A DNA stretch of 64,000 bases, from the NCBI GenBank assembly GCA_963753435.1, contig CAVWCF010000001.1, forward strand, positions 352,001-416,000, in the 5' to 3' direction. The stretch comes from an uncultured Actinomycetota bacterium (GTDB taxonomy: Bacteria > Actinomycetota > Actinomycetes > CAVWCF01). A program made the position numbers and the translations under genes. Positions 1 through 64,000 of the stretch are shown here, one piece after another; positions within the stretch are counted from its first letter, which is position 1, and each line of letters starts with the position of its first letter. Below the pieces are notes generated by a model that was given only the letters and a program-made list of their open reading frames with translations, was not told where the DNA came from and searched no databases.

Positions 1-207
1 GGTCGGCCGCTGCACCTGCTCCATGAGCCAGGCGGCGGTTGCCGATTTGCCCGTGCCGGTGGCGCCGAGCAGGACGACGTGCTCCTCACCTGCCCGTATC
101 CGCCTGGTCAGGTCGGCAATTGCCGCCGGCTGGTCCCCGCTGGGTTGGAAGTCCGCCTCGACCCGGAACGGGGCGACGGTCCGCTGCAGATCACTGACGG
201 GGCGCAC
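1..207 (-). CDS. uvrB: Excinuclease ABC subunit B, N-terminal part (runs off window)
   Basis: Manual translation from GTG 207: [30 protein letters not shown]...[12 protein letters not shown]...QVQRPT, containing the UvrB P.GDQP motif and Walker A; follows coaE as in other actinobacteria. Confidence 0.93.
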
Positions 208-213
208 CGGGTC

Positions 214-235
214 AACCTACGACGGCCCTCCGACA
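214..235 (-). promoter_or_regulatory. PafBC-type (RecA-NDp) DNA-damage promoter, probably leaderless, for uvrB
   Basis: Minus strand TGTCGG-AGGGCCGTCG-TAGGTT matches TGTCGG-N10-TANNNT; 6 nt to the GTG start. Confidence 0.75.
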
Positions 236-289
236 ATCCCCATTCCGGGACAGCTCTTCCTTGGGCACAATCCGCACCCACGCGCGGAG

Positions 290-886
290 TCAGTCCAGCC
301 GGTCCCGCAACTCCCACCAGAGTTCCTGCACCTGACCGTCCAGATCCGACAGCGAACCGCCGTTGTCGATCACGACATCGGCGGCGGCATTGCGCTGCTC
401 GCGGGTGGCCTGAGCGGCCATCCGGGCCCGGGCGTCGGCCGGATCCATGCCACGGCCCGCCACGAGTCGGGCCAGGCGTACGTCATCAGGTGCGTCCACC
501 ACAACAACGATGTCGTACCGGTCCCCCAGGCCCTTCTCCACCAGGAGCGGGACGTCGTGGACCACTACCGAACCTGGGTCGGCAGTCGCTGCGGCCGCTC
601 GGCTGCGCTGCGCCACTTCTGGATGGACTATCCCCTCCAGCCGGGCCAATGCCGCGGCATCACGGAACACCAACGCAGACAACGCTGCCCGGTCAACGTG
701 GCCGTCCCGGTCGGTCACCTCCGGGCCGAACGCGGCGATCACGGCCGCCTCGCCCCGGGTGCCCGGCGCCAACGCCTCACGTGCGAATACATCGGCGTCG
801 ATCACGTGGGCGCCCAGCAGCGCCAGTCGGCGGGCGACTTCGGTCTTGCCGGATCCGATCCCCCCGGTCAGGCCCACGTGGATCAC
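290..886 (-). CDS. coaE: Dephospho-CoA kinase
   Basis: VGLTGGIGSGKT, IDAD, HP, DVPLL.E motifs; start reassigned to GTG 886. Confidence 0.96.
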   Translation of the reverse strand: MIHVGLTGGIGSGKTEVARRLALLGAHVIDADVFAREALAPGTRGEAAVIAAFGPEVTDRDGHVDRAALSALVFRDAAALARLEGIVHPEVAQRSRAAAATADPGSVVVHDVPLLVEKGLGDRYDIVVVVDAPDDVRLARLVAGRGMDPADARARMAAQATREQRNAAADVVIDNGGSLSDLDGQVQELWWELRDRLD

Positions 887-921
887 GACCGCATCCTGAC
901 ACGGCCAGGGCGGCAAACATG

Positions 922-955
922 CGAGAAGGCCCCGGCTATAGCCGGGGCCTTCTCG
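922..955. terminator. Hairpin terminator downstream of rpsA
   Basis: Perfect inverted repeat CGAGAAGGCCCCGGC-TATA-GCCGGGGCCTTCTCG just after the rpsA stop. Confidence 0.85.
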
Positions 956-963
956 GTTCTGAG

Positions 964-2433
964 CTATTCGCCCTCTGCGCTCGTCAACTTGTCTCGCAGA
1001 GCCTGCAGGGCCTCGTCGCTGGCGAGGGTGCCCTCGTCATCGGCCGCCGGCTCACTGGCGTACTCGGCTGCGGCGCCCTCGGTGGCTGCGTCGGCCTCCT
1101 CGGTCGCGGCCGCAGCGATCTGCTCCTTGTGCGCCTCCCAGCGGGCGTGAGCCTCGGCATACTGCCGCTCCCACTCCTCCTTCTGGTCCTCGTAACCGGG
1201 CAGCCACTCGCCGGTGCCGGGGTCGAAGCCGTCCGGGTAGACGTAATTGCCGGAATCGTCGTAACTGGCAGACATCCCGTAGACAGTCGGGTCGAAGTGG
1301 TCCGAAACCGCCTCGCCGATGGTCCCCTCGTTGGCCTGCTTCAGCGACAGGCTGATCCGGCGCCGCTCCAGGTCGATGTCGATGACCTTCACGAACAGCT
1401 CGTGGCCCACCTGAACCACCTGCTCGGGGATCTCCACATGCCGTTCCGCCAACTCGGAGATGTGCACCAGGCCCTCGATGCCGTCCTGCACGCGGACGAA
1501 GGCGCCGAACGGCACCAACTTCGTGACGCGCCCCGGGACGACCTGACCGATCTCGTGAAGCCGGGCGAAGTGCTGCCACGGGTCTTCCTGGGTGGACTTC
1601 AGTGACAGCGAGACACGCTCGCGGTCCATGTCCACGTCCAGCACCTCGACGGTGACCTCTTGGCCGACTTCGACAACCTCCGACGGGTGGTCGATGTGCT
1701 TCCAGGACAGTTCCGAGACGTGGACCAGACCGTCAACGCCGCCGAGGTCGACGAACGCGCCGAAGTTCACGATGGAGGAGACGACGCCCTTGCGGACCTG
1801 GCCCTTCTGCAACGTGACGAGGAAGTCCTGACGCACCGCGGACTGAGTCTGCTCCAGCCAGGCGCGGCGGGACAGAACGACGTTGTTGCGGTTCTTGTCC
1901 AGCTCGATGATCTTGGCTTCGAGTTCCTGGCCGACGTAGGGCTGCAGGTCGCGCACGCGACGCATCTCCACCAGCGAGGCCGGCAGGAAGCCGCGCAGAC
2001 CGATGTCCAGGATGAGGCCGCCCTTGACGACCTCGATGACCGTGCCGGTGACGACACCGTCCTCCTCTTTGACCTTCTCGATGCTGCCCCAGGCACGCTC
2101 GTACTGGGCGCGCTTCTTGGACAGGATCAGGCGACCGTCCTTGTCCTCCTTCTGCAGGACCAGCGCCTCAACGTGGTCACCGAGCGAGACGACCTCGCTG
2201 GGGTCCACGTCGTTCTTGATGCTGAGCTCGCGGGAGGGGATGACGCCTTCGGTCTTGTAGCCGATGTCGAGGAGGACCTCATCGCGGTCCACTTTCACGA
2301 CGATTCCGGCGACCACGTCGCCGTCGTCGAAGTACTTGATGGTGTCGTCAACCGCCGCCGCGAAGGCATCGGCGTCGCCGATGTCGTTGATCGCGATCTG
2401 GGCGGTGGGGGCTTCGGTAATGGTCGAGGTCAA
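964..2433 (-). CDS. rpsA: 30S ribosomal protein S1
   Basis: Four S1 repeats, actinobacterial type (IAINDIG...LSKKRAQYERAW...FGAFVDLGGVDGLVHVSELSW); likely TTG start at 2433. Confidence 0.97.
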   Translation of the reverse strand: MTSTITEAPTAQIAINDIGDADAFAAAVDDTIKYFDDGDVVAGIVVKVDRDEVLLDIGYKTEGVIPSRELSIKNDVDPSEVVSLGDHVEALVLQKEDKDGRLILSKKRAQYERAWGSIEKVKEEDGVVTGTVIEVVKGGLILDIGLRGFLPASLVEMRRVRDLQPYVGQELEAKIIELDKNRNNVVLSRRAWLEQTQSAVRQDFLVTLQKGQVRKGVVSSIVNFGAFVDLGGVDGLVHVSELSWKHIDHPSEVVEVGQEVTVEVLDVDMDRERVSLSLKSTQEDPWQHFARLHEIGQVVPGRVTKLVPFGAFVRVQDGIEGLVHISELAERHVEIPEQVVQVGHELFVKVIDIDLERRRISLSLKQANEGTIGEAVSDHFDPTVYGMSASYDDSGNYVYPDGFDPGTGEWLPGYEDQKEEWERQYAEAHARWEAHKEQIAAAATEEADAATEGAAAEYASEPAADDEGTLASDEALQALRDKLTSAEGE

Positions 2434-2629
2434 GGGGTTACTTCCGTCGCGGACAATGAGTCGTCGTTGCGTGATGAGCCCTTGGATCGACACGCCGGGA
2501 CCCGGATGAATGGGGCGACAGATCGAGCACGAGCCTGCTCCGTCTGAGGTCGCACAGGCCCACTACGCGAGGCAGGAGTCTACGGTGCCCCGCATGAACG
2601 GGGCAAACCAACCATTTGGAGCAGACAAG

Positions 2630-3715
2630 ATGACCGTGTTGCTCCTGCTCGGCGGGCTGATCTTCCTGGCCGCCGGGGGCGAATTGCTGGTCCGCGGAGC
2701 CTCGGCTTTCGCGCTGAGCGTGGGCCTGACGCCCCTCTTGGTCGGCCTGACCGTTGTGGCCGTCGGCACATCCGCCCCGGAAGCGGCAGTTTCGATAGAC
2801 GCGGCGATCGGCGGGAGCCCCGAACTCGCCCTTGGAAACGTGATCGGCAGCAATATCGCCAACATCCTCTTGGTCCTTGGCGTTTCGGCACTAATCGCCC
2901 CCTTGACCGTTGAGAGGCGCTTGGTCCGCATCGACCTGCCGGTCATGGTCGCCCTGTCCCTCCTCACCTGGCTCCTGGCGGCCAACGGTGGGCTTAGCCG
3001 GGCCGAGGGCGGGCTCCTGCTGGGACTCGTGCTGGCCTATGGCGCCGTCACCGTGATTGCGGCCCGGCGCCGGCCGACTGCCATGGGCCTCTCCACAGCC
3101 GACGCCAAACCGCTGCCGGTATCCACCGGCTGGCGGTTTCGGCTCGGCAATCTCTTGCTGGTCGGAGTTGGGATCGTGCTCCTGATTATCGGAGCCGGCT
3201 GGCTGGTGGAAGCCGCCACCGATATCGCACTCACCCTCGGCATCAGCGAGATCGTCGTCGGCCTGACCGTGGTTGCGCTCGGTACTTCGCTACCGGAACT
3301 GGCCACGTCGCTGATCGCCACAGCGCGGGGTGAGCGCGACCTCGCCGTCGGCAACGTCGTCGGGTCGAACATCGCCAACCTCGGCCTGGTCCTCGGCCTG
3401 TCCGCACTTGTTGCGGCCGGTGGGATCCCCGTGCCGGACTCGGTCTTGCTATTCGACCTTCCGTTCATGGTGGCGGTGGCACTTGCGGCGCTGCCGATCG
3501 CCCTGACCGGGTTCGTGATCGCCAGATGGGAAGGCGCCTTCTTCGTCGGGTACTTGATCGCCTACGTGCTCTACCTGTGGTTGGACTCCACCGGTTACGA
3601 GCGCATCGACGCCTTCAGCTCCGTCGTATTCGGGTTCGTCCTGCCGCTGATCGTCGGGACCATCGTTCTCGTAGCCGCGTTCGAATGGCGGTCTCGCCGG
3701 CAGCGGTTGGTCTGA
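2630..3715 (+). CDS. Ca2+/Na+ antiporter (CaCA/YrbG family)
   Basis: Two alpha repeats GTSAPE...GNVIGSNIAN and GTSLPE...GNVVGSNIAN; many TM segments; alternative start ATG 2594. Confidence 0.93.
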   Translation: MTVLLLLGGLIFLAAGGELLVRGASAFALSVGLTPLLVGLTVVAVGTSAPEAAVSIDAAIGGSPELALGNVIGSNIANILLVLGVSALIAPLTVERRLVRIDLPVMVALSLLTWLLAANGGLSRAEGGLLLGLVLAYGAVTVIAARRRPTAMGLSTADAKPLPVSTGWRFRLGNLLLVGVGIVLLIIGAGWLVEAATDIALTLGISEIVVGLTVVALGTSLPELATSLIATARGERDLAVGNVVGSNIANLGLVLGLSALVAAGGIPVPDSVLLFDLPFMVAVALAALPIALTGFVIARWEGAFFVGYLIAYVLYLWLDSTGYERIDAFSSVVFGFVLPLIVGTIVLVAAFEWRSRRQRLV

Positions 3716-3748
3716 CCCGGGCATGGACCCGGGTCAGACCGCGAACCG

Positions 3749-6010
3749 CTAGGAACGCTGAGCCAGCAGGTACGCCCCGGCAGCGGCGCCACCCAACAGC
3801 ACCAAAGCGGCGATGAGGCGAGCCAGGTTGCTGTCGCTGGCACCGCCCGCGCCGGCGATGTCGTAGGAGTAGGCGGCCGACGCCTGTGCGGAGTCCTCCG
3901 GAGCCCCGTACGGCAGGCCACCGTCGGCAGTGCGTTCCGCACTGGCCTCGATCACGGCTACTCGGGTGCCGAAGTCCAGCGCTGTCGCGTTGCCGGCCGC
4001 GAGCAACTGCTGGCTGCCCTCTTCGGACAACTGACCAGCGCCGGACTCGATCTGCTCCACGCCCGGGACAGCCTGCGTCAAACCGTCGGCGATCTGGCCG
4101 CCGCCATCGGCGGCATCGGCAAGACCGTCCTCGAGTTGCTGAGTACCGTCGGCGAGCTGCGAGCTGCCGTCAGCAGCGTCCTCAAGCCCGCTTGCCAACG
4201 TGGAGTTGCCATCAGCTACCTGATCGGCACCATCGGCGGCCCCGCCGAGCCCACTGGCCAACGTCGCTGCGCCATCAGCCACCTGGTCGGCGCCAGCGGA
4301 AAGCTGTTGCGCACCTGCGACCGCGGACTGGAGGCCAGCAATCAGCTGGTCCATTCCGGGCAGTAGTCGAGCGTCGATCCCGCCTACAACCTGCAGTAGC
4401 GCGTCCGCTGCAGCCTTGGTCTGGGCTTTCAGCCCGCCTGGATCCGCCGGCGCCAAGATCCCTGCAGGCAGGCCCAGCCCGTATACGAGGTTCGACAAGA
4501 GCACGCAGTTGTTGGTGGCTGGATAGGGCGGGCTCAGGCTTGAAGGTGGAACAACCGGTGGAATCGGTACCCCGGCGTTCTGGGGGCAAGGACTCCCAGG
4601 AGCGGGGAATGACGTGATCTCCTGCGTATAGGCCAATTTTGCAGCCCCGATGAGCTGGTCAATGTCACCACCAGCGGATGCGGCGTCACCGAGCAGCGTC
4701 CCCACCAGGTTGACAACTTCCCTAACGCCGCATGGGTTTGATGGGTTTGCCGGGTCGGCCGGGTTGCACGCGGGATTACTGAGGCCGACCTTCAGCTGAC
4801 GCGCACCCGCCTCAAGCTTGGGTAGCCCTTCAACGCCGGCGAGCGTGGCTAGGCCGTCGGCAACCTGTTGCGCGCCCGCCGCCAACGCAACCGCTCCGGG
4901 AACTGCGGTTCCGTTGAGTCCAGCGGCCAGCTCGGAGCTACCAGCGGCAAGTTGTTGAGCGCCTGGCACGGCCGTGCCATTCAAACCGGCGCTTAGTTCC
5001 TGAGCGCCATCGTTCAACTGCTCGGCGCCTGGGAGAGCGGTGTCGTTCAACCCGGCCGACAACTGGCTTGCGCCGTCCTCAAGTTGCAGCAGGCCAGCCA
5101 GCAATTGCCCCGCGCCATCCTGCAACTTCAGCAGGTTCTCGTCGATCTGCTGGGCACCGCTGGTCAGGTCCTGACCCGTCTTGGCACCATCCTCGAAGGA
5201 CTTCTTGGCGCTGGAAACCGTTGGATTCTCCAAGGGGCGAATAACGGCGATTGTCAGGTTAGCCGGCGGGATGACCGCGTCCGTCACGTCGGCCTTGTAC
5301 GAGACCTCGGCGACGGGATTACTAAGGGGCGGAATCAGCGTGATGCTGTACTTCAACTTCGTGCCACCCCGGCCGTCACCGGCAACCGCACCCGCCGGAG
5401 CTTCGACCGCGGTCATGGAGTTCGGCAGGATGATGTCCATCGTCGCAGCGAGCGGGATGTAGACCATCTCTCTGCTGGATGCCTTGCCGCCGGTTCCGTC
5501 CTCATAGGTGACCTGAGTCGGCTCGCCCGTGACGTTTTCGACGCGGTAGTTCACTTCCAATTCGCCGGACTTGCCGACGACATCCTCCGCGTCCAGTTCC
5601 TGACCATCGAGGCGATAGGTGATTCGAACCTCCACCGGCAGGTCCTTGGTGAAGTCGGCTACGTAGCGCTGGGTCGCTTGGCCGTCGGCGTCTACTGACG
5701 AAACGATCTCTTCGCCGGACAACTCCGGACTCCCGAACCCATCGAGGTTGCGCAGCCCCTTGGTCGAGATCGGGTTGGTGAACTCGACCTCACCAGATCC
5801 GGTCACGGTCACCTGGTCGTACACCCGGGCCAGGTCGACCTCACCGGAAGGCTTCAGCTTGGCGTTGACGGTTTCCCGGTTGCTGATGTCAACCGGCCCG
5901 TCACCGTTAGCCGCGGTTGCGACAACCGGTGTCAGGACAGCACCAAGGACCAAGGCGCCATATACCGCGGTGCTCGCCGCCACCGCACGCTTGAGCCGCT
6001 GCGACCTCAT
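3749..6010 (-). CDS. Secreted, C-terminally membrane-anchored protein with GAxQLxxG helical repeats (YhgE/Pip-like repeats)
   Basis: N-terminal signal peptide, 21-22 aa repeats (GAQQLAAGSSELAAGLNGTAVP; GADQVADG..TLASGL..AAD), C-terminal TM. Confidence 0.75.
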   Translation of the reverse strand: MRSQRLKRAVAASTAVYGALVLGAVLTPVVATAANGDGPVDISNRETVNAKLKPSGEVDLARVYDQVTVTGSGEVEFTNPISTKGLRNLDGFGSPELSGEEIVSSVDADGQATQRYVADFTKDLPVEVRITYRLDGQELDAEDVVGKSGELEVNYRVENVTGEPTQVTYEDGTGGKASSREMVYIPLAATMDIILPNSMTAVEAPAGAVAGDGRGGTKLKYSITLIPPLSNPVAEVSYKADVTDAVIPPANLTIAVIRPLENPTVSSAKKSFEDGAKTGQDLTSGAQQIDENLLKLQDGAGQLLAGLLQLEDGASQLSAGLNDTALPGAEQLNDGAQELSAGLNGTAVPGAQQLAAGSSELAAGLNGTAVPGAVALAAGAQQVADGLATLAGVEGLPKLEAGARQLKVGLSNPACNPADPANPSNPCGVREVVNLVGTLLGDAASAGGDIDQLIGAAKLAYTQEITSFPAPGSPCPQNAGVPIPPVVPPSSLSPPYPATNNCVLLSNLVYGLGLPAGILAPADPGGLKAQTKAAADALLQVVGGIDARLLPGMDQLIAGLQSAVAGAQQLSAGADQVADGAATLASGLGGAADGADQVADGNSTLASGLEDAADGSSQLADGTQQLEDGLADAADGGGQIADGLTQAVPGVEQIESGAGQLSEEGSQQLLAAGNATALDFGTRVAVIEASAERTADGGLPYGAPEDSAQASAAYSYDIAGAGGASDSNLARLIAALVLLGGAAAGAYLLAQRS

Positions 6011-6555
6011 TCCCCCGCCTCCGAACTGCTCTGCAGGGCGTATCCCTGCTCCAGATCTTCCTCTTCATCGCTGGGCGCGAACCAAACGCCAGCCGCAAAC
6101 CCAAGCGCCGCACTCAGCAGGATCGAGGTAGCCCAAGTCGGACTCGTGCTCAGCACATCCGGTGGCGAAGCGGTGAACGCCGCCTCGTAGGCGCCGACCA
6201 TCGCCGCCACTCCCAGCAGACCCGACCAAAGGGGCGTTCGACCGAATGTGAGCGCGATGAGCCCGGTGACGAGCAAGACCACGACAACGGCAGCGACGGC
6301 TCGCCCGGATGAACTGTCGGGCAGGACACCAGCGCGGATCGGATAGGCGGCCCAGGCAACGACGAAGCCGATGCCGAAACCAAGAAGGCGCCAGAAGACT
6401 CCCCCGGCCCCAGCAAGCGCCAGGACACCACCGATGCCAATCCCGAGGAGGATCGTCGAGTCGACATCCCAGCCCAACGCGTCGCCGAGGACGACGCCCA
6501 GGAGTGCTGCCAGCGCGAGTGCGCCACCGGCCATAAGTGTTCGTGAAGTGCTCAT
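6007..6555 (-). CDS. Hypothetical integral membrane protein (~6 TM)
   Basis: Hydrophobic 182 aa ORF with an acidic tail; 4-bp overlap with the downstream gene. Confidence 0.8.
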   Translation of the reverse strand: MSTSRTLMAGGALALAALLGVVLGDALGWDVDSTILLGIGIGGVLALAGAGGVFWRLLGFGIGFVVAWAAYPIRAGVLPDSSSGRAVAAVVVVLLVTGLIALTFGRTPLWSGLLGVAAMVGAYEAAFTASPPDVLSTSPTWATSILLSAALGFAAGVWFAPSDEEEDLEQGYALQSSSEAGE

Positions 6556-6580
6556 CTACCTTCCCCTGTCGATTGGCTTG

Positions 6581-7967
6581 TCACGGCGTGACATCACCTG
6601 GCCACGGAGGTGGCGTGTACTGGAGGTTCAAACCAGTGGTCGTGCCAAATGCCGTTCGGATCGCTTCGTCTTCCGGCGCTGCGCCTGAGTCCAACCACTG
6701 ATCAATCAGGGTCGGGCCGGCCACCCATTCCGACGTGGTGAAGACGCAGTGTCCCGCGCCGTACTCGGCCGGCGCGGTGAACGAGCGCGGCGCGACAGTG
6801 AACAACTGCTTCAGCGAGTCGGTGGCCCCGTTGTCGGCAACTCGTTCGCCGAACAGGGTCTGGTTCTGCACGATGACCAGCGGATCGGCTGCGGTGTGAA
6901 CGGCCAACGTGGGCATGTTGAGGTCGCCGGTCGGTTGGCCCAGTTCTGCTGCGCGGGCGCGTGCTACGGGATCCGCGGCCACCTTGGGTGCGGCCTCCAC
7001 CAGGTCGATCAACTCCTGCGCTCGACCGCCCGACAGCGCATTGATCTGCGAGAACTCGTCCGCATCAACGCGCAAGGAATAGTCGGCATCGATGTTCTGG
7101 CTCGGATTCCCGCCGGCACGCTGTTCCAACTCGTAACGCACGAACGTGGAGTAGCCCAGAGCCGTGGCCAACGCCTCGCCGTAGGCGGCCAACTCCGACG
7201 AAAGGCTGGCGCCGTCTTGGTTCTGGGTCTGCGCGGGAGCGTCCACCATGGCCGCAATGGCGCGGAGCCGGGCCGGGCCCTCAGTCAGGTCGCCGACAGC
7301 CGCTTCCAAGGCTTGCACCGCCCTGGTCCATTCGGCCACGGCTTCCTCGAACGAAGCGAAGCTGGTTACTTTCAGCTGCGGATCGATCAGCGCCTTGAAC
7401 GCCACGGCAGCGTCCAGCGCCACGTCAAAGTTGTCGACGGTTCCCCCGAGCACGCCGCAGTAGGGCACTGCGGCGTCGGCCCAGTCGACCTGCTCTGCCA
7501 GCGTCTGCGTGATCAGACCACCCAGGGACGCTCCCCAAACGACCACCCGCTGCGGCGCACCGGCGTTCGCAACGAAGAAGTCGTACACCGCGGTCTGGTC
7601 CTCGACCGCGTCTTCGACAGCCCAGCCGTTGCTCCGGTACGCAGAACCGGCAAGGGCATACCCCTGACCGAGCAGCGCCTCGGCCACCTCGTCGGTCGGC
7701 GCCGATTCGGCGTCGGTGCTGACCGGGTCGAAGTCCGGAGGAGCCGGACGAGCCTGTCGATAGCCGTGGGACCACAGCAACAGGGTCCCGTTCCATTCGT
7801 CCGGTATCTGGATCTCGTAGGCGGCGCCGTCGAGATCGCCGGTGCACGCGAACCTGTCACAGCCGTTCACGGGAACGCGACTCGGCGACGGCTTCATCGC
7901 TCGTGGAGCACGAGGCAGGTGAACCAGGGCAACCGTCGATCAGCCCAACGACAGGCCAACTTCGCAT
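6581..7967 (-). CDS. Alpha/beta-fold hydrolase, probably exported; 5' end frameshifted
   Basis: WNGTLLLWSHGY, nucleophile elbow WGASLGG, C-terminal GHC.F; ATG 7967 (MRSWPVVGL...SCSTSDEAVAES) is out of frame with ORF 6581..7897. Confidence 0.75.
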
Positions 7968-8018
7968 GAACGGAGTGTGGGGCACGCAAGGTCGATTGTG
8001 CGCGGCAAATCGCTGATT

Positions 8019-8034
8019 GTTACCGCGCAGTAAC
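8019..8034. promoter_or_regulatory. GlnR/MtrA-type box upstream of the hydrolase operon
   Basis: GTTAC-CGCGCA-GTAAC fits GTNAC-N6-GTNAC on both strands, in the 81-bp intergenic gap. Confidence 0.45.
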
Positions 8035-8048
8035 CTGTCGGCAGCCGA

Positions 8049-10713
8049 CTAGTGCGCGGCCGCCTCCCAGTTGGCGCCGACGCCAACCGAGACCTCTAGG
8101 GGTACTAGCAACTCTGCCGCTGCGCCCATTTCGGAACGCACCAAGTCCGACAACTGCTGCTGCTCGCCCGGCGCCAATTCCAGGACGAGTTCGTCGTGCA
8201 CCTGCAACAGCATCCGCGAGCGCAATCCCTGCTCATCCAGCGCCCGCTGCACGCGCAGCATCGCCACCTTGACGATGTCGGCGGCCGAGCCCTGAATCGG
8301 GGCGTTGAGTGCCATCCGTTCGGCCATCTCCCGCCGCTGCCGGTTGTCACTGTTGAGATCCGGCAAGTAGCGCCGGCGTCCCAGCAACGTCTGCGTGTAC
8401 CCATCCAGCCGCGCCTGCTCCACAACGCTGTGCAGATAGTCGCGGATGCCGCCAAAGCGCTTGAAGTACTCCTCCATCGAGGGCTGCCGCCTCGCTTGTT
8501 TCCACGCCCAGCTGCTGGGATAGGCCGTAGCTGGACAGCCCGTACGCCAACCCATAGGACATGGCCTTGATCTTGGAGCGCATCTCGGCATCCACGTCGG
8601 CGGCTTCCACGCCGAACACCATTCGGGCGACGGAGGTGTGGAGGTCCTCACCGGAGGAGAAGGCTTCGATCAGGCGCTCGTCGCGGCTGGCGTGCGCCAT
8701 GATCCGCAACTCGATCTGGCTGTAATCGGCAGTGAGTAGGGCTTCATAACCCGCGCCCGGTACGAAGGCCGCGCGAATGCGCCGACCCGCCTCGGTGCGA
8801 ACCGGGATGTTCTGCAGGTTCGGGTCGGTGGAGGACAGCCGTCCCGTGGCGGCCACCGCTTGCCGGAAGGTGGTGTGGATGCGGCCGTCCTTCGCCACGC
8901 TTCGCTGTAGGCCCTCGACCGTACTCAGCAACCTGGTGGCGTCCCGGTGGGCGAGCAGGTGCATCAGCACGGGGTGCTCGGTCTTGGCGTACAGACCGGT
9001 AAGCGCATCCGCATCGGTGGTGTACCCGGTCTTGATCTTCTTGGTCTTGGGTAGCCCGAGTTCGTCGAAGAGGATCTGTTGGAGTTGCTTGGGCGAACCC
9101 AGGTTGAACGGATGTCCCACCGACTCGTGAGCGGCCGCCACCGAATCGGCCACGGCCGCACGGAAGTCAGCGGCCAAGGCAGCCAGGTGTTGGGCATCCA
9201 CGGCTATCCCGTCCGCCTCCATTCCGACAAGTACGTCGGCGACCGGAAGTTCGAGATCGGTGAGCAACGACGTCGATTCCCGATCGGCCAGCAGGGCGAG
9301 AAGTTCGGGAGCAAGGCGTCGGATGGTCTCTGCTTCGCGCGCAAGTCGCTGCCCAAGCGATGAAACGTCCGCGTCGAGTGCCAACTGACCGTCAGCAGCC
9401 GAGTCCGATCCCAGCGCTGGGATCTCCCCCAGTACCTGAGTGGCGACGTCTTCCAGGCCGAAAGTGCGGCGACCCGGCTGCGCCAGGTAGGCGGCCAACT
9501 CGGTATCGCATGTAATGCCGGCAACCGGCCATCCCCGGGCGTGGGCGGCGTGCAGCAACGGCTTTGCGTCATGCACGAACTTCGCGCGTTCGGGATCCGC
9601 CAACCAGTCGGAGATCGCGGTGGTCGCATCTGGGCCGACCTGGTCCAGTTCCACCCAGTACGCGCCATCCCCCGCCAGCCCGAGCACGCTCAACCGGGCT
9701 GTTCCGGACGCAAGCGTGGCGTCGGACGCAAGGGCCACGGCCTCCTGTTTCGACAACCAGTTCGCTACTTCGCGGGCGTCCAGCGCACCTACCTCGAACT
9801 CAGCTCGCGCAACCGTTTGAGTGGGCTCCGAACCCGGCCAGGCATCTGGCAGACGTTCCCGCAGGACCCGGAACTGCAGCGTGTCGAAGATCTGGTCGAT
9901 CCGGGCCGGCTCGTACGGGGGCAAGCGCAAATCGGCGAGTTCCACCTCCAGCGGCACGGAGCGCACGAGTTCCGTAAGGCGGCGATTCGTCAGAACCTGC
10001 GCCAGATGGTCACGCAGAGCCGTGCCGACCTTGCCGCCGACCTCATCGACGTGCTCTACCAAACCGTCCAGTGAGCCGTACTGCTGCAGCCACTTGGTGG
10101 CGGTCTTCTCGCCGACCCCGGGGATGTTCGGGAGGTTGTCGCTGGGATCGCCACGAAGAGCGGCGAAGTCGGGGTACTGAGACGGTGACAGCCCATATCG
10201 GTCCTGCACCGCCTGCGGGGTCATCCGTTCGAGTTCGGACACCCCGCGTTTCGGGTAGAGCACCGTGGTGTCGGCGCCCACCAGCTGGAAGCAGTCGCGA
10301 TCCCCGGTGAGGATGCGGGTCTCCCAACGCTCTTGTCCGGCTTGCGTCGCCAACGTGGCGATGACGTCGTCAGCCTCGAACCCGTCTACTGCCACAACCG
10401 CCACCCCGAGCGCCTCCAGCACCTCCCGGATCAGGTCAACCTGTCCGGCGAACTCCTTCGGCGAAGCAGAGCGGTTCGCCTTGTACTCGGCGAACTGCTC
10501 ACTTCGGAACGTCTTGCGCGATACGTCGAAGGCCACGGCGAGATGGGAGGGCTGTTCGTCACGTACAGCGTTAATGAGCATTGAGATGAACCCGTACACA
10601 GCGTTGGTTGGTTGCCCGGTGGTCGTAGCGAAATTCTCGACTGGCAAGGCGTAGAAGGCCCGATACGCAAGCGAGTGGCCGTCGAGCAGTAGTAGCACCG
10701 GGCGGTCAGGCAT
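8049..10713 (-). CDS. polA: DNA polymerase I, split by a +1 frameshift near 8479 (likely sequencing error)
   Basis: 5'-3' exonuclease LLDGHSLAYRA, TGRLSSTDPNLQNIP, ADYSQIELR in one frame; ALNAPIQGSAAD, LLQVHDEL in another; CTC-G-ATG-GAG-GAG-TAC shows the extra base. Confidence 0.95.
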
Positions 10714-10736
10714 CTGTTGATCCTAGGGTCGGCTCC
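10714..10736. promoter_or_regulatory. Overlapping divergent -10 elements for leaderless polA and DUF554 gene
   Basis: TAGGAT (minus, 6 nt from ATG) and TAGGGT (plus, 7 nt from GTG) share a TA in a 23-bp gap with no RBS. Confidence 0.6.
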
Positions 10737-11492
10737 GTGGATGACGCCTTCATCGGCCTGGGCACCGTCATTAACGTCGTCGCCGTCCTTGCCGGTTCGG
10801 CGATCGGTGTGCTGGCCGGTACCCGATTGCCGGTTCGAGTTCGCGATCTGATCACTGACGCCCTCGGCCTGGTGACGCTCGCGGTGGCTGGTCTGAACAT
10901 AGCCGCCGTCCTTGACTCCGACCTCCTGGACGCCGTCGGCTCGGGCGTACCGATCCTCATCATCCTGGGAGCGGTGGTCATCGGTGGCGTAACCGGCGCA
11001 CTGCTGCGCGTGGAGTACCGCCTGGAAGGCATCGGGGACTGGCTGCGGCGCCGGTTCCGCGTAAGTGGCGACGGGGAACAGCGCACCCGATTCGTGGACG
11101 GCTACGTGACCGCCAGCCTGGTCTTCTGTGTCGGCCCGCTCACCGTCCTGGGCAGCCTGCAAGACGGACTGGGCGAAGGGATTGACCTGCTGGTGCTGAA
11201 GTCTTCACTGGACTTCTTCGCCTCGATCGCCTTCGCCGCCTCGCTCGGCTGGGGCGTTGCAGCCAGCGCTGTAACCGTCGGGGTCGTCCAAGGAACGCTG
11301 ACGGTTCTTGGGGCGGTTCTCGGCGAGGTTCTCACCGACGCCCAGGTCGCGGCACTGACGGCCACCGGGGGGTTGTTGCTAATCGGGGTCTCGCTGCGGC
11401 TGTTGCGGCTGAAGCAGTTGCCCGTCGGCGACTTGCTGCCAGCGCTCATCGTCGCGCCCCTGTTGGTGAGCCTTGTCGCCGCTATCCGCTAG
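10737..11492 (+). CDS. DUF554 family membrane protein
   Basis: GLGTVINV...GS.IG, TASLVFCVGPLT.LGSLQDG, KSSLD motifs. Confidence 0.9.
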   Translation: MDDAFIGLGTVINVVAVLAGSAIGVLAGTRLPVRVRDLITDALGLVTLAVAGLNIAAVLDSDLLDAVGSGVPILIILGAVVIGGVTGALLRVEYRLEGIGDWLRRRFRVSGDGEQRTRFVDGYVTASLVFCVGPLTVLGSLQDGLGEGIDLLVLKSSLDFFASIAFAASLGWGVAASAVTVGVVQGTLTVLGAVLGEVLTDAQVAALTATGGLLLIGVSLRLLRLKQLPVGDLLPALIVAPLLVSLVAAIR

Positions 11493-11604
11493 CAACCAGC
11501 ACGCGGTTCGCAACCAGGATTGCAAAATCCCAACGCGTAGGTGAACGCGTGGTTATGCTCCCCAGCGCGGGTGGACCCGATCGGTCGGTGAAGCGAGGTG
11601 GCGC

Positions 11605-12883
11605 GTGCGGCGAGTTGCTTTGGTGCTGCTCACCACAATCGTCGGAGCCCTGTCTCGCGGTCCTCATCCCCTCGGTCGCGCACGCCGAAGGTGAGCAGCT
11701 CACCCTGGTAGTGCAGGACCAGGCGGAGCGAACCCCTATCCCGGGCGTCAAGTTCACGGTTACCGGCGAGGGCTTCGAAGAGGAGGCTGAAACCGGAGAC
11801 GATGGTCGCGCCGTCGTGCCCCTCCCCGGCGACGGCACCTTCACAGCTGAGATCGACACCGGTTCGCTGCCTGAAGGTGTCGGCCTGACCGACCCGGAGG
11901 CGACCAGCCGCGAAAAGGTCGTTCTGGTCGGGCAATCAACCACACTGCTCTTTCCTGTGGGTGAAGGGCTTTCCAGCGGCGGGGCCATCTGGGAACGCGG
12001 CCAACAGCTTTTTGCCGACGGCATCGTGTTCGGTCTGATCATCGCGCTTGCAGCGGTCGGGCTCTCGCTGATCTTCGGTACCACCGGTCTGACCAACTTC
12101 GCCCACGGCGAGTTGGTCACTTTCGGCGCCGTGATCGCGCTGTTCTTCAACATCGTCTTCACTGCCGGGCCATTTCCGGTGACCCTGCTCTTGGCCGCCC
12201 CGCTCGCGGTTCTCGCCGGGGGGCTGTTCGGCAGCGCCCAGGACAAGTTCTTCTGGCGGCCCTTGCGGCGGCGCGGCACCGGGCTTATCGCTTTGCTCGT
12301 CGTCTCGATCGGCCTCAGCATCTTCCTGCGCTACCTCTTCCTGTTCCTCACGGGCGGGCAACGTCGCGCCTACGCGCAATTCCAGGGTCAATCGGGCATC
12401 GAGATCGGCGCGATCGACATCACCCCGCGCGCGATGGTGAGCGCGGCAATCGCCTTGACCGCGTGTGTGCTGGTTGGGCTGTGGTTGCTGCGCACGCGCA
12501 TGGGCAAGGCCACGCGCGCGGTCTCGGACAACCCGGCGCTGGCATCCGCCTCCGGCATCGACGTCGATCGCGTGATCAACGTGGTTTGGTTCCTCGGTGC
12601 CGGGCTGGCCGCTCTTGCCGGCGTGATCCTGGCGCTGATCGAGCAGTACAGCTTCGACATGGGCTTCAAGATCCTGTTGCTCATATTCGCAGCCGTGGTT
12701 GTTGGCGGCCTGGGTACGGCCTTCGGCGCCATGGTCGGTGGCCTGCTGGTGGGCCTGACCATCCAGCTCAGCACGCTCATCATCCCAAGCGAGCTGAAGA
12801 ACGTTGGCGCTCTCGGGATCATGATCGTCGTGCTGCTCATCAGACCGCAGGGGCTCCTCGGCCGACGCGAGCGGGTGGGGTGA
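11605..12883 (+). CDS. livH: Branched-chain amino acid ABC permease (LivH-like) with an N-terminal extracellular beta domain; +1 frameshift near 11653
   Basis: GLSLIFGTTGLTNFAHGE, RTRMGKATRAV motifs; GAGG RBS before GTG 11605 gives signal peptide MRRVALVLLTTIVGAL, which joins LAVLIPSVAHA after removing one T. Confidence 0.85.
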
Positions 12884-12890
12884 CGCGCTG

Positions 12891-13877
12891 ATGGATTATT
12901 CGCTTGCGTTCAGCAACGGCCTCGCTGCGGCTATCGGTGTTCAAGCAGTCATCTACTGCCTCGCCGCCATCGGTCTGAACGTCCACTTCGGCTACACCGG
13001 GCTGCTGAACTTCGGCCAGGCGGCCTTCCTGGCGGTTGCCGCATACGGGGTGGCGGTCACCGTTGCCACGATCGGCTGGTCGTTCTGGATCGGCATCGTG
13101 ATCGGGCTCGTTGCCGCGGTTGTCCTCGCGCTGCTGCTCGGCATACCAACGCTGCGGCTACGCGCTGATTATCTGGCCATCGTGACGATCTCGGCTGCCG
13201 AGATCATTCGCTTGCTCGTGCGTTCAGTGACCTACCGGGAGTACTTCGGCGGTTCCGATGGCATTACCCAGTTCGCCGACGACTTCTACGCGGTGAACCC
13301 ATTCAACGCTTCCAGCTACGACCTCGGACCGATCACCTTCAGCGATCGACAGATGTGGGTCATAACCGTTGGCTGGGTCCTGGTGGCGGCCTCCAGCATC
13401 CTTGTGCTGCTCCTGATGCGCAGCCCCTGGGGGCGGGTGATCAAGGGCATCCGAGAAGATGAAGACGCGGTGCGGTCCCTCGGCAAGAACGTCTACTTCT
13501 ACAAGATGCAGAGTCTGGTGCTTGGCGGTGTGCTCGGCGCGCTCGGCGGCTTCATCTTCGCGATCGCCAACCAGTCCGTGCAGGCCGACAACTACTCGCC
13601 CGAGTTCACGTTCTTCGCCTACACGATCCTCATCCTCGGCGGCGCGGCCCGCGTTATGGGCCCGATCATCGGTGCCATGATCTTCTGGTTCCTGTTGGCG
13701 ATCACTGACAACCTGCTCTTCCAGGCAGTCAACTCCGACACGATCACTTTCATCACGACCACGCAGGTCGGCGCAATTCGGTTCATGATGGTGGGGTTGG
13801 CGCTGACAGTTCTGATGATCTATCGCCCACAGGGTTTGATCGGCGATCGTAGGGAGGTGCTGCTCGATGCCCGCTGA
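12891..13877 (+). CDS. livM: Branched-chain amino acid ABC permease
   Basis: GYTGLLNFGQAAF, LRLRADYLAIVT, SPWGRVIKGIREDE. Confidence 0.92.
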   Translation: MDYSLAFSNGLAAAIGVQAVIYCLAAIGLNVHFGYTGLLNFGQAAFLAVAAYGVAVTVATIGWSFWIGIVIGLVAAVVLALLLGIPTLRLRADYLAIVTISAAEIIRLLVRSVTYREYFGGSDGITQFADDFYAVNPFNASSYDLGPITFSDRQMWVITVGWVLVAASSILVLLLMRSPWGRVIKGIREDEDAVRSLGKNVYFYKMQSLVLGGVLGALGGFIFAIANQSVQADNYSPEFTFFAYTILILGGAARVMGPIIGAMIFWFLLAITDNLLFQAVNSDTITFITTTQVGAIRFMMVGLALTVLMIYRPQGLIGDRREVLLDAR

Positions 13878-14805
13878 CGCCACTGCAGTCGGCCGCGAGG
13901 CCGCCGTGGCCGCCCTCGCGTCGGTGCCGCACGAGCCCGGGATCGCCAAGCCTGATCCGATCCTCGTGGCGGACAAAGTGATTCGGCAGTTCGGTGGACT
14001 GACCGCTGTGGACGTCGAGCACCTGGAAGTCCAACGGGGCGCCATCACTGCATTGATCGGCCCCAACGGTGCGGGCAAGTCGACCTTCTTCAACGTGGTG
14101 TCCGGCTTCGACAGCAACGACGGCGGCAAGTGGACGTACAACGGCACCGAGATTCAGGGTCGGCCCGCCTACCGCGTGGCCCGCGCCGGCATGGTCCGGA
14201 CCTTTCAGCTGACCAAGGCGCTCACCCGCTTGACGGTGATCGAGAACATGCGCCTGGGCGCCACCGGTCAGGGCGGAGAGACTTTCTGGAGGGCGGTCTT
14301 CCCCTTCCTCTGGCGCGGCCAAGAGGACGCGATCACCGTTCGGGCCGACGAACTGTTGCAGCGGTTCAACCTCGCCGAGAAGCGCGAGGACTTCGCCGGC
14401 AGCCTTTCCGGGGGCCAGCGCAAACTCCTGGAGATGGCCCGGGCGCTGATGGTCCAGCCCGAATTGGTCATGCTCGACGAGCCGATGGCTGGGGTGAACC
14501 CGGCATTGACCCAGTCGTTGCTTCAGCACGTCAAGGACCTCCGCGAAGAGGGAATGACAGTTCTGTTCGTGGAGCACGACATGGACATGGTGCGAGACAT
14601 CAGCGACTGGGTGGTGGTGATGGCTGAGGGACGCATCATCGCCGAAGGACCACCCGAGGTGATCATGCGCAATCAGGCCGTCATCGATGCCTACCTTGGT
14701 TCCCATCACGACCAGCCCATAACCCCGGAACAGGAGCAGGAGTACCTCGCCGAGGACGAGCGCGCCGAAGGTCGGGGCCTACTGGGGGGCGAGGAGAACC
14801 AGTGA
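13867..14805 (+). CDS. livG: ABC transporter ATP-binding protein
   Basis: FGGLTAV, GPNGAGKST, RTFQ, LSGGQRKLLE, LDEPMAG, VEHDM. Confidence 0.92.
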   Translation: MPADATAVGREAAVAALASVPHEPGIAKPDPILVADKVIRQFGGLTAVDVEHLEVQRGAITALIGPNGAGKSTFFNVVSGFDSNDGGKWTYNGTEIQGRPAYRVARAGMVRTFQLTKALTRLTVIENMRLGATGQGGETFWRAVFPFLWRGQEDAITVRADELLQRFNLAEKREDFAGSLSGGQRKLLEMARALMVQPELVMLDEPMAGVNPALTQSLLQHVKDLREEGMTVLFVEHDMDMVRDISDWVVVMAEGRIIAEGPPEVIMRNQAVIDAYLGSHHDQPITPEQEQEYLAEDERAEGRGLLGGEENQ

Positions 14806-15587
14806 GTAACGAGTCCGGCGGCGCCCGCGAGATCATCGGCCGTGACGACCATCTCGCGGATTCCTCGGCCGGCCTGGTTCGCGCTGACGAACTCGTTGCG
14901 GGCTACCTCCCGGGCGTGAACATCCTCAATGGGTGCGATTTCTACGCCGACGACGGGGAACTGGTCGGCATCATCGGCCCCAACGGTGCCGGCAAGTCCA
15001 CCCTGCTCAAGGCGATGTTCGGCCTCGTCAAGATCTCATCGGGCACTGTGACCCTGCGCGGCGAAGAGATCACGAATCTCAAGGCGGACAAGTTGGTGCG
15101 CAAAGGCATCGGCTTCGTTCCCCAGACGAACAACGTATTCCCGTCGCTGACCATCGAAGAGAACCTGCAGATGGGCCTCTACCAGGCCCCGGACAAGTTC
15201 TCCGAGCGATTCGAGTTCGTCTGCAGCCTCTTCCCGGCCCTGGCGGACCGCCGCAAGCAGCGGGCCGGATCACTTTCGGGTGGCGAACGACAGATGGTGG
15301 CCATGAGCCGCGCCCTGATGATGGACCCGGCGGTGCTTCTGCTCGACGAACCATCGGCCGGCCTCTCCCCCGCGCTACAAGATGAAGTCTTCATCCGCAC
15401 CAAGCAGATCAACCGCGCCGGCGTCACGGTGATCATGGTCGAGCAGAACGCGCGGCGTTGCCTTCAGATCTGTGACCGGGGCTACGTGCTGGACCAGGGT
15501 CGTAACGCCTACAGCGGCAGCGGCCAAGAACTCATGCACGACCCGAAGGTGATCGAGTTGTACCTCGGGACCCTTGCCCAGGCCTGA
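14802..15587 (+). CDS. livF: ABC transporter ATP-binding protein
   Basis: GPNGAGKST, AGSLSGGERQM, LDEPSAGLSP, VEQN. Confidence 0.92.
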   Translation: MSNESGGAREIIGRDDHLADSSAGLVRADELVAGYLPGVNILNGCDFYADDGELVGIIGPNGAGKSTLLKAMFGLVKISSGTVTLRGEEITNLKADKLVRKGIGFVPQTNNVFPSLTIEENLQMGLYQAPDKFSERFEFVCSLFPALADRRKQRAGSLSGGERQMVAMSRALMMDPAVLLLDEPSAGLSPALQDEVFIRTKQINRAGVTVIMVEQNARRCLQICDRGYVLDQGRNAYSGSGQELMHDPKVIELYLGTLAQA

Positions 15588-15692
15588 GCGGGTCTCCGCG
15601 CCTCACTTTTGAACTGCCCCCCGAGCCCACCGCTCGGGTGTTGAGCCGATGTCATCTGCCCCGGTCCTGCTTATCTTTCGGGGCGCCAAACA

Positions 15693-15726
15693 CACGTGGG
15701 GCCCGGCTTGCGCCGGGCCCCACGTG
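15693..15726. terminator. Hairpin between convergent livF and the substrate-binding gene
   Basis: CACGTGGGGCCCGGC-TTGC-GCCGGGCCCCACGTG, perfect 15-bp stem. Confidence 0.8.
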
Positions 15727-15742
15727 AACAGCTGGTGCTAGG

Positions 15743-17014
15743 TCAGCCTTCGACCGGAGGCACCGGGCCGCTGATGTACTGAACGGCAGTGGACGGATAC
15801 GTGTTGTCCGGTCCGAACTCGTAGATGCCCATGGTGGCAAACGTCGGGTCACCGTTCTCGCCGAACTCGATCGGGCCGGAGACACCTTCGTAGTCGATGT
15901 CCTTGCCCTCGTCGAGCAGCGCCTTGCAGTCGGCGAAGTTGTCGCACTGTTCGCCCTCGGTGCTGACGGCCTGCAGTTGCGAGGCAATGGCTTCCCCGTT
16001 GTCGCTACCAGCCGCGATTGCGGCCAGCGCCGTCAGGATGACCGCGTCGTAGGACTCCGCCGCGTAGGAGAAGTCGGTCAGAGCGGGGTCGATCGCAAGC
16101 AGACGGTCGCGGAACTCCTGCGGGGCCTCGGCACCGGGCAGAGTTCCCTTCGTGCCCTCCATGATCCCGGCGGGCAGGCCGTCGGCGATCGTGTTGGACA
16201 GGTTGCCGTCAACCAAGTACAGCTTCTTGTTGTCCGGCCCGATGCCCTGCTTGATGAGCTCCTGCAGGATGGTCTTGGACTCCTCGAAGCCAATCAGCAC
16301 GATTGCGTCGGGGTTCTCCGAAGCAGCCTGGCTGACCTCAGCGGAGAAGTTCGCCGCCTTGGGGTCGTAGATCTGCTTGCTGGTGATCGTGCCGCCACCC
16401 TCGGTGAAGTTCGTTTCGAACGAGTTGGCCAGGCCTTCGCCGTAGGCGTCCTGCAGAGCCAGGATCGCGGCCGAGCCGTTGCCCTCGTCCAGCGCCAACG
16501 TGGCGAGAACGGAACCCTGCAACGTGTCCGGCGGGGCGGTACGCCAGTACAGGCCACCGTCGTCGTAGGTGGACAGCGCGATCGACGTGTTCGCCGGCGA
16601 GAACTGGACCACGCCAGCGCCGGTGATCTTGTCGATGACGGTTAGGGAGACCGACGAGGAAGCCGCACCGATGATGGTGTCAGCGTTCTCGCTGAGAAGC
16701 CGGTCGACGGTCTGGTTGGCGATGTCGGTCGAGGTGTCACCGGAGTCGCCCTGCGAGATCACGACGTCCTTGCCGTCGTAACCGCCGCCCTCATTGATCT
16801 CCTGGATGGCCAATTCGGTGCCGGCGATCTCGGGTGGGCCGAGGAATGCGAGCGAGCCGGTGACCGGCAGAATCGTGCCGATGGTCAGCGTGCCATCACC
16901 AGCCGGAACATCAGCGGCGTCGTCCGAGCCGCCGTCGTCCGACGAGCACGCAGACAGCACCAGGGCCGCTGCGCCGGCGACCGCGAGCGACCGCCACATG
17001 GTGGTTCGGGTCAT
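15743..17014 (-). CDS. ABC transporter substrate-binding lipoprotein (LivK/LivJ family)
   Basis: Lipobox LSAC, IGTILPVTGSLAFLG, IIGAASS, WRTAPPD, YEGVSGPIEF. Confidence 0.92.
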   Translation of the reverse strand: MTRTTMWRSLAVAGAAALVLSACSSDDGGSDDAADVPAGDGTLTIGTILPVTGSLAFLGPPEIAGTELAIQEINEGGGYDGKDVVISQGDSGDTSTDIANQTVDRLLSENADTIIGAASSSVSLTVIDKITGAGVVQFSPANTSIALSTYDDGGLYWRTAPPDTLQGSVLATLALDEGNGSAAILALQDAYGEGLANSFETNFTEGGGTITSKQIYDPKAANFSAEVSQAASENPDAIVLIGFEESKTILQELIKQGIGPDNKKLYLVDGNLSNTIADGLPAGIMEGTKGTLPGAEAPQEFRDRLLAIDPALTDFSYAAESYDAVILTALAAIAAGSDNGEAIASQLQAVSTEGEQCDNFADCKALLDEGKDIDYEGVSGPIEFGENGDPTFATMGIYEFGPDNTYPSTAVQYISGPVPPVEG

Positions 17015-17120
17015 GAACCCTCTCCTTACATGACAAACCGGACCGGAACTCCCGGTCCTAAGGTGAACCTAACGCCACCGCCGCCGGAACGCTGCGTGAA
17101 CCCCATGGCGCAACCAGGTC

Positions 17121-17136
17121 GTTGCCGCATTGTTAC
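17121..17136 (-). promoter_or_regulatory. Putative GlnR box upstream of the amino-acid binding protein
   Basis: Minus strand GTAAC-AATGCG-GCAAC (a-site N6 b-site), upstream of a TAGGTT -10. Confidence 0.45.
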
Positions 17137-17165
17137 CTTGGCCGCCGGTCATCAGGCGTCTAGGC

Positions 17166-17744
17166 CTAGTCGGACTGCGAGCTGATCAGTTGTTCAGCGA
17201 TCTCCCGCATTGAGGTGCGCCGATCCATGGCCTGCTTCTGGATCCACCGGAAGGCCTCCGGTTCGCTGAGCCCGTCTCGTTCTTGCAGGAGCGACTTGGC
17301 CCGATCCAGCGACTTGCGGGTAGCCAGCCTCTCGCTGAGGTCCGCGGCCTCAGCCGCCAGCGCAGCCGCTTCGCTGTGTCGGGCCACGGCAACCTCGATG
17401 GCGGGAACCAGGTCGGCCTTGGTGAACGGCTTCACGAGGTAGGCGGCCGCACCGGCCGCCACCGCGCGATCGACCAGGTCGCGCTGGGAGAAGGCCGTCA
17501 GGATCAGAACTGGGGCCCACCCTTCGGTCGTGATGCGTTCAGCCGCGGAGATGCCGTCCAGCACGGGCATCTTCACGTCGAGGATGACCAGGTCGGGTCG
17601 ATGGCGTTGGGCCAGATCGACGGCAGCTGCCCCGTCGCCGGCCTGCGCCACGACGGTGTAGCCCTCCTCCGCGAGCATCTCGACCAGATCCAGGCGGATG
17701 AGGGCTTCGTCCTCAGCGACGACGACTCGTCGGGTGTCGGCCAC
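17166..17744 (-). CDS. pdtaR: ANTAR-domain response regulator (PdtaR-like)
   Basis: Receiver VAEDE...DVKMP.LDG...YLVKPF plus ANTAR RK.LDRAK.LL...EPEAFRWIQKQAMDRR. Confidence 0.9.
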   Translation of the reverse strand: MADTRRVVVAEDEALIRLDLVEMLAEEGYTVVAQAGDGAAAVDLAQRHRPDLVILDVKMPVLDGISAAERITTEGWAPVLILTAFSQRDLVDRAVAAGAAAYLVKPFTKADLVPAIEVAVARHSEAAALAAEAADLSERLATRKSLDRAKSLLQERDGLSEPEAFRWIQKQAMDRRTSMREIAEQLISSQSD

Positions 17745-17781
17745 GGCAGGAGGCTAACCGCGCCGGGTACGCTGCTCCCGC

Positions 17782-17855
17782 GCCCCGGTACTCCAACTGG
17801 TAGAGAGGGCGGTCTCAAACACCGCACAGTGTGGGTTCGAATCCCACCCGGGGTA
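17782..17855 (+). tRNA. tRNA-Leu(CAA), short variable loop, CCA not encoded
   Basis: Acceptor GCCCCGG/CCGGGGT, anticodon arm GCGGT-CTCAAAC-ACCGC, T arm GTGGG-TTCGAAT-CCCAC. Confidence 0.93.
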
Positions 17856-17856
17856 C

Positions 17857-18258
17857 TCAACCGTCAGCGTTGCCGTGCTGACGCTGTACTGCGCCCAGCA
17901 CCCCGTTGACGAAGCCCGGGGACTCATCGGTGGACAGCTCCGAAGCCAGCCGCACCGCCTCGGCGACGACCACCGCGTCCGGCACGTTGTCTTCGTACCG
18001 CATTTCGTAGACCGCCAGCCGCAGGATGCAGCGATCCACCGCCGGCATCCGATGCAGCGACCAATCGCGTGCGTGCTCGACGATCGCGGCGTCGAGTTCG
18101 CCTTGGCGTTCAGCGACCCCGCGAGCGAGTTGCACGCCGTAGTCGCTGGCGTCTACCTCGGGCCGCGAATCAAGAACGTCCGAGATCGAGACGCCGCGTT
18201 GGTCGGATTCAAAGAGGAGATCCAGCGCTCGTTTGCGGGCTTTGCCCCGAGCGGTCAT
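17857..18258 (-). CDS. nusB: Transcription antitermination factor NusB
   Basis: ARKRALDLLFE, W.L.RMPAVDR.ILRLA..E, EAV.LA..LS...SPGFVNGVL. Confidence 0.95.
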   Translation of the reverse strand: MTARGKARKRALDLLFESDQRGVSISDVLDSRPEVDASDYGVQLARGVAERQGELDAAIVEHARDWSLHRMPAVDRCILRLAVYEMRYEDNVPDAVVVAEAVRLASELSTDESPGFVNGVLGAVQRQHGNADG

Positions 18259-18819
18259 TCAGTTCACGCGGCCCAGGTAATCGCCGCTGCGGGTGTCCAC
18301 CTTGACCTTCTCGCCGGTCGTGATGAAAAGCGGGACCTGGATGTCGAAGCCGGTCTCCAGGGTCGCGGGCTTGGTACCGCCGGAAGAACGGTCACCCTGC
18401 AAGCCCGGCTCCGTGTACTGGATGACCAGTTCGACGGCGGCCGGTAGTTCGACATACAGCGGCTGGCCTTCGTGCATGGCCACAACCGCCTCCTGGTTCT
18501 CCAGCAGGAAGTGCGAGGCATCCCCGACGGTCTCCTCGGGCACGTGGAACTGGTCGAAGGTGGAGGAATCCATGAACACGAAGTCGGAGCCCTCCCGGTA
18601 CAGGTACTGCATGGCACGGCGGTCGACCGTCGCGGTCTCCACCTTCACGCCGGCGTTGAAGGTCTTCTCCACGACCTTGCCCGAGAGCACGTTCTTCAGT
18701 TTGGTGCGTACGAAAGCCGGTCCCTTGCCGGGCTTCACGTGCTGGAACTCCACTACGGACCACAGCTGGCCGTCCAGGTTGAGCACCAGGCCGTTCTTCA
18801 GATCGTTCGTCGTCGCCAC
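18259..18819 (-). CDS. efp: Elongation factor P
   Basis: [35 protein letters not shown]. Confidence 0.98.
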
Positions 18820-18837
18820 GGTTCCTCCACGCGCCCG

Positions 18838-19902
18838 TCAGACGACGAGCAACTCTTTGCTGGTTCGGGTGAGTAGTTCCGGTCCGTCCCGATGCACGAT
18901 CAGCGTGTCCTCGATACGGACACCTCCCACACCTGGAAGGTAGGCACCCGGTTCGACGGTGACGGCGGAACGCTCAACGAGGGTACCCGTGCCGGTTGCC
19001 CCCAGCAGCGGCGGTTCGTGGATCTCCAGCCCGACCCCGTGACCGGTGGAGTGGGGAAAGGCATCCCCCATGCCGGCCCCGACTAGGACTGCTCGGGTGG
19101 CGGCGTCCACTTGGCGGGCCGCAACGCCGGGCGCCAGCGCCTGTCGGCCGACTCGTTGGGCTGCCCGAACCATCTGGTAGACGTCGTCCTGCCAGTCCGC
19201 CCCGTGTCGGCCGAGCAGGAACGTGCGTGTCATGTCGGCGTGATACCCGTTCACGCGCGCCCCCAGGTCACAGGTCACGAACTCTCCGGCCGCTATTGGC
19301 CGATCCGTTGGGGCGTGATGCGGCCGGGAACCGTTCGGGCCGGCCGCAACTATGGAGTCGAAGGCACGATCCTCCGCACCGCAGTCCCGCATGAGTGTTT
19401 CCAGCCGCAGGGCTATCTGCTTCTCGGTCCACCCCAACCGCACTTCGTCGAGCATTTGCGCGAAGGCGTCATCGGTGATCTCGCACGCGGCTCGTAGTTG
19501 CTGCAGCTCGTACTCGTCTTTGGGGATGCGGAGTTCTTGCAGCACCGACCCGACCCCGACAAGCTCGGCCGCTGGAACGCCCCAGGTTTGGTGTTCGGCC
19601 ACGGAAACCGCTTCGTCCTCGAACGCAACCTTGCCCTTGACCCGGTCAAGAAGCGCGAGCGCAGGTTTGCGGCTGTCGACCAGTTCGAACTCCGGCGCCT
19701 GGGTTGCCGCCTGCTCCAGATAGCGACCGTCCGTGGCCAGAGCGATGCCGCCCTCGGCCAGCAACAGCGCCCCGGCCGAGCCGACGAAGCCGGACAGGTA
19801 GCGGACGTTCACCGGAGAGGTGACCAACAGCCACTCCGCCGCGTGCGTGCGCGCAACGGCCGCAAGCGCCCGCTGTCGGCGGGAGGCGTAGTCCGGCTGC
19901 AC
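18838..19902 (-). CDS. Xaa-Pro aminopeptidase (M24 family)
   Basis: TDGRY, PHH, D.G...GY.ADMTRT, HSTGHGVGLEIHE, TVEPG.Y...GGVRIED. Confidence 0.93.
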   Translation of the reverse strand: MQPDYASRRQRALAAVARTHAAEWLLVTSPVNVRYLSGFVGSAGALLLAEGGIALATDGRYLEQAATQAPEFELVDSRKPALALLDRVKGKVAFEDEAVSVAEHQTWGVPAAELVGVGSVLQELRIPKDEYELQQLRAACEITDDAFAQMLDEVRLGWTEKQIALRLETLMRDCGAEDRAFDSIVAAGPNGSRPHHAPTDRPIAAGEFVTCDLGARVNGYHADMTRTFLLGRHGADWQDDVYQMVRAAQRVGRQALAPGVAARQVDAATRAVLVGAGMGDAFPHSTGHGVGLEIHEPPLLGATGTGTLVERSAVTVEPGAYLPGVGGVRIEDTLIVHRDGPELLTRTSKELLVV

Positions 19903-19926
19903 GCTTGCAGCCTAGGGCCGGTGCGC

Positions 19927-20373
19927 CTACTTCGGGTTGGTCTGCAGCAGCCCGGCGATCGCCTGCAGGGCGAGCAGGTAGGACAAGGTCCCAAAACCGG
20001 CGATAGTGCCGGTGGCGACTCCGGAGACAACTGAGGTGTGCCGGAACTCCTCGCGGGCAGCGGGGTTGGACAGGTGCACTTCGATCATGGGTGCGGTCAG
20101 TTGCGCGGCAGCATCCCGAAGGGCGTAGGAGTAATGCGTGAAGGCAGCCGGGTTCAGGATCACCGGGGTGGCCGCGTCCGCAGCCTCGTGCAGCCAGCGG
20201 ATCAACTCGGCCTCATCGTCTGTCTGGCGTACCTGCGCGGTCAAACCCAGTGACCGCGCTGCGGCGACCACCTCGGCCTGCAGATCCTCGTGTGTCTGGG
20301 AGCCGTAGACGTCCGGCTCGCGCGATCCGAGCCGGCCCAGATTCGGTCCGTTGAGCACCAATACCTCGGTCAC
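19927..20373 (-). CDS. aroQ: Type II 3-dehydroquinate dehydratase
   Basis: [42 protein letters not shown]. Confidence 0.97.
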
Positions 20374-21452
20374 CTGGCCACCTCCGCGTATGCCTGTCGA
20401 AGCATCCCCTCGTCTGTGACCGCAACAACGTCCGGCGCGCCGAGCTCTGGCAAGACGACGAAGCGCAGAGTTCGACCGCGAGCCTTCTTGTCGATGCGCA
20501 TGGCGTCCAGCAAGTCGTCCCAGCGGTCCATCGGATAGCCGACAGGCAAGTCCAAGGATCGCAGGATGTCGCGATGCCGTTTCTCGACGGCCGGGTCAAG
20601 TCCGTACCCGATGCGGCTCAGGGCGGCAGCGAACACCAGCCCGACGCTGACGGCGTCGCCGTGCCGCCACCGGTACGCCTCGACTCGTTCGATCGCGTGC
20701 CCCAACGTGTGCCCGTAGTTGAGGAACTCCCGGCGCACACCTTGAGTCGCCCGTTCGGTGAGGTCGGCGGCGACGACGGACGCCTTCACGGCGATGGCCC
20801 GCTCGATGAGTTGCTGGAGCAACGCGCGGGAGGTGGGCAGCTCCGTTGCCGGCACCCCCTCGATCAAGTCCAGGATCACCGGGTCCGCGATGAAGCCGGC
20901 CTTGACCACCTCGGCCATGCCGGCGGCCAAATCGGCGGTCGGCAGGCTGTCGAGGAAGTCGGGATCGACCACCACCGCGACCGGAGGATGAAAGGCGCCG
21001 ACCAGATTCTTGCCAGCCGCCGTATTGATCCCGGTCTTCCCGCCAATGGCCGCATCAACCATGCCCGCCAGCGTGGTCGGAACCTGGACGATGCCGATGC
21101 CGCGCAACCACGTTGCGGCCACGAACCCGGCCAAGTCGGTTGTCGCACCCCCGCCCAGACCGACGACGACATCACTCCTCGTGAAGCCGGCTTCGCCTAG
21201 GGCGGCCCAGCAGCGCTCGGCCACCTCGGCCGTCTTGGCGTGCTCCGCGTCCGGCAGATCGACGCGGAGGACCCGCCGACCGGCGCTCTGGAGTCGATCC
21301 GTGATGCGGGCGGCCGCAGCAGAGACCGCCGGGGCTGCCAGGACCGCCACCCGTGCTGCGGACTCCGGTACCGCGGCCAACACCGCAGCAGCCGCATCAA
21401 CACCGATCTGCACTTCGTAGGGCGCCGGCCCACCGACCTCGATTGTGGTCAC
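20370..21452 (-). CDS. aroB: 3-dehydroquinate synthase
   Basis: [47 protein letters not shown]; start reassigned to GTG 21452. Confidence 0.96.
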
Positions 21453-21958
21453 TTCAGGCCTCCGAGGGCAGTCAGCACCTCGTCGACCACTTGGTCCGGG
21501 GTCAACCCGTCCGTGGCCACCCGGACCGAAGCGATCCCGGCGTACAAGGGCTCGCGTTGGTCGGCCAGTTCCTTCCACTGTGCCCGCGGGTTGCCCAGCA
21601 ACAGCGGACGGTTTCGGTTGAACCCGACCCGATCGGCCGCGTCGGGCAGTTCCACCGACAGGAAGATCACCGTGTGGTCACGGAGCGCTGCCCGAGTGTC
21701 GTCATCCAAGACAGCACCACCGCCGAGTGCCAGCACCCCGTCATGGTCGCGTAAGGCGGCGGCAACGGCGTCGCGCTCGGCTTGCCGGAACACCGCTTCG
21801 CCATCGGCAACGAATATGTCCGCCACCGAACGTCCCATGGCCGTCTCAACGTCGGCATCGGTGTCCCGGAACTCTTCCCCCAGCCGCTGAGCCAGTAACC
21901 GCCCCACCGTCGTCTTGCCCGCACCCGGAGGACCCACGATCACCGCCACCGGCGGCAT
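21449..21958 (-). CDS. aroK: Shikimate kinase
   Basis: [26 protein letters not shown]. Confidence 0.96.
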
Positions 21959-23137
21959 TCAGCGCACCACCAGCGAATTCAGGTACCCGTTCAGATTGCG
22001 GGTCACCTCGGCGACGGAGTCGCCACCGAACTTCTCCAGCACCGCGTCGGCAAGCACGAGGGCCACCATCGCTTCGGCAACCACACCGGCGGCGGGAACA
22101 GCGCAGACATCGGAGCGTTGGTTGATGGCCTTGGCCGGTTCGCCGGTGGCGACGTCGACCGTGTCCAAAGCACGGGGCACGGTGGAGATGGGCTTCATCG
22201 CGGCTCGAACGCGCAGCGTCTCGCCGGTGCTCATGCCGCCCTCGGTGCCCCCGGAGCGTCCTGTGCGCCGTCGGATGCCGTCCGGCCCCGGTTCCATCTC
22301 GTCATGGGCCTGCGAGCCGAGCATGCGGGCAATCGCGAAACCGTCGCCGACCTCAACGCCCTTGATCGCCTGAATCCCCATCAGAGCCGCAGCAAGTCGC
22401 GCGTCGAGTCGACGGTCGGAGTGAACGTGGCTGCCCAGTCCCGGCGGCAACCCCGTCACCACCACCTCGACGATCCCGCCCAGGGTGTCCCCCGCCAACT
22501 TTGCGGCCTCGACCTCCGCCTGCATGGCGGTTGAGGTCTCCGGGTCCAGGCAGCGCGCCGGGTCAGCGTCGATTCGCGCGCCGTCCTCGGCCCCCGGGAC
22601 GGTGCCGTCCGGCACCTGCACTGAGCCAAGGGCGACAACGTGGGAGAGAACTTCGGCCCCGAGCGCCTGTCGCAGGAAAGCACGGGCAACGGCACCAAGC
22701 GCGACCCGGGTCGCGGTCTCGCGGGCGCTGGCCCGCTCAAGGATCGGTCGGGCATCGGTGAGCGAGTACTTCTGCATGCCGGCCAGGTCGGCGTGACCGG
22801 GCCGGGGCCGGGTCAACGGTGCGTTCCGGGCCTGGGCGGCCAGCAGGTCGGCGTCCACCGGGTCCGCGGACATGACCGTCTCCCACTTGGGCCATTCAGT
22901 GTTGTTGACCCTGATGGCGATGGGCGAACCCATCGTCACCCCGTGTCGAACGCCCCCAAGGACGTCGATCTCGTCCTGCTCGAACTTCATCCGAGCCCCT
23001 CGGCCCACCCCGAGGCGGCGCCGGGCCAAGTCGTCAGCGATGTCCCCGGACTGAACCGAGACGCCGGCGGGCATCCCTTCCAGGATGCCGACCAGGGCCG
23101 GGCCGTGCGACTCCCCCGCAGTAAGCCAACGCAGCAT
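21959..23137 (-). CDS. aroC: Chorismate synthase
   Basis: [40 protein letters not shown]. Confidence 0.98.
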
Positions 23138-23159
23138 GGGTGCGATCTTCCCATGACGC

Positions 23160-23194
23160 GAGGAAGCCGCCGCCCATAGGGCGACGGCTTCCTC
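23160..23194 (-). terminator. Hairpin ending the pilMNO operon before aroC
   Basis: Plus-strand GAGGAAGCCGCCGCCC-ATA-GGGCGACGGCTTCCTC; the single mismatch is a G-U pair on the minus-strand RNA. Confidence 0.75.
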
Positions 23195-23206
23195 AGCGGA
23201 TCTGGT

Positions 23207-23809
23207 TCAGCGGCTGACGGTGATGGTGTCCCCCTCGCAACCGCCCACGGCCTGATCCCCGTAGAGGAACCCGGCGCAGGCCGGCGCGAAGATGCCGTAG
23301 ACCTTGTAGAACTCGCCGAAGGGCGAGCCCACGGTCAACCCGTTGAACGTCTGCCCGTCCACGCTCACGCTGACCGACGTGCCGTCGTCGGCCACCTGAA
23401 GCACAGTCAGCGAGGCGGTCGCGGTCGCGGCCTCGCCCGTCGCCGTGGTTCCAGGCGCTGCCGCATCACCAGTCGTGGACTCGGCTGCCGCCGGCTCCTG
23501 CTCCTGGATGAGTGGCTTGAACGGATCGGTACCAACGGCCCCGTTGAAGACCGGGGGTTCCACGGCCTCGGGGGCAGGCGCCGCCTCGGCCGGGGCTTCT
23601 TCCACCGGGGCCGCGGGGGCCTGAGCCTGCGGCTCCGGCTCCGACGACCCGCTGAAGAAGAGGAAGTAGGCAGCCGCGGCGATCAAGACCACTCCCAGCA
23701 ACGCCACCAGCAGGATCGCTGGCCGACGCGAACTGGTCTCTTCGTTGTCTTCGAACACCGGCGGCTCGGCGACGGCGACATCGCCACTGCCCGGGAACTC
23801 GTTCGACAT
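23207..23809 (-). CDS. Single-TM hypothetical protein at the PilP position of the pil operon
   Basis: Strong RBS (GAGGAGAGG), one TM, Pro/Ala/Glu linker, DPF motif, C-terminal beta domain with two Cys; follows pilO. Confidence 0.75.
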   Translation of the reverse strand: MSNEFPGSGDVAVAEPPVFEDNEETSSRRPAILLVALLGVVLIAAAAYFLFFSGSSEPEPQAQAPAAPVEEAPAEAAPAPEAVEPPVFNGAVGTDPFKPLIQEQEPAAAESTTGDAAAPGTTATGEAATATASLTVLQVADDGTSVSVSVDGQTFNGLTVGSPFGEFYKVYGIFAPACAGFLYGDQAVGGCEGDTITVSR

Positions 23810-23823
23810 GTCCTCTCCTCCGC

Positions 23824-24510
23824 TCAGCTGGCCGCGAGCGCGGCGTCGGCTTGGGCCTGGGTCATGTAGACCTGGGCGGTGATGGTCGCCTCGAGTTCTC
23901 CGGTGACGGAGTCCTCTTCGCTGGCCGGGACGATTGAGATCCCGGTGATGAGCATGGCGCGGGTCAGGTCCTCGGCCTTGTTTACGAACTGCTCAACGTC
24001 GAAGTAGGAGCCCGACACCAGCATCGTGAGCGGGATCGCCACCAACGCTTCGCCCGGTTCGGCGGTTGCCTCGGTACCGGTTGCGGTGGCCTCGGACGTC
24101 GAACTCTCAGTGGCCGCCCCCTCTTCGCCTTCGGTGGTGGTGGGTTCAGTTGCCACCGCCGCCTCCACGACTGCCGTTGGCTCCTCCCGGGTCAACGAGA
24201 CCAGCGTTACGCCGGACTTGCCGGCAACGTCGGTCAGGGACCGGATCAGCGCCGGCAATTGCGGGGCCTCCGGCACCTGGGTGCGGATCTCAGCCAGACG
24301 AGCCTGCTGAGTGGGCAGGTCGGCCGCCTGTGCCTCCAGCTGCTTGATCTTGACCTGCAGGGTGGCGTTCTGCTCCTGGGCGACTGTCGTCTGGTCCTTC
24401 AGGTCGGCGGCTTCGGTGCGCTTGGGGTTCACCAGTCCGAACCAGCCGGCGGCGAAGACCGCTGCGACCAGCAGGACGGCGATCAGCGTGTACTTGCGAG
24501 TGATGGTCAT
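23824..24510 (-). CDS. pilO: Type IV pilus assembly protein PilO
   Basis: N-terminal TM, coiled coil, P...LP.LI..L...A..SGV, VSGSYFDVEQFV..E...R; position after pilN. Confidence 0.85.
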   Translation of the reverse strand: MTITRKYTLIAVLLVAAVFAAGWFGLVNPKRTEAADLKDQTTVAQEQNATLQVKIKQLEAQAADLPTQQARLAEIRTQVPEAPQLPALIRSLTDVAGKSGVTLVSLTREEPTAVVEAAVATEPTTTEGEEGAATESSTSEATATGTEATAEPGEALVAIPLTMLVSGSYFDVEQFVNKAEDLTRAMLITGISIVPASEEDSVTGELEATITAQVYMTQAQADAALAAS

Positions 24511-24511
24511 G

Positions 24512-25246
24512 TCAGTTCCCACCCTGCTCGGTGTAGCGGCCGGAGTAGGCCTGGTCGGTGACCGTCACCGACGAAGTCGAACGGACGGCGGTCACACCGG
24601 TGCCTTCCACTTCTTCAGCGACCGAGGTGCTGAATTCAGGGTCGGCGTAGGCCGGCTGCTTGGTGAGGCTGTCCAGCCAGGTGGCCACGTCGTTGTGCTC
24701 CAGGGCGAAGCCCTCGAAGGTGACGGTGGCGATACCGGGGGCACCGAACGTGCCCGTGACCGGCGCCGTAGCCGGGTCCAGCGGAACGGTGCCCGGCTCG
24801 GGTGCTCCAGCCACCACCGGGGCGAACGGCTGGGCAATCACCAGGCTGTCCAACCAGACCCGATTCGGGATGGTCAGGCTCAGGTCGTTCAGCAGGAACG
24901 AGAACCGCACTTCCTGGCTCATGGCCTGGGTCAACTGCGTCTCGGCTGCAGCCACCTGGGCGTAAACCTTGGGTACCTCGGAGAACTCGGCGACGCGCGC
25001 CTGCAACGTGGCGGTCACCGCCTGCGCGGCGGCCAGGTCATCAGCTGCCTGGTTCGCCTGAGCCGCGGCACCGGTGTACAGCAAACCGACGCCTACGGCC
25101 GCGGCAATCCCGGCGCCGACCACGACCAGTCGAAGTTGGCGCTTGCGCGCCGCCTCGGCGATCTCGGGCGGTAGCAGGTTCACTCGCGGCATCGCCGCCA
25201 CCTGCGTGACCAGCGATGTGCTGGTCGCTTCCGTCATGACGCTCAT
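24512..25246 (-). CDS. pilN: Type IV pilus assembly protein PilN
   Basis: VNLLP PilM-binding motif, TM, coiled coil, L.DL...IP..VWL, G.A.....VA.W...L. Confidence 0.9.
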   Translation of the reverse strand: MSVMTEATSTSLVTQVAAMPRVNLLPPEIAEAARKRQLRLVVVGAGIAAAVGVGLLYTGAAAQANQAADDLAAAQAVTATLQARVAEFSEVPKVYAQVAAAETQLTQAMSQEVRFSFLLNDLSLTIPNRVWLDSLVIAQPFAPVVAGAPEPGTVPLDPATAPVTGTFGAPGIATVTFEGFALEHNDVATWLDSLTKQPAYADPEFSTSVAEEVEGTGVTAVRSTSSVTVTDQAYSGRYTEQGGN

Positions 25247-26304
25247 GCGGCGGCTCCCAAGGCCAGACCGACCGGCACGACGGCCAGCCGCTCGACGAAC
25301 TGGATCTGCTCCGGGGTGAGCCCGGTGTCGCCGACGCGAATCGCGGCGAACGGCGAACCCGTGTCGACCGGCAGGCGGCAGCTTTCGCTGAGTCGCTCAG
25401 CCAGGCCGGAGAGCCGGCTGCCGCCACCGGTGAAGGTGATGCGGGAGATCGGCGCACTCGGCCAGGAAGCGCTGAAGTAGTCCAGCGAACCGCGCACCTC
25501 GTCGACGAATGTGTTTGCGGCGGACTCCAGGACTCGGGCTGCCGCTTGCCGGTCCATGCCGGCCTCGGCGCCACCGGTGAGTCCGATCTGCTGCTTGATG
25601 GCTTCGGCCTGCTCGCGCGGAACACCCATGCGCTCCGCCACTGCTTCGGTGAGGTCGGAACCGCCCAGTAGCAGGATGCGAATGAACCGCGGCACGCCGT
25701 TCTCGTGAACCACGATGTTGGTTACGCGGGCACCGACGTCGACGAGAGCCTCGACCCGGCCGGACCCGGCTTCCATGCCGGCAAGGGACCGAAGGACCGC
25801 GAACGAGGACAGGTCCACCACGGTCGGCGTCAAGTCCGCGGCCTGCACGGCCTCGATCGAACGCGCAACCATGTCGCGGGAGGCGGCCACCAGCAGGCCC
25901 CGAACCAGTCGGGTCCCTTCGTTGGAGACCACGTCCTCAAGGGGCGTGAAGTCGAGCACTGCCTGATCGATGGGCATGGGCACGTAGTCGGCGACCTGGA
26001 ATCCCAGCGACGACTTCAGCTCATCCAGCGGCATCCACGGCAGATCGACCTGCCGAACGATCACCTTCTGGTTTGCCACCCCAAGGATCACCTTGCGGCT
26101 GGAGAACTTGGTTCCCTCCCACAGCTGCTTCAGTGCGGCGGCGACGGCGTTGGGGTCCATCACCTCGCCGTCGCGCACGGCTCCGTCGGGCAGGGCCACC
26201 TGGCCAAACTTCTCCAGGCTTACCTGTCCCTTGTTGAGCGCCAACTCGGCAGCTCGGACGCCGGAGGTGCCGATGTCCAGCCCGATGGCGGTTCGTCCTG
26301 CCAC
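25243..26304 (-). CDS. pilM: Type IV pilus assembly protein PilM (actin-like)
   Basis: IGLDIGTSGVRAAE, LVDVGA..T, EVRGSLDYF, FTGGGSRL.GL. Confidence 0.94.
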   Translation of the reverse strand: MAGRTAIGLDIGTSGVRAAELALNKGQVSLEKFGQVALPDGAVRDGEVMDPNAVAAALKQLWEGTKFSSRKVILGVANQKVIVRQVDLPWMPLDELKSSLGFQVADYVPMPIDQAVLDFTPLEDVVSNEGTRLVRGLLVAASRDMVARSIEAVQAADLTPTVVDLSSFAVLRSLAGMEAGSGRVEALVDVGARVTNIVVHENGVPRFIRILLLGGSDLTEAVAERMGVPREQAEAIKQQIGLTGGAEAGMDRQAAARVLESAANTFVDEVRGSLDYFSASWPSAPISRITFTGGGSRLSGLAERLSESCRLPVDTGSPFAAIRVGDTGLTPEQIQFVERLAVVPVGLALGAAA

Positions 26305-26366
26305 GGCTCTTCCCCTCGTTCACGGCTCGCGCCGGTCCATCTCGCCCGAAGGCGATGTCAAGGGGT

Positions 26367-26395
26367 GTGTCGGCGTCACGAGGCCGTTCCTTGAG
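26367..26395 (-). promoter_or_regulatory. Sigma-28 (WhiG/FliA)-type promoter for pilM
   Basis: CTCAAG-N15-GCCGACAC. Confidence 0.75.
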
Positions 26396-26404
26396 CGCCG
26401 AACG

Positions 26405-27184
26405 TCAGCTGAGGAGGCCGCCGTACCAGTCCGCGATGGCCTGGCCGAAGAAGATGGCCAGAAATGCCCCGATGATCATGCTCGGGCCGAACGGGAGCAT
26501 GGTCTTGCGGCCGGCACCACGGAACAGGATCAGCGCGATGCCGAGCAGGCCACCCACGAGGAACCCGAGGAACCCGCCGATGATGAGGATTCCCCAACCG
26601 AGGTAGCCCAGGTACATGCCGAGAACGCCCGCCAGCTTCACGTCCCCGAAGCCCATTCCGGCCGGGTAGATGAGGGCCAGCAGGAAGTAGAACGCGAACA
26701 GGGCCAGGCCGCCGCCGGCGACGCGCAGGATTGTCTCCGCCTCCCCGTTGAGCAGCGCAGCCCCGGCCAGCAGGACGAAAGCCACGGGGTAGGACGGCAA
26801 CACGATGGCATTCGGTAGGCGGCGCGTGTCCAGATCGATGGCGGACAGCGCCACGCCGATGGCCGCCAGGTACAGGTAGGCCGGCAGCGCCCAGTCCCAG
26901 CCGAACCGCAGAGCCACAAGGCCGAACAGAACGGCCGTGCCCGCCTCGACCAGGGGGTAGCGAATGCTGATGGGCCGCGCACAATTTCGGCATTGCCCAC
27001 GCAACACCAGCCAGGAGATGACCGGGATGTTGTCGCGAGGAGCGATCTCCGTCCCGCAGCCCGGACACCGGGACCTCGGCCGAACAACCGACTCCCCCGC
27101 CGGTACTCGGTGGATGACAACGTTCAGGAACGAGCCGATCAGCAGCCCGATCACGACGCAGAACGTCACCAACACAGCGGTCAT
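26405..27184 (-). CDS. pilD: Prepilin peptidase/N-methyltransferase
   Basis: GSFLNVVIHRVP, CxxC pairs (CPGC, CRNC), RYPLVE, ID, GMGFGDVKL, PFGP. Confidence 0.96.
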   Translation of the reverse strand: MTAVLVTFCVVIGLLIGSFLNVVIHRVPAGESVVRPRSRCPGCGTEIAPRDNIPVISWLVLRGQCRNCARPISIRYPLVEAGTAVLFGLVALRFGWDWALPAYLYLAAIGVALSAIDLDTRRLPNAIVLPSYPVAFVLLAGAALLNGEAETILRVAGGGLALFAFYFLLALIYPAGMGFGDVKLAGVLGMYLGYLGWGILIIGGFLGFLVGGLLGIALILFRGAGRKTMLPFGPSMIIGAFLAIFFGQAIADWYGGLLS

Positions 27185-27243
27185 CGCGGATGGACCCTAG
27201 GCGCGCTCCAGGTGACGGTGAACGACCGACACTCGGGGCACCG

Positions 27244-28640
27244 TCAGTTCGGGTTCAACTCCAACCACTGGGTTGTCCGAATGATCGACAGGAGGGGGAC
27301 TTCGACGTCCTCGTCGTAGTTGACGACTGCGTTCTTCACCTCGTTGCGGTCAGAGTCCGCCGGGCAACCCGAACTGGGAGCGTGGTTGCGGTCATTGGCG
27401 ATGACCGTGCCCGTGATGCCGTTCGAAGAGGTTTCCAGTTTGATCTGGTTGCCCGCGCCGAACAGCCCGATCCCACCTTCGAAGTTCGAAGTCACCTCGA
27501 GGTCGTCGTCGGCTACGAACACAACGCCCGGAAGGGCAGCGGCTTGGATACCGACCAGTTTGGCCGTGACCTTGCCGCCCTTCATGTAGCAACGGTCGGG
27601 GGGGCCGCCAGACGGTGCGCCTTCGGCGATCACCGTTGCCGCGGCCACGTTGGTGTTGCGGTCCAACTCCGCGTCGCCCTGGTACACGTAGTAGATGCCG
27701 CTACCCCAAGAGGTGGATCGCATCTCCCACAACGGTGCGGTCGTTCCGCTTCCAGGGGTGTACCCCCAGCCGCGGAACGTTCCACCGCCACTGACACGTT
27801 CCCGTTCAGGGCTGTGGCGCCGGTACATGGCGTGGCGGCGGGTTTCGCGCGATCCCGTCAGGACACAGGTCGTACCAACTGCCGTTGTAGCTGGTGGCGA
27901 AAGTCTCGTACATGAAACGCGGGTTGATCTCGGGCACGTACTCAAGTTGGTTGACTTGCCGCCGGAACCAGCGTCACCGACGGATCCGCAGACGCTGTAG
28001 GAGCCGACCGACGTCACGGTGCCGTTGACTGTCTGCGAGCAACCAGTACCGGCGGCTGAGCCGTTCGTGTGGACGTTGGCCTTGCCGCCAATCACTCCAG
28101 CGTCACATCCACGGTCACCGAGGACGAGAAGGCCAGGTCACCCGACGTCAGGATCGCGCTGCCCGGCTTGTACGGAGCGAAGAGGTACTCGGCCTTGAGC
28201 ATGCGGACATCGGAGTTGGCGGCCGCTCGGCTGGGGAACCACCCCATCGAGTACACACGTTGCGGTTGCGCCGGCCGGATCGATACGTAGTCACCGGACC
28301 AGTGCTCACCAGGTCGCCACCGTCGGCGGCCGCGAGCAGACTGTCACGAGCCCACGTGCGCTCATCCTCCTCGGACTGGCGGAGTGACTCCACGGCGCAT
28401 TCGGTCCGCACTGAAGGAGTTATCGGCCTGCAGTTCGGCCAGTGCGTCATCAATCCCTGCTTCGGCCGTCTGCAGCGATCTCCGACTTGAAGCGCGACAT
28501 GGCTGGCGCTGCTTCGGAGCGCACCGGTCGCGATCGCAACCATCACCGACATCAGACCGGTGGCTGCCACAGTGATCCAGAGCACGGTCAGCATGGCGAT
28601 ACCGCGATCTTCGACGGAGGCGGCGCTGCATCCGGGTCAT
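27244..28640 (-). CDS. PilX-like large minor pilin, multiply frameshifted
   Basis: Fragments reassemble to MTRMQRRL...RG|IAMLTVLWITVAATGL...A...AEAGIDDALAEL (PilX-type, no E5), followed by a beta-rich C-terminal domain ending WLELNPN. Confidence 0.65.
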
Positions 28641-28654
28641 GTGCTCTCCCAGGC

Positions 28655-29211
28655 TCAGGCGACGTCGTCGACGTTGCGAAGACGTTCGGCGAAATAGAGA
28701 TGCGAGTCGTGGTTGCCAGTGCCCGACGAACGCGTCGTAGTTCGAGTGCCGTCTCGACCAGACGGGTGTCCGGCGCCGGACGTCGTATGAGAACGCGATC
28801 TCGTTGACCAGGCTGCGCGCCTCAACGACTGTCGAAGTGCTTGAACCTTGCATACGCACCACGTCGAAGTGGTCCGGGATCCCCAGCGATCGCGCGTAGG
28901 CGCCCACTCCACCGACTCGTCGGCTTCGCGGCGATAGTTGGAGTTGTAGTCGATCCACAAGCACGAGCATGCTGGGGTGGCGCCGGCGTCGACGCCGCGG
29001 GCGTTGCGAATGTCCCGACCCAGCCGCTCCGACACCTTGCGGACGTCGGCCAGGCCGGTGGCCTCGTCATCGACCTGCGTCTTGGACCGCGCCATGACCG
29101 TGAAGGAAGTGACGGTTATGGCGCTGTGAAGGACAGCAGCAGCATCGTTACCATCAATTCGACGAGCGTGACACCTTCATCAGCACGCATTCGAGACAGC
29201 CGGGCAATCAT
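28655..29211 (-). CDS. PilW-like minor pilin, frameshifted
   Basis: Manual translation from ATG 29211: MIARLSRMRADEG|VTLVELMVTMLLL; continues in another frame ...ERLGRDIRNA...; ATGA overlap with the upstream gene. Confidence 0.7.
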
Positions 29212-30838
29212 TGCGGGATCACCAGCGAACTCGGCGCGGAAGCCCAGTCGTAGGCCACACGCACGGCGGTCGGCGCTCGCCCGGGAGGGTGGCGCGCATG
29301 ACCAAGTACTTGTTCTTGGTGACCGAGAAGTTGCTTGCGATCGTAACGGGACAATAAGGGCGCGAATGTGGAGTTGCAGTCATACAGCGTGGCGGTGCCA
29401 GTGCCTTCGCTGCCGAAGTGAGCCCAACGAGCGGAGTTCGCCGTGCCCGACGCCACATCGACAGTCAGTGCCCCCGCAGTCGGCATCAGGCAACCGATGT
29501 AGAGCGTCACGACCGCCGTACCCGCTGTGAAGTTCTCCTTGACAGGTGCCTGATAGCGCCAGTCGGCGACGCGGTCTCCGGTTGGTCTCCGTGGTCACGG
29601 CACCACCCTTGTTCAGGTAGCGCCCGTACGCGCCGGGCTTCCCCACCGAGTAGTCGTGGGCGGCGGCTTGGAGCGAACCGTTTGGTCCACGGTGGAGTGT
29701 TGCCCCGTTGTTCGCGTGGGAGCCCCCGGGCTGTTCGTGCAAGTAGTAGGTCGGGAAGGAGCAGGCCGGAACCACACTGCGCGGTGGGTAGCGGCCACGG
29801 ATCCTGCGTCTTGCCCGGTGCTACGGTCGAAGTCGGCGACGGCGACGGAGTTGGACTGACCGTACCGGTGGGTGTCGGCGACGGCAGCGGGCCCGATGCC
29901 GTAGACATGGTCAGCGACAGCGGCAGCGGCCGCGGCGCTTGCTGCGGCGGGCTGACGGCTGGACAACCTCCAGTCACCGTTCCACGTCCCGGTCGAGCTC
30001 GGTGCGGTCGCGACGCCAAGGAAGAAGTCGTCCGCATTGACTTCGACTGGGCCCGTGTCCACGCGTCCGTCGCCGTCGGTGTCGGTGAGCGCGATCATGT
30101 CCAGAGGCATCCTTAGCGCCGTCACCGTTGAGGTCCTGGTAGTAGGTAAAGGTCATCCCAAAGCCGGCCCATCGATGTTCCAGGCGTCGCGCGCTCCGTA
30201 GTTGTGGACTTTGAAGCCGTACACGACCTCGGTGCCCGGCCCCGCGTAATCGACGCGGACGATGTCGGCTCGAGAACGAGAACCGCGGCAACGGCAGGCC
30301 GCGACGAGTTTCGGTCACCAGCGTGGAGATCTGCTGGGTCTGTCGTCTGTCCGCCGCACGGACCACTCGACGACGATGGTGAGCTCGCCGGGTGTCAGTG
30401 GCGTAGCCAGCCGGTGATGTGACGTAGGTGGACATCGTGTACTCGGTGGCGTCGTGGTCTCCTGCGTGATGTGCGGGTTCAGCGGCTCGTCATACCGGTG
30501 GGCAGGATAGATCAGGGTTCCGGCCATCCCGGTGCCTGGATCGAAGGTGTTGCTGACGTTCGGCGATCTGAGGATCGTGCCGTCCGCGTCGGAGTGCGCC
30601 ATGTTGATGAAGACCAGCGCCCGCATCGTCTCGGTCGATTGAACGTCATGTCGACGGCCATCTGGTTCTGGCGGGCAGTCAGACCGCCCTTCAGCGCCAT
30701 CATCGTGGCGGCGGCCAGCGACATGAAGACGAACGCCGCGATCGAGAGTGCGATGACGGTCTCGATCAGCGTGAAGCCGGCAGTCGCGCGGCCGGAGATG
30801 CGGGACCGCAGACGATTGACGATTCGGGTCGCAGTCAC
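29208..30838 (-). CDS. Large modular minor pilin (PilV-like N-terminus plus putative adhesin domains), multiply frameshifted
   Basis: AAGGAG RBS, GTG 30838, G|FTLIETVIALSI; later fragments include DLNGDG, DTDGDG and a PT-rich linker, ending SSLVIPQ*. Confidence 0.65.
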
Positions 30839-31231
30839 GGGCACACTCCTTGTAGTGGACGGCCGGACAGCGAATCGAAGTACCAGGACTCGGCCTAGCA
30901 GCGCATGGTCGGCTTCGACGCAGTAGCCGGTGATGTCGGCGCGGCTGACGATCAACGTCACGTTCTCGGACCCGTTGCCGATCTCGCCTTGGATGTCCGC
31001 AAGCGTCATCCCGGTGAAGTCCCCTCGCTGCGCGACAGACCAGCTCTCTGCGCCGGTGGCGGCAGCCTTCAAGTCGTTCTGGAGTGCCGCGCGCCAGCCG
31101 TTCTCCCGCTGGTTCAGGAAGGCGGGGATCGCGATGGCCGCCAGGATCCCGATGATGATCATGACGACGAGGAGCTCGATGAGGGTGAACCCGCCATCGT
31201 CCCCGCCGGCGGGTGGCTGCAGCCGTCGCAT
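30835..31231 (-). CDS. pilA: Second type IV pilin, paralogue of the major pilin; one frameshift near 30892
   Basis: GG|FTLIELLVVMIIIGILAAIAIPAFLNQRENGW; the shifted frame gives ESWYFDSLSGRPLQGVCP*, matching the paralogue's ENWNYQSNVGTPQDGACP*. Confidence 0.85.
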
Positions 31232-31238
31232 GCCGCGT

Positions 31239-31268
31239 TCATCGGCACTAATACGCCCCGCACTTGAC
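31239..31268 (-). promoter_or_regulatory. Sigma-28-type promoter, probably leaderless, for the second pilin and minor pilins
   Basis: GTCAAG-N16-GCCGATGA, 7 nt before ATG 31231; no RBS. Confidence 0.65.
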
Positions 31269-31279
31269 TGCGACAAATG

Positions 31280-31313
31280 AGTGAGGGGCGACCCTTTCGG
31301 GCCGCCCCTCACT
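31280..31313 (-). terminator. Terminator after the major pilin
   Basis: Minus strand AGTGAGGGGCGGCCC-GAAA-GGGTCGCCCCTCACT. Confidence 0.82.
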
Positions 31314-31331
31314 TCAGGGTGTATCAGGCGA

Positions 31332-31736
31332 TCACGGGCAAGCGCCGTCCTGCGGCGTACCCACGTTGCTCTGGTAGTTCCAGTTCTCGCCAGTCAACTG
31401 GGCGTGCGTGCCGCCGAGGCAGTACGAGTTGCCGTCAGCAGCCACCGTCACCGCGACGGTCACGTCAGCGGACTGGTTGAAGCCCTCGGCGGTCAGGTCG
31501 GCCGCCACCATGCCGGTGTAGGAACCGTCGTTCTGGGTCGCGAAGGACTCCGCGGCGACCGCGGCGTTCTTCAGGTCGGACTCGACCGTCGCACGCCAGC
31601 CGTTCTCCCGCTGACGCAGGAAGGTCGGGATGGCGATGGCGGCCAGAATGCCGATGATGATCATGACAACGAGCAGCTCGATCAGCGTGAAACCGCCGTC
31701 GCGCTCCTCCATGGACTTGCGAATCCGAGCGAGCAT
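31332..31736 (-). CDS. pilA: Major type IVa pilin
   Basis: Class III signal MLARIRKSMEERDGG|FTLIELLVVMIIIGILAAIAIP; C-terminal Cys pair; strong RBS GGGAGGGG; own promoter and terminator. Confidence 0.93.
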   Translation of the reverse strand: MLARIRKSMEERDGGFTLIELLVVMIIIGILAAIAIPTFLRQRENGWRATVESDLKNAAVAAESFATQNDGSYTGMVAADLTAEGFNQSADVTVAVTVAADGNSYCLGGTHAQLTGENWNYQSNVGTPQDGACP

Positions 31737-31797
31737 TGAAGCCCCTCCCTAGGGATGTGGTCTGAGCTCGCGGCAGGTCGGTCGGTGGCCTTGCGGC

Positions 31798-31877
31798 CGG
31801 CCGAGGTAGCTGGGCTGGCTCGGGGAGCCCCCTGGCTTTGCGCCCCCGCCTCGCGACGGGTTCGCCCGTTCTGGCCG
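31798..31877 (-). ncRNA. c-di-GMP-I (GEMM-I) riboswitch aptamer
   Basis: Minus strand CGGCCAGAACGGGCGAACCCGTC-GCGA-GGCGGGGGCGCAAAGCCAGGGGGCTCCCCGAGCCAGCCCAGCTACCTCGGCCG: P2 with GNRA loop, GCAAAGCC junction, 3' CTACC, P1 CGGCC/GGCCG. Confidence 0.85.
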
Positions 31878-31897
31878 TTCACTCACTGTCGGGATCA

Positions 31898-31926
31898 ACA
31901 TCGGGCCGGATACGGCCCGCCTTAAG
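31898..31926 (-). promoter_or_regulatory. Variant sigma-28-type promoter for the riboswitch-pilA transcript
   Basis: CTTAAG-N15-CCCGATGT, ending ~20 nt before the aptamer. Confidence 0.6.
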
Positions 31927-31972
31927 GGATCTTGATCACACTTAGATAACGAATGATTGGTTGCCGGAACAG

Positions 31973-32005
31973 CAGACGGGGCCGCCCCTGGGGCGGCCCC
32001 GTCTG
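31973..32005. terminator. Hairpin terminator after pilC
   Basis: CAGACGGGGCCGCCCC-T-GGGGCGGCCCCGTCTG. Confidence 0.82.
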
Positions 32006-32017
32006 TGTGAAGCAGGT

Positions 32018-33241
32018 CTACTTGATCAGGTCGAAGATCTTGAAGATGGGCATGTACAGGGCGATGATCATTGCGCCGACGATGCCGCCCAGGACGGCGA
32101 TCATCAATGGCTCAATCAATGCCGTGAGCGATTCGGTGGTGGATTCGACCTCGTTGTCGTAGAAGACCGCGATCTTGTGGAGCATGTCATCGAGGGCGCC
32201 CGTGTCCTCTCCGACAGCCATCATCTGCACCACCATGGCGGGGAACACCGAGTGGTGAGCCAGCGGGCCGGCCAGTGATTCCCCGCGGCGGACCGAGTCC
32301 TGAACGTCGCGCACAGCGCGGCCGATCACGACGTTTCCGGTGGTGTCCGCCACGATCTCCAGGCTCTGCAGGATCGGGACGCCGGAGTGGATCATCGTGC
32401 CCAGGTTGCGGGCGAACCGGGCCAGCGCGATCTTCTGGAACAGGCCGCCGAACACCGGCAACTTCAGCTTCAGGGGGTCCACGACGTTGCGGACCTCGTC
32501 CCGGCGCTTGACCTTGCTCCAAACGACCAGACCCACGATCCCCAGCACGATCAGGATCGGGAAGGTGGTCTTGAGGACTCCGGAAAGGAAGACCAGAACC
32601 TTCGTGGGGGCCGGCAACTCCCCGCCGAGACTCTCAAAGAGGCCGGCGAAAGTGGGGACGATGAAGAGCAGCATGCCGATGACAGCCAGAATCGCCACCA
32701 CGAAGACGACAACCGGGTAGGTCATCGCCGCCTTGACCTTGCCACGCAGCCGGACCTCGGCCTCGAAGTTGTCTGCGATCTGCATCAGGACGCTGTCGAG
32801 GAAGCCCCCGACCTCCCCGGCCTTGGTCATGTTGACCATCAGCGGTGGGAAGACAGTGGGGTGCTTGGCCATGGAGGCCGATAGCGACTGCCCTGTCTCG
32901 ACATCGGCCCGGACCTCGCTGACGACCTCGGCCAGCTTCTTGTTCTCCGTCTGCTCCGACAGGATCGTCAGCGCCCGTAGCAGCGACAAGCCGGAGTTGA
33001 TCATCGTCGCGAACTGGCGACTGAAGACCGCGAGGTCCTTCAGCTTGACCCGGCCGCTGAAACCGGGAATCGACAGATCCCGGTTCATCCCGGCCTTTGC
33101 CTCGTTGATGGCAACCGGCGCATAGCCCATGCTGCGCAACTTCGAGGCGACCGCGGTCGGCGAGTCGGCTTCGATCTGACCGGTGACGATCTTGCCCGCC
33201 CGGTCACGAACGGAGTACGAATAGGTGGCGGTGGCTGCCAT
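32018..33241 (-). CDS. pilC: Type IV pilus platform protein PilC
   Basis: FSRQFATMINSGL, GE.GG.LD, AMTYP, GEDTGALD.ML, LIEP, ALYMPIF; start ATG 33241. Confidence 0.95.
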   Translation of the reverse strand: MAATATYSYSVRDRAGKIVTGQIEADSPTAVASKLRSMGYAPVAINEAKAGMNRDLSIPGFSGRVKLKDLAVFSRQFATMINSGLSLLRALTILSEQTENKKLAEVVSEVRADVETGQSLSASMAKHPTVFPPLMVNMTKAGEVGGFLDSVLMQIADNFEAEVRLRGKVKAAMTYPVVVFVVAILAVIGMLLFIVPTFAGLFESLGGELPAPTKVLVFLSGVLKTTFPILIVLGIVGLVVWSKVKRRDEVRNVVDPLKLKLPVFGGLFQKIALARFARNLGTMIHSGVPILQSLEIVADTTGNVVIGRAVRDVQDSVRRGESLAGPLAHHSVFPAMVVQMMAVGEDTGALDDMLHKIAVFYDNEVESTTESLTALIEPLMIAVLGGIVGAMIIALYMPIFKIFDLIK

Positions 33242-33252
33242 GACAGTTCCCC

Positions 33253-34887
33253 TCAGCCTCGACCGGCAAGCCGGTTGAAGTCCTCGATGTGGTGGCACTT
33301 CTCCACACCGTGCTCGTAGGTGATGCGACCCTGCTTGACCAGATCCGCTAGGTGCTGGTCCATGGTCTGCATTCCGTGCTGACCACCGGCCTGCATTGCC
33401 GAGTAGATCTGGTGCGTCTTGCCTTCACGGATCAGGTTGCGGATCGCCGGCGTGATGGTGAGTACCTCTGCGGCCACGACGCGTCCCAGTCCATCGGTGG
33501 TCTTGCACAGCGTCTGGCAGACGATTCCTTGCAGCGCGCTGGCCAATTGGACTCGGATCTGCTGCTGCTGGTGCGCCGGGAAGACGTCGATCACACGGTC
33601 GATCGTCTGCGCAGCGTCCTGGGTGTGCAGCGTCGCGAAGACCAGGTGGCCGGTTTCGGCGGCGGTCAATGCGACGCTGATGGTCTCCAGGTCGCGCATC
33701 TCGCCGACCAGGATGATGTCCGGGTCCTGCCGCAGGACATGCTTGAGGGCCTGGGTGAACGACCTCGTGTCCTCGCCGACCTCGCGCTGGTTCACCAGGC
33801 AGGAACGGTGCCGGTGCAGGAACTCGATCGGGTCCTCGACGGTCATGATGTGGTCTTTGCGCGTGCGGTTGGCCAGGTCGACCAAGGACGCCAGCGTCGT
33901 CGACTTGCCGGATCCGGTGGGTCCGGTCACTAGGACGAATCCTCGCGGCATACCCGCGAAGTTCGAGACCGTCGTCGGGACGCCTAGGTCCTCAAGCTTC
34001 TTGATCTCATACGGGATCAGCCGGAAGGCGGCCCCGATGGCGTCGCGCTGGCGGTACATGTTCACGCGGAAGCGCGCCTTGCCGGGCACCGAGTAGGCGA
34101 AGTCGAGTTCGAGTTCCTCTTCGAAACGCTCGCGCTGCTTCTGGGTGATAGCCGCGTACATGATCCGTTGGATCATGGGCGGCGCCAGGTCGGGGTACTC
34201 GGACAGCGGACGCAGTTCGCCGTGCTGGCGAATTGTGGGGCGGGCCCCCGTCGTCAGGTGCAGGTCGGAAGCGCCCGTCTCCAAGACCCGAGCGAGCAAG
34301 GCGTCCAACACGATGTCGTCGGGGTTGATGGTCTGCTCGGTCGAGCCCCGGGTGTATGCGGCCTCGTCGGCAGTGCTGTCCGCGACGACCGGAACCGAAT
34401 CACGAGACTCATCCGACTGGTTGCTGGAACTGGAAGTCCGGGAAGGCCGGGGGTACTTCATCCGACCTCGCCGAGCCGCCGAGACGCTCTGCCAGCGGCA
34501 CCAATTCCGGGTCGGCGGCAAACACCGACTCAGTGGGCGGGTCGAACCGCGTCAAGAGGTCTTCATCGGCATCCGGGGTCTCCGGCGGAGCCAGTGGTAC
34601 GGAGGCAACCGGACGTTGTCTCGGCCAGCGGCGACGTCTCGACGCAAAGGCGTCTGCGCCGTGAAGGCCGCGGTCTGCTGCTCAGCTTGCCGCAGCTCGT
34701 CTTGCTGCGGCTCGGAACCGGGCAACGGCGCTGCCACGGGAACGGCGCTGGGCGAACTGGCGAAGAAGTCGAAGACCGGTGGCCCCGAAGACTCCGGCGC
34801 CGGCGGTTCCGGCTGGAACTCGTCGGGCTGCAGTTCCTCCGGCCGCGGCGCTGGCTGGAACCCGCCAGTGAACGGTGTGCTCTCCAC
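33253..34887 (-). CDS. pilT: Retraction ATPase PilT with a long acidic/Pro-rich N-terminal extension (frameshifted around 34420-34650)
   Basis: GASDLHL, RFRVN, GPTGSGKSTTLA, TVEDPIE, LRQDPD.ILVGEMRD, TGHLVFATLHT, AIRNLIREGK; RBS GAGGGG before GTG 34887. Confidence 0.9.
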
Positions 34888-34935
34888 GGATGTTCCCCTC
34901 GTCGTGGCTTCAGCCGCTTGTGCAGCCTGTGCGGG

Positions 34936-34964
34936 TCATCGGCGTGGATATGGTCGGGCTTGAG
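34936..34964 (-). promoter_or_regulatory. Sigma-28-type promoter for pilT-pilC
   Basis: CTCAAG-N15-GCCGATGA, starting just after the pilB stop. Confidence 0.8.
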
Positions 34965-34966
34965 TC

Positions 34967-36631
34967 TCAGGCCACTACGCGGAAGATCTCGGCCAAGCTG
35001 GTGGTCCCGTCGAGCACCTTGGCCAACCCGTCGGATCGCAGCGATTCCATGCCTTCGCCCGCGGCCAGCTCCGCGATCGCAGTTGAGGACGCCCGTTCCA
35101 CCGCGAGGCGTTCCACACCCTCGCTAACGGTCATCACCTCGTGCAGGGCCAGTCGCCCTCGGTAGCCGGTCTGGCTGCATTGGGAGCAGCCCGCGGCTTG
35201 GTACAACGTCGGCAGCGGGTCGCCCTCCGACCACGGGAACCGGGCCTCGCGTAGAGCGTCAGGCGTGGGCGTGTACTGCTCTTTGCACTTGCTACAGAGT
35301 CGGCGCGCCAGGCGCTGTGCCAGTACGCATTCCATCGCCGACCCGACCAGGAAGGGCTCGATGCCCATTTCGGTCAATCGGGTGACAGCACTTGGGGCGT
35401 CATTGGTGTGCAAGGTCGCCAGCACCAGGTGACCGGTGAGCGCGGCCTCGATAGCGATCTGGGCCGTCTCGTGGTCCCGGATCTCACCGATCAGGACGAT
35501 GTCCGGGTCCGAACGCAGGATCGACCGCAGCGCCGACGCGAAAGTAAGGCCGGCCTTGTTGTTGACCTGAACCTGGTTCACGCCCGCGAGTCGGTATTCG
35601 ACCGGATCCTCAACGGTGATGACGTTCACATCGGGACGGTTGAGGATGTTCAGCGTGCTGTAGAGGGTGGTGGACTTACCTGAGCCGGTGGGGCCGGTAA
35701 CCAACAACATCCCGTAGGGCTTCGTGAACGACTGGCTCCAGCGGTCGTAGTTGCCCTGCCGGAAACCCAGATCGGCCAGGTCCAGACTTGCCGTGGAGTT
35801 GTCCAGGACACGCATGACCACCTTTTCGCCCCACACGGTCGGCAGCGTGGCCACGCGCAGGTCGATCTTCTTGCCATGCACCTGGACGGACAACCGCCCG
35901 TCCTGTGGGATGCGGCGCTCTGCGATGTCCATGTCGGCCATGATCTTCAAGCGGCTGATCACCGCCGATTGAATGGACTTGGGGCTCTTCATCACCTCGT
36001 GCAGCACCCCGTCGATGCGGTACCGGACCTTGAGTTCACGCTCGGCCGGCTCCAAGTGGATGTCCGACGCCCGGTCCTGGATCCCCTGCATGATGAGGAC
36101 GTTCACGTACTTGACGATCGGTGCGTCGTCGACGGCCTGGGTCAGACCCGAAAGTTCGTCGTCTTCGTCCTCCGCCTCCATCGCGGCGGCGAGGTTGTCG
36201 AGGTCCCCGTCGGCACGGTGGTAGCGGTCAATCGCGGCCAGCGTGTCCGCCAGAGTGGCGACCACCGGCCGTACATCCCGTCCCGACATTGACCGAACGT
36301 CATCGATCGCGACGACATTTGCCGGGTCCGCCATCGCCAGCAGCAACCGGCCGTCCTCGAAACCGATCGGCAGCACGGTGTGGCGGCGACAGACCGCCGC
36401 CGGAACCATTCCCACAGCTGCCCCGTCGACTGCATGTTCGCTTAGGTCGACGAAGGGAAGTCCGATCTGGGCGGCAAGAGCCTGAACCAACTGGGTCTCG
36501 TTGACGAAACCCTTGTCCACGAGGACGCGACCAAGGCTGCGGCCCAGACGCCGCTGGTCGTCCAACGCCGCGGTCAACTGCTCTTGCGTGACCAGACCGT
36601 TGGCGAGCAGAACGTCACCAAGTTGCCGCAC
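34967..36631 (-). CDS. pilB: Extension ATPase PilB with an N-terminal MshEN-like domain
   Basis: ASDIHLEP, PQDGR, GPTGSGKSTTLY, TVEDPVEY, LR.DPD, CxxC...CxxC zinc motif, GYRGR. Confidence 0.95.
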   Translation of the reverse strand: MRQLGDVLLANGLVTQEQLTAALDDQRRLGRSLGRVLVDKGFVNETQLVQALAAQIGLPFVDLSEHAVDGAAVGMVPAAVCRRHTVLPIGFEDGRLLLAMADPANVVAIDDVRSMSGRDVRPVVATLADTLAAIDRYHRADGDLDNLAAAMEAEDEDDELSGLTQAVDDAPIVKYVNVLIMQGIQDRASDIHLEPAERELKVRYRIDGVLHEVMKSPKSIQSAVISRLKIMADMDIAERRIPQDGRLSVQVHGKKIDLRVATLPTVWGEKVVMRVLDNSTASLDLADLGFRQGNYDRWSQSFTKPYGMLLVTGPTGSGKSTTLYSTLNILNRPDVNVITVEDPVEYRLAGVNQVQVNNKAGLTFASALRSILRSDPDIVLIGEIRDHETAQIAIEAALTGHLVLATLHTNDAPSAVTRLTEMGIEPFLVGSAMECVLAQRLARRLCSKCKEQYTPTPDALREARFPWSEGDPLPTLYQAAGCSQCSQTGYRGRLALHEVMTVSEGVERLAVERASSTAIAELAAGEGMESLRSDGLAKVLDGTTSLAEIFRVVA

Positions 36632-36652
36632 AGTACGCCTCCCCTGGACCGA

Positions 36653-36841
36653 TCAGAGCCGGTCTTGGGGAGCATCGGCAGTATCCGCCGACGCTTGAGA
36701 CACATCGATGCGAGCGCACAACAGGTTGGCCGCAGCCAGCATCGCGCGTCCGCGGGGGTCACTGCCGGGCACGCCGACAACGTCGCCGCTGCGCAGGATC
36801 ACGCCTGCGGCGCAGGGGCGCTCGTTCTCGTCCTCCTCCAC
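36653..36841 (-). CDS. Possible small hypothetical protein (62 aa)
   Basis: GTG 1 nt after the GTPase stop; first ~40 codons mostly end in G/C; 3' end overlaps the pilB promoter. Confidence 0.35.
   Translation of the reverse strand: MEEDENERPCAAGVILRSGDVVGVPGSDPRGRAMLAAANLLCARIDVSQASADTADAPQDRL
36672..36699 (-). promoter_or_regulatory. Sigma-28-type promoter for pilB
   Basis: CTCAAG-N14-GCCGATGC. Confidence 0.8.
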
Positions 36842-36842
36842 C

Positions 36843-37412
36843 TCAACTCACCGCCTGGAAGTCGAGGCGGTCCAGCACCGTGTACAGGAGTTCGAGAAGT
36901 ACGCCCTTGACCGATTCCCGGTCCGTGGCCACACAACCGATCACCGGTGCCCAGTCATCGGAGCCGACCTGCTCTCGCACCCAAGCGACCTGCTCGTCGC
37001 TGAGTTCGGCGTGACGATTCACGGCAACGACATACGGAGCCGAAGTAAGTCCCCGGAACGCCTGCAGGATGCCGGCTGCTTCAGCCATCGAATCCGGTCG
37101 GTTCGGGTCGACGAGCAGCACGTAGCCAACCGTGCCCGTGCTCACGACATCCCACATGAAGTCGAAACGCTCCTGACCCGGCGTCCCGAACAAGTAGAGG
37201 ACCAGGTCTCGGTCGATGCTGATCCGCCCGAAATCCATGGCGACCGTGGTCTCGCGCTTGGTGGACCGCGTCTCGTCGGTAACCTCCCGCTCCGTCGACA
37301 GGACGGTGATCTCGCTGATCGTCCGGATCAGCGTCGTCTTGCCAGCCGCAAACGGGCCCGTGATCACGATCTTGACCGCCTGACCGGCGTTACCCCGACC
37401 CCGGCCGGCCAT
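36843..37412 (-). CDS. Small Ras-like GTPase (MglA/CvnD family)
   Basis: KIVITGPFAAGKTT, TTVAMDFG, LYLFGTPGQERFDFMWD, VVAVNR. Confidence 0.92.
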   Translation of the reverse strand: MAGRGRGNAGQAVKIVITGPFAAGKTTLIRTISEITVLSTEREVTDETRSTKRETTVAMDFGRISIDRDLVLYLFGTPGQERFDFMWDVVSTGTVGYVLLVDPNRPDSMAEAAGILQAFRGLTSAPYVVAVNRHAELSDEQVAWVREQVGSDDWAPVIGCVATDRESVKGVLLELLYTVLDRLDFQAVS

Positions 37413-38509
37413 CAGATGTCCTTCACGCCGGCGATCAGGCGCAGCATCAGGCTGCGATTCAGCCCCGGTTCACCGCCGTCGGTTCCAGTCGCCGCTAGCA
37501 ACTCGGCTTCAGCTGGGGGGGCGTCGACGTCTTGCTCCGGGCCCACCGGGTCCGACCCGGGTTCGACTTCCGGCGGTGTGACCGGGTCGAAGTTGACTGG
37601 TTCTCCGGACGCCGTGGCCGGATGTAGCGGCAACTCCACCTCGATCAGGGAATCGTCGGCCGACGGCGCCTGCTCGACGAGGTCCGACGGCTGCGCCGGC
37701 TCGGTTGGCGGCGTCACCACCACGGGGGCATTCCCCGCTGTCGCCGAATCGCCCTCGACCGGCCCGAGGAGCGCATGCCGACGACGCACCGAGGTCACGT
37801 GGTCGCCGCGGCGGTCGCGAACCATAAGCAGGCCACGGTCGAAGAGATTCGCCAGGGTGGTGACGACGGCGAAACGGCCACAACCGGTTAGATCCACCAA
37901 GTCGGCCAGCGTCCGCTCACCGTCAATGAGAGCCAGCAGTGCCCACTCGTCCCGAGTCGCCGTCGGGTCCTGAGGCAGCACCACGGGCATGGTCAGGACG
38001 ACGTCGGCGTCGAGCAGGTCCGCCGGCACCGACGACCAGGTCTCACCGCGGGCGCCCGCCTCAGTGATCAGCCGATCCGCGGCCAGCTCCACTCCGACGT
38101 CGTCGGGGTTGGTTGTGTCGACGTGGAACGAGAAGTCCCCGTCTGGCCACTGCATCAGTTCGAACACTGCGTCGACGGACTGCTCGGTAGCGGCGGCCAC
38201 AACCAGCTCACGATCGACCTGTCCGCTGAGGATGAGCAACGCACCCAGGCCGTCGGCAACACCCTCGGTCAGTTCCTTGACGGCAACCGTGATCGCGTCG
38301 TCGTCGACCGCGCCACTGCCGATCAATCGCCTAGCCAAGGACTGTCGGCCCAGATCGGCTGTCGCCCCGGTGATCTGTCCGTCGCGGAAGTAGACCGCAC
38401 CGGACCCGGCCGAACCACGCAACAGCAACGCGCCGGTCTTGCGCGTCGAACTGAGCAACCCGAACACGTCGGGGAGGCTGAAGGCGCCGAGTGAACCTTC
38501 CAATCGCAT
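37412..38509 (-). CDS. DUF4388 (PATAN-like) domain protein with winged-HTH
   Basis: LEGSL..FSLPDVF.LL....KTG.L...G.VYFRDG.I; F.LMQW.DG.F.F; EW.LLALIDGERTLADL...L.DRGLL. Confidence 0.85.
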   Translation of the reverse strand: MRLEGSLGAFSLPDVFGLLSSTRKTGALLLRGSAGSGAVYFRDGQITGATADLGRQSLARRLIGSGAVDDDAITVAVKELTEGVADGLGALLILSGQVDRELVVAAATEQSVDAVFELMQWPDGDFSFHVDTTNPDDVGVELAADRLITEAGARGETWSSVPADLLDADVVLTMPVVLPQDPTATRDEWALLALIDGERTLADLVDLTGCGRFAVVTTLANLFDRGLLMVRDRRGDHVTSVRRRHALLGPVEGDSATAGNAPVVVTPPTEPAQPSDLVEQAPSADDSLIEVELPLHPATASGEPVNFDPVTPPEVEPGSDPVGPEQDVDAPPAEAELLAATGTDGGEPGLNRSLMLRLIAGVKDI

Positions 38510-38529
38510 TCAGTTCACCCCCCGATCGA

Positions 38530-39285
38530 TCACTGCCAGCCGTTGCTGCTGCGTGCGGACGAAGGTGCCCAAACCACATTCGGTGTGGAGACGTCTTCGT
38601 CAGCAGCGGCCGCGAGCACGGTCGGCGGAGCAGCTGGAGGGACCAGGTCGGATGGGTTGCGCTGGGAAATCACCAACGGCGGTGCCGATGTGACCGGCTC
38701 CTCCTTGTCTTCCCCTGCGTCGCCGTCCCCCGCGCCTTCTTCGGCATTGGTTGCGGCCGGAGCCTCGGCAGCCGCCGTGGGCTCGATCTCCGTGCCTACG
38801 GCAGCTGCCGTCTCGGGCTCGGTAATCGACACATCCAGAGCCGGCTCCGGAGGCGCGACAGCCGACACCCGAGCGGGCGGCACCTCAGGCACCGCGGGGC
38901 CACCGAGAGCGGCGGCCACGTCCCTTGCGGCGCGTTTGACCTCGAAGAGCATCAACCCGGCCTTGGCCGCGCGATCGGCGACGGCGACCAGGACCGCTTC
39001 GTCATCCGCGGACACGAGGAAGACGGTTCCGTCGTCACCCTCCACGTACACCTGCTGCAGGCCGCCACGGCCGAGTCCGTCAGCGGCGCGCTCACCGAGC
39101 GAAAGCAAAGCGGCGCTCATTGCGGCCACGCGATCCTCATCCATCCCCTCGGGCAGCGCCGATGCCATGGGAAGCCCGTCGAAGGAAACGACGGCCGCCG
39201 CCTCCAGTTGCGGGGCCCGGCGAAGCAGGTCCGTGAGGACGCGGTCCAAGGCGGCCTCAACGCCGCGTGCCGGAAGATCGCTCAT
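38530..39285 (-). CDS. Roadblock/LC7 protein (MglB-like) with a long disordered C-terminal tail
   Basis: AAAVVSFDGLPMASALP...DRVAAMSAALLSLGERA...LGRGGLQQVYVEG..G; RBS GAGGAG before ATG 39285. Confidence 0.9.
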   Translation of the reverse strand: MSDLPARGVEAALDRVLTDLLRRAPQLEAAAVVSFDGLPMASALPEGMDEDRVAAMSAALLSLGERAADGLGRGGLQQVYVEGDDGTVFLVSADDEAVLVAVADRAAKAGLMLFEVKRAARDVAAALGGPAVPEVPPARVSAVAPPEPALDVSITEPETAAAVGTEIEPTAAAEAPAATNAEEGAGDGDAGEDKEEPVTSAPPLVISQRNPSDLVPPAAPPTVLAAAADEDVSTPNVVWAPSSARSSNGWQ

Positions 39286-39336
39286 CCAAGTTCTCCTCGC
39301 GCATGGCAGCGCCGACACCCGGCGCACTTGAGTTCT

Positions 39337-39365
39337 CACTCGGCGCATCCGGCCAACTTCTTGAG
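39337..39365 (-). promoter_or_regulatory. Sigma-28-type promoter for the roadblock-DUF4388-GTPase operon
   Basis: CTCAAG-N15-GCCGAGTG. Confidence 0.72.
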
Positions 39366-39425
39366 TGGTCGAACGCCCACTGCGCAACGCCCGCGATTGC
39401 GACAAGCCGCTCAGGTCGGGCCAGG

Positions 39426-40232
39426 TCAGGCCAGGCCGGACGCCGCTGCCTCCCGCATGGCCGACTGCGGAGCCGGCCGGCCAGTCATGGCGGTCACCTG
39501 GGCGAAGGCCTGATGCAGGAGCAACTCCAGCCCACTCAACGCCGCCGCGCCGGAACGAACCCAGGCCGTGGCCAACGGGGTGGGCCATGCGTCGTAAACG
39601 ACGTCAAACAACCAGCCGGGGCTAGCGGGGACGCGTTCGACCAGACCGTCGGCCACCCCGGTTGGCACTGTGCTGATGACAAGGTCGGCATCCAGTTCGG
39701 CATGTTCCCAGTCGACTATCACGCCCTCATCGGCGGCGGCCACGGCGAGGACCGACTCAGCTGCCGCTGGGCGGCGCCCGACCACGGCAAGACGACGGAC
39801 CCCCAGGGACCGGGCCGCGGCGGCAGCCGACCGGGCCGTCGCCCCAGTGCCCAGGATGACCAGAGATTCAACTCCGCCGACGCCGGCCTCAGCCAGCGCG
39901 CCGAGGAAACCGGCAACGTCGGTGTTCAGCCCCGTCCGCCCGCCGTCAGGTTCAAATAGCAGCGTGTTGGCCGCGCCAGTGGCCTCGACGTCCACCGACC
40001 AGGTGTCCAACAGCGGCAGGGCCGCCTCCTTCAGGGGCATGGTCAGGGACAACCCCCGCCACGAGTTGTCCCGCGTCGCCACGAAACCGGCCAGTTCATC
40101 GGCGGCACACTCCACAGCGGTGTAAGTCCAGTCCAGACCCAGGGCCGAGTAGGCGGCCCGGTGCAGGGCCGGGCTCAGGGAGTGGCTGACGGGCGAGCCC
40201 AGGACGGCGCAGCGCATCGCAGGTTCACTCAC
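39426..40232 (-). CDS. aroE: Shikimate dehydrogenase
   Basis: LGSPVSHSLSP.LH, GLSLTMPLK, ANT, NTD, GTGATA, DVVY, L.LLLHQA. Confidence 0.96.
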   Translation of the reverse strand: MSEPAMRCAVLGSPVSHSLSPALHRAAYSALGLDWTYTAVECAADELAGFVATRDNSWRGLSLTMPLKEAALPLLDTWSVDVEATGAANTLLFEPDGGRTGLNTDVAGFLGALAEAGVGGVESLVILGTGATARSAAAAARSLGVRRLAVVGRRPAAAESVLAVAAADEGVIVDWEHAELDADLVISTVPTGVADGLVERVPASPGWLFDVVYDAWPTPLATAWVRSGAAALSGLELLLHQAFAQVTAMTGRPAPQSAMREAAASGLA

Positions 40233-41314
40233 TGCTGGCTGGCCTGGAACTCCGCCTTGAAGCGCAGGAATTCCTCATAGTCGGCGGTGAACTTGGTTAC
40301 CCCGGCGCCAGGATCGACCGACACGAAGTACAACCAGTCGCCGTCGGCGGGGGCCAGTGCCGCCGCCAACGCCTCCTCGCCGGGTGAGTTGATCGGACCC
40401 GGCGGCAACCCCTTGTTGGCGTAGGTGTTGTACGGGGAGTCGACCTCTAGGTCCTCCAGCGATACGGCCAGTCGGCTGCGATTCAGCGCATAGTTGACGG
40501 TGGAGTCCATTTGCAGCGGGATGCCCTGCTCCAGGCGGTTGTAGATGACTCGAGCCGCCTTGTCGAAGTCCTCCGGGCGCACTTCGGCCTGAATGATGCT
40601 GGCGATGGTCACCACCTCATCAGGAAACAAGCCCAAATTTGCCGCGCCGTCCACCAAATCCACCGTGGTGGCTGCCTGTTCGAACCTCGCCACCGTCGCC
40701 GCCACGATCTGCGCCGCAGTGGCGTCGGTTTCGAACGTGTAGGTCGCCGGGAACACGTAGCCCTCCGGATTGCCGCCTGCGTACGGCGGCAACGGCAGTC
40801 CCGGATCGGCCAGCGCCGCTTCGAACTGCGAGGCGGGCAGCCCGGTCTCGCGCGCCATGATCTCGATCGATTCGGCCAGCCGCAGGCCCTCCGGCAGCGC
40901 GACCCGGAACTGGACTCGGGCCGACGGGTCCAGCAGGCGCTGCACCGCCCCGGCACCGGACATCTGCAACTTCATCGAGTACCGACCGGGCCCGATGCTG
41001 AGAGCTGCTGGATCGGCCTCCGCAGCAGTCACGAATGCCTCACGCGAGGCCACGACGTCTGCAGCGGTGAGCGTCTCCCCCATCGCCGACAGCGAATCGC
41101 CCGGATTGATCTCGACTGTGACCTCGCCGCTGCCCGGACCCGGGTAGTCACCCGGTTGCGCTACCAGCGTTCGAATGCCGAGCACCAAGCCAATCCCCAC
41201 GGCCACCAGCAGGCCAAGGGCAACCAGCAGCGCCACCGCAGCACGGCCCGATTGCCCGGGCTTTCGGCTTGAACTGCCGAAGCCCCCGTCGGGCACCCCC
41301 GGATCGTTGGTCAC
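40229..41314 (-). CDS. mltG: Endolytic transglycosylase MltG
   Basis: TM, PEG, EGY.FPATY, IASII.AE, VIYNRL, LQMDSTV.Y, SPYNTY...GLPPGPI.SPG. Confidence 0.95.
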   Translation of the reverse strand: MTNDPGVPDGGFGSSSRKPGQSGRAAVALLVALGLLVAVGIGLVLGIRTLVAQPGDYPGPGSGEVTVEINPGDSLSAMGETLTAADVVASREAFVTAAEADPAALSIGPGRYSMKLQMSGAGAVQRLLDPSARVQFRVALPEGLRLAESIEIMARETGLPASQFEAALADPGLPLPPYAGGNPEGYVFPATYTFETDATAAQIVAATVARFEQAATTVDLVDGAANLGLFPDEVVTIASIIQAEVRPEDFDKAARVIYNRLEQGIPLQMDSTVNYALNRSRLAVSLEDLEVDSPYNTYANKGLPPGPINSPGEEALAAALAPADGDWLYFVSVDPGAGVTKFTADYEEFLRFKAEFQASQQ

Positions 41315-41784
41315 GTTGCATCCCCGGTTGCGACGAGCTCCCCGGCCGGCGCCCCGGTGCTGCGCTCGATGTCAAGGGCCGAGGTGAGGATCTCCGCGGC
41401 CGCGGCGGCGTCAATCACCTGCCGAGATCGGGTGCGCCCCGTAGTCCCGCGGACTCCGGCCTCGCGTAACGAGCGCGAGGCTGCCGCTGTCGTCAGCCGC
41501 TCATCCACCAGACGCACCGGCACCGGGCGGATCGCTACGGCCAGTTCAGCCGCGAACGCCCGCGCCTGTTCCGCAGCCGGGCCTTCGGCTCCCGCCAACG
41601 TCAGGGGCAGACCCACCACGACCTCCAAACACTCTCGCTCCGCCACTTCGAGCTGAATCTGCGTCAGAGCAGTCTCAAGCGCAACCGAACGCACCGGGAG
41701 CACCACTGCGGCAGACGCGTCGCTGGCAGCCAATCCGACTCGCGCACGACCGAAGTCGACACCGAGTCGCACCCCGTTGCGCAT
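41311..41784 (-). CDS. ruvX: Pre-16S rRNA nuclease / Holliday junction resolvase-like YqgF
   Basis: LGVDFG..RVGLA.SD, VVGLP, VDERLTT, ID..AA..IL. Confidence 0.93.
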   Translation of the reverse strand: MRNGVRLGVDFGRARVGLAASDASAAVVLPVRSVALETALTQIQLEVAERECLEVVVGLPLTLAGAEGPAAEQARAFAAELAVAIRPVPVRLVDERLTTAAASRSLREAGVRGTTGRTRSRQVIDAAAAAEILTSALDIERSTGAPAGELVATGDAT

Positions 41785-44441
41785 CAGCCCGCGGCCAGCA
41801 CTGCCTCGACCCGCGCCAGCGCCTCGGCCGCCTTGGACGGGTCGCTCCCGCCCCCCTGGGCCACGTCGGGCTTGCCGCCACCGCCGCCACCCAACACGGT
41901 CGCCGCCTCCCGAACCAGAGCTCCGGCCGCAGCGCCGGCGGCCCTGGCTGACTCAGTCGTGGCGATGACCACCACGGGCTTGCCATCGGCGTCCCCGATA
42001 CCGGCCACCACCGCCGCCTCAGCCTCCAACCGCCCCCGCACTTCGAGCACAAACCTGCGTACGTCATCACCGGTCGCGCCGGGAAGGACGGTCCCCACGA
42101 ACCGGTACGGACCTACGTCCCGGGCGCCGTTGGCCGCATCGGCCACCCCCGCAAGCAACTGACGCGCACGCACGGCGGCCAGTTCCCGCTCACCCTGCTT
42201 CACCTTGCCCAGCAAGGCGTCCACTCGGTCCGGTAGATCCCCGCTGGGCGCCTTCAGCAATTCCGAAAGCTGCGCCACGATCGCGTGCTCCTTGGCCAGG
42301 AACCGGTACGCATCGGTACCAACCAGCGCCTCCACCCGGCGGACTCCAGCCCCAATGGACGATTCGCCGAGGAGGGTGATCAACCCCAACTGCGCGGTCC
42401 GATGCACATGCGTGCCACCGCACAGTTCCCGGGCCCAATCACCCACGCTCACGACGCGCACCTCGTTGCCGTACTTCTCACCGAACAGCGCCATGGCGCC
42501 GGACTCGCGCGCCGCGTCCTGGGTCATGTACTCCGCGGTTACCGCCAGGTCGTCGGCGAGCAGTTCGTTGACACGCTGCTCCACGTCCGCCAGGGCAGCC
42601 GGGGGCACTGGCCCCGAGGCCGCGAAGTCGAACCGGAACCGGCCAGGCGCGTTCTCCGAGCCCGCTTGGGTGGCGGTCTCCCCCAGGGCTTCCCGGAACG
42701 CTTTGTGGACCATGTGGGTGGCCGTGTGCGAGCGCGAAATCGCATGGCGGCGGTCGGTGTCGATCTGCGCGTGCACGGTTTCGGCGGCTACGACCTGACC
42801 GCTGAGCACCCGACCCCGGTGCACGGTCAAACCGGGCAGGGGCGCCTGGGTGTCCCGCACTTCAACGACGCCGTGGGCACAAGTCAAAGTGCCGCTGTCG
42901 GCCAACTGGCCGCCACCTTCGGCATAGAAAGGAGTCCGGTCGAGTACCACCTCGACCTCATCACCCTCGGCCGCGACGGCCACAGATGCACCGTCCACCA
43001 GCAGGGCGAGGATGGTCGCCTCGGCCTGGCCGGTTTCGTAGCCGAGGAACTGCACGGGCCCGGCCACGTCCGCCAACGCCCGGTAGGCAGACAGGTCCGT
43101 GTGACCGGTCCGTTTCGCGGCCGCGTCGGCTTTGGCGCGATCCCGTTGCTCGGCCATCAGACGAGTGAAGCCGTCCCGATCCACCTCCAGCCCCTGCTCC
43201 GCGGCCATTTCGATGGTCAAGTCGATCGGGAAGCCGAACGTGTCGTGCAGCTGGAACGCCTGCGCACCACCGAGCCGGGTGCCGCCGGCACCACGGACCT
43301 CGGCCACCGCTGTGTCCAGGAGGGTGGTGCCGTTGCGCAACGTGGCCAGGAAGGACTCCTCCTCGGCCTCGGCGACCCCGTAGATGCGCGCGGCGTCGGC
43401 GACCAACTCCGGGTACTGCGGGCCCATCGCCGTGATCGTCGCGTCCACAAGCCCGGCGATGCTGCGGCCATCGGCGCCCAGCAGGCGCATAGAGCGAATC
43501 ACGCGACGCAGGATTCGGCGCAGCACGTAGCCGCGACCCTCGTTGCCGGGGACAACCCCGTCACCGATCAGCATGACGGCGGTGCGGGCGTGATCGGCGA
43601 CCACTCGCAACCGGACGTCGTCGTCCGGGTCGGCGTGGTAGCGACGGGAGGTGAGTTCGCTGGCCCGATCCAGGATCAATCGGGTCGTGTCGATCTCGTA
43701 GATGTTGTCGACGCCCTGCAGAACCGCGGCCATCCGCTCCAGGCCCAGTCCGGTGTCCACACTCGGCGCGGGCAACTCCCCCTCGATCGGGTAGTCCTCC
43801 TTGCCCTGCCCGGCGCCGCGAATGAACTGCATGAAGACGAGGTTCCAGACCTCCAAGTACCGGTCCTCGTCCACGATCGGCCCGCCTTCAGGGCCGTAGT
43901 CCGGGCCGCGGTCGTAGTAGATCTCCGAACACGGACCACAGGGACCCGGAACGCCCATCGACCAGAAATTGTCCGCCTTGCCGCGCCGCTGGATCCGTTC
44001 CGCGGGCAGGCCCACGCGCTCCTGCCAGATCTGCGCAGACTCATCGTCATCGTGGTAGACGGTGACCCACAGCCGATCCTCGGGAATCCCGTAGCCCCCG
44101 TCTGCGACGGAATCGGTCAACAACTCCCAAGCCAGCGGGATCGCGCCCTCCTTGAAGTAGTCCCCGAAGGAGAAGTTCCCGCACATCTGGAAGAACGAGG
44201 CATGACGCGTGGTCTTGCCGACCTCGTCGATGTCCAACGTCCGCACACACTTCTGCACGCTCGTGGCCCGCGGCCACGGCGGCGTGACGTCGCCGAGGAA
44301 ATAGGGCTTGAACGGAACCATTCCCGCGTTGACCAGCAGGAGGGTCGGGTCGTCGGCGATCAGCGACGCCGACTGGACGACCTCGTGATCGCGCTCGGCG
44401 AAGAACTTCAGCCAGCGCCGGCGGATTTCGGCCGACTCCAT
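41784..44441 (-). CDS. alaS: Alanine--tRNA ligase
   Basis: [45 protein letters not shown]...AQGGG. Confidence 0.98.
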
Positions 44442-44511
44442 TGGACCCCTACCCGTTCGTCAGTGTGAGTTGCGGAGCCTAGTCCAGCGCGCCGGGACCG
44501 CCCGGGGCCCG

Positions 44512-45846
44512 CTAGTCGTCAGAGTTGGGCTGCAGGAGCGACCGCAACCGCTGCCAGCGCTCCCCCAACTCCGCCTCCGCTCCCCGCCGACCCGGCTCGT
44601 AGTACCGAACGCCGAGCAGTTCGTCGGGGGCGTATTGCTGGGCCACGACACCAGCTGCCGCATCGTGGGGGTACCGATAGTCAGGCGAACTCGAATCAGC
44701 GGACCAGGCCGAGACTGATCCGCGCAGATGCACCGGGATTGGACCGGTCTTGCCGGCACGGACGTCGGTCAACGCGGCATCGACTGCCCGGTAGGCAGAG
44801 TTGGACTTTGGCGCCAGCGCCAGATGCAGGACCGCCTGCGCCAACGGGAGTCGGGCCTCCGGCAACCCCACCATCGCCGCAGCTTCGGCGGCGGCGACCG
44901 CCACCAGCAGTGCGGTCGGATCGGCCAAGCCCACGTCCTCCGAGGCCAGGATGACCAAGCGCCGCGCGATGAACCGCGGGTCCTCTCCCGCATCGATCAT
45001 GCGCGCGAGGTAGTGCAGCGCCGCGTCGGCATCGCTGCCCCGGATGGACTTGATCAAGGCACTGACCACGTCATAGTGGGCGTCGCCGGCGCGGTCATGG
45101 CGCACCTGGGCTCGTTGCACCGCCGTCGCCACATCATCGGCTCCCACAGTCGACCTACCGTCGGCTGCGGCCGCCTGAACTGCGGCGTCCAGCGCCGTCA
45201 AGGCCCATCGCGCATCGCCAGCGGCGGCGCGACCGATCGCCGCGAGGACCTCAGCATCAACCGAGATTTCACCGCCGAATCCAACGTCCGAGTTCACCGC
45301 GCGAACCAGCACCTCGCGTACCTGTTCCGCCGTCAGCGGCACCAGTCCCACCAGAATGGACCGCGACTGCAGCGGTGCGATCACGGACATGTGCGGGTTC
45401 TCGGTGGTCGCCGCCACCAGCGTCACCCAGCCGTTCTCCACAGCCGGAAGGAGGGCGTCTTGCTGGGTGCGGGAGAACCGATGCACCTCGTCGATGAACA
45501 GGACCGTCCCGCGACCTTCGCTGCCGAGCCGTCGGCGGGCCCCGTCGATAGCAGCACGGACCTGCGCGACACCGGAATTGACCGCGGACAGTTCTACGAA
45601 GTGGCGATCAGCAGTGTCGGCGATCAGCATCGCCACCGTCGTCTTCCCCGACCCCGGAGGGCCGTGCAGGATCACCGACAGCGCCGCCTTCGGATCATCG
45701 ATGAGGCGGCGAACCGGAGACCCAGCCGCTAGCAGGTGCTCCTGCCCGATCAACTCGCCAACCGACCGTGGGCGCATCCGCGCGGCAAGGGGCGCCCGGC
45801 TACGAGCGACGTCGTCGCCGGCGACGGTGAACAGGTCCTCGCTCAC
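44512..45846 (-). CDS. rarA: Replication-associated recombination protein A (AAA+)
   Basis: PLAARMRP, GPPGSGKTT, FIDEVHRF, ATTENP, SALIKSIRGSD, ASEDVGLADP. Confidence 0.95.
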   Translation of the reverse strand: MSEDLFTVAGDDVARSRAPLAARMRPRSVGELIGQEHLLAAGSPVRRLIDDPKAALSVILHGPPGSGKTTVAMLIADTADRHFVELSAVNSGVAQVRAAIDGARRRLGSEGRGTVLFIDEVHRFSRTQQDALLPAVENGWVTLVAATTENPHMSVIAPLQSRSILVGLVPLTAEQVREVLVRAVNSDVGFGGEISVDAEVLAAIGRAAAGDARWALTALDAAVQAAAADGRSTVGADDVATAVQRAQVRHDRAGDAHYDVVSALIKSIRGSDADAALHYLARMIDAGEDPRFIARRLVILASEDVGLADPTALLVAVAAAEAAAMVGLPEARLPLAQAVLHLALAPKSNSAYRAVDAALTDVRAGKTGPIPVHLRGSVSAWSADSSSPDYRYPHDAAAGVVAQQYAPDELLGVRYYEPGRRGAEAELGERWQRLRSLLQPNSDD

Positions 45847-45873
45847 CTGCGGAGGCTATGCCAGGGTTCGGCT

Positions 45874-46641
45874 GTGTTGGAGGTGCTCCGGGACCGGGAA
45901 GCGCTACTTCGCGCCACCGACGGCGACGCCTACGTGCGCTGGAACGTGGATCCGGAGTCCCCCTTGGTGGGCTATCGACGTGATCAGGCGGTCGTTTGGT
46001 CCACCCGAAGCCCGACCCGGGGCCTGCGTTGGCTGTACGCCCTGGGGCCGGCCACGGCAGCGGCCAACCTCGCCGCCGACAGCGTGGACCTGCTTGACGA
46101 ACCGCCCTACGGGCTGACCGCGGCGCGGGACATCGGTGCCGCGTTGCCCGACTCGCTGCGACCGCTGGAACGCGACGAGTGGGACTGGTGGTGGATGGAC
46201 CGCCCGCCCCCCGCGCAACCCGGCGAGGACGCGGCCCAGTGGGAGGAGGACGAGAAAGCGGTGGCGCAGTTCCTCGCCGCGGCCAGTCCCCGACGCTCAG
46301 CTGATCCCGGCGACCCGCACGTACTGCGCTGGTGTTCCATCCGCGACGAGCAGGGCATTGCCGCGTGCGCCGCCGAGTTGCACTACGTACCTGGGGTTCC
46401 CCACCTGGCATCCATTGCGGTTCGGCCGGACCGGCGCGGTGCGGGGCTGGGTGGCGCCGTCACGGCCTGGATCACCCGTCAGATCCTGGCCGCCGAAGCG
46501 CCCGTGGTGACCCTGGGCATGTACGCAGACAACGAACCAGCTCGCCGCGTGTACCGGCGGCTCGGCTATCGGGATGAGCACCACCTGATGTCCGGGCGCA
46601 CGCCCTACGGGGACGTGCGCGCCCAGACCCGTACATCCTGA
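45874..46641 (+). CDS. GNAT family N-acetyltransferase
   Basis: IAVRPDRRGAGLGGAV, N.PARRVYRRLGY; start reassigned to GTG 45874. Confidence 0.88.
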   Translation: MLEVLRDREALLRATDGDAYVRWNVDPESPLVGYRRDQAVVWSTRSPTRGLRWLYALGPATAAANLAADSVDLLDEPPYGLTAARDIGAALPDSLRPLERDEWDWWWMDRPPPAQPGEDAAQWEEDEKAVAQFLAAASPRRSADPGDPHVLRWCSIRDEQGIAACAAELHYVPGVPHLASIAVRPDRRGAGLGGAVTAWITRQILAAEAPVVTLGMYADNEPARRVYRRLGYRDEHHLMSGRTPYGDVRAQTRTS

Positions 46642-46650
46642 ACTGACCGC

Positions 46651-48453
46651 CTAGTTGCGGCGCGTGTCCGGGAGCACCTCATGACCTGGTTCGTTCGGAA
46701 CCGGGGTGGGTTCATCCGCGTCCGGTTCGACGTCGATCCCGGCCTCCAGTCGTTGCTGTGCGGTGATCGGCGTGGGTGCTGCGGTGAGCGGGTCGTAGCC
46801 GGCGCCGGTCTTGGGGAAAGCGATCACCTCACGGATCGAGTCGGCTCCGGACAACAGCATGCAGATGCGGTCCCAGCCGAACGCGATGCCCGCGTGCGGG
46901 GGTGGCCCGTAGCGGAAGGCCTCCAGAAGGAACCCGAACTTGACCTGGGCCTCGGCCTCGGTCAGCCCGATCAAGTCGAAAACCCGCCGCTGCAGGGCGG
47001 CATCATGAATACGTACGGAACCGCCGCCGATCTCGTTGCCGTTGCAGACCAGGTCGTAGGCCTGGGCCAGCGCTCCTTCGGGGTCCGCTTCCAGGCGATC
47101 GGCGTCTTCGGCTATCGGTGCCGTGAACGGGTGGTGCACCGCGGTCCATCCCGTGGTTCCGTCCTCGTGCTCGATCTCCTCGAACATGGGCGCCGCAACA
47201 ACCCACACGAACGACCACTCGTTGGCGTCGATGAGGTCGCAGCGGCGGGCGATCTCCACCCGGGTGGCGCCTAGCAGCCGCTGCACCTCTGCGCGTTTGC
47301 CGGCGCCGAAGAAGGCGCAATCACCCGGCTTGGCGCCAAGCGCATCCGCCAAACCGGACCGCTCGGCATCGGAGAGGTTCTTGGCTACCGGACCGCCGGG
47401 CGTGCCGTCGGCGTCGAACGTCACGTACGCCAACCCCTTCGCCCCGCGCTGCCGAGCCCAGTCCTGCCAGGCGTCGAAGGCGCGACGCGGTTGGTCGCCA
47501 CCGCCGGGCATCACGACGGCACCGACGTGCGGTGCCTGGAACACCCGGAAGGTCGTCTCGGCGAAGTAGTCGGTCAGGTCCACCAGCTCGCAGCCGAAAC
47601 GCAGGTCAGGCTTGTCGGATCCGTACCGGGACATGGCATCGGCGAACGTCAGGTGCGGAATCTCCGGGATCTCGTAGTCCAGTACTCCCGACCACAGCGA
47701 CCGGACTACCTCTTCGCCGACCGCCATGACGTCGTCGCCGTCGACGAAGGACATCTCGATGTCCAGTTGGGTGAACTCCGGCTGCCGATCAGCACGGAAG
47801 TCCTCGTCGCGATAGCAGCGGGCGATCTGGTAGTAGCGCTCCATTCCCGCGACCATCAGCAGTTGCTTGAACAGTTGCGGCGATTGCGGCAGCGCGTACC
47901 AGTGACCTGGCTGCAGGCGGACGGGAACGAGGAAGTCGCGGGCGCCCTCGGGGGTTGAACGCGTCAACGTGGGCGTTTCGATCTCCACGAAATCGTGCCG
48001 GTGCAGCACCTCTCGAGCCAGTCGATTCACCTCGGAGCGCATGCGCAGGGCGTTACCAGGCTGGGACCGGCGCAGGTCCAGGTAGCGCCACCGCAGCCGC
48101 GCCTCCTCGCCGACCTCCAACTCGTCCTCGACCTGGAACGGCAACGCCTCCGCGGTCGACAGGACCACCACCTGCTCGGCGATCACTTCGACCGCACCGG
48201 TGCTGAGGTTGGGGTTCTCGTTGCCCTCGGGGCGACGGCGAACCGCGCCAACCACCTTTAGGCAGAACTCGTTGCGCAGGCCGTGGGCGACATCGGGGTC
48301 GCGAACCACAACCTGGGCTAATCCGGACGAGTCACGGAGGTCCAAGAAGGCGACGCCGCCGTGGTCACGCCGGCGAGCAACCCAGCCGGCCAAAGTCACC
48401 GTCGTTTCGACGTCCTCGGCCCGCAAACTGCCTGCCTGTCGAGTGCGGATCAC
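46651..48453 (-). CDS. aspS: Aspartate--tRNA ligase, likely non-discriminating Asp/Asn type
   Basis: [59 protein letters not shown]; start GTG 48453. Confidence 0.97.
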
Positions 48454-49709
48454 GCCAACGCCTCCTGAATGGTCGCTACCACTGCTGTGCGGGCACAGGC
48501 TTGCTGTTCGCCTGTGGTCATGTCCTTGATTTGCACCAGGCCCTCGGCCAAGTCCCGGTCGCCGATGATCAGCGCCCATCGGGCCCCGGAGCGGTCCGCA
48601 GCCTTCATGGATCCCTTCAAGCCCCGCCCGGCCGGGGCCAAGTCACTGCTGATGCCGGCCCGGCGCAGGGCCGTGACGTGCTCGAACACCTCACGGTGAG
48701 CGTCGGCACTGAGCCCGACACCGAACACTGCGCAAACCGGTTCCGCACCGATGCTGAGCCCCTCGGCGGCCACCGCCAGCGCGGTTCGCTCAACACCCAG
48801 GGCGAATCCGACTGACGGCAACGGCGGTCCCCCGATCGCTTCGGACAACCCGTCGTAGCGGCCACCGCCGCCGATCGCCGATTGCGAACCAAGCCCATCG
48901 TGGACGAACTCGAACGCAGTCCGGGTGTAGTAGTCCAAGCCCCGGACCAGTCGCGGCGCCTCTTCCCAGGCGACCCCAATGTCCGTTAGGTATTGACGCA
49001 CTTCGTCGTAGTGGCGTCGGCTGTCGTCGCTCAGGTAGTCGGGCAGCAACGGAGCCGCGGCCAACTGCGCCTGCACTTCAGGTCGCTTGTCGTCCAGCAC
49101 CCGAAGCGGGTTCAACTCCGCGCGCTTGCGGGTTGCTTCGTCGAGGTCCAGCCCCTGCAAGTAGGTCACAAGAGCTTTCCGGTACGCCGGCCGGTCGGAG
49201 GAATCGCCCAGACTGTTGAGCAGCAACCGCACCTGGCTCAGGCCCAAGTCCGTGAACGCGTCGGCGGCCAAGCCGATGAGTTCGGCGTCGACCGCCGGAT
49301 CCTCCGTGCCGAGGGCCTCGGCCCCGACCTGGGAGAAGTGACGGAATCGGCCAGCTTGTGGCCGTTCGTACCGGAAGAAGGGTCCGGAGTACCAAACCTT
49401 GACGGGTAGGGCGCCCCGATGCAGCCCGTGCTGAACGGCGGCGCGGACAACCGATGCCGTCCCTTCCGGCCGCAGTGTCACCTCGTCGCCGCCCTTGGTG
49501 GTGAACGAGTACATCTCCTTGCTCACCACATCGGTGGAGCCGCCGACGCCGCGGACGAACAGGTCCGTCTCTTCGAAGACCGGCGTTTCCATATAGGCGT
49601 AGCCGGCCCGCTGGACCGGGGCGGCCAAAGCCTCACGCAGCCGGATCAGGCTTTCACCCTCTGGGGGCAGGACGTCGAATGTGCCCTTCGGCGCTCGGAC
49701 TCCGGTCAT
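48450..49709 (-). CDS. hisS: Histidine--tRNA ligase
   Basis: [42 protein letters not shown]. Confidence 0.98.
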
Positions 49710-49781
49710 CTAGTGGTCCCGGAGCAAGCGACGCAACTTTGGCGATGAGCAGTCCAATGCCTGGCAGCGAGGCGCGCGCAC

Positions 49782-50486
49782 TTAGAGGCCCCGGGCCGGC
49801 GGCGCGGAGGTGGCGCCCCTGGCGGCTTCAGCCAGGAACGGGTTGGTGGCTCGCTCGGCCCCGATCGTGGTCGTTGGGCCGTGCCCCGGCAGCACGACCG
49901 TGTCGTCGGCCAACGGCAGGCACTTGTCCGCGAGGCTGCGCATCATCGCCTCGGGGGAACCCCCGGGCAGATCCGTACGCCCGATGCTGCCCGCAAACAA
50001 CACGTCACCGGAGAGCAGGGTGGGCTCACCGTCGTTGTCGACATGGAACATGACCGAGCCCGGAGTGTGTCCGGGCGCGTGATCGACGAGCAGGTCGAGG
50101 CCGGCCAGGGAGATGGTCGCGGCGTCTTCCAGGCGGCGGACGTCGTCCGGCTCGCTCCAATTCAGCCGACCTCCGAAGAAGTCCTTGGTTTGTTGCGACA
50201 GCCCCTTCATCGGATCAACCAAGAGCTCGGCATCGTCTCCGTGGATGTATGCCGGGATGCCTTTGGCACCACAGACCGGGGTTACCGAGAACGTGTGGTC
50301 GATGTGGCCGTGCGTCAGCAGGACCGCGGCTGGCTGCAGCCGATGGCGCTGGAGCACCTCCTCCAACGCATCGCTGACATCGACGCCCGGGTCGACGACC
50401 AGGCACTCCGAACCCGGGCCCGGTGCGATCACGTAACAGTTGGTCGCGAAAGCCGCGGCCGGGAACCCGACGACGAGCACGTGCAT
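49782..50486 (-). CDS. MBL-fold metallo-hydrolase (glyoxalase II-like)
   Basis: THGHIDH, PGHTPGS, GD.LF.GSIGRTD, PGHG. Confidence 0.93.
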   Translation of the reverse strand: MHVLVVGFPAAAFATNCYVIAPGPGSECLVVDPGVDVSDALEEVLQRHRLQPAAVLLTHGHIDHTFSVTPVCGAKGIPAYIHGDDAELLVDPMKGLSQQTKDFFGGRLNWSEPDDVRRLEDAATISLAGLDLLVDHAPGHTPGSVMFHVDNDGEPTLLSGDVLFAGSIGRTDLPGGSPEAMMRSLADKCLPLADDTVVLPGHGPTTTIGAERATNPFLAEAARGATSAPPARGL

Positions 50487-50617
50487 TACCTCCTATGGCT
50501 GCGGCGGCCGCGAGCCTACCCAAGTCAACCGGACGGGCCCCAAAGCCCGGATCGGTCGCCACCTACACTGTGGCGCCGATCACAAATCAGGACTGAACCA
50601 GCATCAGAGGGGGCCTG

Positions 50618-51496
50618 GTGACCAGCAGTAAGCGGGAGCGAGAACTCGCCCGTCAGCGGTACGAGCGCAAGCAGGAGCGGCTGCAGGCGGAAGCGCAGCA
50701 GAAGAAGCAGCGTCAACTCGTCGTTGCGATAGTGCTCGCCGTGTTGGCGTTGATCGCCGCGGTCTGGCTCATCGTCAGCCTCGTTTCCGACGACTCAGCC
50801 GACCCGGTGGCACAACCGACCCCCACCCCGACCGCGACCGAGCCGACCCCGACCGCGTCGGCCAACCCGGCGAACTTGCAGTGTGACCCGGCGCCTCCGG
50901 CGCGGGCCGCGGAACCGCAATTCCCTGATGGTCCGGTGGACGTAGCTGTTGACCCTGCTCGCGGCACCTGGGGCTGGTACCTCGACATGACCTGCGGCCT
51001 ACCCGGCGAGGATGGCACCGTCAACAAGCGGGTCACCCTGGAGTTCCTGCCCGAGCAGGCACCCGAGACCGTGAACTCGATGCTGTTCCTGTCCGACCGC
51101 AACCAGTGGTACGACAACTCTGCCTGCCACCGCCTGACCACCGAGGGCATCTTCGTGCTGCAGTGCGGGGACCCGACGCTGACCGGCACCGGCGGTCCCG
51201 GCTACTCCGTGCCTGACGAGAATCTGCCCGGCTCCGACGGTGTCAACTACCCCGCAGGCACTGTGGCGATGGCCAACTCCGGGCCCAACACGAATGGCAG
51301 CCAGTTCTTCCTGGTCTACGAGGACACCACCTTGCCGCCGAACTACACGATCTTCGGGACCATCGTCGAGGGCCTGGACATAATCCAGGCCATCGCGGCC
51401 GCAGGTGTCGAAGGCGGTGGCGTCGACGGCACTCCGGCGCAGCCGGTCGGGTTCACCAAGGTCGTCGGCTACATCACTCAGGAGGTAGCCCAGTGA
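50618..51496 (+). CDS. Membrane-anchored cyclophilin-type peptidyl-prolyl isomerase
   Basis: TM, CHRL, LQCGDP..TG.GGPGY, GTVAMANSGPNTNGSQFF. Confidence 0.93.
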   Translation: MTSSKRERELARQRYERKQERLQAEAQQKKQRQLVVAIVLAVLALIAAVWLIVSLVSDDSADPVAQPTPTPTATEPTPTASANPANLQCDPAPPARAAEPQFPDGPVDVAVDPARGTWGWYLDMTCGLPGEDGTVNKRVTLEFLPEQAPETVNSMLFLSDRNQWYDNSACHRLTTEGIFVLQCGDPTLTGTGGPGYSVPDENLPGSDGVNYPAGTVAMANSGPNTNGSQFFLVYEDTTLPPNYTIFGTIVEGLDIIQAIAAAGVEGGGVDGTPAQPVGFTKVVGYITQEVAQ

Positions 51497-52713
51497 CGAA
51501 CGCTTTCGGACGCGTCGATACCGACGGCAACGTCTGGCTCACAACTGACGCAGGCGAGGTTCAGATCGGTTCGTTCCAGGCCGGCGATGCCGACGCGGCG
51601 ATGGCGTTCTTCACCACGCGGTACGACGGCCTGGCCGCAGACGTCGACCTGCTGGCCAAGCGCGTGCAGACCAAGAAGGTCAGCCCATCGGATGCGCGCA
51701 AGGCTCTTGCCGGGCTGCGCGAATCGGTGAGCAGTCCCAACGGAATCGGCGACTACGCGGCACTGACGGCGAAGCTGACCGGCATCGAGGCGGACATCGA
51801 GAAGCTGGCCGCCCACGCTGCCGCCCAGAAAGCCGAAAAGCGTGCGGCCGCGCAGGCCCAGCGCGAAGCGATCGTCACCGAGGCCGAAGGCCTGGCCGAC
51901 AGCGGCCAGTTCCGCGACGGCGCGAACACCTTCCAAGAGTTGCTGGAGCGCTGGAAGTCGGCCCCGCACGCCGACCGCAGCGCCGAGCAGGACCTCTGGA
52001 AGCGCTTCAGCAAGGCACGCAATCGGTTCGAGCGGCGACGTCGGGCCCACGCCGCGGAGATGGCTGAACAGCGCGAGGCGGCTCAGCAGAAGAAGGAAGC
52101 CCTGGTCAAGGAGGCCGAGTCATTGGCGGACTCGACCGAGTGGCGGGAAACGGCCACCCGGTTCCGGGATCTGATGACTGAGTGGAAGGCGGCCGGCCGC
52201 GCCAAGCGCAACATCGACGACAAGCTCTGGGAGCGTTTCCGCGCTGCGCAGGACCAGTTCTTCACTGCCCGCAAGGCCGATCTGGACAAGCGCGACACCG
52301 CATTCAGCGGAAATCTCGAGAAGAAGGAGGCCTTGCTCGTCGAGGCCGAGGCGATCCTTCCTGTTACCGATCCGGACCAGGCCCGTGAAGCCCTGCGCCG
52401 AGTTCAGGAGCGATGGGAAACCATCGGGCACGTTCCGCGCGACGCGAAGTCCCGGGTGGAGGGGCGACTGAAAGCAGTCGAGCAGGCTGTGCGCAAGGCC
52501 GAGGACGACCGGTGGCGCGCCACCAACCCCGAAGCGCGCGCTCGCGCGCAGAGCACGGTGGACCAGATCACCTCATCGATCGCTTCCCTGCAGCAGGATC
52601 TGCAGGCAGCTCCGGCCGAGTCCAAACGGGCGCAGGAACTGCGAGACGCACTGACACAACGTGAGGCCTGGCTGATTGAGGCGCAGAAGGCGCTTACCGA
52701 GTTCGGCGGCTGA
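51493..52713 (+). CDS. DUF349 domain protein
   Basis: FGRVD.DG.V, repeated W...G.......D.LW.RF..A...FF units; usual neighbour of rel in actinobacteria. Confidence 0.88.
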   Translation: MTNAFGRVDTDGNVWLTTDAGEVQIGSFQAGDADAAMAFFTTRYDGLAADVDLLAKRVQTKKVSPSDARKALAGLRESVSSPNGIGDYAALTAKLTGIEADIEKLAAHAAAQKAEKRAAAQAQREAIVTEAEGLADSGQFRDGANTFQELLERWKSAPHADRSAEQDLWKRFSKARNRFERRRRAHAAEMAEQREAAQQKKEALVKEAESLADSTEWRETATRFRDLMTEWKAAGRAKRNIDDKLWERFRAAQDQFFTARKADLDKRDTAFSGNLEKKEALLVEAEAILPVTDPDQAREALRRVQERWETIGHVPRDAKSRVEGRLKAVEQAVRKAEDDRWRATNPEARARAQSTVDQITSSIASLQQDLQAAPAESKRAQELRDALTQREAWLIEAQKALTEFGG

Positions 52714-52722
52714 TCCAGCGGA

Positions 52723-55038
52723 TCAGTCGGGGCGGGCGCTGGTCATTCGATACGCGTCGAACACACCGTCCACCTGCCGTACTTGCCCCAGTAGGTGATC
52801 CAGATATCCCGGGTCGCCCATCTCAAACGAGAACCTGCTGATGGCCATGCGGTCACGGTCCGTCCGCACTGATGCGCTCAAGATGTTCACATGCCCCTCG
52901 GAGAGGACCCGGGTGACGTCGGACAGCAACCGCGGCCGGTCCAGCGCCTCCACCTGGATGTTCACTAGGTACACCGACTCCGACGTCGGCGCCCATTCCA
53001 CATCCACGATGCGATCGGGCTCCTGCTGCAGCGACGTCACATTGATGCAATCAGATCGGTGCACGGAGACGCCGGCGCCACGGGTTACGAAGCCGATGAT
53101 CGGGTCTGGCGGGACGGGCGTGCAGCAGCGGGCCAGCTTGACCCAGACGTCCGGATCACCGGCCACGACGACACCTGGGTCGGTGCTGGGCCGACCCCGG
53201 CGGGCGGTAACCCGGCTTGGCAGCGCAGCCTCGGCCAGATCCTCCACGGCACCGTCGGCGCCGCCGTGGGCACCCATGAGGCGCTTCACCACATCCGCGG
53301 ACTGCACCTGACCATCGCCGACAGCGCGGTACAGCGCGTTCACATCGGTCAGGTGCAAGTCCTTCAGGACCGCCTGCAGTGCCTGCCCGGAAAGGATCCG
53401 ATGCAGGGGCAGGCCCTGCTTGCGAATGGCCCGAGCCAGCAGGTCCTTGCCCTGATCGACGGCCTCCTCGCGTGCCTCCTTTGTGAACCAGGACTTGATC
53501 TTGCTGCGGGCCCGACCACTGGCGACGAAATTCAGCCAGTCCCGGCTGGGCCCGGCGCCTTCGGCCTTGGACGTGAAGACCTCGACGGTGTCGCCACTGC
53601 TCAGCTTGCGCTCAAGCGGCACCAGTCGGCCGTTGATGCGGGCGCCGATGCATCGATGCCCAACCTCGGTGTGTACCGAGTAGGCGAAGTCGACGGGCGT
53701 GGAGCCGGTAGGCAAGGCGACAACGTCGCCTTTAGGAGTGAACACGAAGATCTCGCCGGAACCGATGTCGAACCGCAGCGACTCCAGGAATTCGCTGGGG
53801 TCGGCCGTCTCCTTCTGCCAGTCGACGATCTGCCGCAGCCACTGCATCTCCGAATCCGCGTTGCCCCCCTTTGCCTCCTCCTTGTATTTCCAGTGCGCCG
53901 CGACGCCGTACTCGGCTCGGCGGTGCATGTCGTGGGAGCGGATCTGCACCTCGACGGCGCGCCCCTCCGGCCCGATGACAGTGGTGTGCAGGGATTGGTA
54001 GAGATTGAACTTGGGCATCGCGATGAAGTCCTTGAAGCGCCCCGGTATCGGCTTCCAGCGCGCGTGCACTGTTCCGACGGCCGCGTAGCAGTCGCGTTCG
54101 GACTCGACCAGCACGCGGAGCGCGACTAGGTCATAGATGTCGTTGAAGTCGCGGCCGCGCACGATCATCTTCTGGTAGATGGAGTAGTAATGCTTAGGCC
54201 TGCCAGTGACCGTTGCCTTGATCTTGTTGGCCTTGAGGTCCTCCTCCACCGTGCGGATGACCGAAGCCAGGTACTCGTTGCGACTTGGCGCCTGATCGGC
54301 GACCAGGCGAACGATCTCCTCGTAGACCTTTGGATACAGCGCCGCGAAGGACAGGTCCTCCAACTCCCACTTGATCGCGTTCATCCCAAGGCGATGCGCC
54401 AGTGGCGCGTAGATCTCCAGGGTCTCGCGGGCCTTCTTCTGCTGCTTTTCCGCCGGGAGGAACTGCAGTGTGCGCATGTTGTGCAGCCGGTCGGCCAACT
54501 TCACCAGCAGGACCCGGATGTCGCGCGCCATCGCCAGCACCATCTTGCGCACGGTCTCGGCCTGCGACGATTCGCCGTAGGTGACTCGGTCAAGCTTGGT
54601 CACACCGTCGACCAGCAATGCGACCTCGTCGCCGAACTCCGCACGAACGTCATCGAGTCCGTAGTCGGTGTCCTCCACGGTGTCGTGCAGCAGGGCCGCT
54701 ACCAGCGTGGGTACGCCCATCCCGAGGTCGGCGAGGATGTGTGCGACCTCGACCGGGTGCGTTATGTAGGGCTCTCCCGATTTGCGCGCCTGACCGGCGT
54801 GCAGGCGGTCCGCGGTCTCGAAGGCGCGAACCAAAGGGGCTATGTCGGTCTTGGGATGGTGCTGCCGAAGCGCGGGCACCACCTCGACAAGGGGCTCCGG
54901 GATCGCCGAGCGCTCCCCCCGAAGTCGGCGCAGGCGCGACCGACGCACCTCCGGTGCGGGCCCGCCGGATCCTGGGACCTTGGCCGCGCGAGCACTGCTC
55001 GACGGCACGTCGACCGGGGGAACATCCCTGCCGCTCAC
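52723..55038 (-). CDS. relA: Bifunctional (p)ppGpp synthetase/hydrolase Rel
   Basis: [42 protein letters not shown] (FTPKG) and ACT domains. Confidence 0.97.
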
Positions 55039-55144
55039 GTGCGCCCTATCGCCTGCTCGTCGCGCTCGCCATTCCCCGAGTCTAGAAGCACTCCGGGTTG
55101 GCCGAATCCGCCCGGATCTCCAGCGAGGGGTGGCCTTGGGCTGT

Positions 55145-55681
55145 TCAGTAGCGCAGCAGCGACTGGATCGGCACTCCGGGCAGCCGGTCCCGGCCGTTTA
55201 GGAACTCCAACTCGATCAGAACGCTCAGTCCGGTGACGTCCGCCCCCGACGCACGCACTAACTCAACCGTGGCCGCCGCGGTACCGCCTGTAGCCAAGAC
55301 GTCGTCGACGATGAGCACGCGCTCACCAGGCTGGAACGCATCGGTGTGCACCTCGATCGTGGCCGATCCGTACTCCAAGGTGTACTCACGCGCATTGGTG
55401 TCACGCGGCAGCTTGCCGGCCTTGCGAACGGGCACGAATCCAGCCGCCGCGTGATAGGCCACGGCCGCCCCCAGGATGAAGCCGCGTGCCTCGATCCCCA
55501 CAACCGTGTCGATGACACCTCGGCCATAGTGGTTGACCATCTTGTCCACCACGGCGCTGAAGGCCACCCGGTCCGACAACAGCGGTGAGATGTCCTTGAA
55601 CACCACCCCGGGCTCGGGGAAGTCGGCTACGTCGTGGACTCGCTCCCGCAGGAACGCATCCAGATCCGCTGGGCTGGTCAT
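55145..55681 (-). CDS. apt: Adenine phosphoribosyltransferase
   Basis: [38 protein letters not shown]; start ATG 55681. Confidence 0.96.
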
Positions 55682-56799
55682 GGCCGCTTGCTGCGCGGCT
55701 GGCGGCGTGGCTGCGCGCGATCCGCGGAGCCGCTGGACACCGTTGTCGAAGCCTTGCCAGTCCGGTTCACCGCAGTGACCCGAGGCAGGGCCGGTCCGAC
55801 CGAACTGGTGATGTACTCGCCACCGCGGGCTTCCACTCGCTTGGCAAGAGCGCGCATCTCCGGCTCGCGCTCCTTTATCTGCGCCAGAACCGGGGTCGCG
55901 ATGCAGATGGAGGAGTAAGTGCCGACAGCGATACCGACGAAGAGCGCCAGCGCCAGGTCCTTGAGCGTGCCGGCTCCGAGCAGGAACGCACCGCCGAACA
56001 GGATGGCGACGATCGGCAGCAGCGCGATCACCGAGGTGTTCAGCGAGCGCACGAGCGTCTGGTTGACCGCCAGGTTCGCCGCCTGGGAGTAGGTCCGTCG
56101 ACTGCCCGACGTGATGCCCCGGGTGTTCTCCTTGACCTTGTCGAAGACGACAACGGTGTCGTACAGCGAATACCCAAGGATTGTCAGGAAGCCGATGACC
56201 GTGGCCGGCGTCACCTCGAATCCGGTCAGCGCGTACACACCCACGGTCAGGACGACGTCGTGCAGCAGGGCAACCAGCGCTGCCACAGCCATCTTCCATT
56301 CGAAGAAGATGGCCAAATAGATGACGATCAGCGTCAGGAAAACCGCCAAGCCGGTGAGGGCCTTGCGCGTGATCTCCGAACCCCAGGACGGGCCGACGAT
56401 CTGCGACGAGATGGTGTCCAGATCGGTGTCGAGAGCCTCGGCCAACTCAATGGACACCTGCTCGGTTTCCTGCGGGGACAGCGAGACGGTCTGCACGCGA
56501 ATGGACCGCCCGGCCGAACCGCCATCCGCTTCGGTGACGATCGGTGCCTCGGCGACACCGGCGGCGGCCACCGCATCCCGGGCCTCTTCGACGGTCCCGG
56601 AAACCGTGGGAACCGTGAAGACCGCACCCCCGGTGAACTCCACCCCCAGGTTGAGGCCGCCGCGGAAGATGATCGCGGCCAGGCTCAGCGCGATCAGGAG
56701 CACGGACAGCAGGTACCACCGCTTGCGCTGGCCGACGAAGTCGTAGGCCTTCTCGCCGCGGTAGAGGCGTCCGCCCCAGCTGCCGGTCTTGGACATCAT
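55678..56799 (-). CDS. secF: Protein translocase subunit SecF
   Basis: LGVEFTGG, VGPSWG, LLHD, ILGYSLYDTVVVFDK..EN, RSLNTS. Confidence 0.96.
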   Translation of the reverse strand: MMSKTGSWGGRLYRGEKAYDFVGQRKRWYLLSVLLIALSLAAIIFRGGLNLGVEFTGGAVFTVPTVSGTVEEARDAVAAAGVAEAPIVTEADGGSAGRSIRVQTVSLSPQETEQVSIELAEALDTDLDTISSQIVGPSWGSEITRKALTGLAVFLTLIVIYLAIFFEWKMAVAALVALLHDVVLTVGVYALTGFEVTPATVIGFLTILGYSLYDTVVVFDKVKENTRGITSGSRRTYSQAANLAVNQTLVRSLNTSVIALLPIVAILFGGAFLLGAGTLKDLALALFVGIAVGTYSSICIATPVLAQIKEREPEMRALAKRVEARGGEYITSSVGPALPRVTAVNRTGKASTTVSSGSADRAQPRRQPRSKRP

Positions 56800-58361
56800 G
56801 CCTCCTGGCCGACTGTCACGGGGGTGGGCTCGTCTTCGGATGGGATGCCGAGGCTGCGGTCACTCATGCCGGAGAGCGGTCGACCTTCCCCGAAGAACTT
56901 GGTGCGCGCCAACAAAGTGAGCACCGGCTTGGTGAAGAGGAACACCACCACCAGGTCCACCAGCGTGGTCAGCCCCAGGGTGAACGCGAAACCACGCACG
57001 TTCCCGACGGCCAGTACGTAGAGGATGGTCGCGGCCATCAACGACACGATGTCGGCCAGCACGATCGTCCGGCGTGCCCGCGCCCATCCCGTTTCGGTCG
57101 CGACCCGCAGCGACTGCCCCTCACGCACCTGGTCTCGGATGCGTTCGAAGAGGACCACGAACGAGTCGGCCGTGATGCCGATGGCCACGATCACACCGGC
57201 GATGCCGGCCAGGGTCAGGGTGTAGCCGATCCCCTCGCCGAGGAAGACCAGTAGCCCGTATGTCATGGCGGCGGCCACCGCCAGGCTCAGGATGACGACC
57301 ACGCCGAGGCCGCGGTAGTAGAGCAGGCTGTACAGGGCCACGAGCAGCAACCCAATGGCACCGGCGATGAGGCCCGCCTGCAGCTGGTCGTCGCCCAACG
57401 TCGGGGACACGGTCTGCACGTCGGCGGTTTCAAATGCCAGTGGCAAGGCGCCGTAGCGCAGAATCTGGGACAGGTTCTGCGCCGTCTCCTGGGTGAACTG
57501 ACCCGTGATCTGCGGCCGGCCGTCGGTGATTGGGGAGATGACCCGCGGTGCGGATTGCACGACCCCGTCCAGGACGATCGCAAACTGGTTCGTCGGCTCC
57601 GGATTGTCGACCAAGTCGGTCGTGGCTTCGGCGAACGATGCAGTCCCGGCGGAGTCGAATTGGATCAGGACAACCCACTCCGACAGGCCGTCCTGAGTCA
57701 GGACGGCGTCAGCCTCGCGGATGTTCGTCCCCTCGACCACGGCCGGGGACAACAAGTACTTGGCCGCACCGGAGGCGTCACAGGTGACCAAGGGCTTGTC
57801 GGCCTCATCCGGGGAACCGCCTTGACGGTTGGCGTCCTGGGTGCAGTCCAGCCCCGCGAACGCCTCTGTCAGTTCCGGCGTTACCTCGGTGCCTTCGGGC
57901 TGAATGGGCGGTGCCTGTTCGGTCGGCGCCGCCCCCTCGATCGGCGTCGCAGCAGCGATCTGCAGGACGGGACGGAAGTTGAGCAGGGCGGTCCGGCCGA
58001 CCAACTCCACGACGTCGGACTGGGTGGCGCCCGGAACGGACACGACGATGGTGGCGTTGGCACCGCTGCCCTGCTTTGCGACCTCGGCCTCGGATACGCC
58101 CAGACCGTTGACACGCTGTCGAATGATCTCGACGGCCTGGTCAATCTGGGCGTCGGTGACTTCGCCCTCAGCCCCCTCGATGACGCGGGGAACAAGCGTC
58201 ACCTGCGTGCCGCCACGCAGGTCCAGGCCCAGTTTGGGCGTCAGCACCCCCGATACACCCATCCAGATACCCAGGATGATCAGCAGAACTGTGACTATCG
58301 CCAGGGCGCGCCACGGTCGCGGCACCGTGGCACCGCCGGAACGACTTGTGGAGCTACTCAC
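56796..58361 (-). CDS. secD: Protein translocase subunit SecD
   Basis: LGLDLRGG, RVNGLGVSE, AIVLDG...SAP, GALP, GITADS.VV.FERI. Confidence 0.96.
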   Translation of the reverse strand: MSSSTSRSGGATVPRPWRALAIVTVLLIILGIWMGVSGVLTPKLGLDLRGGTQVTLVPRVIEGAEGEVTDAQIDQAVEIIRQRVNGLGVSEAEVAKQGSGANATIVVSVPGATQSDVVELVGRTALLNFRPVLQIAAATPIEGAAPTEQAPPIQPEGTEVTPELTEAFAGLDCTQDANRQGGSPDEADKPLVTCDASGAAKYLLSPAVVEGTNIREADAVLTQDGLSEWVVLIQFDSAGTASFAEATTDLVDNPEPTNQFAIVLDGVVQSAPRVISPITDGRPQITGQFTQETAQNLSQILRYGALPLAFETADVQTVSPTLGDDQLQAGLIAGAIGLLLVALYSLLYYRGLGVVVILSLAVAAAMTYGLLVFLGEGIGYTLTLAGIAGVIVAIGITADSFVVLFERIRDQVREGQSLRVATETGWARARRTIVLADIVSLMAATILYVLAVGNVRGFAFTLGLTTLVDLVVVFLFTKPVLTLLARTKFFGEGRPLSGMSDRSLGIPSEDEPTPVTVGQEA

Positions 58362-58444
58362 CTGTGGGCGTCCTCTCCCTCAGCCGGATCTGCGTCGGCC
58401 GGGGGACGCAGTATTCCCCACGCCCCGGCTGGGACCGGCGACCC

Positions 58445-58810
58445 CTAGCCGCGGCGGTCGTCATCGTCGCTTCCGCCGGCCGGAGACTCCGGCTCATTCG
58501 GGACGTCGCCGGAGGAGTCGAGCCCACTGTCGTTCAGATCCGACTCGGCCAACTCGGCCGGCTCCGGAACTAGGCCGCCGATCCCCCAACTCGCCCACTC
58601 GGTTATCACGCCCGGTGCCACTTCGACCCGAATCAGTTCACCTTCGACCGAGGTGACCGTGCCGATCAGCCCGCTGTGGGTCATCACCCGGTCCCCCGCC
58701 GACAGGGACTGCACCACCTGCTGCTGCTTTCGCCGACGAGTCTGGGTGGGCCGAATGATCAAGAAGTAGAACGCAGCCAGCGGCAGCGCGATAAGCAGCA
58801 GGGCGTCCAT
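58445..58810 (-). CDS. yajC: Preprotein translocase subunit YajC
   Basis: FYFLIIRP, L..GD.V.T..G..G.V. Confidence 0.9.
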   Translation of the reverse strand: MDALLLIALPLAAFYFLIIRPTQTRRRKQQQVVQSLSAGDRVMTHSGLIGTVTSVEGELIRVEVAPGVITEWASWGIGGLVPEPAELAESDLNDSGLDSSGDVPNEPESPAGGSDDDDRRG

Positions 58811-58854
58811 CGGGTCCTCTCAAAGACCCGCGGAGTGTACGCGCGCCTACAGCA

Positions 58855-59889
58855 TCAGTCTTCGAACGGCAGGCCCGGCGACTCCCCCGGCGCGGGTGCA
58901 GCCAGTCCGAGATGCGTCCAGGCAGCGCTGGTCGCCATCCGGCCGCGGGGGGTGCGCGCGAGGAGGCCCTGCCGCAGCAGGAACGGCTCGGACACCTCCT
59001 CGACCGTCTGCGGTTCCTCCCCTACCGAGAGCGCCAAGGTCGACAGCCCCACTGGTCCCCCGCTGAAGCGTTCGCAGAGGGCGCTGAGCACGGCTCGGTC
59101 GAGTCGGTCCAATCCCCGGTCGTCGACTTCGTACAACGACAGCGCGGCTTGGGTCGTGGGCAGGCCCACCGAATCCTCGCCCGCGACCTGCGCGTAGTCC
59201 CGGATGCGGCGCAGCAGCCGGTTGGCGATTCGCGGCGTGCCGCGGCTGCGTTGGGACAACTCCAACACCGAGTCGGCATCCACTTCGACGTCCAGCAAGT
59301 TCGCCGACCGCCGGATCACACTGGCCAAGTCGGCCGGGTCGTAGTAATCCAAGTGGGCGGTGAAGCCGAAACGGTCCCGAAGCGGGGCGGGCAACAAGCC
59401 AGACCTGGTCGTGGCGCCGACCACCGTGAAACGCGGCAACTCCAGCGGGATGGCGGTGGCCCCGGGGCCCTTACCCACGACGACGTCCACCCGGAAGTCC
59501 TCCATGGCCACGTACAGCAGTTCCTCAGCAGCCCGCGCCATGCGATGGATCTCGTCGAGGAAGAGGACCTCCCCCTCCTCCAGGGAACTGAGGATTGCCG
59601 CCAGGTCCCCGGCGTGCTGAATGGCCGGACCGCTCGTCAGCCGCAGCCCGGTACCCATCTCCGCGGCCACGATCATCGCCAGCGTCGTCTTGCCCAGGCC
59701 CGGTGGCCCGGACAACAGGACGTGGTCGGGGGCGGTGCCGCGCGCTGCGGCGGCCTGCAGCAGCAAGGCCAACTGCTCCTTGACCCGGTCCTGCCCGATG
59801 AACTCCTCCAGCCGGCGCGGCCTTAGGGCGCTTTCGGCGGCACTCTCGGCCCCGTGGGCTTGGCCCGAGAGGACCTCGGCGTCGTTCAT
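58855..59889 (-). CDS. ruvB: Holliday junction branch migration helicase RuvB
   Basis: [41 protein letters not shown]. Confidence 0.98.
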
Positions 59890-60476
59890 GCGCGCTGCAT
59901 CCCGCGAAGCGCCGCACGCAGCAATTCCGCCAGAGGTTGCTCGGCGGGGGCGTCGCTCAGTGCCTCGTCGGCGGCCGCGGCGGCTTCCCGGGAGGACCAG
60001 CCCAAGGACTGCAGCGCCTGCAGCAGCGCCGCCCGCCGGGCGTCACCGACAAAGGCTGCGGGCAGGGAGCCGGCCGCCGGCCCCAGCCGGTCCTTGAGTT
60101 CGAGAACGATTTTGCGGGCGCCTTTCGGTCCGACACCGGGGATGCGACACAGCGCCTCCACGTCTTCCGTGGCCACGGCGGCACGGAGTTCGTCCGCGGA
60201 AAGGACCGCAAGCGCGGCCAAGGCCAGGCGCGGCCCGATTCCACTCGCAGTCTGGAGGAGTTCGAACACAGTTCGTTCGTCGTCGTCGGCGAAGCCGTAG
60301 ACAGTCAGGGAGTCCTCGCGCACGACCAGGGTCGTTGCCAGGGCCGCTCGGGCGCCGACGCGCAGGTCAGCCAATGTGCTCGGCGTGCACATCAACCTCA
60401 GCCCGATCCCGCCGACTTCGATTACGGCGGCGTCCGGGCCGAGCGCGGCAACCGTTCCGCTCACCGAGGCGATCAT
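59886..60476 (-). CDS. ruvA: Holliday junction branch migration protein RuvA
   Basis: MIASVSG, VREDS..YGF, GIGPR.A, PGVG.K.A..I.LEL; start ATG 60476. Confidence 0.96.
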
Positions 60477-60979
60477 CGAGCCGCCGCCTCGGCCAGTCGC
60501 TGCAGCGAGGAACCACGCCACACGTGACACACGGCCAGCGCGAGGGCATCGGTGGCATCCGCGGGCCGGGGTGCGGCATCCAGGCGCAGCAACCGGGTCA
60601 CCATCGCGGCGACCTGCGCCTTGTCAGCCCGGCCACTACCGGTGACCGCCGCTTTGACTTCGCTGGGGGTGTGCATGCCGACGGGGAGACCGCGCTCGGC
60701 CGCGGCCAGGAGCACCACTGCTGAAGCCTGCGCGGTTCCGATGACCGTGCGCAGGTTGTGCTGGGCGAAAACGCGCTCGACAGCGACCGCGTCGGGCCGA
60801 AACTCATCGAGTACTGCGGATGCCTCGACCGCCAGATCGCGCAATCGCTGCGCCGTCTCCGCCGTAGCCGCCGTGCGCCAAACGCCACCGGCGACCAGGG
60901 TCGGGGGCCGGCCCACCGTTCCGTCGACCACGCCCCAACCGCAGCGGGTCAACCCCGGGTCCACGCCAAGCACCCGCAC
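60473..60979 (-). CDS. ruvC: Crossover junction endodeoxyribonuclease RuvC
   Basis: LGVDPG..RCG.G, AVE..F, K.AVTG.G.A.K.QV, DA.DALA.A.CH. Confidence 0.97.
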
Positions 60980-60992
60980 CCGCGCACCTCCG

Positions 60993-61012
60993 ATCCGAAC
61001 AAGTGTTCGGAT
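60993..61012. promoter_or_regulatory. LexA (SOS) box upstream of ruvCAB
   Basis: ATCCGAAC-AAGT-GTTCGGAT (CGAAC-N4-GTTCG), abutting a minus-strand TAACAT -10. Confidence 0.85.
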
Positions 61013-61055
61013 GTTATGCGCCGGGTGGAGTCGATGGGCAGCGACGCGCCGGTGG

Positions 61056-61805
61056 TCAGCTCACCTCGGCGAGGACCTCGTCGGAAGCGTCGAAGTTGGA
61101 GAAGACGTTCTGCACGTCATCGCAGTCCTCCAGGGCCTCAATCAGCCGGAAGACGGCCCGGGCACCGTCAGCGTCGACCTCCACCGTGACGCTGGGCAGG
61201 AACTGCGCCTCCGCCGACTCGTAATCGAGTCCGGCCGCCTGCAACGCCGACCGCACGGGCACCAGGTCCGTTGCCTCGGAGACGACCTCTAGAGCGTCGC
61301 CCAGGTCGTTGACCTCTTCGGCGCCGGCATCCAAGACCGCGGCCAGGACGGCATCCTCGTCGGCGCCGGCCTTGTCGACCAGCACCACACCCTTGCGGGT
61401 GAACATGTAGGAAACCGAGCCCGCATCGGCCAACGACCCGCCGTTGCGGCTGAAAGCCGTGCGCACGTCCGACGCTGCGCGGTTGCGGTTGTCGGTCAGG
61501 CACTCGACCAGCAGGGCGACACCGTTGGGGCCGTAGCCCTCCAGCATCACCGTCTGGTACTCCGCGCCGCCAGCTTCCAGTCCGGCACCGCGCTTGACCG
61601 CGCGGTCGATGTTGTCGTTGGGGACGCTGCTCTTCTTTGCCTTCTGGATGGCGTCATAGAGGGTGGGGTTACCGGCCGGATCCGCGCCACCTAGCCGGGC
61701 GGCGACCTCCACGTTCTTGATGAGCTTGGCGAACAACTTGCCGCGCTTGGCGTCGATTGCGGCCTTCTTGTGCTTGGTCGTAGCCCACTTGGAATGGCCG
61801 GACAT
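61056..61805 (-). CDS. YebC/PmpR family protein
   Basis: [31 protein letters not shown]. Confidence 0.96.
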
Positions 61806-61817
61806 CGCCTCTACTCC

Positions 61818-62423
61818 CTATCGCGTGCGAACCGAATCAACGAACAGCGCGTGAATCCGGTCGTCGGTACCCAGTTCGGGGTGGAATGCGGTCGCCATCA
61901 GACGCCCCTGCCGAACCGCAACGATCCTACCGGCGGCCGGTCCGGACTCGACCCGACCGAGAACGTCCACGGCAGGGCCGGCCGACTCGACCCACGGCGC
62001 GCGGATGAAGACCGCGTCCACTGGTTCGGGGCCAACAGCAGCGATCGGCACCGGCGCCTCGAACGAGTCAACCTGGCGACCGAACGCGTTGCGGCGCACA
62101 GTGATGTCGATGCCACCGATCTGCTGCTGGTCCTCCCGCCCGTCCAGCACCCGATCGGCAAGCAGGATCATCCCCGCACACGAGCCAAGCATCGGCAGGC
62201 CGGCGGCACGCGCCTCGCGGATGGGCCGCAGCAGATCGAAAACGCCCAGGAGCAGGGAGATGGTCGTCGACTCCCCGCCAGGTATGACCAGTCCGGCCAC
62301 CGACTCGAGGTCCGATTCGCGACGAACCGCTAGCGCATCAGCCCCGGCGCGGACCAGTGCCGCGACATGCTCGGCGACGTCTCCCTGTAGCGCTAGGACA
62401 CCGATGCGCGGGGCCGGACTCAC
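61818..62423 (-). CDS. pdxT: Pyridoxal 5'-phosphate synthase glutaminase subunit
   Basis: GVLALQG, IPGGEST, G.CAG.I, RNAFGRQ..SF, FIRAP, FHPE. Confidence 0.97.
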
Positions 62424-63322
62424 CAACCCCGGTCGGCGTAGCGCTCGGTCGCCGGCAGCGTGTCCACGTTGATACCCACCATGGGCTCACCGAGGCTGCG
62501 GGACACCTTCGCGATGACATCCGGGTCGTCGAAGAAGGTGGTCGCCTTGACGATCGCGGCGGCCCGCGCCGCCGGATCACCGGATTTGAAGATCCCGGAA
62601 CCGACGAAAACCCCCTCCGCGCCGAGCTGCATCATCATCGCCGCATCCGCCGGCGTGGCGATGCCTCCGGCCGTGAACAGCACGACCGGCAGCCGACCGG
62701 CTTCGGCCACCTCGCGCACCAGCTCCACCGGTGCGCGCAGGTTCTTCGCGGCGCCGAACAACTCCGCCTCATCCATGGTGCCCAGGCGCTTGATGTCGGC
62801 GCGGATCTGTCGCATGTGCCGGGTGGCCTCGACCACGTTGCCCGTCCCGGCCTCCCCCTTGGAGCGGATCATGGCCGCGCCTTCGCCGATTCGCCGCAGC
62901 GCTTCGCCGAGATCGGTTGCTCCGCACACGAACGGCACGGTGAAGGGCCACTTGTCGATGTGGTGCTCTTCGTCGGCCGGGGTAAGCACCTCCGATTCGT
63001 CGACGTAGTCAACGCCAAGGCTTTGCAGGACCTGCGCTTCGACGAAGTGACCGATGCGGGCCTTGGCCATGACCGGGATGGAAACCGCCCCGATGATTCC
63101 CTCGATCATGTCCGGATCGCTCATCCGGGCAACGCCGCCCTCGACACGGATGTCGGCCGGCACCCGCTCCAGGGCCATCACGGCCACCGCGCCGGCGTCC
63201 TCTGCGATGCGGGCCTGCTCGGGGGTGACCACGTCCATGATCACACCGCCCTTGAGCATCTCGGCCATGCCGCGCTTGACCCGCGCGGTTCCGACGACTC
63301 CGCCGTTGCCTGATTCGGACAC
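62420..63322 (-). CDS. pdxS: Pyridoxal 5'-phosphate synthase lyase subunit
   Basis: [42 protein letters not shown]. Confidence 0.98.
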
Positions 63323-63423
63323 CTGGCACCTCTGTTTGCCCGTTGGGAAATGTCTGCCGATTCTACGGGCCTGCGGCCAAATTGCCGTACTCCGAGAACC
63401 TCCTAGGCCCCAGACAACGGCTC

Positions 63424-63951
63424 TCAGGTGGCCGGGGGCTGGGTGTCGGCCTCGAACGGTTCCGGCCAGGCTGCGTGCCCGGCGAGCCGGAACCAGCGAA
63501 CTGAACGCGTTCGACGCAACCGTTGAGCGGCCGCCACGGCATCGTTGTGGAACCGGTGTGCGTAGACGGCGCGCTCCGCAGCCCGGTTCACCTCACGCAC
63601 CAGGGCCTCACCCACCGGGTCACCGGTCACCTCGCTGCCGACGTCGGCGTCATCGAAGATGGCGCGCAGCACCTGGGACAGGTCGCTCTCGGCCGCCGCC
63701 CGCGACGCGTCGTCGGCGTTGATGGCTTGCTGAGCGGCGTCAGCCAGGACCACGGTTGTGGCCGGGTCCAGCCGGTTGGACGCAGCCAACTCCAATGCCG
63801 CGGTCGCGCGGCGCAGTAGTTGCGCCTCCAACGCCTGCCGGGCTGCGTCCAGGCGCAAGTGCAGTCGATCCATGCGCCCGGCCCGGTTCTGCAGCAGCAG
63901 GCCGACCACCGCGACAGCGGCGAGCAGGAGCAGCCAGGCTGCGGAGTTCAC
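63424..63951 (-). CDS. Conserved actinobacterial membrane protein (LemA-like helical fold)
   Basis: N-terminal TM, R.DRLH.R...A...L...L.RR, ES.LS..L, RFHNDAV, LAG.A..P..FE; typical upstream of pdxS. Confidence 0.8.
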
Positions 63952-64000
63952 GAGGTGCCTCGGATCCGGCGATAGAACAGCAACGGTTGCCCCCGGGAGT

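Follow-up and report, generated by a model that had tools for sequence, protein, structure and literature searches.

The question raised by this locus, part of a 64,000-nucleotide window of an uncultured actinomycete genome, is what reads six similar motifs lying among genes for a pilus and a small-GTPase module, and to what end. Our results support a model, to which we give a probability of roughly 60%, whereby the six motifs are promoters for the sigma factor WhiG2 and belong to a larger regulon, of about 30 sites, which turns on type IVa pili and their predicted control gear when c-di-GMP falls. The same motif stands before pilus genes, before the GTPase module and also before genes of a chemotaxis-like pathway and a second anti-sigma gene, and dozens of related genomes have retained it. 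WhiG, a single sigma factor gated by c-di-GMP, is therefore likely to turn on an entire programme of pilus-based surface movement.

The six minus-strand, sigma-28-type sites claimed by the initial annotation proved exact in sequence and position (spacers of 15, 14, 15, 15, 16 and 15 nt in the order of Table 1), and its gene names hold for the roadblock protein (PF03259), the DUF4388 protein, the MglA-like GTPase, PilB, PilT, PilC, the pilins, PilD and PilM/N/O. With PilB, PilT, PilC, PilD, PilMNO and class III pilins the cluster is of the type IVa pilus kind, the minor pilins being frameshifted in the assembly. All six sites lie just upstream of a gene, the -10 octamer being separated from the start codon by 51 nt at roadblock, 40 at pilB, 48 at pilT, 161 at pilA, 7 at the second pilin, where a leaderless mRNA would result, and 62 at pilM; the pilB site overlaps the 3' end of the small ORF. 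An apparent gap of 475 nt at pilT arises because the 5' part of this gene is frameshifted in the assembly: a near-identical contig (run X1) is shorter there by three single bases, and their removal opens a reading frame of 543 codons starting at 34887, on which grounds we rejected a pseudogene. For the minor pilins, X1 has 4 gaps between 30646 and 31288 and a single indel at 29577, and it covers the remainder poorly. Because pilA is bounded by hairpins, the pilA site and the next one would both be needed.

Table 1 Features of the pilus region in the window and the two RsiG genes (C1 coordinates)
Feature	Coordinates	Strand	Basis or detail
Putative sigma-28 (WhiG2)-type motif before roadblock-PATAN-GTPase operon	39337..39365	-	Sequence; related loci
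Putative sigma-28-type motif before pilB, spacer 14	36672..36699	-	Sequence
Putative sigma-28-type motif before pilT	34936..34964	-	Sequence
Putative sigma-28-type motif before major pilin	31898..31926	-	Sequence
Putative sigma-28-type motif before second pilin/minor pilin block	31239..31268	-	Sequence
Putative sigma-28-type motif before pilMNO	26367..26395	-	Sequence
MglB-like roadblock/LC7 protein, acidic/Pro-rich tail	38530..39285	-	Profile search
PATAN (DUF4388) protein	37412..38509	-	Profile search
MglA-family small GTPase, GTPGQ G3, no Group 1 arginine finger, Group 5-like	36843..37412	-	
Small ORF, shorter than relatives' mini-proteins	36653..36841	-	C-terminal part weakly like those mini-proteins (best E 2e-4)
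pilB extension ATPase, MshEN c-di-GMP-binding motif	34967..36631	-	NF053729, 66.7 bits (cut-off 38)
pilT retraction ATPase, Pro-rich 5' extension frameshifted in assembly	33253..34887	-	
pilC platform protein	32018..33241	-	Profile match
Strong hairpin after pilC, predicted terminator	31965..32015	-	-37.6 kcal/mol
Probable major pilin pilA	31332..31736	-	'Major' from hairpins on both sides
Strong hairpin after pilA, predicted terminator	31270..31330	-	-35.7 kcal/mol
Second pilin and minor pilin block, many frameshifts	27244..31231	-	Prepilin motifs at 31192, 30778, 29175
Prepilin peptidase pilD	26405..27184	-	
pilM, pilN, pilO and PilP-position ORF	23207..26304	-	PilP-position ORF without family match
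RsiG1 (canonical)	C1:1605187-1605735		Two E(X)3S(X)2R(X)3Q(X)3D motifs, both present
RsiG2 (paralog)	C1:1292390-1292923		PF22802, 55 bits; phmmer E 8e-4

In 13.4 kb the pattern occurs 6 times, whereas 300 order-5 Markov simulations gave 0.23 occurrences on average and never more than 2; this contrast overstates significance because the pattern was fitted to the same six sites. Comparing spacers depends less on this fit. Genome-wide, 13 of the 32 matches to a loose pattern with spacer 15 are intergenic, in sense and at most 250 nt from a start, against 0-2 under the same position filter at each of the other 16 spacers between 8 and 24, and 10 of the 13 fall outside the window. A matrix scan of the whole genome gave 28 gene-upstream sites at spacer 15 and 0-4 at other spacers, the matrix having been trained on the very sites scored and most of the 104 genome-wide spacer-15 matches being intragenic. 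The motif is therefore above background genome-wide, with a bias in spacer and position, and the proposal that six promoters define one regulon is supported as to co-regulation but has to be widened, the six being only part of about 30 CTCAAG-N15-GCCGA sites. This motif, equivalent to TCAA-N16 or CTCA-N17, agrees with the published T(A/C)AA-N16-GCCGA and CTCA-N16-17-GCCGA and has the -35 element (T(A/C)AA or CTCA), the GCCGA -10 element and the fixed spacing of sigma-28 promoters. TANNNT elements, initially assigned to several flanking housekeeping genes, were found, as raw counts, before 11 of 20 non-target window genes with a gap of at least 55 nt and before 0 of 5 target genes. A scan of positions 22500-42000 for sigma-70 consensus promoters and T-tail terminators yielded no promoter and nothing above shuffles, and is uninformative at this GC content.

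Support for a common regulon also comes from related genomes, which are not independent of one another in the following counts: the motif recurs at the same genes, being kept at roadblock in 64/65 related loci (and 11/11 in another count), at pilT in 49/51, at pilA in 34/46 and at pilB in 17/60, 12 of these likewise with spacer 14. The pilMNO site is kept in 10 of 12 relatives; of 12 relatives spanning the stretch from the first pilA to pilD, 10 have a site within it. Control genes gave 0/61 (aroE), 0/70 (DUF4388), 1/69 (GTPase) and 0/50 (pilC), while controls with wrong spacers (11-13) were not always clean (rsiG2 9/30, aroE 15/61). Sites are likewise kept at the second pilT (17/21), the second PATAN gene (19/19), bldM-like genes (17/26) and the chemosensory genes (che-operon MCP 8/12, response regulator 8/17, cheW 4/8, cheB 10/16).

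These last genes belong to the further targets, which comprise a second pilT, a second PATAN protein, a diguanylate cyclase (GGDEF), the RsiG2 paralog, a cheW-MCP-cheA(REC)-response regulator operon, a cheB-cheR(TPR)-cheW operon, wall hydrolases (NlpC/P60, SLT, amidase and SpoIID-CWB2 proteins), an exosortase with GT2, DUF11, WxL and GH16-FN3 proteins, and regulators that we take, from resemblance, to be BldM/WhiI-like. The latter gave only generic NarL-type matches in PDB and NCBIfam, and their naming also draws on 68% identity to a gene of the Streptomyces-like relative G029. Autoregulation of whiG was rejected, as no motif lies within 300 nt upstream of it. Of the developmental or dispersal programme suggested initially, the joint expression of pili and GTPase is supported, but the developmental part has less support, the targets favouring pilus-based surface movement or colonisation over sporulation. 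The chemosensory genes, two PilT and lack of a flagellin match point to such movement or colonisation; BldM/WhiI-like and wall-hydrolase targets are present as well.

As the regulon reading presupposes, the genome encodes a sigma-28 homologue, a single WhiG-type protein, together with RsiG. It matches S. venezuelae WhiG with an E value of 8e-112, scores above the NCBIfam WhiG cut-off and is identical in K57, G61 and R62 and in the RsiG contacts T235, L236, Y239, E240 and L242 of sigma-4 (alignment to 6pfj_A; residues from PMC12871210), and it retains its c-di-GMP contact residues. We assign it to WhiG2, the RsiG type, by this similarity and these residues rather than by tree placement; the parallel to Actinoplanes drawn initially fails, since the WhiG1/FliA type there is a different one. 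Neither flagellin nor FlhA was found in the 98% complete genome, which argues against a flagellar sigma-28 (WhiG1/FliA), and GGDEF/EAL genes are present. Once the canonical RsiG1 had been found, a c-di-GMP-independent switch with RsiG2 as sole RsiG was rejected. RsiG2 combines RsiG homology with a two-helix fold (model pLDDT 82; the top four Foldseek rows are all RsiG, though at E values of only 0.03-0.5) and forms its own clade in a quick tree. Its twin motifs are not intact, reading E-S-R-Q-Q and E-T-R-H-D in the G000 copy, and the final Asp of motif 2 is retained in 13 of 28 RsiG2 versus 28 of 29 RsiG1 proteins. The promoter motif precedes rsiG2 in 26/30 loci versus 4/31 for canonical rsiG, which suggests that WhiG-driven RsiG2 feeds back on WhiG2. 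A second RsiG copy was recorded in 1 of 134 genomes in a 2021 survey; it occurs in 26 of the 30 RsiG-bearing published relatives.

The roadblock-PATAN-GTPase module stands at the head of the pilus cluster and contains a roadblock gene, of which the genome yielded no second copy. Its GTPase has GTPGQ at G3, Thr for Arg at G2 and the gene order MglB>PATAN>MglA, which place it in MglA Group 5 by motifs and gene order rather than by a tree with the published groups; G4 is NR rather than NKxD. A conservon/AGPS (MglA Group 2) was rejected because the neighbours are aroE, roadblock, DUF4388 and pilB without CvnA or CvnC (DUF742) and the genome has a single roadblock gene, as was a Myxococcus-type Group 1 MglA because the intrinsic arginine finger and TVPGQ are absent. 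CheA consists of Hpt, HATPase, CheW and a C-terminal REC domain, and this receiver, characteristic of ACF-type CheA in the available text of PMC3441718, suggests that it is of the ACF (Frz/Wsp-like) class. Each of the three MCPs has a site or weak site (scores 18.2, 10.6 and 9.5). ACF-like pathways often govern other functions, and the response regulator here has a GAF output (REC-GAF) with no obvious motor-binding domain. Among 41 genomes, 18 have both the module and the CheA-REC/CheR-TPR pathway, 20 have neither, 2 only the module and 1 only the pathway; in 12 of these 18, a search for flagellin gave no match. Pili do not require module or pathway, since nine relatives with pili have neither.

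In our model, c-di-GMP-loaded RsiG1 would hold WhiG2, by analogy with Streptomyces and Rubrobacter. Release of WhiG2 would turn on pilB, pilT, pilC, the pilins, pilMNO and the second pilT, the GTPase module and second PATAN protein, and the chemosensory pathway with its three MCPs, along with the diguanylate cyclase and RsiG2, which would feed back to terminate the pulse. In the most speculative step, signals from the chemosensory pathway would reach the pilus motor via the GTPase and the PATAN adaptor and bias it, resulting in directed surface movement; in Synechocystis, direction is set by PATAN domains, which bind PilB1/PilC, according to the accessible part of bioRxiv 10.1101/2021.06.11.447907. 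Tentatively, and with less than even confidence, we speculate that in a large and mainly uncultured radiation of Actinomycetes a flagellar-type sigma factor was rewired to chemically steered twitching. WhiG2 would co-induce the type IVa pili with a CheA-REC pathway of Frz-like kind and with an MglA/MglB/PATAN switch linking that pathway to the pilus motor, and would also induce RsiG2 as a dedicated second anti-sigma factor to end the pulse, much like FlgM in the case of FliA, which would amount to Myxococcus-like steering of independent origin in a monoderm.

The WhiG2 regulon could also be real but serve adhesion, colonisation or a life stage through attachment pili, wall remodelling and surface polymers, with the chemosensory pathway and the GTPase regulating something other than the direction of movement. 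Zoospore pili of Actinoplanes serve adhesion (PMC12871210), and the wall-hydrolase, exosortase/GT2, DUF11, WxL, GH16-FN3 and BldM/WhiI-like targets, one SsgA-family gene in the genome and the REC-GAF output all fit this explanation, which we nevertheless consider rather unlikely given two PilT ATPases with conserved sites, the sites or weak sites at every MCP, and a module that stands first in the pilus cluster and tends to occur in the same genomes as the pathway. That the pili serve DNA uptake under a competence regulon is improbable: whiG does lie immediately downstream of genes that we take to be comM/dprA/xerC-like, but this position is common to Streptomyces, no site was found before the dprA-like or xerC-like gene, and the chemosensory targets would be left unexplained.

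Most improbable of all is that another sigma factor or regulator reads the motif. Relative G001 (88% complete) has sites and RsiG with no WhiG match, G021 has weak CTCAGG sites yet neither WhiG nor RsiG, and the genome studied here encodes a SigF-like and four ECF-like sigma factors; G013, conversely, has WhiG and only weak sites. Against this, the motif matches the published WhiG consensus, WhiG2 is the only sigma-28, and sites at rsiG2, the GGDEF gene and the bldM/whiI-like genes fit WhiG biology.

Control of pili by WhiG has already been published or predicted; in the published literature we found no account of WhiG being wired to a GTPase module, a chemosensory pathway or a second RsiG. 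Regulation by WhiG2 offers a candidate wiring for three parts without function in the literature consulted here: Group 5 MglA/PATAN, the ACF-like pathway of non-flagellated actinomycetes and the second RsiG. If the model holds, actinomycetes that abound in soil and sediment and are regarded as immotile may be capable of surface movement governed by c-di-GMP. One cultured strain, Longivirga aurantiaca, combines the module with a CheA-REC gene and both RsiG genes and gave no flagellin match.

A close precedent is Rubrobacter radiotolerans, where (RsiG)2-(c-di-GMP)2-WhiG controls type IV pili; as described in the available text of PMC8325347, this unicellular actinobacterium also has several WhiG promoters within its pil cluster and DGC/PDE targets. 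It differs in its -35 element (TAAA there, CTCAAG here), in the twin-motif RsiG and second, WhiG-driven RsiG found here, and in our GTPase and chemosensory targets, the word 'roadblock' being absent from that text. The WhiG2 regulons predicted by Denis et al. likewise pair WhiG2 with RsiG and include pili, chemotaxis, DGC/PDE, BldM and WhiI targets (PMC12871210; PMC13595943, in the portions available), the pilus rows in these portions being from Cellulomonadaceae, Cryptosporangiaceae and Rubrobacteraceae. Those portions contain neither 'roadblock' nor 'GTPase' and name no RsiG target, and since the target table lacks product names, unlabelled clusters could hide such genes. Streptomyces WhiG-RsiG shares the near-identical sigma factor, contact residues, intact RsiG motifs and a whiI-like target but has three targets and no pili, against about 30 here; the Streptomyces-like G029 carries a single rsiG and lacks a site upstream of bldM. 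The module resembles the Group 5 MglB-PATAN-MglA trio of Acidothermus cellulolyticus (Acel_1323) in gene order, GTPGQ and lack of an arginine finger; the accessible part of PMC4316618 gives such trios no function, pilus linkage or promoter. Like the Frz-RomR-MglA/MglB control of T4aP polarity in Myxococcus, the system brings together an ACF-type CheA-REC, a roadblock protein, a small GTPase and T4aP, whereas the Myxococcus GTPase is of Group 1 (PMC3441718, available text) and ours belongs to a monoderm with sigma-28 co-regulation. Finally, cyanobacterial PATAN regulators also occur beside a pilus motor and a chemosensory system (bioRxiv 10.1101/2021.06.11.447907, accessible part); there PATAN is fused to REC, while here it stands without REC between roadblock and GTPase.

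Our results argue for a WhiG2 regulon that is real and conserved, a reading to which we give a probability of about 0.9 and for which the motif, its position, its conservation and the gene content are direct observations; a role of this regulon in motility or colonisation is likely. All six sigma-28-type motifs that the initial annotation had placed before the roadblock, pilB, pilT, pilA, second pilin and pilM genes are present exactly where it put them, 7–161 nt upstream of start codons, although single distances may be off because starts come from our own simple gene caller (2124 genes). Its gene names were upheld by family scans, which place a complete type IVa pilus cluster between aroE and aroC. 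A pattern fitted to the six motifs matches 6 times in 13.4 kb versus 0.23 expected, a partly circular comparison because the same motifs supplied the pattern. Better evidence that the motif exceeds background is a spacer test in which a loose pattern was applied genome-wide: 13 of the 32 spacer-15 matches are intergenic, in sense orientation and near a start, versus 0–2 such matches for each of 16 other spacers. With an iterated matrix that converged on 31 training sites, spacer 15 gave 104 matches, 28 of them upstream sites, versus 0–4 upstream at 12 other spacers.

The sigma-28 and RsiG genes anticipated by the initial annotation both exist in the 2.17-Mb, 98% complete source genome, in which neither flagellin nor FlhA was found. 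Exactly one of ten sigma-70 region 4 matches is a sigma-28 factor; it matches S. venezuelae WhiG (E 8e-112), exceeds the NCBIfam WhiG cut-off and carries the residues contacting c-di-GMP and RsiG by which PMC12871210 defines WhiG2, and the motif fits both published consensus forms. RsiG1 has both motifs intact (E 5e-20 to S. venezuelae RsiG). The genome has four GGDEF and two EAL matches, including a pair in different frames that suggests one GGDEF-EAL gene frameshifted in assembly. PilB carries an MshEN c-di-GMP motif, so c-di-GMP may act on the pilus motor as well.

Coordinates of features (C1, contig CAVWCF010000001.1; window, positions in the 64,000-nt stretch, which spans C1:352001-416000; L numbers, locus handles)
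Feature	Coordinates	Description
whiG2	C1:623473-624417	
rsiG1	C1:1605187-1605735	
rsiG1 and divergent 934-aa PATAN gene (L035, L125)	C1:1602230-1605735	
rsiG2	C1:1292390-1292923	Flanked by nth-like and crp-like genes; own site 20 nt upstream
GGDEF and EAL matches (L012, L015)	C1:543176-545800	In separate open frames of 679 aa and 316 aa
Sigma-28-like sites (L042)	C1:194000-195500	Three sites (15.8, 16.1, 12.8); no called gene
Exosortase locus (L020)	C1:738439-741909	Secreted protein, exosortase-domain protein, GT2 synthase; two with own sigma-28 sites
Cell-wall genes (L021)	C1:950721-956735	Three proteins with triple CWB2 (amidase, SpoIID); sigma-28 sites before two
108-aa Cys-rich (CxxC) protein (L019)	C1:251236-251562	Before tatA; strong sigma-28 site
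pilD hexamer	window 27184-27200	TANNNT 9 nt before start; no sigma-28 site
Minor pilin block	window 27244-30900	Many frameshifts; GC slightly lower (0.63-0.66)
Mini-ORF	window 36653-36841	Between GTPase gene and pilB

Conservation was scored in two sets that may partly overlap, with loci having a placeable gene start as denominators. Consistent with the single regulon proposed initially, 20 pilB regions of relatives keep the site before roadblock (11/11), pilT (17/19), pilA (11/17), pilM (10/12) and pilB (6/18), versus aroE 0/10, DUF4388 0/11, GTPase 0/12, pilC 0/19, pilD 1/12, pilN 0/11, pilO 0/11 and aroC 0/10 among control genes. Among the best 80 of 237 loci found with a PATAN alignment, from which 7 without a PATAN match in our own pass were dropped, the site precedes roadblock in 64/65, pilT in 49/51, pilA in 34/46 and pilB in 17/60 (controls: aroE 0/61, DUF4388 0/70, GTPase 1/69, pilC 0/50). 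In these best 80, roadblock lies before and the GTPase after PATAN in 63/63 each, and pilB follows within 3.2 kb in 45/55 (farther in 8, unscored in 2). All but one of the 80 records, the isolate Longivirga aurantiaca, are MAGs (79), titled Ca. Nanopelagicales, Sporichthyaceae, Acidothermaceae, Frankiaceae, Mycobacteriales or just Actinomycetes. Two records titled Acidobacteria and Spirochaetaceae (L193, L198) carry an actinomycete-type PATAN gene (52–53% identity) and are probably mislabelled or misbinned. Within the cluster, the pilD hexamer and missing sigma-28 site suggest that the prepilin peptidase may have a leaderless housekeeping transcript; the minor pilin frameshifts likely come from a variable region left unpolished in the assembly and not from decay; and relatives' version of the mini-ORF is longer, with an N-terminal GRH motif and a conserved C-terminal domain.

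RsiG2 is a more distant RsiG homologue than RsiG1, with a predicted fold of two long helices whose best, if weak, structural match is RsiG. RsiG is present in 34/41 genomes and a second gene in 26/30 RsiG-bearing ones (four unpublished genomes excluded); among 134 genomes, PMC8325347 reports just one with a second copy. A quick, unrooted tree was built from 57 sequences, leaving out the unpublished rows and 3 that were short or broken; a branch of SH-aLRT 100 separates the 27 RsiG2-type rows from the others. The site lies upstream of rsiG2 at 26/30 loci versus 4/31 for rsiG1 (wrong-spacer controls, 9/30 and 1/30 versus 2/31 and 1/31), and motif 2 retains its base-reading Asp in 13/28 RsiG2 versus 28/29 RsiG1; the motif 1 Asp is Gln in the source genome's RsiG2 alone. 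We infer that RsiG1 would be the resting anti-sigma and RsiG2 a WhiG-induced feedback copy, its c-di-GMP response possibly altered.

Further upstream sites found with the matrix precede a second pilT, an MCP gene, cheW-MCP-cheA(Hpt-HATPase-CheW-REC)-RR(REC-GAF), cheB-cheR(TPR)-cheW, the 934-aa second PATAN gene, a GGDEF gene, regulators that we take to be BldM-like and WhiI-like, and genes for NlpC/P60, SLT, amidase-CWB2, SpoIID-CWB2, LytR_C, exosortase plus GT2, DUF11, WxL and GH16-FN3 proteins and several proteins without an assigned family. In published relatives the site is kept at pilT2 17/21, bldM-like 17/26, che-operon MCP 8/12, RR 8/17, cheW 4/8, cheB 10/16 and the second PATAN gene 19/19 (11 of 30 loci lack that gene). 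To our knowledge, exosortase-like proteins are unexpected in actinomycetes. A family scan of the 108-aa protein gave no match, and the three sites in the stretch devoid of gene calls may belong to overlooked genes or RNAs.

The roadblock–PATAN–GTPase module, scored by orthologues of the cluster's PATAN protein, co-occurs with the chemosensory pathway (CheA-REC or CheR-TPR): among 41 genomes, including the unpublished G008, G030, G032 and G036, 18 have both, 2 the module only, 1 (75% complete) the pathway only and 20 neither. For the 24 published genomes with a pilB orthologue the counts are 15, 2, 0 and 7 (Fisher p 1e-4, a significance inflated by kinship among the genomes). Of the 18 with both, 12 gave no flagellin match. 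Longivirga carries the module, with the motif upstream of its roadblock and pilT genes, as well as CheA-REC and a pair of RsiG genes, and likewise gave no flagellin match; a site lies before its rsiG1 and none above threshold before its rsiG2. By extension from Streptomyces and Rubrobacter, low c-di-GMP would free WhiG2 and the regulon would then be transcribed. PATAN would bind PilB/PilC, as in Synechocystis (bioRxiv 10.1101/2021.06.11.447907), gated by the GTPase/roadblock pair, and the CheA-REC pathway would feed in like Frz in Myxococcus (PMC3441718); this steering chain, drawn by analogy, is tentative and somewhat doubtful.

In Rubrobacter, pili have been shown to be under WhiG control (PMC8325347); for a wider range of bacteria such control is a prediction, made alongside that of chemotaxis, DGC and BldM targets (PMC12871210). 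Our literature search found no paper that connects WhiG with the module or with a second RsiG, though unlabelled target clusters or less accessible sources could hold such a link. Our analysis adds a regulon traced across a whole flagellum-less genome, the difference between the RsiG1 and RsiG2 promoters, and the co-occurrence of module and pathway. Finally, we note that the three-gene module is not a conservon and its GTPase not a Group 1 MglA; it is of a catalogued type, MglA Group 5, according to PMC4316618.

What the first reader, a model, noticed from the sequence alone, without database searches (positions are those of the whole stretch)
31737..31890. c-di-GMP-I riboswitch on the major pilin transcript
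Seen: a full GEMM-I-like aptamer between a promoter motif and the pilA RBS, with terminators on both sides of the unit so that only the major pilin is affected. Aligned by eye to Vibrio Vc2, the specificity positions are G20 and C92, predicting c-di-GMP. P3 is compact, and no U-tract terminator is visible in the ~60 nt before the start codon. Established: riboswitch control of pilins is known in Clostridioides difficile (class II) and GEMM-I variants occur in Geobacter. Inference: translation- or stability-level control of pilin supply by c-di-GMP in an actinomycete.
Basis: partly seen in the sequence, partly recalled or inferred. Interest (0 to 1): 0.75.

Follow-up and report, generated by a model that had tools for sequence, protein, structure and literature searches.

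The report
c-di-GMP riboswitch on actinomycete major pilin
The leader of this actinomycete's main pilus-subunit gene carries a genuine cyclic-di-GMP-type riboswitch behind a predicted WhiG promoter, a layout shared by many actinomycete families, so the signal that is known to silence WhiG likely also controls pilin translation, probably switching it off, though the direction is untested.

Summary
Confirmed. Rfam c-di-GMP-I matches 31876-31802 (minus strand; 45 bits, cut-off 35); it is the genome's only copy. G20/A47/C92 predict c-di-GMP, and all four GGDEF enzymes are canonical. It ends 65 nt before pilA and lies behind a WhiG/sigma-28-type promoter; the genome has WhiG, a twin-motif RsiG and an MshEN-bearing PilB, and no flagellin was found. 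The layout is widespread: 60 of 151 sampled class genomes carry the aptamer, 58 of 84 hits precede the major pilin, and 53 of 59 pilin-linked hits have a strict WhiG motif. These leaders share a covarying 5' stem, an extended P1 and an anti-P1 strand, so a switch is likely. Direction is unresolved: the window copy folds as a translational OFF switch (bound form buries codons 1-4), but the family-wide lean is not significant. RNA contigs from three studies stop 11-15 nt short of the predicted start (weak hint). Known RNA class; I found no paper linking it to WhiG or actinomycete pilins. This scan reported the same arrangement on other DNA before.

The parts
31973..32005 (-). Strong hairpin after pilC (16-bp perfect arms), terminator-like, no canonical U-tract
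   Evidence: z -6.56; not listed by the terminator scan
31898..31925 (-). Predicted WhiG/sigma-28 promoter: -35 TTAA (31925-31922), 16-nt spacer, -10 CCCGATGT (31905-31898)
   Evidence: consensus from bioRxiv 10.64898/2026.01.14.699351
31890..31890 (-). Predicted transcription start, 7 nt after the -10 octamer (GACA here, GUCA in most relatives)
   Evidence: inferred from conservation; RNA contigs stop at 31875-31879
31881..31885 (-). 5' arm of basal stem P0, pairs with 31767-31763
   Evidence: fold; covariation
31802..31876 (-). c-di-GMP-I (GEMM-I) aptamer; G14 31871, G20 31866, C44 31842, A47 31839, C92 31806; extended P1 reaches 31799
31787..31798 (-). Small GNRA hairpin P4 after the aptamer
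31766..31785 (-). Predicted switching strand: pairs with both P1 strands in the ligand-free fold and with codons 1-4 in the P1-formed fold
   Evidence: constrained folding; inferred
31763..31767 (-). 3' arm of P0
31742..31749 (-). Shine-Dalgarno-like purine run in a weak local hairpin
   Evidence: sequence
31332..31736 (-). pilA, major type IVa prepilin, 134 aa
   Evidence: (PF07963)
31280..31313 (-). Strong hairpin after pilA, terminator-like with a short U run
   Evidence: z -6.59
31239..31267 (-). Second WhiG-like promoter (TCAA-N17-GCCGA) with an ATG at 31231, likely a leaderless start for the next pilin
   Evidence: similar motifs after pilA in 25 of 49 loci
34967..36631 (-). pilB extension ATPase with an MshEN domain (third predicted c-di-GMP input)
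   Evidence: PF05157, 80.5 bits

Best explanation
This is a class I c-di-GMP riboswitch aptamer in the 5' leader of the major type IVa pilin gene, predicted to bind c-di-GMP and likely to shut off pilin translation, on a transcript likely made from a WhiG promoter. Shown: aptamer class, G20/A47/C92, position, promoter motif, conservation, and WhiG, RsiG and canonical cyclases in the genome. Inferred: without ligand, a downstream strand (31785-31766) holds both P1 strands and the P0 stem closes the leader, leaving only a weak hairpin at the ribosome site. With ligand, P1 forms, the strand is released and pairs over codons 1-4. High c-di-GMP would then stop new pilA transcription through RsiG-WhiG and silence the mRNA already made. 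That it is a working post-transcriptional c-di-GMP switch in either direction is about 0.85; the OFF direction is the weak step.
For: Rfam hit. G20 and C92 read c-di-GMP in Vc2, and A20 marks cGAMP types (PMC6140456, passages). 4 of 4 GGDEF domains carry the canonical Asp (rule from PMC6456294, passages). WhiG and RsiG with two E-x3-S-x2-R-x3-Q-x3-D motifs. 58 of 84 class hits precede the pilin. The structure P0+P1+P2+P3 pairs in 95.0% of cells, with 15 of 31 pairs changed on both sides; 0 of 500 shuffles reach this (35 leaders). Anti-P1 pairing beats shuffles in 13 of 16 families. Window copy: opening the start region costs 4.4 or 2.8 kcal/mol more with P1 formed (15 or 30 coding nt). With 15 coding nt, 28 of 52 leaders lean OFF and 6 lean ON. 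The 5' strand is complementary to codons 1-5 in 13 of 16 families but to codons 6-10 in 2 of 16. 53 of 87 genomes with pilin and RsiG have the pilin-linked aptamer, against 0 of 9 with pilin but no RsiG (kin are not independent).
Against: The OFF lean is not significant by family (11 vs 4 of 16, p 0.16) and fades with longer coding context (22 vs 14, then 21 vs 11). It is absent in 9 new metagenome leaders (3 vs 2, then 3 vs 4). Mean SD accessibility is unchanged in 57 leaders (0.46 vs 0.46), and in the window copy the SD itself opens slightly with P1 formed (-1.8 or -0.5). Pairing of the switch strand with the start region beats shuffles in only 8 of 16 families. Anti-P1 pairing shows no cognate-over-non-cognate advantage (4 of 16). 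P0 also occurs in leaders without an aptamer, so it is not switch-specific. Folding ignores pseudoknots, tertiary contacts and kinetics.
Confidence: 0.5

Rival explanations
1. Translational ON switch: ligand frees a purine strand that pairs with the anti-SD. Opposed to RsiG-WhiG, this gives pilin only in a middle band of c-di-GMP or just after it rises.
For: In families f15, f17 and f22 the switch strand matches the anti-SD with family-specific changes (cognate advantage -2.3 to -4.2 kcal/mol). A weak SD hairpin beats shuffles in 15 of 16 families. This pairing crosses P0, so the folding program cannot show both together. The SD of the window copy opens slightly when P1 forms. An MshEN domain on PilB fits c-di-GMP-activated piliation as in Vibrio MshE (PMC8325347 Discussion).
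Against: Over all families the pairing is no better than non-cognate or shuffled (7 of 16 in both tests). The window copy lacks the purine strand (duplex -2.5 kcal/mol).
Confidence: 0.25
2. Control of mRNA lifetime or Rho-dependent termination: binding makes or breaks the 5' P0 stem and changes nuclease or Rho access, not ribosome access.
For: P0 starts about 5 nt from the predicted 5' end, covaries, is kept in aptamer-less leaders and weakens on average when P1 forms (1.9 to 1.1 bp in 45 leaders). The SD does not change on average.
Against: No direct data. In the window copy the clearest predicted change is at the start codon.
Confidence: 0.12
3. This copy is a decaying relic that no longer switches, as appears to have happened in family f17.
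For: Low score, two internal-loop changes, near-miss -35 box, missing purine strand. Degenerate cores with an intact platform exist in L179, L192 and L194.
Against: All three ligand contacts, the GNRA loop, P1, P2 and P3 are intact. A replacement anti-P1 strand is present. RNA contigs match the leader with 1-2 differences and no gaps.
Confidence: 0.1
4. The ligand is 3',3'-cGAMP or another cyclic dinucleotide.
For: GEMM-I variants bind cGAMP in Geobacter (PMC8835794, passages). A20 versions precede pilins in G007 and G073.
Against: G20 here; wild-type Vc2 binds cGAMP at 10 uM against picomolar c-di-GMP; no Ser/Thr-type cyclase among the 4 GGDEFs. A CD-NTase was not searched for.
Confidence: 0.03

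Closest known systems
c-di-GMP-I (GEMM-I) riboswitches, Rfam RF01051, e.g. Vibrio cholerae Vc2
   Same: Full-length model match above cut-off; G20/A47/C92; P1-P2-P3 junction; GNRA loop on P2.
   Different: Pilin-linked actinomycete copies mostly end CUCG after C92 (46 of 59) where other copies mostly end CGA (20 of 26); extended P1, basal P0 stem, anti-P1 strand, sigma-28 promoter. No actinomycete example tested in the papers I saw.
Clostridioides difficile pilin-operon riboswitch (CD3513-03; class II)
   Same: A c-di-GMP riboswitch on type IV pilin genes in a monoderm (PMC11477304, passages).
   Different: Class II fold. Recalled, not read here: it is a transcriptional ON switch. Here class I, no terminator, one-gene unit.
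RsiG-(c-di-GMP)-WhiG control of type IV pilus genes (Rubrobacter radiotolerans; predicted in Cellulomonadaceae and others)
   Same: WhiG-type promoters in the pil cluster; RsiG with c-di-GMP motifs.
   Different: The word riboswitch occurs 0 times in either paper's main text. The RNA layer on pilA is the added part.
Geobacter GEMM-Ib cGAMP riboswitches
   Same: Same fold.
   Different: A20 and Hypr cyclases there; G20 and canonical cyclases here.

Membership tests
c-di-GMP-I riboswitch (RF01051) | Covariance-model score at or above gathering threshold over the full model | tested here: met
   45.0 vs 35 bits, positions 1-87
c-di-GMP-I riboswitch (RF01051) | Ligand contacts G20, A47, C92 | tested here: met
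   G20 and C92 roles from PMC6140456; A47 role recalled
c-di-GMP-I riboswitch (RF01051) | P1, P2, P3 with covariation and a GNRA loop on P2 | tested here: met
   GNRA loop in 59 of 59
c-di-GMP-I riboswitch (RF01051) | In a 5' leader, sense to a gene | tested here: met
   65 nt before pilA; near-identical RNA contigs bridge aptamer and coding region
c-di-GMP-I riboswitch (RF01051) | Binds c-di-GMP and changes gene output | not testable with these tools
   needs probing and reporter assays
c-di-GMP-I-GGC variant (RF03167) | Score above 59 bits and G at position 47 | tested here: not met
   48.8 bits; A47
GEMM-Ib cGAMP riboswitch | A at position 20; Hypr cyclase in the genome | tested here: not met
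   G20; 4 of 4 GGDEFs have Asp
WhiG regulon promoter | T(A/C)AA-N16-GCCGA with exact -35 and intact CGA | tested here: inconclusive
   Window copy has TTAA and one -10 mismatch, failing the strict rule; the equivalent site passes in 53 of 59 hits; 4 such motifs in the pil cluster vs 0.37 expected
WhiG regulon promoter | WhiG and c-di-GMP-binding RsiG encoded | tested here: met
WhiG regulon promoter | WhiG-dependent transcription start | not testable with these tools
   contigs cannot map starts
Translational OFF expression platform | Ligand-bound fold occludes the ribosome site | tested here: inconclusive
   yes in the window copy, not significant across families

The most novel reading that the evidence does not exclude
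Across many Actinomycetes families, c-di-GMP reaches type IV pili at three stacked levels: RsiG-WhiG (transcription), a dedicated class I riboswitch subtype (pilin mRNA) and MshEN-PilB (assembly). In the boldest reading the riboswitch is an ON switch opposing RsiG, forming a band-pass circuit that makes pilin only at intermediate c-di-GMP, and the same leader has been re-tuned in some lineages (A20 versions, replaced cores).
Probability: 0.25. Interest if true: 0.72.

Novelty: new variant of a known kind. Interest (0 to 1): 0.5.

Why it matters
c-di-GMP signalling in Actinomycetota has been described through proteins (BldD, RsiG-WhiG). Here the major pilin is the main target of class I c-di-GMP riboswitches in the class sample (53 of 60 aptamer-bearing genomes), always in genomes with an RsiG-family match. 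A riboswitch on a transcript whose sigma factor answers to the same signal gives a simple testable question: do the two layers reinforce or oppose each other? The RNA class and ligand are ordinary, which caps the interest.

Tried and rejected
Intrinsic terminator in the leader: none. Sigma-70 promoter: none. My first model, an ON switch through switch-strand:anti-SD pairing, failed family-wide tests and is kept as a rival. Pairing of the P1 5' strand with the linker is not general (5 of 16 families). RNAalifold recovered only P2, P3 and a short 5' hairpin, not P0 or P1; P0 and P1 were named by me, so leans towards them. Using leaders with lost aptamers to infer direction gave mixed folds. Follow-up family searches added little. 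A Hypr cyclase for the A20 copies was not found in 28 readable of 30 fetched GGDEF loci, out of 69 matches: inconclusive. Lack of RNA contig cover upstream of 31879 and at 31246-31286 proves nothing; no DNA run continued past it. Named pilin loci of Kineococcus vitellinus, Cellulomonas rhizosphaerae, C. algicola, Actinotalea solisilvae, Nocardioides psychrotolerans, Cryobacterium and Leifsonia had no Rfam hit, so I cannot name a cultured carrier. Four papers were not held: PMC5304454, PMC4418906, PMC4418907, PMC4325102.

Full report
Observation. Rfam finds a full-length c-di-GMP-I aptamer at 31876-31802 on the minus strand, 45.0 bits against a cut-off of 35, the only one in this 2.17-Mb, 98% complete genome. 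G20, A47 and C92 lie at 31866, 31839 and 31806. In Vc2, G20 and C92 read the two guanines, and A20 marks cGAMP-binding variants (PMC6140456, passages). The GGC variant model stays below its cut-off. The aptamer ends 65 nt before the ATG of a 134-aa prepilin (31736-31332), in a type IVa cluster with pilB, pilT, pilC, pilD and pilMNO. No U-tract terminator lies in the leader. Strong hairpins flank the unit but lack canonical U-tracts. The copy is divergent: near the bottom of the score range, with two changes in the P2 internal loop.

Host signalling. The genome encodes four GGDEF proteins, all with the canonical Asp where Hypr cGAMP synthases have Ser or Thr (PMC6456294, passages). It has one FliA/WhiG-class sigma above cut-off, an RsiG with two c-di-GMP motifs, an MshEN domain on PilB, and no flagellin match. 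Actinomycetes is inferred from RsiG, which is limited to Actinomycetota, and from named pilin relatives; the order holds only three genomes, all with the aptamer.

Promoter. Upstream lies TTAA-N16-CCCGA (31925-31898), a near miss of the WhiG2 consensus T(A/C)AA-N16-GCCGA (bioRxiv 10.64898/2026.01.14.699351, passages and section 8). The strict motif is present in 53 of 59 pilin-linked hits, 20-30 nt from the aptamer, and in 6 of 26 other hits; without unpublished genomes 51 of 57, against 0 of 110 control windows. Four such motifs lie on the coding strand of the cluster against 0.37 expected. A further one with a 17-nt spacer follows the downstream hairpin, and similar motifs follow pilA in 25 of 49 loci, so pilA is likely its own unit. 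RsiG with c-di-GMP sequesters WhiG, and WhiG promoters in pil clusters are mapped in Rubrobacter (PMC8325347, passages and Discussion).

Spread. 60 of 151 class genomes have RF01051. Of the 84 hits, 58 lie 33-92 nt before a major pilin, in 53 genomes (59 of 85 with G002). Four genomes are flagged unpublished (G008, G027, G030, G036); without them 56 of 78 hits, in 51 of 56 genomes and 18 families. In the same sample 96 genomes have a pilin homologue and 105 an RsiG-family match (motifs not checked genome by genome). The pilin-linked aptamer occurs in 53 of 87 genomes with both and 0 of 9 with pilin only; kin are not independent. G-A-C specificity holds in 56 of 59. Aptamers also precede pilins in Solirubrobacterales MAGs and, more weakly, Egicoccus. 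The link is lineage-specific: a core pattern in metagenomes preceded a pilin in only 15 of 108 readable loci.

Leader anatomy. In 35 aligned leaders, a structure of basal stem P0, extended P1, P2 and P3 pairs in 95.0% of cells, with 15 of 31 pairs changed on both sides; 0 of 500 shuffles match it and slid controls reach 26-47%. I named P0 and P1; RNAalifold alone found P2 and P3. P0 is also better in cognate than non-cognate pairs (12 of 16 families), but persists in leaders with no aptamer. The 3' strand of P1 reads CUCG in 46 of 59 pilin-linked copies and pairs with a downstream strand in the free fold (2.9 bp on average in 45 leaders; better than shuffles in 13 of 16 families; no cognate advantage). 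This is the signature of a switch.

Direction. In the window copy the free fold sets the strand 31785-31766 against both P1 strands and closes P0; with P1 enforced, that strand pairs over codons 1-4, and opening the start region costs 4.4 or 2.8 kcal/mol more. The P1 state costs 5.0 kcal/mol in the ensemble, within reach of tight binding. Family-wide the picture is weak. SD accessibility is unchanged in 57 of the 59 leaders folded. In 52 leaders (unpublished, duplicate, short and unanchored rows dropped) 28 lean OFF and 6 ON with 15 coding nt, p 0.16 by family, and the lean fades with more coding sequence. Nine new metagenome leaders show none. The ON pairing is good in f15, f17 and f22 but not overall (7 of 16). 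I commit to translational OFF at 0.5, coherent with RsiG-WhiG, and give ON 0.25.

Expression. RNA runs hold the stretch. Contigs with 1-2 differences and no gaps bridge aptamer and coding region and stop at 31875, 31875, 31876 and 31879 in four runs of three studies, 11-15 nt short of the predicted start at 31890. This confirms the leader sequence independently of the assembly, and is only a weak hint for the start.

Literature. Searches for riboswitch with pili or pilin and Actinobacteria, Actinomycetota, GEMM or Cellulomonas (listings seen) gave no report of this link; neither WhiG paper contains the word riboswitch. Passages of PMC6916266 and PMC12452182 add nothing on it. C. difficile's pilin operon has a class II switch (PMC11477304, passages), and Geobacter has cGAMP-binding GEMM-I variants (PMC8835794, passages). 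The original GEMM papers were not held; their supplements may list such loci. Three earlier notes of this scan describe the same layout on other DNA.

Verdict. A real member of a known riboswitch class, with a distinct leader and an apparently unreported stacking on a c-di-GMP-controlled sigma factor. New variant of a known kind; interest 0.5.

Noticed in passing
window 26400-31230 (-): Genes downstream of pilA switch frame several times against G001 (near 30640, 30460 and 27460; the second pilin reads on past its expected end). G002, G039, G066 and G122 pilA copies also look frameshifted. Likely assembly indels.
   Followed up: partly
window 31267-31231 (-): WhiG-like promoter with an ATG 7 nt after the -10 box: likely leaderless mRNA for the second pilin; similar in G001, G130, G034, G079, G046, G018.
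   Followed up: partly
window 39364, 34963, 26394 (-): Further WhiG-like motifs before the roadblock/DUF4388/GTPase genes, pilT and pilM.
   Followed up: partly
window 36843-39588 (-): Roadblock/LC7, DUF4388 and small GTPase genes (MglB/MglA-like; name recalled) sit directly upstream of pilB, suggesting polarity control of pili.
   Followed up: no
L054 (G073), L069 (G007), L229: Pilin-linked aptamers with A20, the cGAMP-type signature, in actinomycetes; in G007 and G073 the switch strand is a 10-bp complement of the start-codon region. No Hypr cyclase in 28 GGDEF loci read of 69 matches.
   Followed up: partly
L179, L192, L194 (family f17); L181, L183 (family f14): Leaders keep promoter, P0, P1 strands and platform, but the aptamer core is replaced or degenerate with no Rfam match: relics, or variants with another ligand.
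   Followed up: partly
L028, L077, L017: Tandem pilA duplicates, each with its own promoter and aptamer (G099, G139, G058).
   Followed up: no
L092 (G000:C1:1292343): A second RsiG-family gene without the full c-di-GMP motifs has a WhiG-like promoter directly upstream.
   Followed up: no
non-pilin hits, e.g. L012, L013, L032, L079: The 26 other actinomycete aptamers mostly precede genes whose starts look like signal peptides of secreted proteins; not annotated here.
   Followed up: no
window 17782-17855 (+): tRNA gene.
   Followed up: no

Follow-up and report, generated by a model that had tools for sequence, protein, structure and literature searches.

In the window (the whole 64,000-nucleotide stretch of DNA analyzed here), the type IV pilus genes are directly preceded by three genes for a Roadblock protein, a DUF4388/PATAN protein, and a small GTPase, which likely form a switch tuning when or where pili are built. 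This pilus-linked switch is the best reading because orthologous trios almost always lie beside pil genes and have a promoter motif in common with them. On balance, we favor a model in which the trio has been passed down together with the type IV pilus genes and, via an adaptor to PilB/PilC, switches the pilus motor according to its nucleotide state. All of its parts and the trio itself have already been catalogued, so the system is not new in kind, but its tie to pili appears to be undescribed.

All three open reading frames are intact and lie on the minus strand ahead of pilB-pilT-pilC. The roadblock gene (38530-39285) encodes 251 amino acids with a Robl_LC7 domain at residues 16 to 102 (E 6e-19) and a long acidic Pro/Ala tail; the DUF4388/PATAN gene (37412-38509) encodes 365 amino acids with DUF4388 at residues 4 to 158 (E 1e-21; 77 bits against a cutoff of 25); and the small-GTPase gene (36843-37412) encodes 189 amino acids matching ATP_bind_1 (E 5e-18). 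HMM searches for these families had been proposed in the first-pass annotation, which had also described the genes as tightly coupled directly upstream of pilB. Indeed, 20 bp separate the roadblock and DUF4388 genes, the DUF4388 and GTPase genes overlap in TGATG, and 211 bp follow before pilB. As the same annotation had claimed, there is no CvnA: in the window, aroE and not a kinase gene lies upstream of the roadblock gene, and most relatives likewise have aroE there. The genome (98% complete) holds a single copy of Robl_LC7, one small GTPase over the cutoff, no match to DUF742 (PF05331), and no conservon, with no CvnA kinase upstream of the roadblock gene and no stand-alone CvnC. By analogy with MglB and MfpD, the Roadblock protein is a probable GAP.

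Short-read contigs from run X1, possibly the source sample, run gap-free over 35975-38206 and 38208-39349. The trio is also touched by short contigs from metatranscriptome runs X10 and X14 (150 to 290 bases; shares of 0.08 to 0.11), which we do not read as expression. Relatives carry a small fourth gene after the GTPase gene, whose motif is seen in 58 of 117 loci. A 62-amino-acid minus-strand open reading frame at 36653-36841 resembles this family by eye and is a possible remnant of it; its score of 3 bits is not significant, it has no Pfam match, and we do not claim it as the fourth gene.

A type IVa-like pilus set (PilB, PilT, PilC, pilin, PilD, and PilM/N/O) is encoded at one locus, entirely on the minus strand. 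The extension ATPase gene pilB (34967-36631; T2SSE and MshEN) specifies an N-terminal c-di-GMP-binding (MshEN) motif, and its product scores 66.7 bits against NF053729 (cutoff 38) and 659 bits against TIGR02538, slightly below the cutoff of 675.65. The retraction ATPase gene pilT (33253-34887; TIGR01420, 488 bits, cutoff 319) specifies an acidic Pro-rich N-terminal extension; because a short-read contig has three single-base gaps here, the frameshifts in this extension are probably assembly errors. Beyond these lie pilC for the platform protein (32018-33241; T2SSF), the major pilin candidate pilA (31332-31736; N_methyl), and additional pilin genes running on to about 27244, interrupted by apparent assembly frameshifts (gaps in short-read contigs). 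The prepilin peptidase gene pilD (26405-27184; A24_N_bact and Peptidase_A24) and pilM, pilN, and pilO (23824-26304; TIGR01175 over cutoff, PilN, PilO) follow.

A WhiG/sigma28-type promoter motif, CTCAAG-N15-GCCGA, lies on the minus strand 80 bp upstream of the roadblock start (39340-39365). Further minus-strand WhiG-type motifs lie upstream of pilB (36674-36699), pilT (34939-34964, the top-scoring site of the genome), and pilM (26370-26395). The first-pass annotation had described one promoter motif shared by the trio, pilB, pilT, and pilM, and we recovered CTCAAG-N15-GCCGA at 39365, 36699, 34964, and 26395. The pattern TCAAG-N14-16-[GC]CCGA reveals one more, upstream of the second pilin gene (31243-31267), and finds five sites in the 64-kb window, all on the minus strand and all within the pil locus. 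The window motif fits T(A/C)AA-N16-GCCGA or CTCA-N16-17-GCCGA at up to 200 bp from a start; the published consensus is TCAA-N16-GCCGA and CTCA-N17-GCCGA (PMC12871210).

Spacing is not sharp in this genome (9 sites at N15, 12 at N6, and 9 at N18), and the motif draws its weight from clustering and from conservation in relatives. Four of 13 sites in this genome fall within 13 kb, a region picked after the motif had been seen. Across relatives, the motif lies ahead of the roadblock gene at 55 of 87 loci, of pilA at 17/36, and of pilB at 12/77, with control counts of 0/42 for alaS, 0/66 for ruvX, 0/74 for mltG, and 2/79 for aroE. The genome encodes WhiG (over cutoff), RsiG, and four GGDEF genes, and no match to flagellin was found in it. 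We do not claim a motif regulon; a genome-wide matrix scan gave 111 sites above threshold, many of them intragenic, and the roadblock site of the window scored below threshold. Elsewhere, rsiG lies opposite a second DUF4388 gene that bears this motif as well.

The first-pass annotation had named trios mostly unlinked to pil genes as a finding that would speak against a pilus role. The opposite was seen: GTPase orthologues adjoin pilB/pilT in 89 of 100 genomes of the class draw (including unpublished G324) and in 46 of 47 of the phylum draw (44/45 without unpublished G001 and G048; orthologue cut of 131 bits, fixed after scores were seen). Genomes without visible linkage in either draw break off at contig edges, and none was shown to be unlinked. 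Counts throughout include kin and are not independent; the 15 GTPase-less loci, for example, belong to about 8 families. Among 58 actinomycetotal loci, pilB/pilT lie downstream in 48 and pilB lies directly upstream in 3 more; 6 others end within 1 kb, and the last holds 10 kb of polysaccharide genes. The trio is also pilus-linked in an Acidothermus sp. assembly (L008), and where pilT-pilC has been displaced by about 180 to 190 kb (G413 and G429), it remained with pilB. In Chloroflexota, the trio stands beside pil genes in 0 of 22 loci, and on Deinococcus/Thermus plasmids the same trio is not pilus-linked and lies near c-di-GMP enzymes.

The module is accessory, and many pilus loci lack the trio. 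It is carried by 100 of 300 sampled Actinomycetes genomes and also occurs across several classes. The GTPase is absent from 46 of 131 pilT-bearing class genomes (including unpublished G327 and G332), and only 47 of 300 phylum genomes have it against 230 with a PilT-like gene, so pili do not need the GTPase. In 13 fetched loci (L097-L107, L118, and L154), PATAN alone stands directly before pilB with the GTPase absent.

An alternative that we consider unlikely places the trio in one WhiG/c-di-GMP surface program with the pili but has it act on another target, such as pilin glycosylation, the making of surface glycans, or c-di-GMP enzymes. In some loci (L021, L028, L030, L045, and L023), genes for an O-antigen ligase (Wzy_C) or a flippase intervene between the GTPase gene and pilB, the Thermus plasmid trio sits amid EAL/HD-GYP genes, and the motif-bearing second DUF4388 gene opposite rsiG also fits. 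Such glycan insertions are sporadic, however, with GTPase and pilT less than 6 kb apart in 62 of 78 cases, and PATAN stays in place before pilB after GTPase loss. An MshEN-like RLG...Q pattern, which this alternative would call on, is kept in deep-branching PATAN inserts but is degenerate in the protein of the window.

Linkage is partly shared descent, because GTPase distances track mltG (Spearman 0.80), in the conserved backbone alaS-ruvX-mltG-aroE, at least as well as pilB (0.64) over 41 loci. An old general signaling trio could have been carried by inertia in a conserved alaS-aroE-pil-aroC backbone with no functional pilus tie, to which we give less credence still. The genes of the whole block co-diverge, DUF4388 is kept between aroE and pilD in two loci from which pilB/T/C are gone (L116 and L117), and the trio has been cleanly lost from many pil loci (L124, L150, L151, L153, L159, and L160), all as inertia would have it. 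Yet among 147 genomes with an orthologue (12 uninformative), none was found with the trio at an intact backbone without pil genes. Further, the promoter motif of the pil genes stands before the trio itself but not before the backbone genes, and the trio stays by pilB where aroE moves (L049, L056, L062, and L063) or where a second pilB has been inserted upstream (L057, L070, and L072).

The GTPase has the motifs GPFAAGKT (G1), ETTVAMDF (G2), GTPGQ (G3), and a degenerate G4, NRHA. The G2 threonine (50 rows) and GTPGQ are invariant in the alignment, and the G4 consensus [NT]KxD is kept in only 4 of 39 actinomycetotal rows versus 11 of 11 Chloroflexota rows; the Acidothermus sp. orthologue is likewise off consensus. 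A comparison with CvnD by phylogeny had been suggested earlier, and in quick trees the CvnD rows form one clade (SH-aLRT 100) that excludes the window protein. AU tests rejected neither the window GTPase as sister to CvnD (p-AU 0.47) nor a single origin of all pilus-linked GTPases (p 0.62). The GTPase groups with PATAN-linked Chloroflexota GTPases (support 80 to 86) in a tree where the Deinococcus references sit on a long branch and the Acel_1323 sequence is not included. We ruled out a conservon remnant (no kinase, no DUF742, GTPase outside the CvnD clade) and a Myxococcus-type MglA (no Arg finger, no TVPGQ); the score against Thermus MglA is only 29 bits. From its motifs and gene neighborhood, the GTPase is filed as a putative MglA Group 5-like protein, a variant in which G4 deviates. 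Polarity control by MglA/MglB, on which the first-pass annotation had drawn, is not transferable from Myxococcus/Thermus MglA, whose arginine finger and TVPGQ motif are both missing from the GTPase of the window.

The DUF4388 protein consists of a PATAN domain, an MshEN-like helical insert, an extended winged helix (residues about 160 to 233; 163 to 235 in the model), an acidic linker, and a terminal helix NRSLMLRLIAGVKDI. It has no REC match to indicate a receiver domain; at the C terminus there is instead the winged helix, which is supported by a structure model and by MarR_2 matches in 16 of 24 homologues. The terminal helix is present in 124 of 128 DUF4388 genes with the GTPase gene following them versus 2 of 15 without, and it matches the CvnC C terminus, the window protein ranking 5 of 11,827 ORF ends. 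Models of DUF4388 160-233 and CvnC 16-88 align with identical residue ranges of their shared top structures (8adl_S, 8jj9_B, and 3k9t_A; Z 7-9). A profile comparison of the DUF4388 C-terminal half with CvnC gave a probability of 74% (E 3e-5), and a compact profile comparison only 41%. A CvnC HMM search did not place the DUF4388 protein above background, and 1 of 24 homologous C-terminal halves matches PF05331 (E 6e-4). Foldseek searches with the DUF4388 and CvnC models gave no match at E <= 0.001. The PATAN core has no structural match among the matches listed in a wide search, which winged-helix matches fill, and its insert superposes on PilB/PilF MshEN repeats with an rmsd of 1.8-1.9 over 49-54 columns (E 1.1-1.4). 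Complex predictions of PilB 1-270 with DUF4388 1-235 (runs of 0.00, 0.34, and 0.00; mark 0.32) say nothing either way. The earlier statement that DUF4388 takes the CvnC position holds for position and falls short for content, as the protein seems to hold a CvnC-like module fused to PATAN and is a probable adaptor/GEF.

It is very unlikely that the winged helix binds DNA and that the trio regulates pil transcription, as conservons alter gene expression: the MarR_2 matches and the changed transcription reported for conservon mutants (PMC13343842) would fit, but the winged helix has a net charge of -2, it resembles protein-scaffold domains most closely in structure (GATOR1/SEA and FAM91A1; Z 8.4-9.1), with DNA-binding regulators ranking lower (Z about 6.5), and the conserved upstream sequence is already explained by the sigma-factor motif.

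Under the pilus-linked switch, low c-di-GMP would cause RsiG to release WhiG, which would transcribe the trio and pil operons together. The Roadblock dimer would act as the GAP and the DUF4388 protein as a two-sided adaptor: its CvnC-like C-terminal half (winged helix and terminal helix) would bind the GTPase, probably as exchange factor, and its PATAN half would bind PilB and/or PilC at the N-terminal domain. Pilus extension would in this way be gated or positioned by the nucleotide state. Lineages would lose the GTPase and Roadblock genes first, with PATAN before pilB retained for a time, and often all three.

More tentatively, early Actinomycetota may have had a G-protein switch wired to the pilus motor by a fusion of CvnC-like exchange factor and PilB-binding PATAN domain under WhiG/c-di-GMP, from which the kinase-linked Streptomyces/Mycobacterium conservons would descend with PATAN dropped and CvnA gained; polarized, steerable twitching in monoderm actinobacteria would be the result. 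We hold this extension as doubtful. The winged helix would then be a bacterial cousin of the GATOR1/SEA winged helices, which also serve Roadblock-associated GTPases. The placing and timing of type IV pili in monoderms are little studied, and the pilus-linked switch, if true, would give Group 5 MglA, which has no known function, a concrete output. It would join three literatures, those on conservon G proteins with CvnC as GEF, on PilB as an output of cyanobacterial PATAN proteins, and on pilus control through WhiG and c-di-GMP. A cultured organism for testing is available in Acidothermus (trio in PMC4316618 Table S2; linkage in L008).

Among known systems, the MglB>PATAN>MglA neighborhood is that of MglA Group 5 (Wuichet and Sogaard-Andersen 2015, PMC4316618), tabulated in Table S2 for Acidothermus cellulolyticus (Acel_1323) and Aquificae; Group 5 MglA also occurs in Chloroflexi and Deinococcus. 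That paper describes for Group 1 an intrinsic arginine finger adjoining the threonine of G2, a Thr replacing it together with GTPGQ in Groups 2-5, and, descriptively, a Group 5 G4 close to [NT]KxD; pili come up in two places in its main text, with regard to Myxococcus and Bdellovibrio alone. The window trio has the same three genes in the same order, the G2 Thr for the Arg finger, GTPGQ, and a coupled MglB with the conserved Asp-Gly pair (VSFDGLP, as in the orthologues inspected), and the L008 orthologue is 193 amino acids long, as given for Acel_1323. It differs in its fixed position ahead of pilB, with a WhiG-type motif upstream, and in having lost the G4 consensus. The first-pass annotation had known of no description of such a pilus switch; the kinase-less trio was already catalogued under Group 5, whereas our literature search found no description of its fixed place at a pilus locus, and PMC3244431, on Gram-positive pili, mentions neither Acidothermus nor GTPase.

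The conservon/AGPS systems (CvnA-B-C-D; MfpE-D-C-B; Group 2) share the order roadblock, winged-helix protein, GTPase, as well as the G2/G3 motifs and, it seems, the terminal helix and extended winged-helix fold of CvnC; the CvnC homologue MfpC is described as a GEF (PMC11343762). Unlike them, the window has neither a CvnA kinase nor a stand-alone DUF742, its winged-helix protein begins with a fused PATAN domain, and its GTPase, outside the CvnD clade (support 100), lacks GGFGVGKT and NxFD. MglA/MglB of Myxococcus xanthus and Thermus thermophilus (Group 1) likewise pair a small GTPase with a Roadblock partner and are reported to affect type IV pili (PMC11580455 and PMC12024867), but their genes lie outside the pil locus, they act via RomR/RomX/SgmX, and the window GTPase has neither the Arg finger nor TVPGQ.

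PatA-type cyanobacterial regulators (PixE, PixG, and LsiR) share a PATAN domain with helical insert and a candidate output onto PilB and PilC. Their input is a receiver domain, whereas that of the window protein would be a CvnC-like module beside the GTPase. In Synechocystis, PATAN is reported to bind PilB1-NTD and PilC-NTD (10.1101/2021.06.11.447907), and a general suggestion of a PATAN-MglA-pilus link has been made before. Finally, the main texts on the pil clusters that WhiG controls in Rubrobacter and Actinoplanes (PMC8325347 and PMC12871210) contain neither "GTPase" nor "roadblock," and the target lists in the supplements of PMC12871210 may include trio genes. These clusters carry the same promoter consensus at several points, and WhiG, RsiG, and c-di-GMP enzymes are present there as they are in this genome.

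As the first-pass annotation had placed them, the three genes occupy the minus-strand interval from aroE to pilB: a Roadblock gene (38530-39285; Robl_LC7, E 6e-19), a DUF4388/PATAN gene encoding the middle protein (37412-38509; DUF4388, E 1e-21), and a small-GTPase gene (36843-37412; ATP_bind_1, E 5e-18). A 20-bp gap and then a TGATG overlap separate the members of this trio, and 211 bp lead up to pilB, which opens a full pilus set (pilB, pilT, pilC, pilins, pilD, pilM, pilN, and pilO, then aroC). The window genome (2.17 Mb, 98% complete) contains a single Roadblock gene, a single small GTPase above the cut-off, and two DUF4388 genes, with no match to DUF742. Short-read contigs from one run, which may be the source sample, cover the trio gap-free; within the 5' part of pilT they have three gaps of one base each, suggesting that pilT is probably intact. 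From the observed genes, their order, linkage, promoter motif, and co-loss, we lean toward a model in which the middle protein couples the GTPase switch to the pilus motor.

Minor pilin genes at 27244-31312 look frameshift-broken, and several single-base gaps in a short-read contig there indicate that these are probably assembly errors. PilT (33253-34887) and relatives from other fetched loci (L105, L113, L114, L060, and L089) carry a long acidic, Pro-rich N-terminal extension. Some lineages have a PilB-N-terminus-like stretch directly ahead of the PilT core, and PilT of L099-L104 has a short winged-helix-like match. A second PilT-like ATPase, 47% identical, is encoded outside the pil locus (G000:C1:885031-886038 of the same genome).

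A promoter motif common to the MglB-like gene and pil genes had been claimed, and it recurs in relatives. Across trio-bearing loci, a few of them counted twice, the candidate motif TCAAG-N15-GCCGA lies upstream of the roadblock gene (55/87), pilA (17/36), and pilB (12/77), but never upstream of the GTPase gene (0/94) and hardly upstream of the backbone genes alaS (0/42), ruvX (0/66), mltG (0/74), and aroE (2/79). Its spacer is not conserved across loci, matching expectation for a two-box promoter, and the motif fits both WhiG consensus forms in the available text of PMC12871210. WhiG drives pil clusters, known or predicted, in Rubrobacter and Actinoplanes, according to the available part of PMC8325347. 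The window genome encodes WhiG (411 bits; cut-off, 343), RsiG, and four GGDEF proteins, its PilB has a c-di-GMP-binding motif over the cut-off, and flagellin found no match in this 98% complete assembly. The second DUF4388 gene (G000:C1:1602230-1605735, locus L084) encodes 934 aa, among them a long stretch that is rich in Ala and Glu and coiled-coil-like; it is oriented divergently to rsiG, and a WhiG-type motif immediately precedes its start. A trio that is co-regulated with pili and acts on another target is a reading that we consider unlikely.

The proposed co-occurrence with pilB/pilT was upheld by a gene-neighborhood survey (46 of 47 carriers in the phylum, 89 of 100 in the class). In an even sample of 300 Actinomycetota genomes, 47 have an orthologue (131 bits or more, a cut chosen after scores were seen); 35 are pilT-linked by listed coordinates, 11 more by fetched DNA, and one lies at a contig edge, with G001 and G048 being unpublished genomes. 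Among 300 Actinomycetes genomes (including unpublished G324), 100 carry it: pilT follows on the same strand within 20 kb in 78 (median, 3.8 kb), pilB is downstream in 11 more, and 11 end 0 to 7.5 kb past the gene. The converse linkage fails, as 46 of 131 pilT-bearing class genomes are without the GTPase. The best 80 of 558 confirmed relatives comprise 58 loci labeled Actinomycetota, of which 48 are followed by pilB or pilT, 3 end but carry pilB immediately upstream, 6 end within 1 kb, and 1 continues into 10 kb of polysaccharide genes; none of the 22 Chloroflexota loci, 16 of them offering at least 5 kb of sequence, has pilB/pilT downstream.

Named carriers span Actinomycetes, Nitriliruptorales, Coriobacteriia, and Geothermincolaceae. 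The setting is always the alaS-ruvX-mltG-aroE backbone. Protein distances co-vary among all genes of the block (Spearman 0.64-0.86, 41 loci), a pattern that, with the constant backbone, suggests vertical descent of the trio since an early ancestor. Linkage through mere inertia within this conserved backbone is a reading that we judge improbable. Fetched loci form a decay series from a full trio to PATAN plus GTPase (L113 and L141), Roadblock plus PATAN (L105), PATAN alone ahead of pilB (L097-L104, L106, L107, L118, and L154), and no trio gene at the pil locus (L124, L150, L151, L153, L159, and L160); being hand-picked from listings, they show kinds, not frequencies. L116 and L117 count against a pilus-tied reading: both have lost pilB/T/C yet keep PATAN, flanked by aroE and pilD.

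Several loci vary the arrangement. The trio sits between two pilB paralogues in L057, L065, L068, L070-L072, L077, L086, L087, and L108, and L110 (genome G092) has two back-to-back trios, one divergent, upstream of pilB. The GTPase-pilB interval of L021, L028, L030, L045, and L023 holds O-antigen-ligase (Wzy_C) or flippase/glycosyltransferase genes, possibly serving pilin glycosylation. L049, L056, L062, and L063 have two or three tandem Roadblock genes upstream of the trio, a PATAN protein of >1000 aa, and an upstream ORF block that we take to be hydrogenase-like and ferredoxin-like. Of 117 loci, 58 (L005, L030, L070, and L161 among them) have a small fourth gene directly 3' of the GTPase gene; its product combines a basic or transmembrane N terminus with a Pro-rich linker and, at the C terminus, a conserved hairpin-helix motif, and is a possible membrane tether.

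The middle-protein model is confident over residues 1-235 (pLDDT 92.6), with a PATAN domain containing a helical insert and a winged helix at 163-235. The insert resembles MshEN repeats of PilB/PilF (weak E-values), and its RLG...Q pattern is kept in deep-branching classes and degenerate in Actinomycetes. All intact orthologues end in an acidic linker and a terminal helix, LLxRLIxGVxxL, common to conservon CvnC proteins; with a CvnC-derived profile, the window protein ranks 5 of 11,827 ORF ends. This helix occurs in 124 of 128 DUF4388 genes that have the GTPase gene directly downstream versus 2 of 15 whose GTPase is lost, the two exceptions being from one genus with conservon-type GTPases elsewhere. 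Structural elements follow one another in the CvnC model as in the winged-helix region, and the two models match identical residue ranges in a shared set of top structures (8adl_S at 233-308 and 235-308, 8jj9_B, 3k9t_A, and GATOR1 chains of 8fw5) at Z 7-9, barely above unrelated models; ordinary regulators reach about 6.5-7. The match probability in profile comparison was 74% (E 3e-5), falling to 41% when a compact alignment was used, and a CvnC HMM search left the middle protein at background, making homology of its C-terminal half to CvnC likely, not proven. DUF4388 would do more than take the CvnC position, as it seems to join a CvnC-like module to a PATAN domain. Transcriptional control by the trio, despite this winged helix, seems very improbable. 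The best matches of the DUF4388 160-233 and CvnC 16-88 models are GATOR1/SEA and FAM91A1 winged helices (Z 8-9), a weak lead toward a shared Roadblock-GTPase regulator module.

The GTPase has the motifs GPFAAGKT (G1), ETTVAMDF (G2), and GTPGQ (G3). Group 1, containing Myxococcus and Thermus MglA, has an arginine finger and TVPGQ in the scheme of Wuichet and Sogaard-Andersen (PMC4316618, available text), which rules out that identity here; the match to Thermus MglA is 29 bits only. In two quick trees (113 and 44 rows), conservon GTPases form one clade (support, 100) with the window protein outside, grouping with pilus-linked actinomycete GTPases and adjoining PATAN-linked Chloroflexota ones, deeper branches being unresolved. 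AU tests reject neither a CvnD-sister position nor a single origin of pilus-linked GTPases. Its degenerate G4 (NRHA) puts guanine specificity of the predicted GTPase in question; [NT]KxD is kept in 4 of 39 actinomycetotal rows versus 11 of 11 Chloroflexota rows.

In the coupling model, WhiG would switch on the trio and pili together, and each binding and catalytic step would follow by analogy with relatives. The Roadblock dimer would act as GAP; the CvnC-like half of the middle protein would engage the GTPase, probably as a GEF, as MfpC, the mycobacterial CvnC, binds its GTPase and accelerates nucleotide exchange (PMC11343762, available text). The PATAN half would contact PilB or PilC, cyanobacterial PATAN domains being described in the available part of a 2021 preprint (10.1101/2021.06.11.447907) as binding PilB1-NTD and PilC-NTD, and nucleotide state would gate or position pilus extension. 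The trio at the pilus locus is real and conserved, and its function is testable.

The first-pass statement that no description was known needs narrowing. Table S2 of PMC4316618 (2015) lists a Group 5 protein of Acidothermus cellulolyticus, Acel_1323 (193 aa), in the neighborhood MglB>PATAN>MglA, an order that it also gives for Aquificae. In L008, a locus from an Acidothermus sp., the trio includes a 193-aa GTPase and is followed by pilB-pilT-pilC, so the architecture is known. That catalogue makes no mention of pili for it in the available text, and the 2021 preprint, in its available part, notes MglA/MglB genes near PATAN genes and asks about a conserved PATAN role in pili. We found no description of the trio at an Actinomycetota pilus locus in the open-access full-text literature. 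On a Thermus brockianus plasmid (pTB1; L187), DUF4388-GTPase-protoglobin-Roadblock genes are surrounded by genes for EAL, GGDEF, and HD-GYP proteins, which places the same switch in a c-di-GMP/oxygen context. Compared with these systems, the trio architecture is known already, and its place at the actinomycetotal pilus locus is apparently new.
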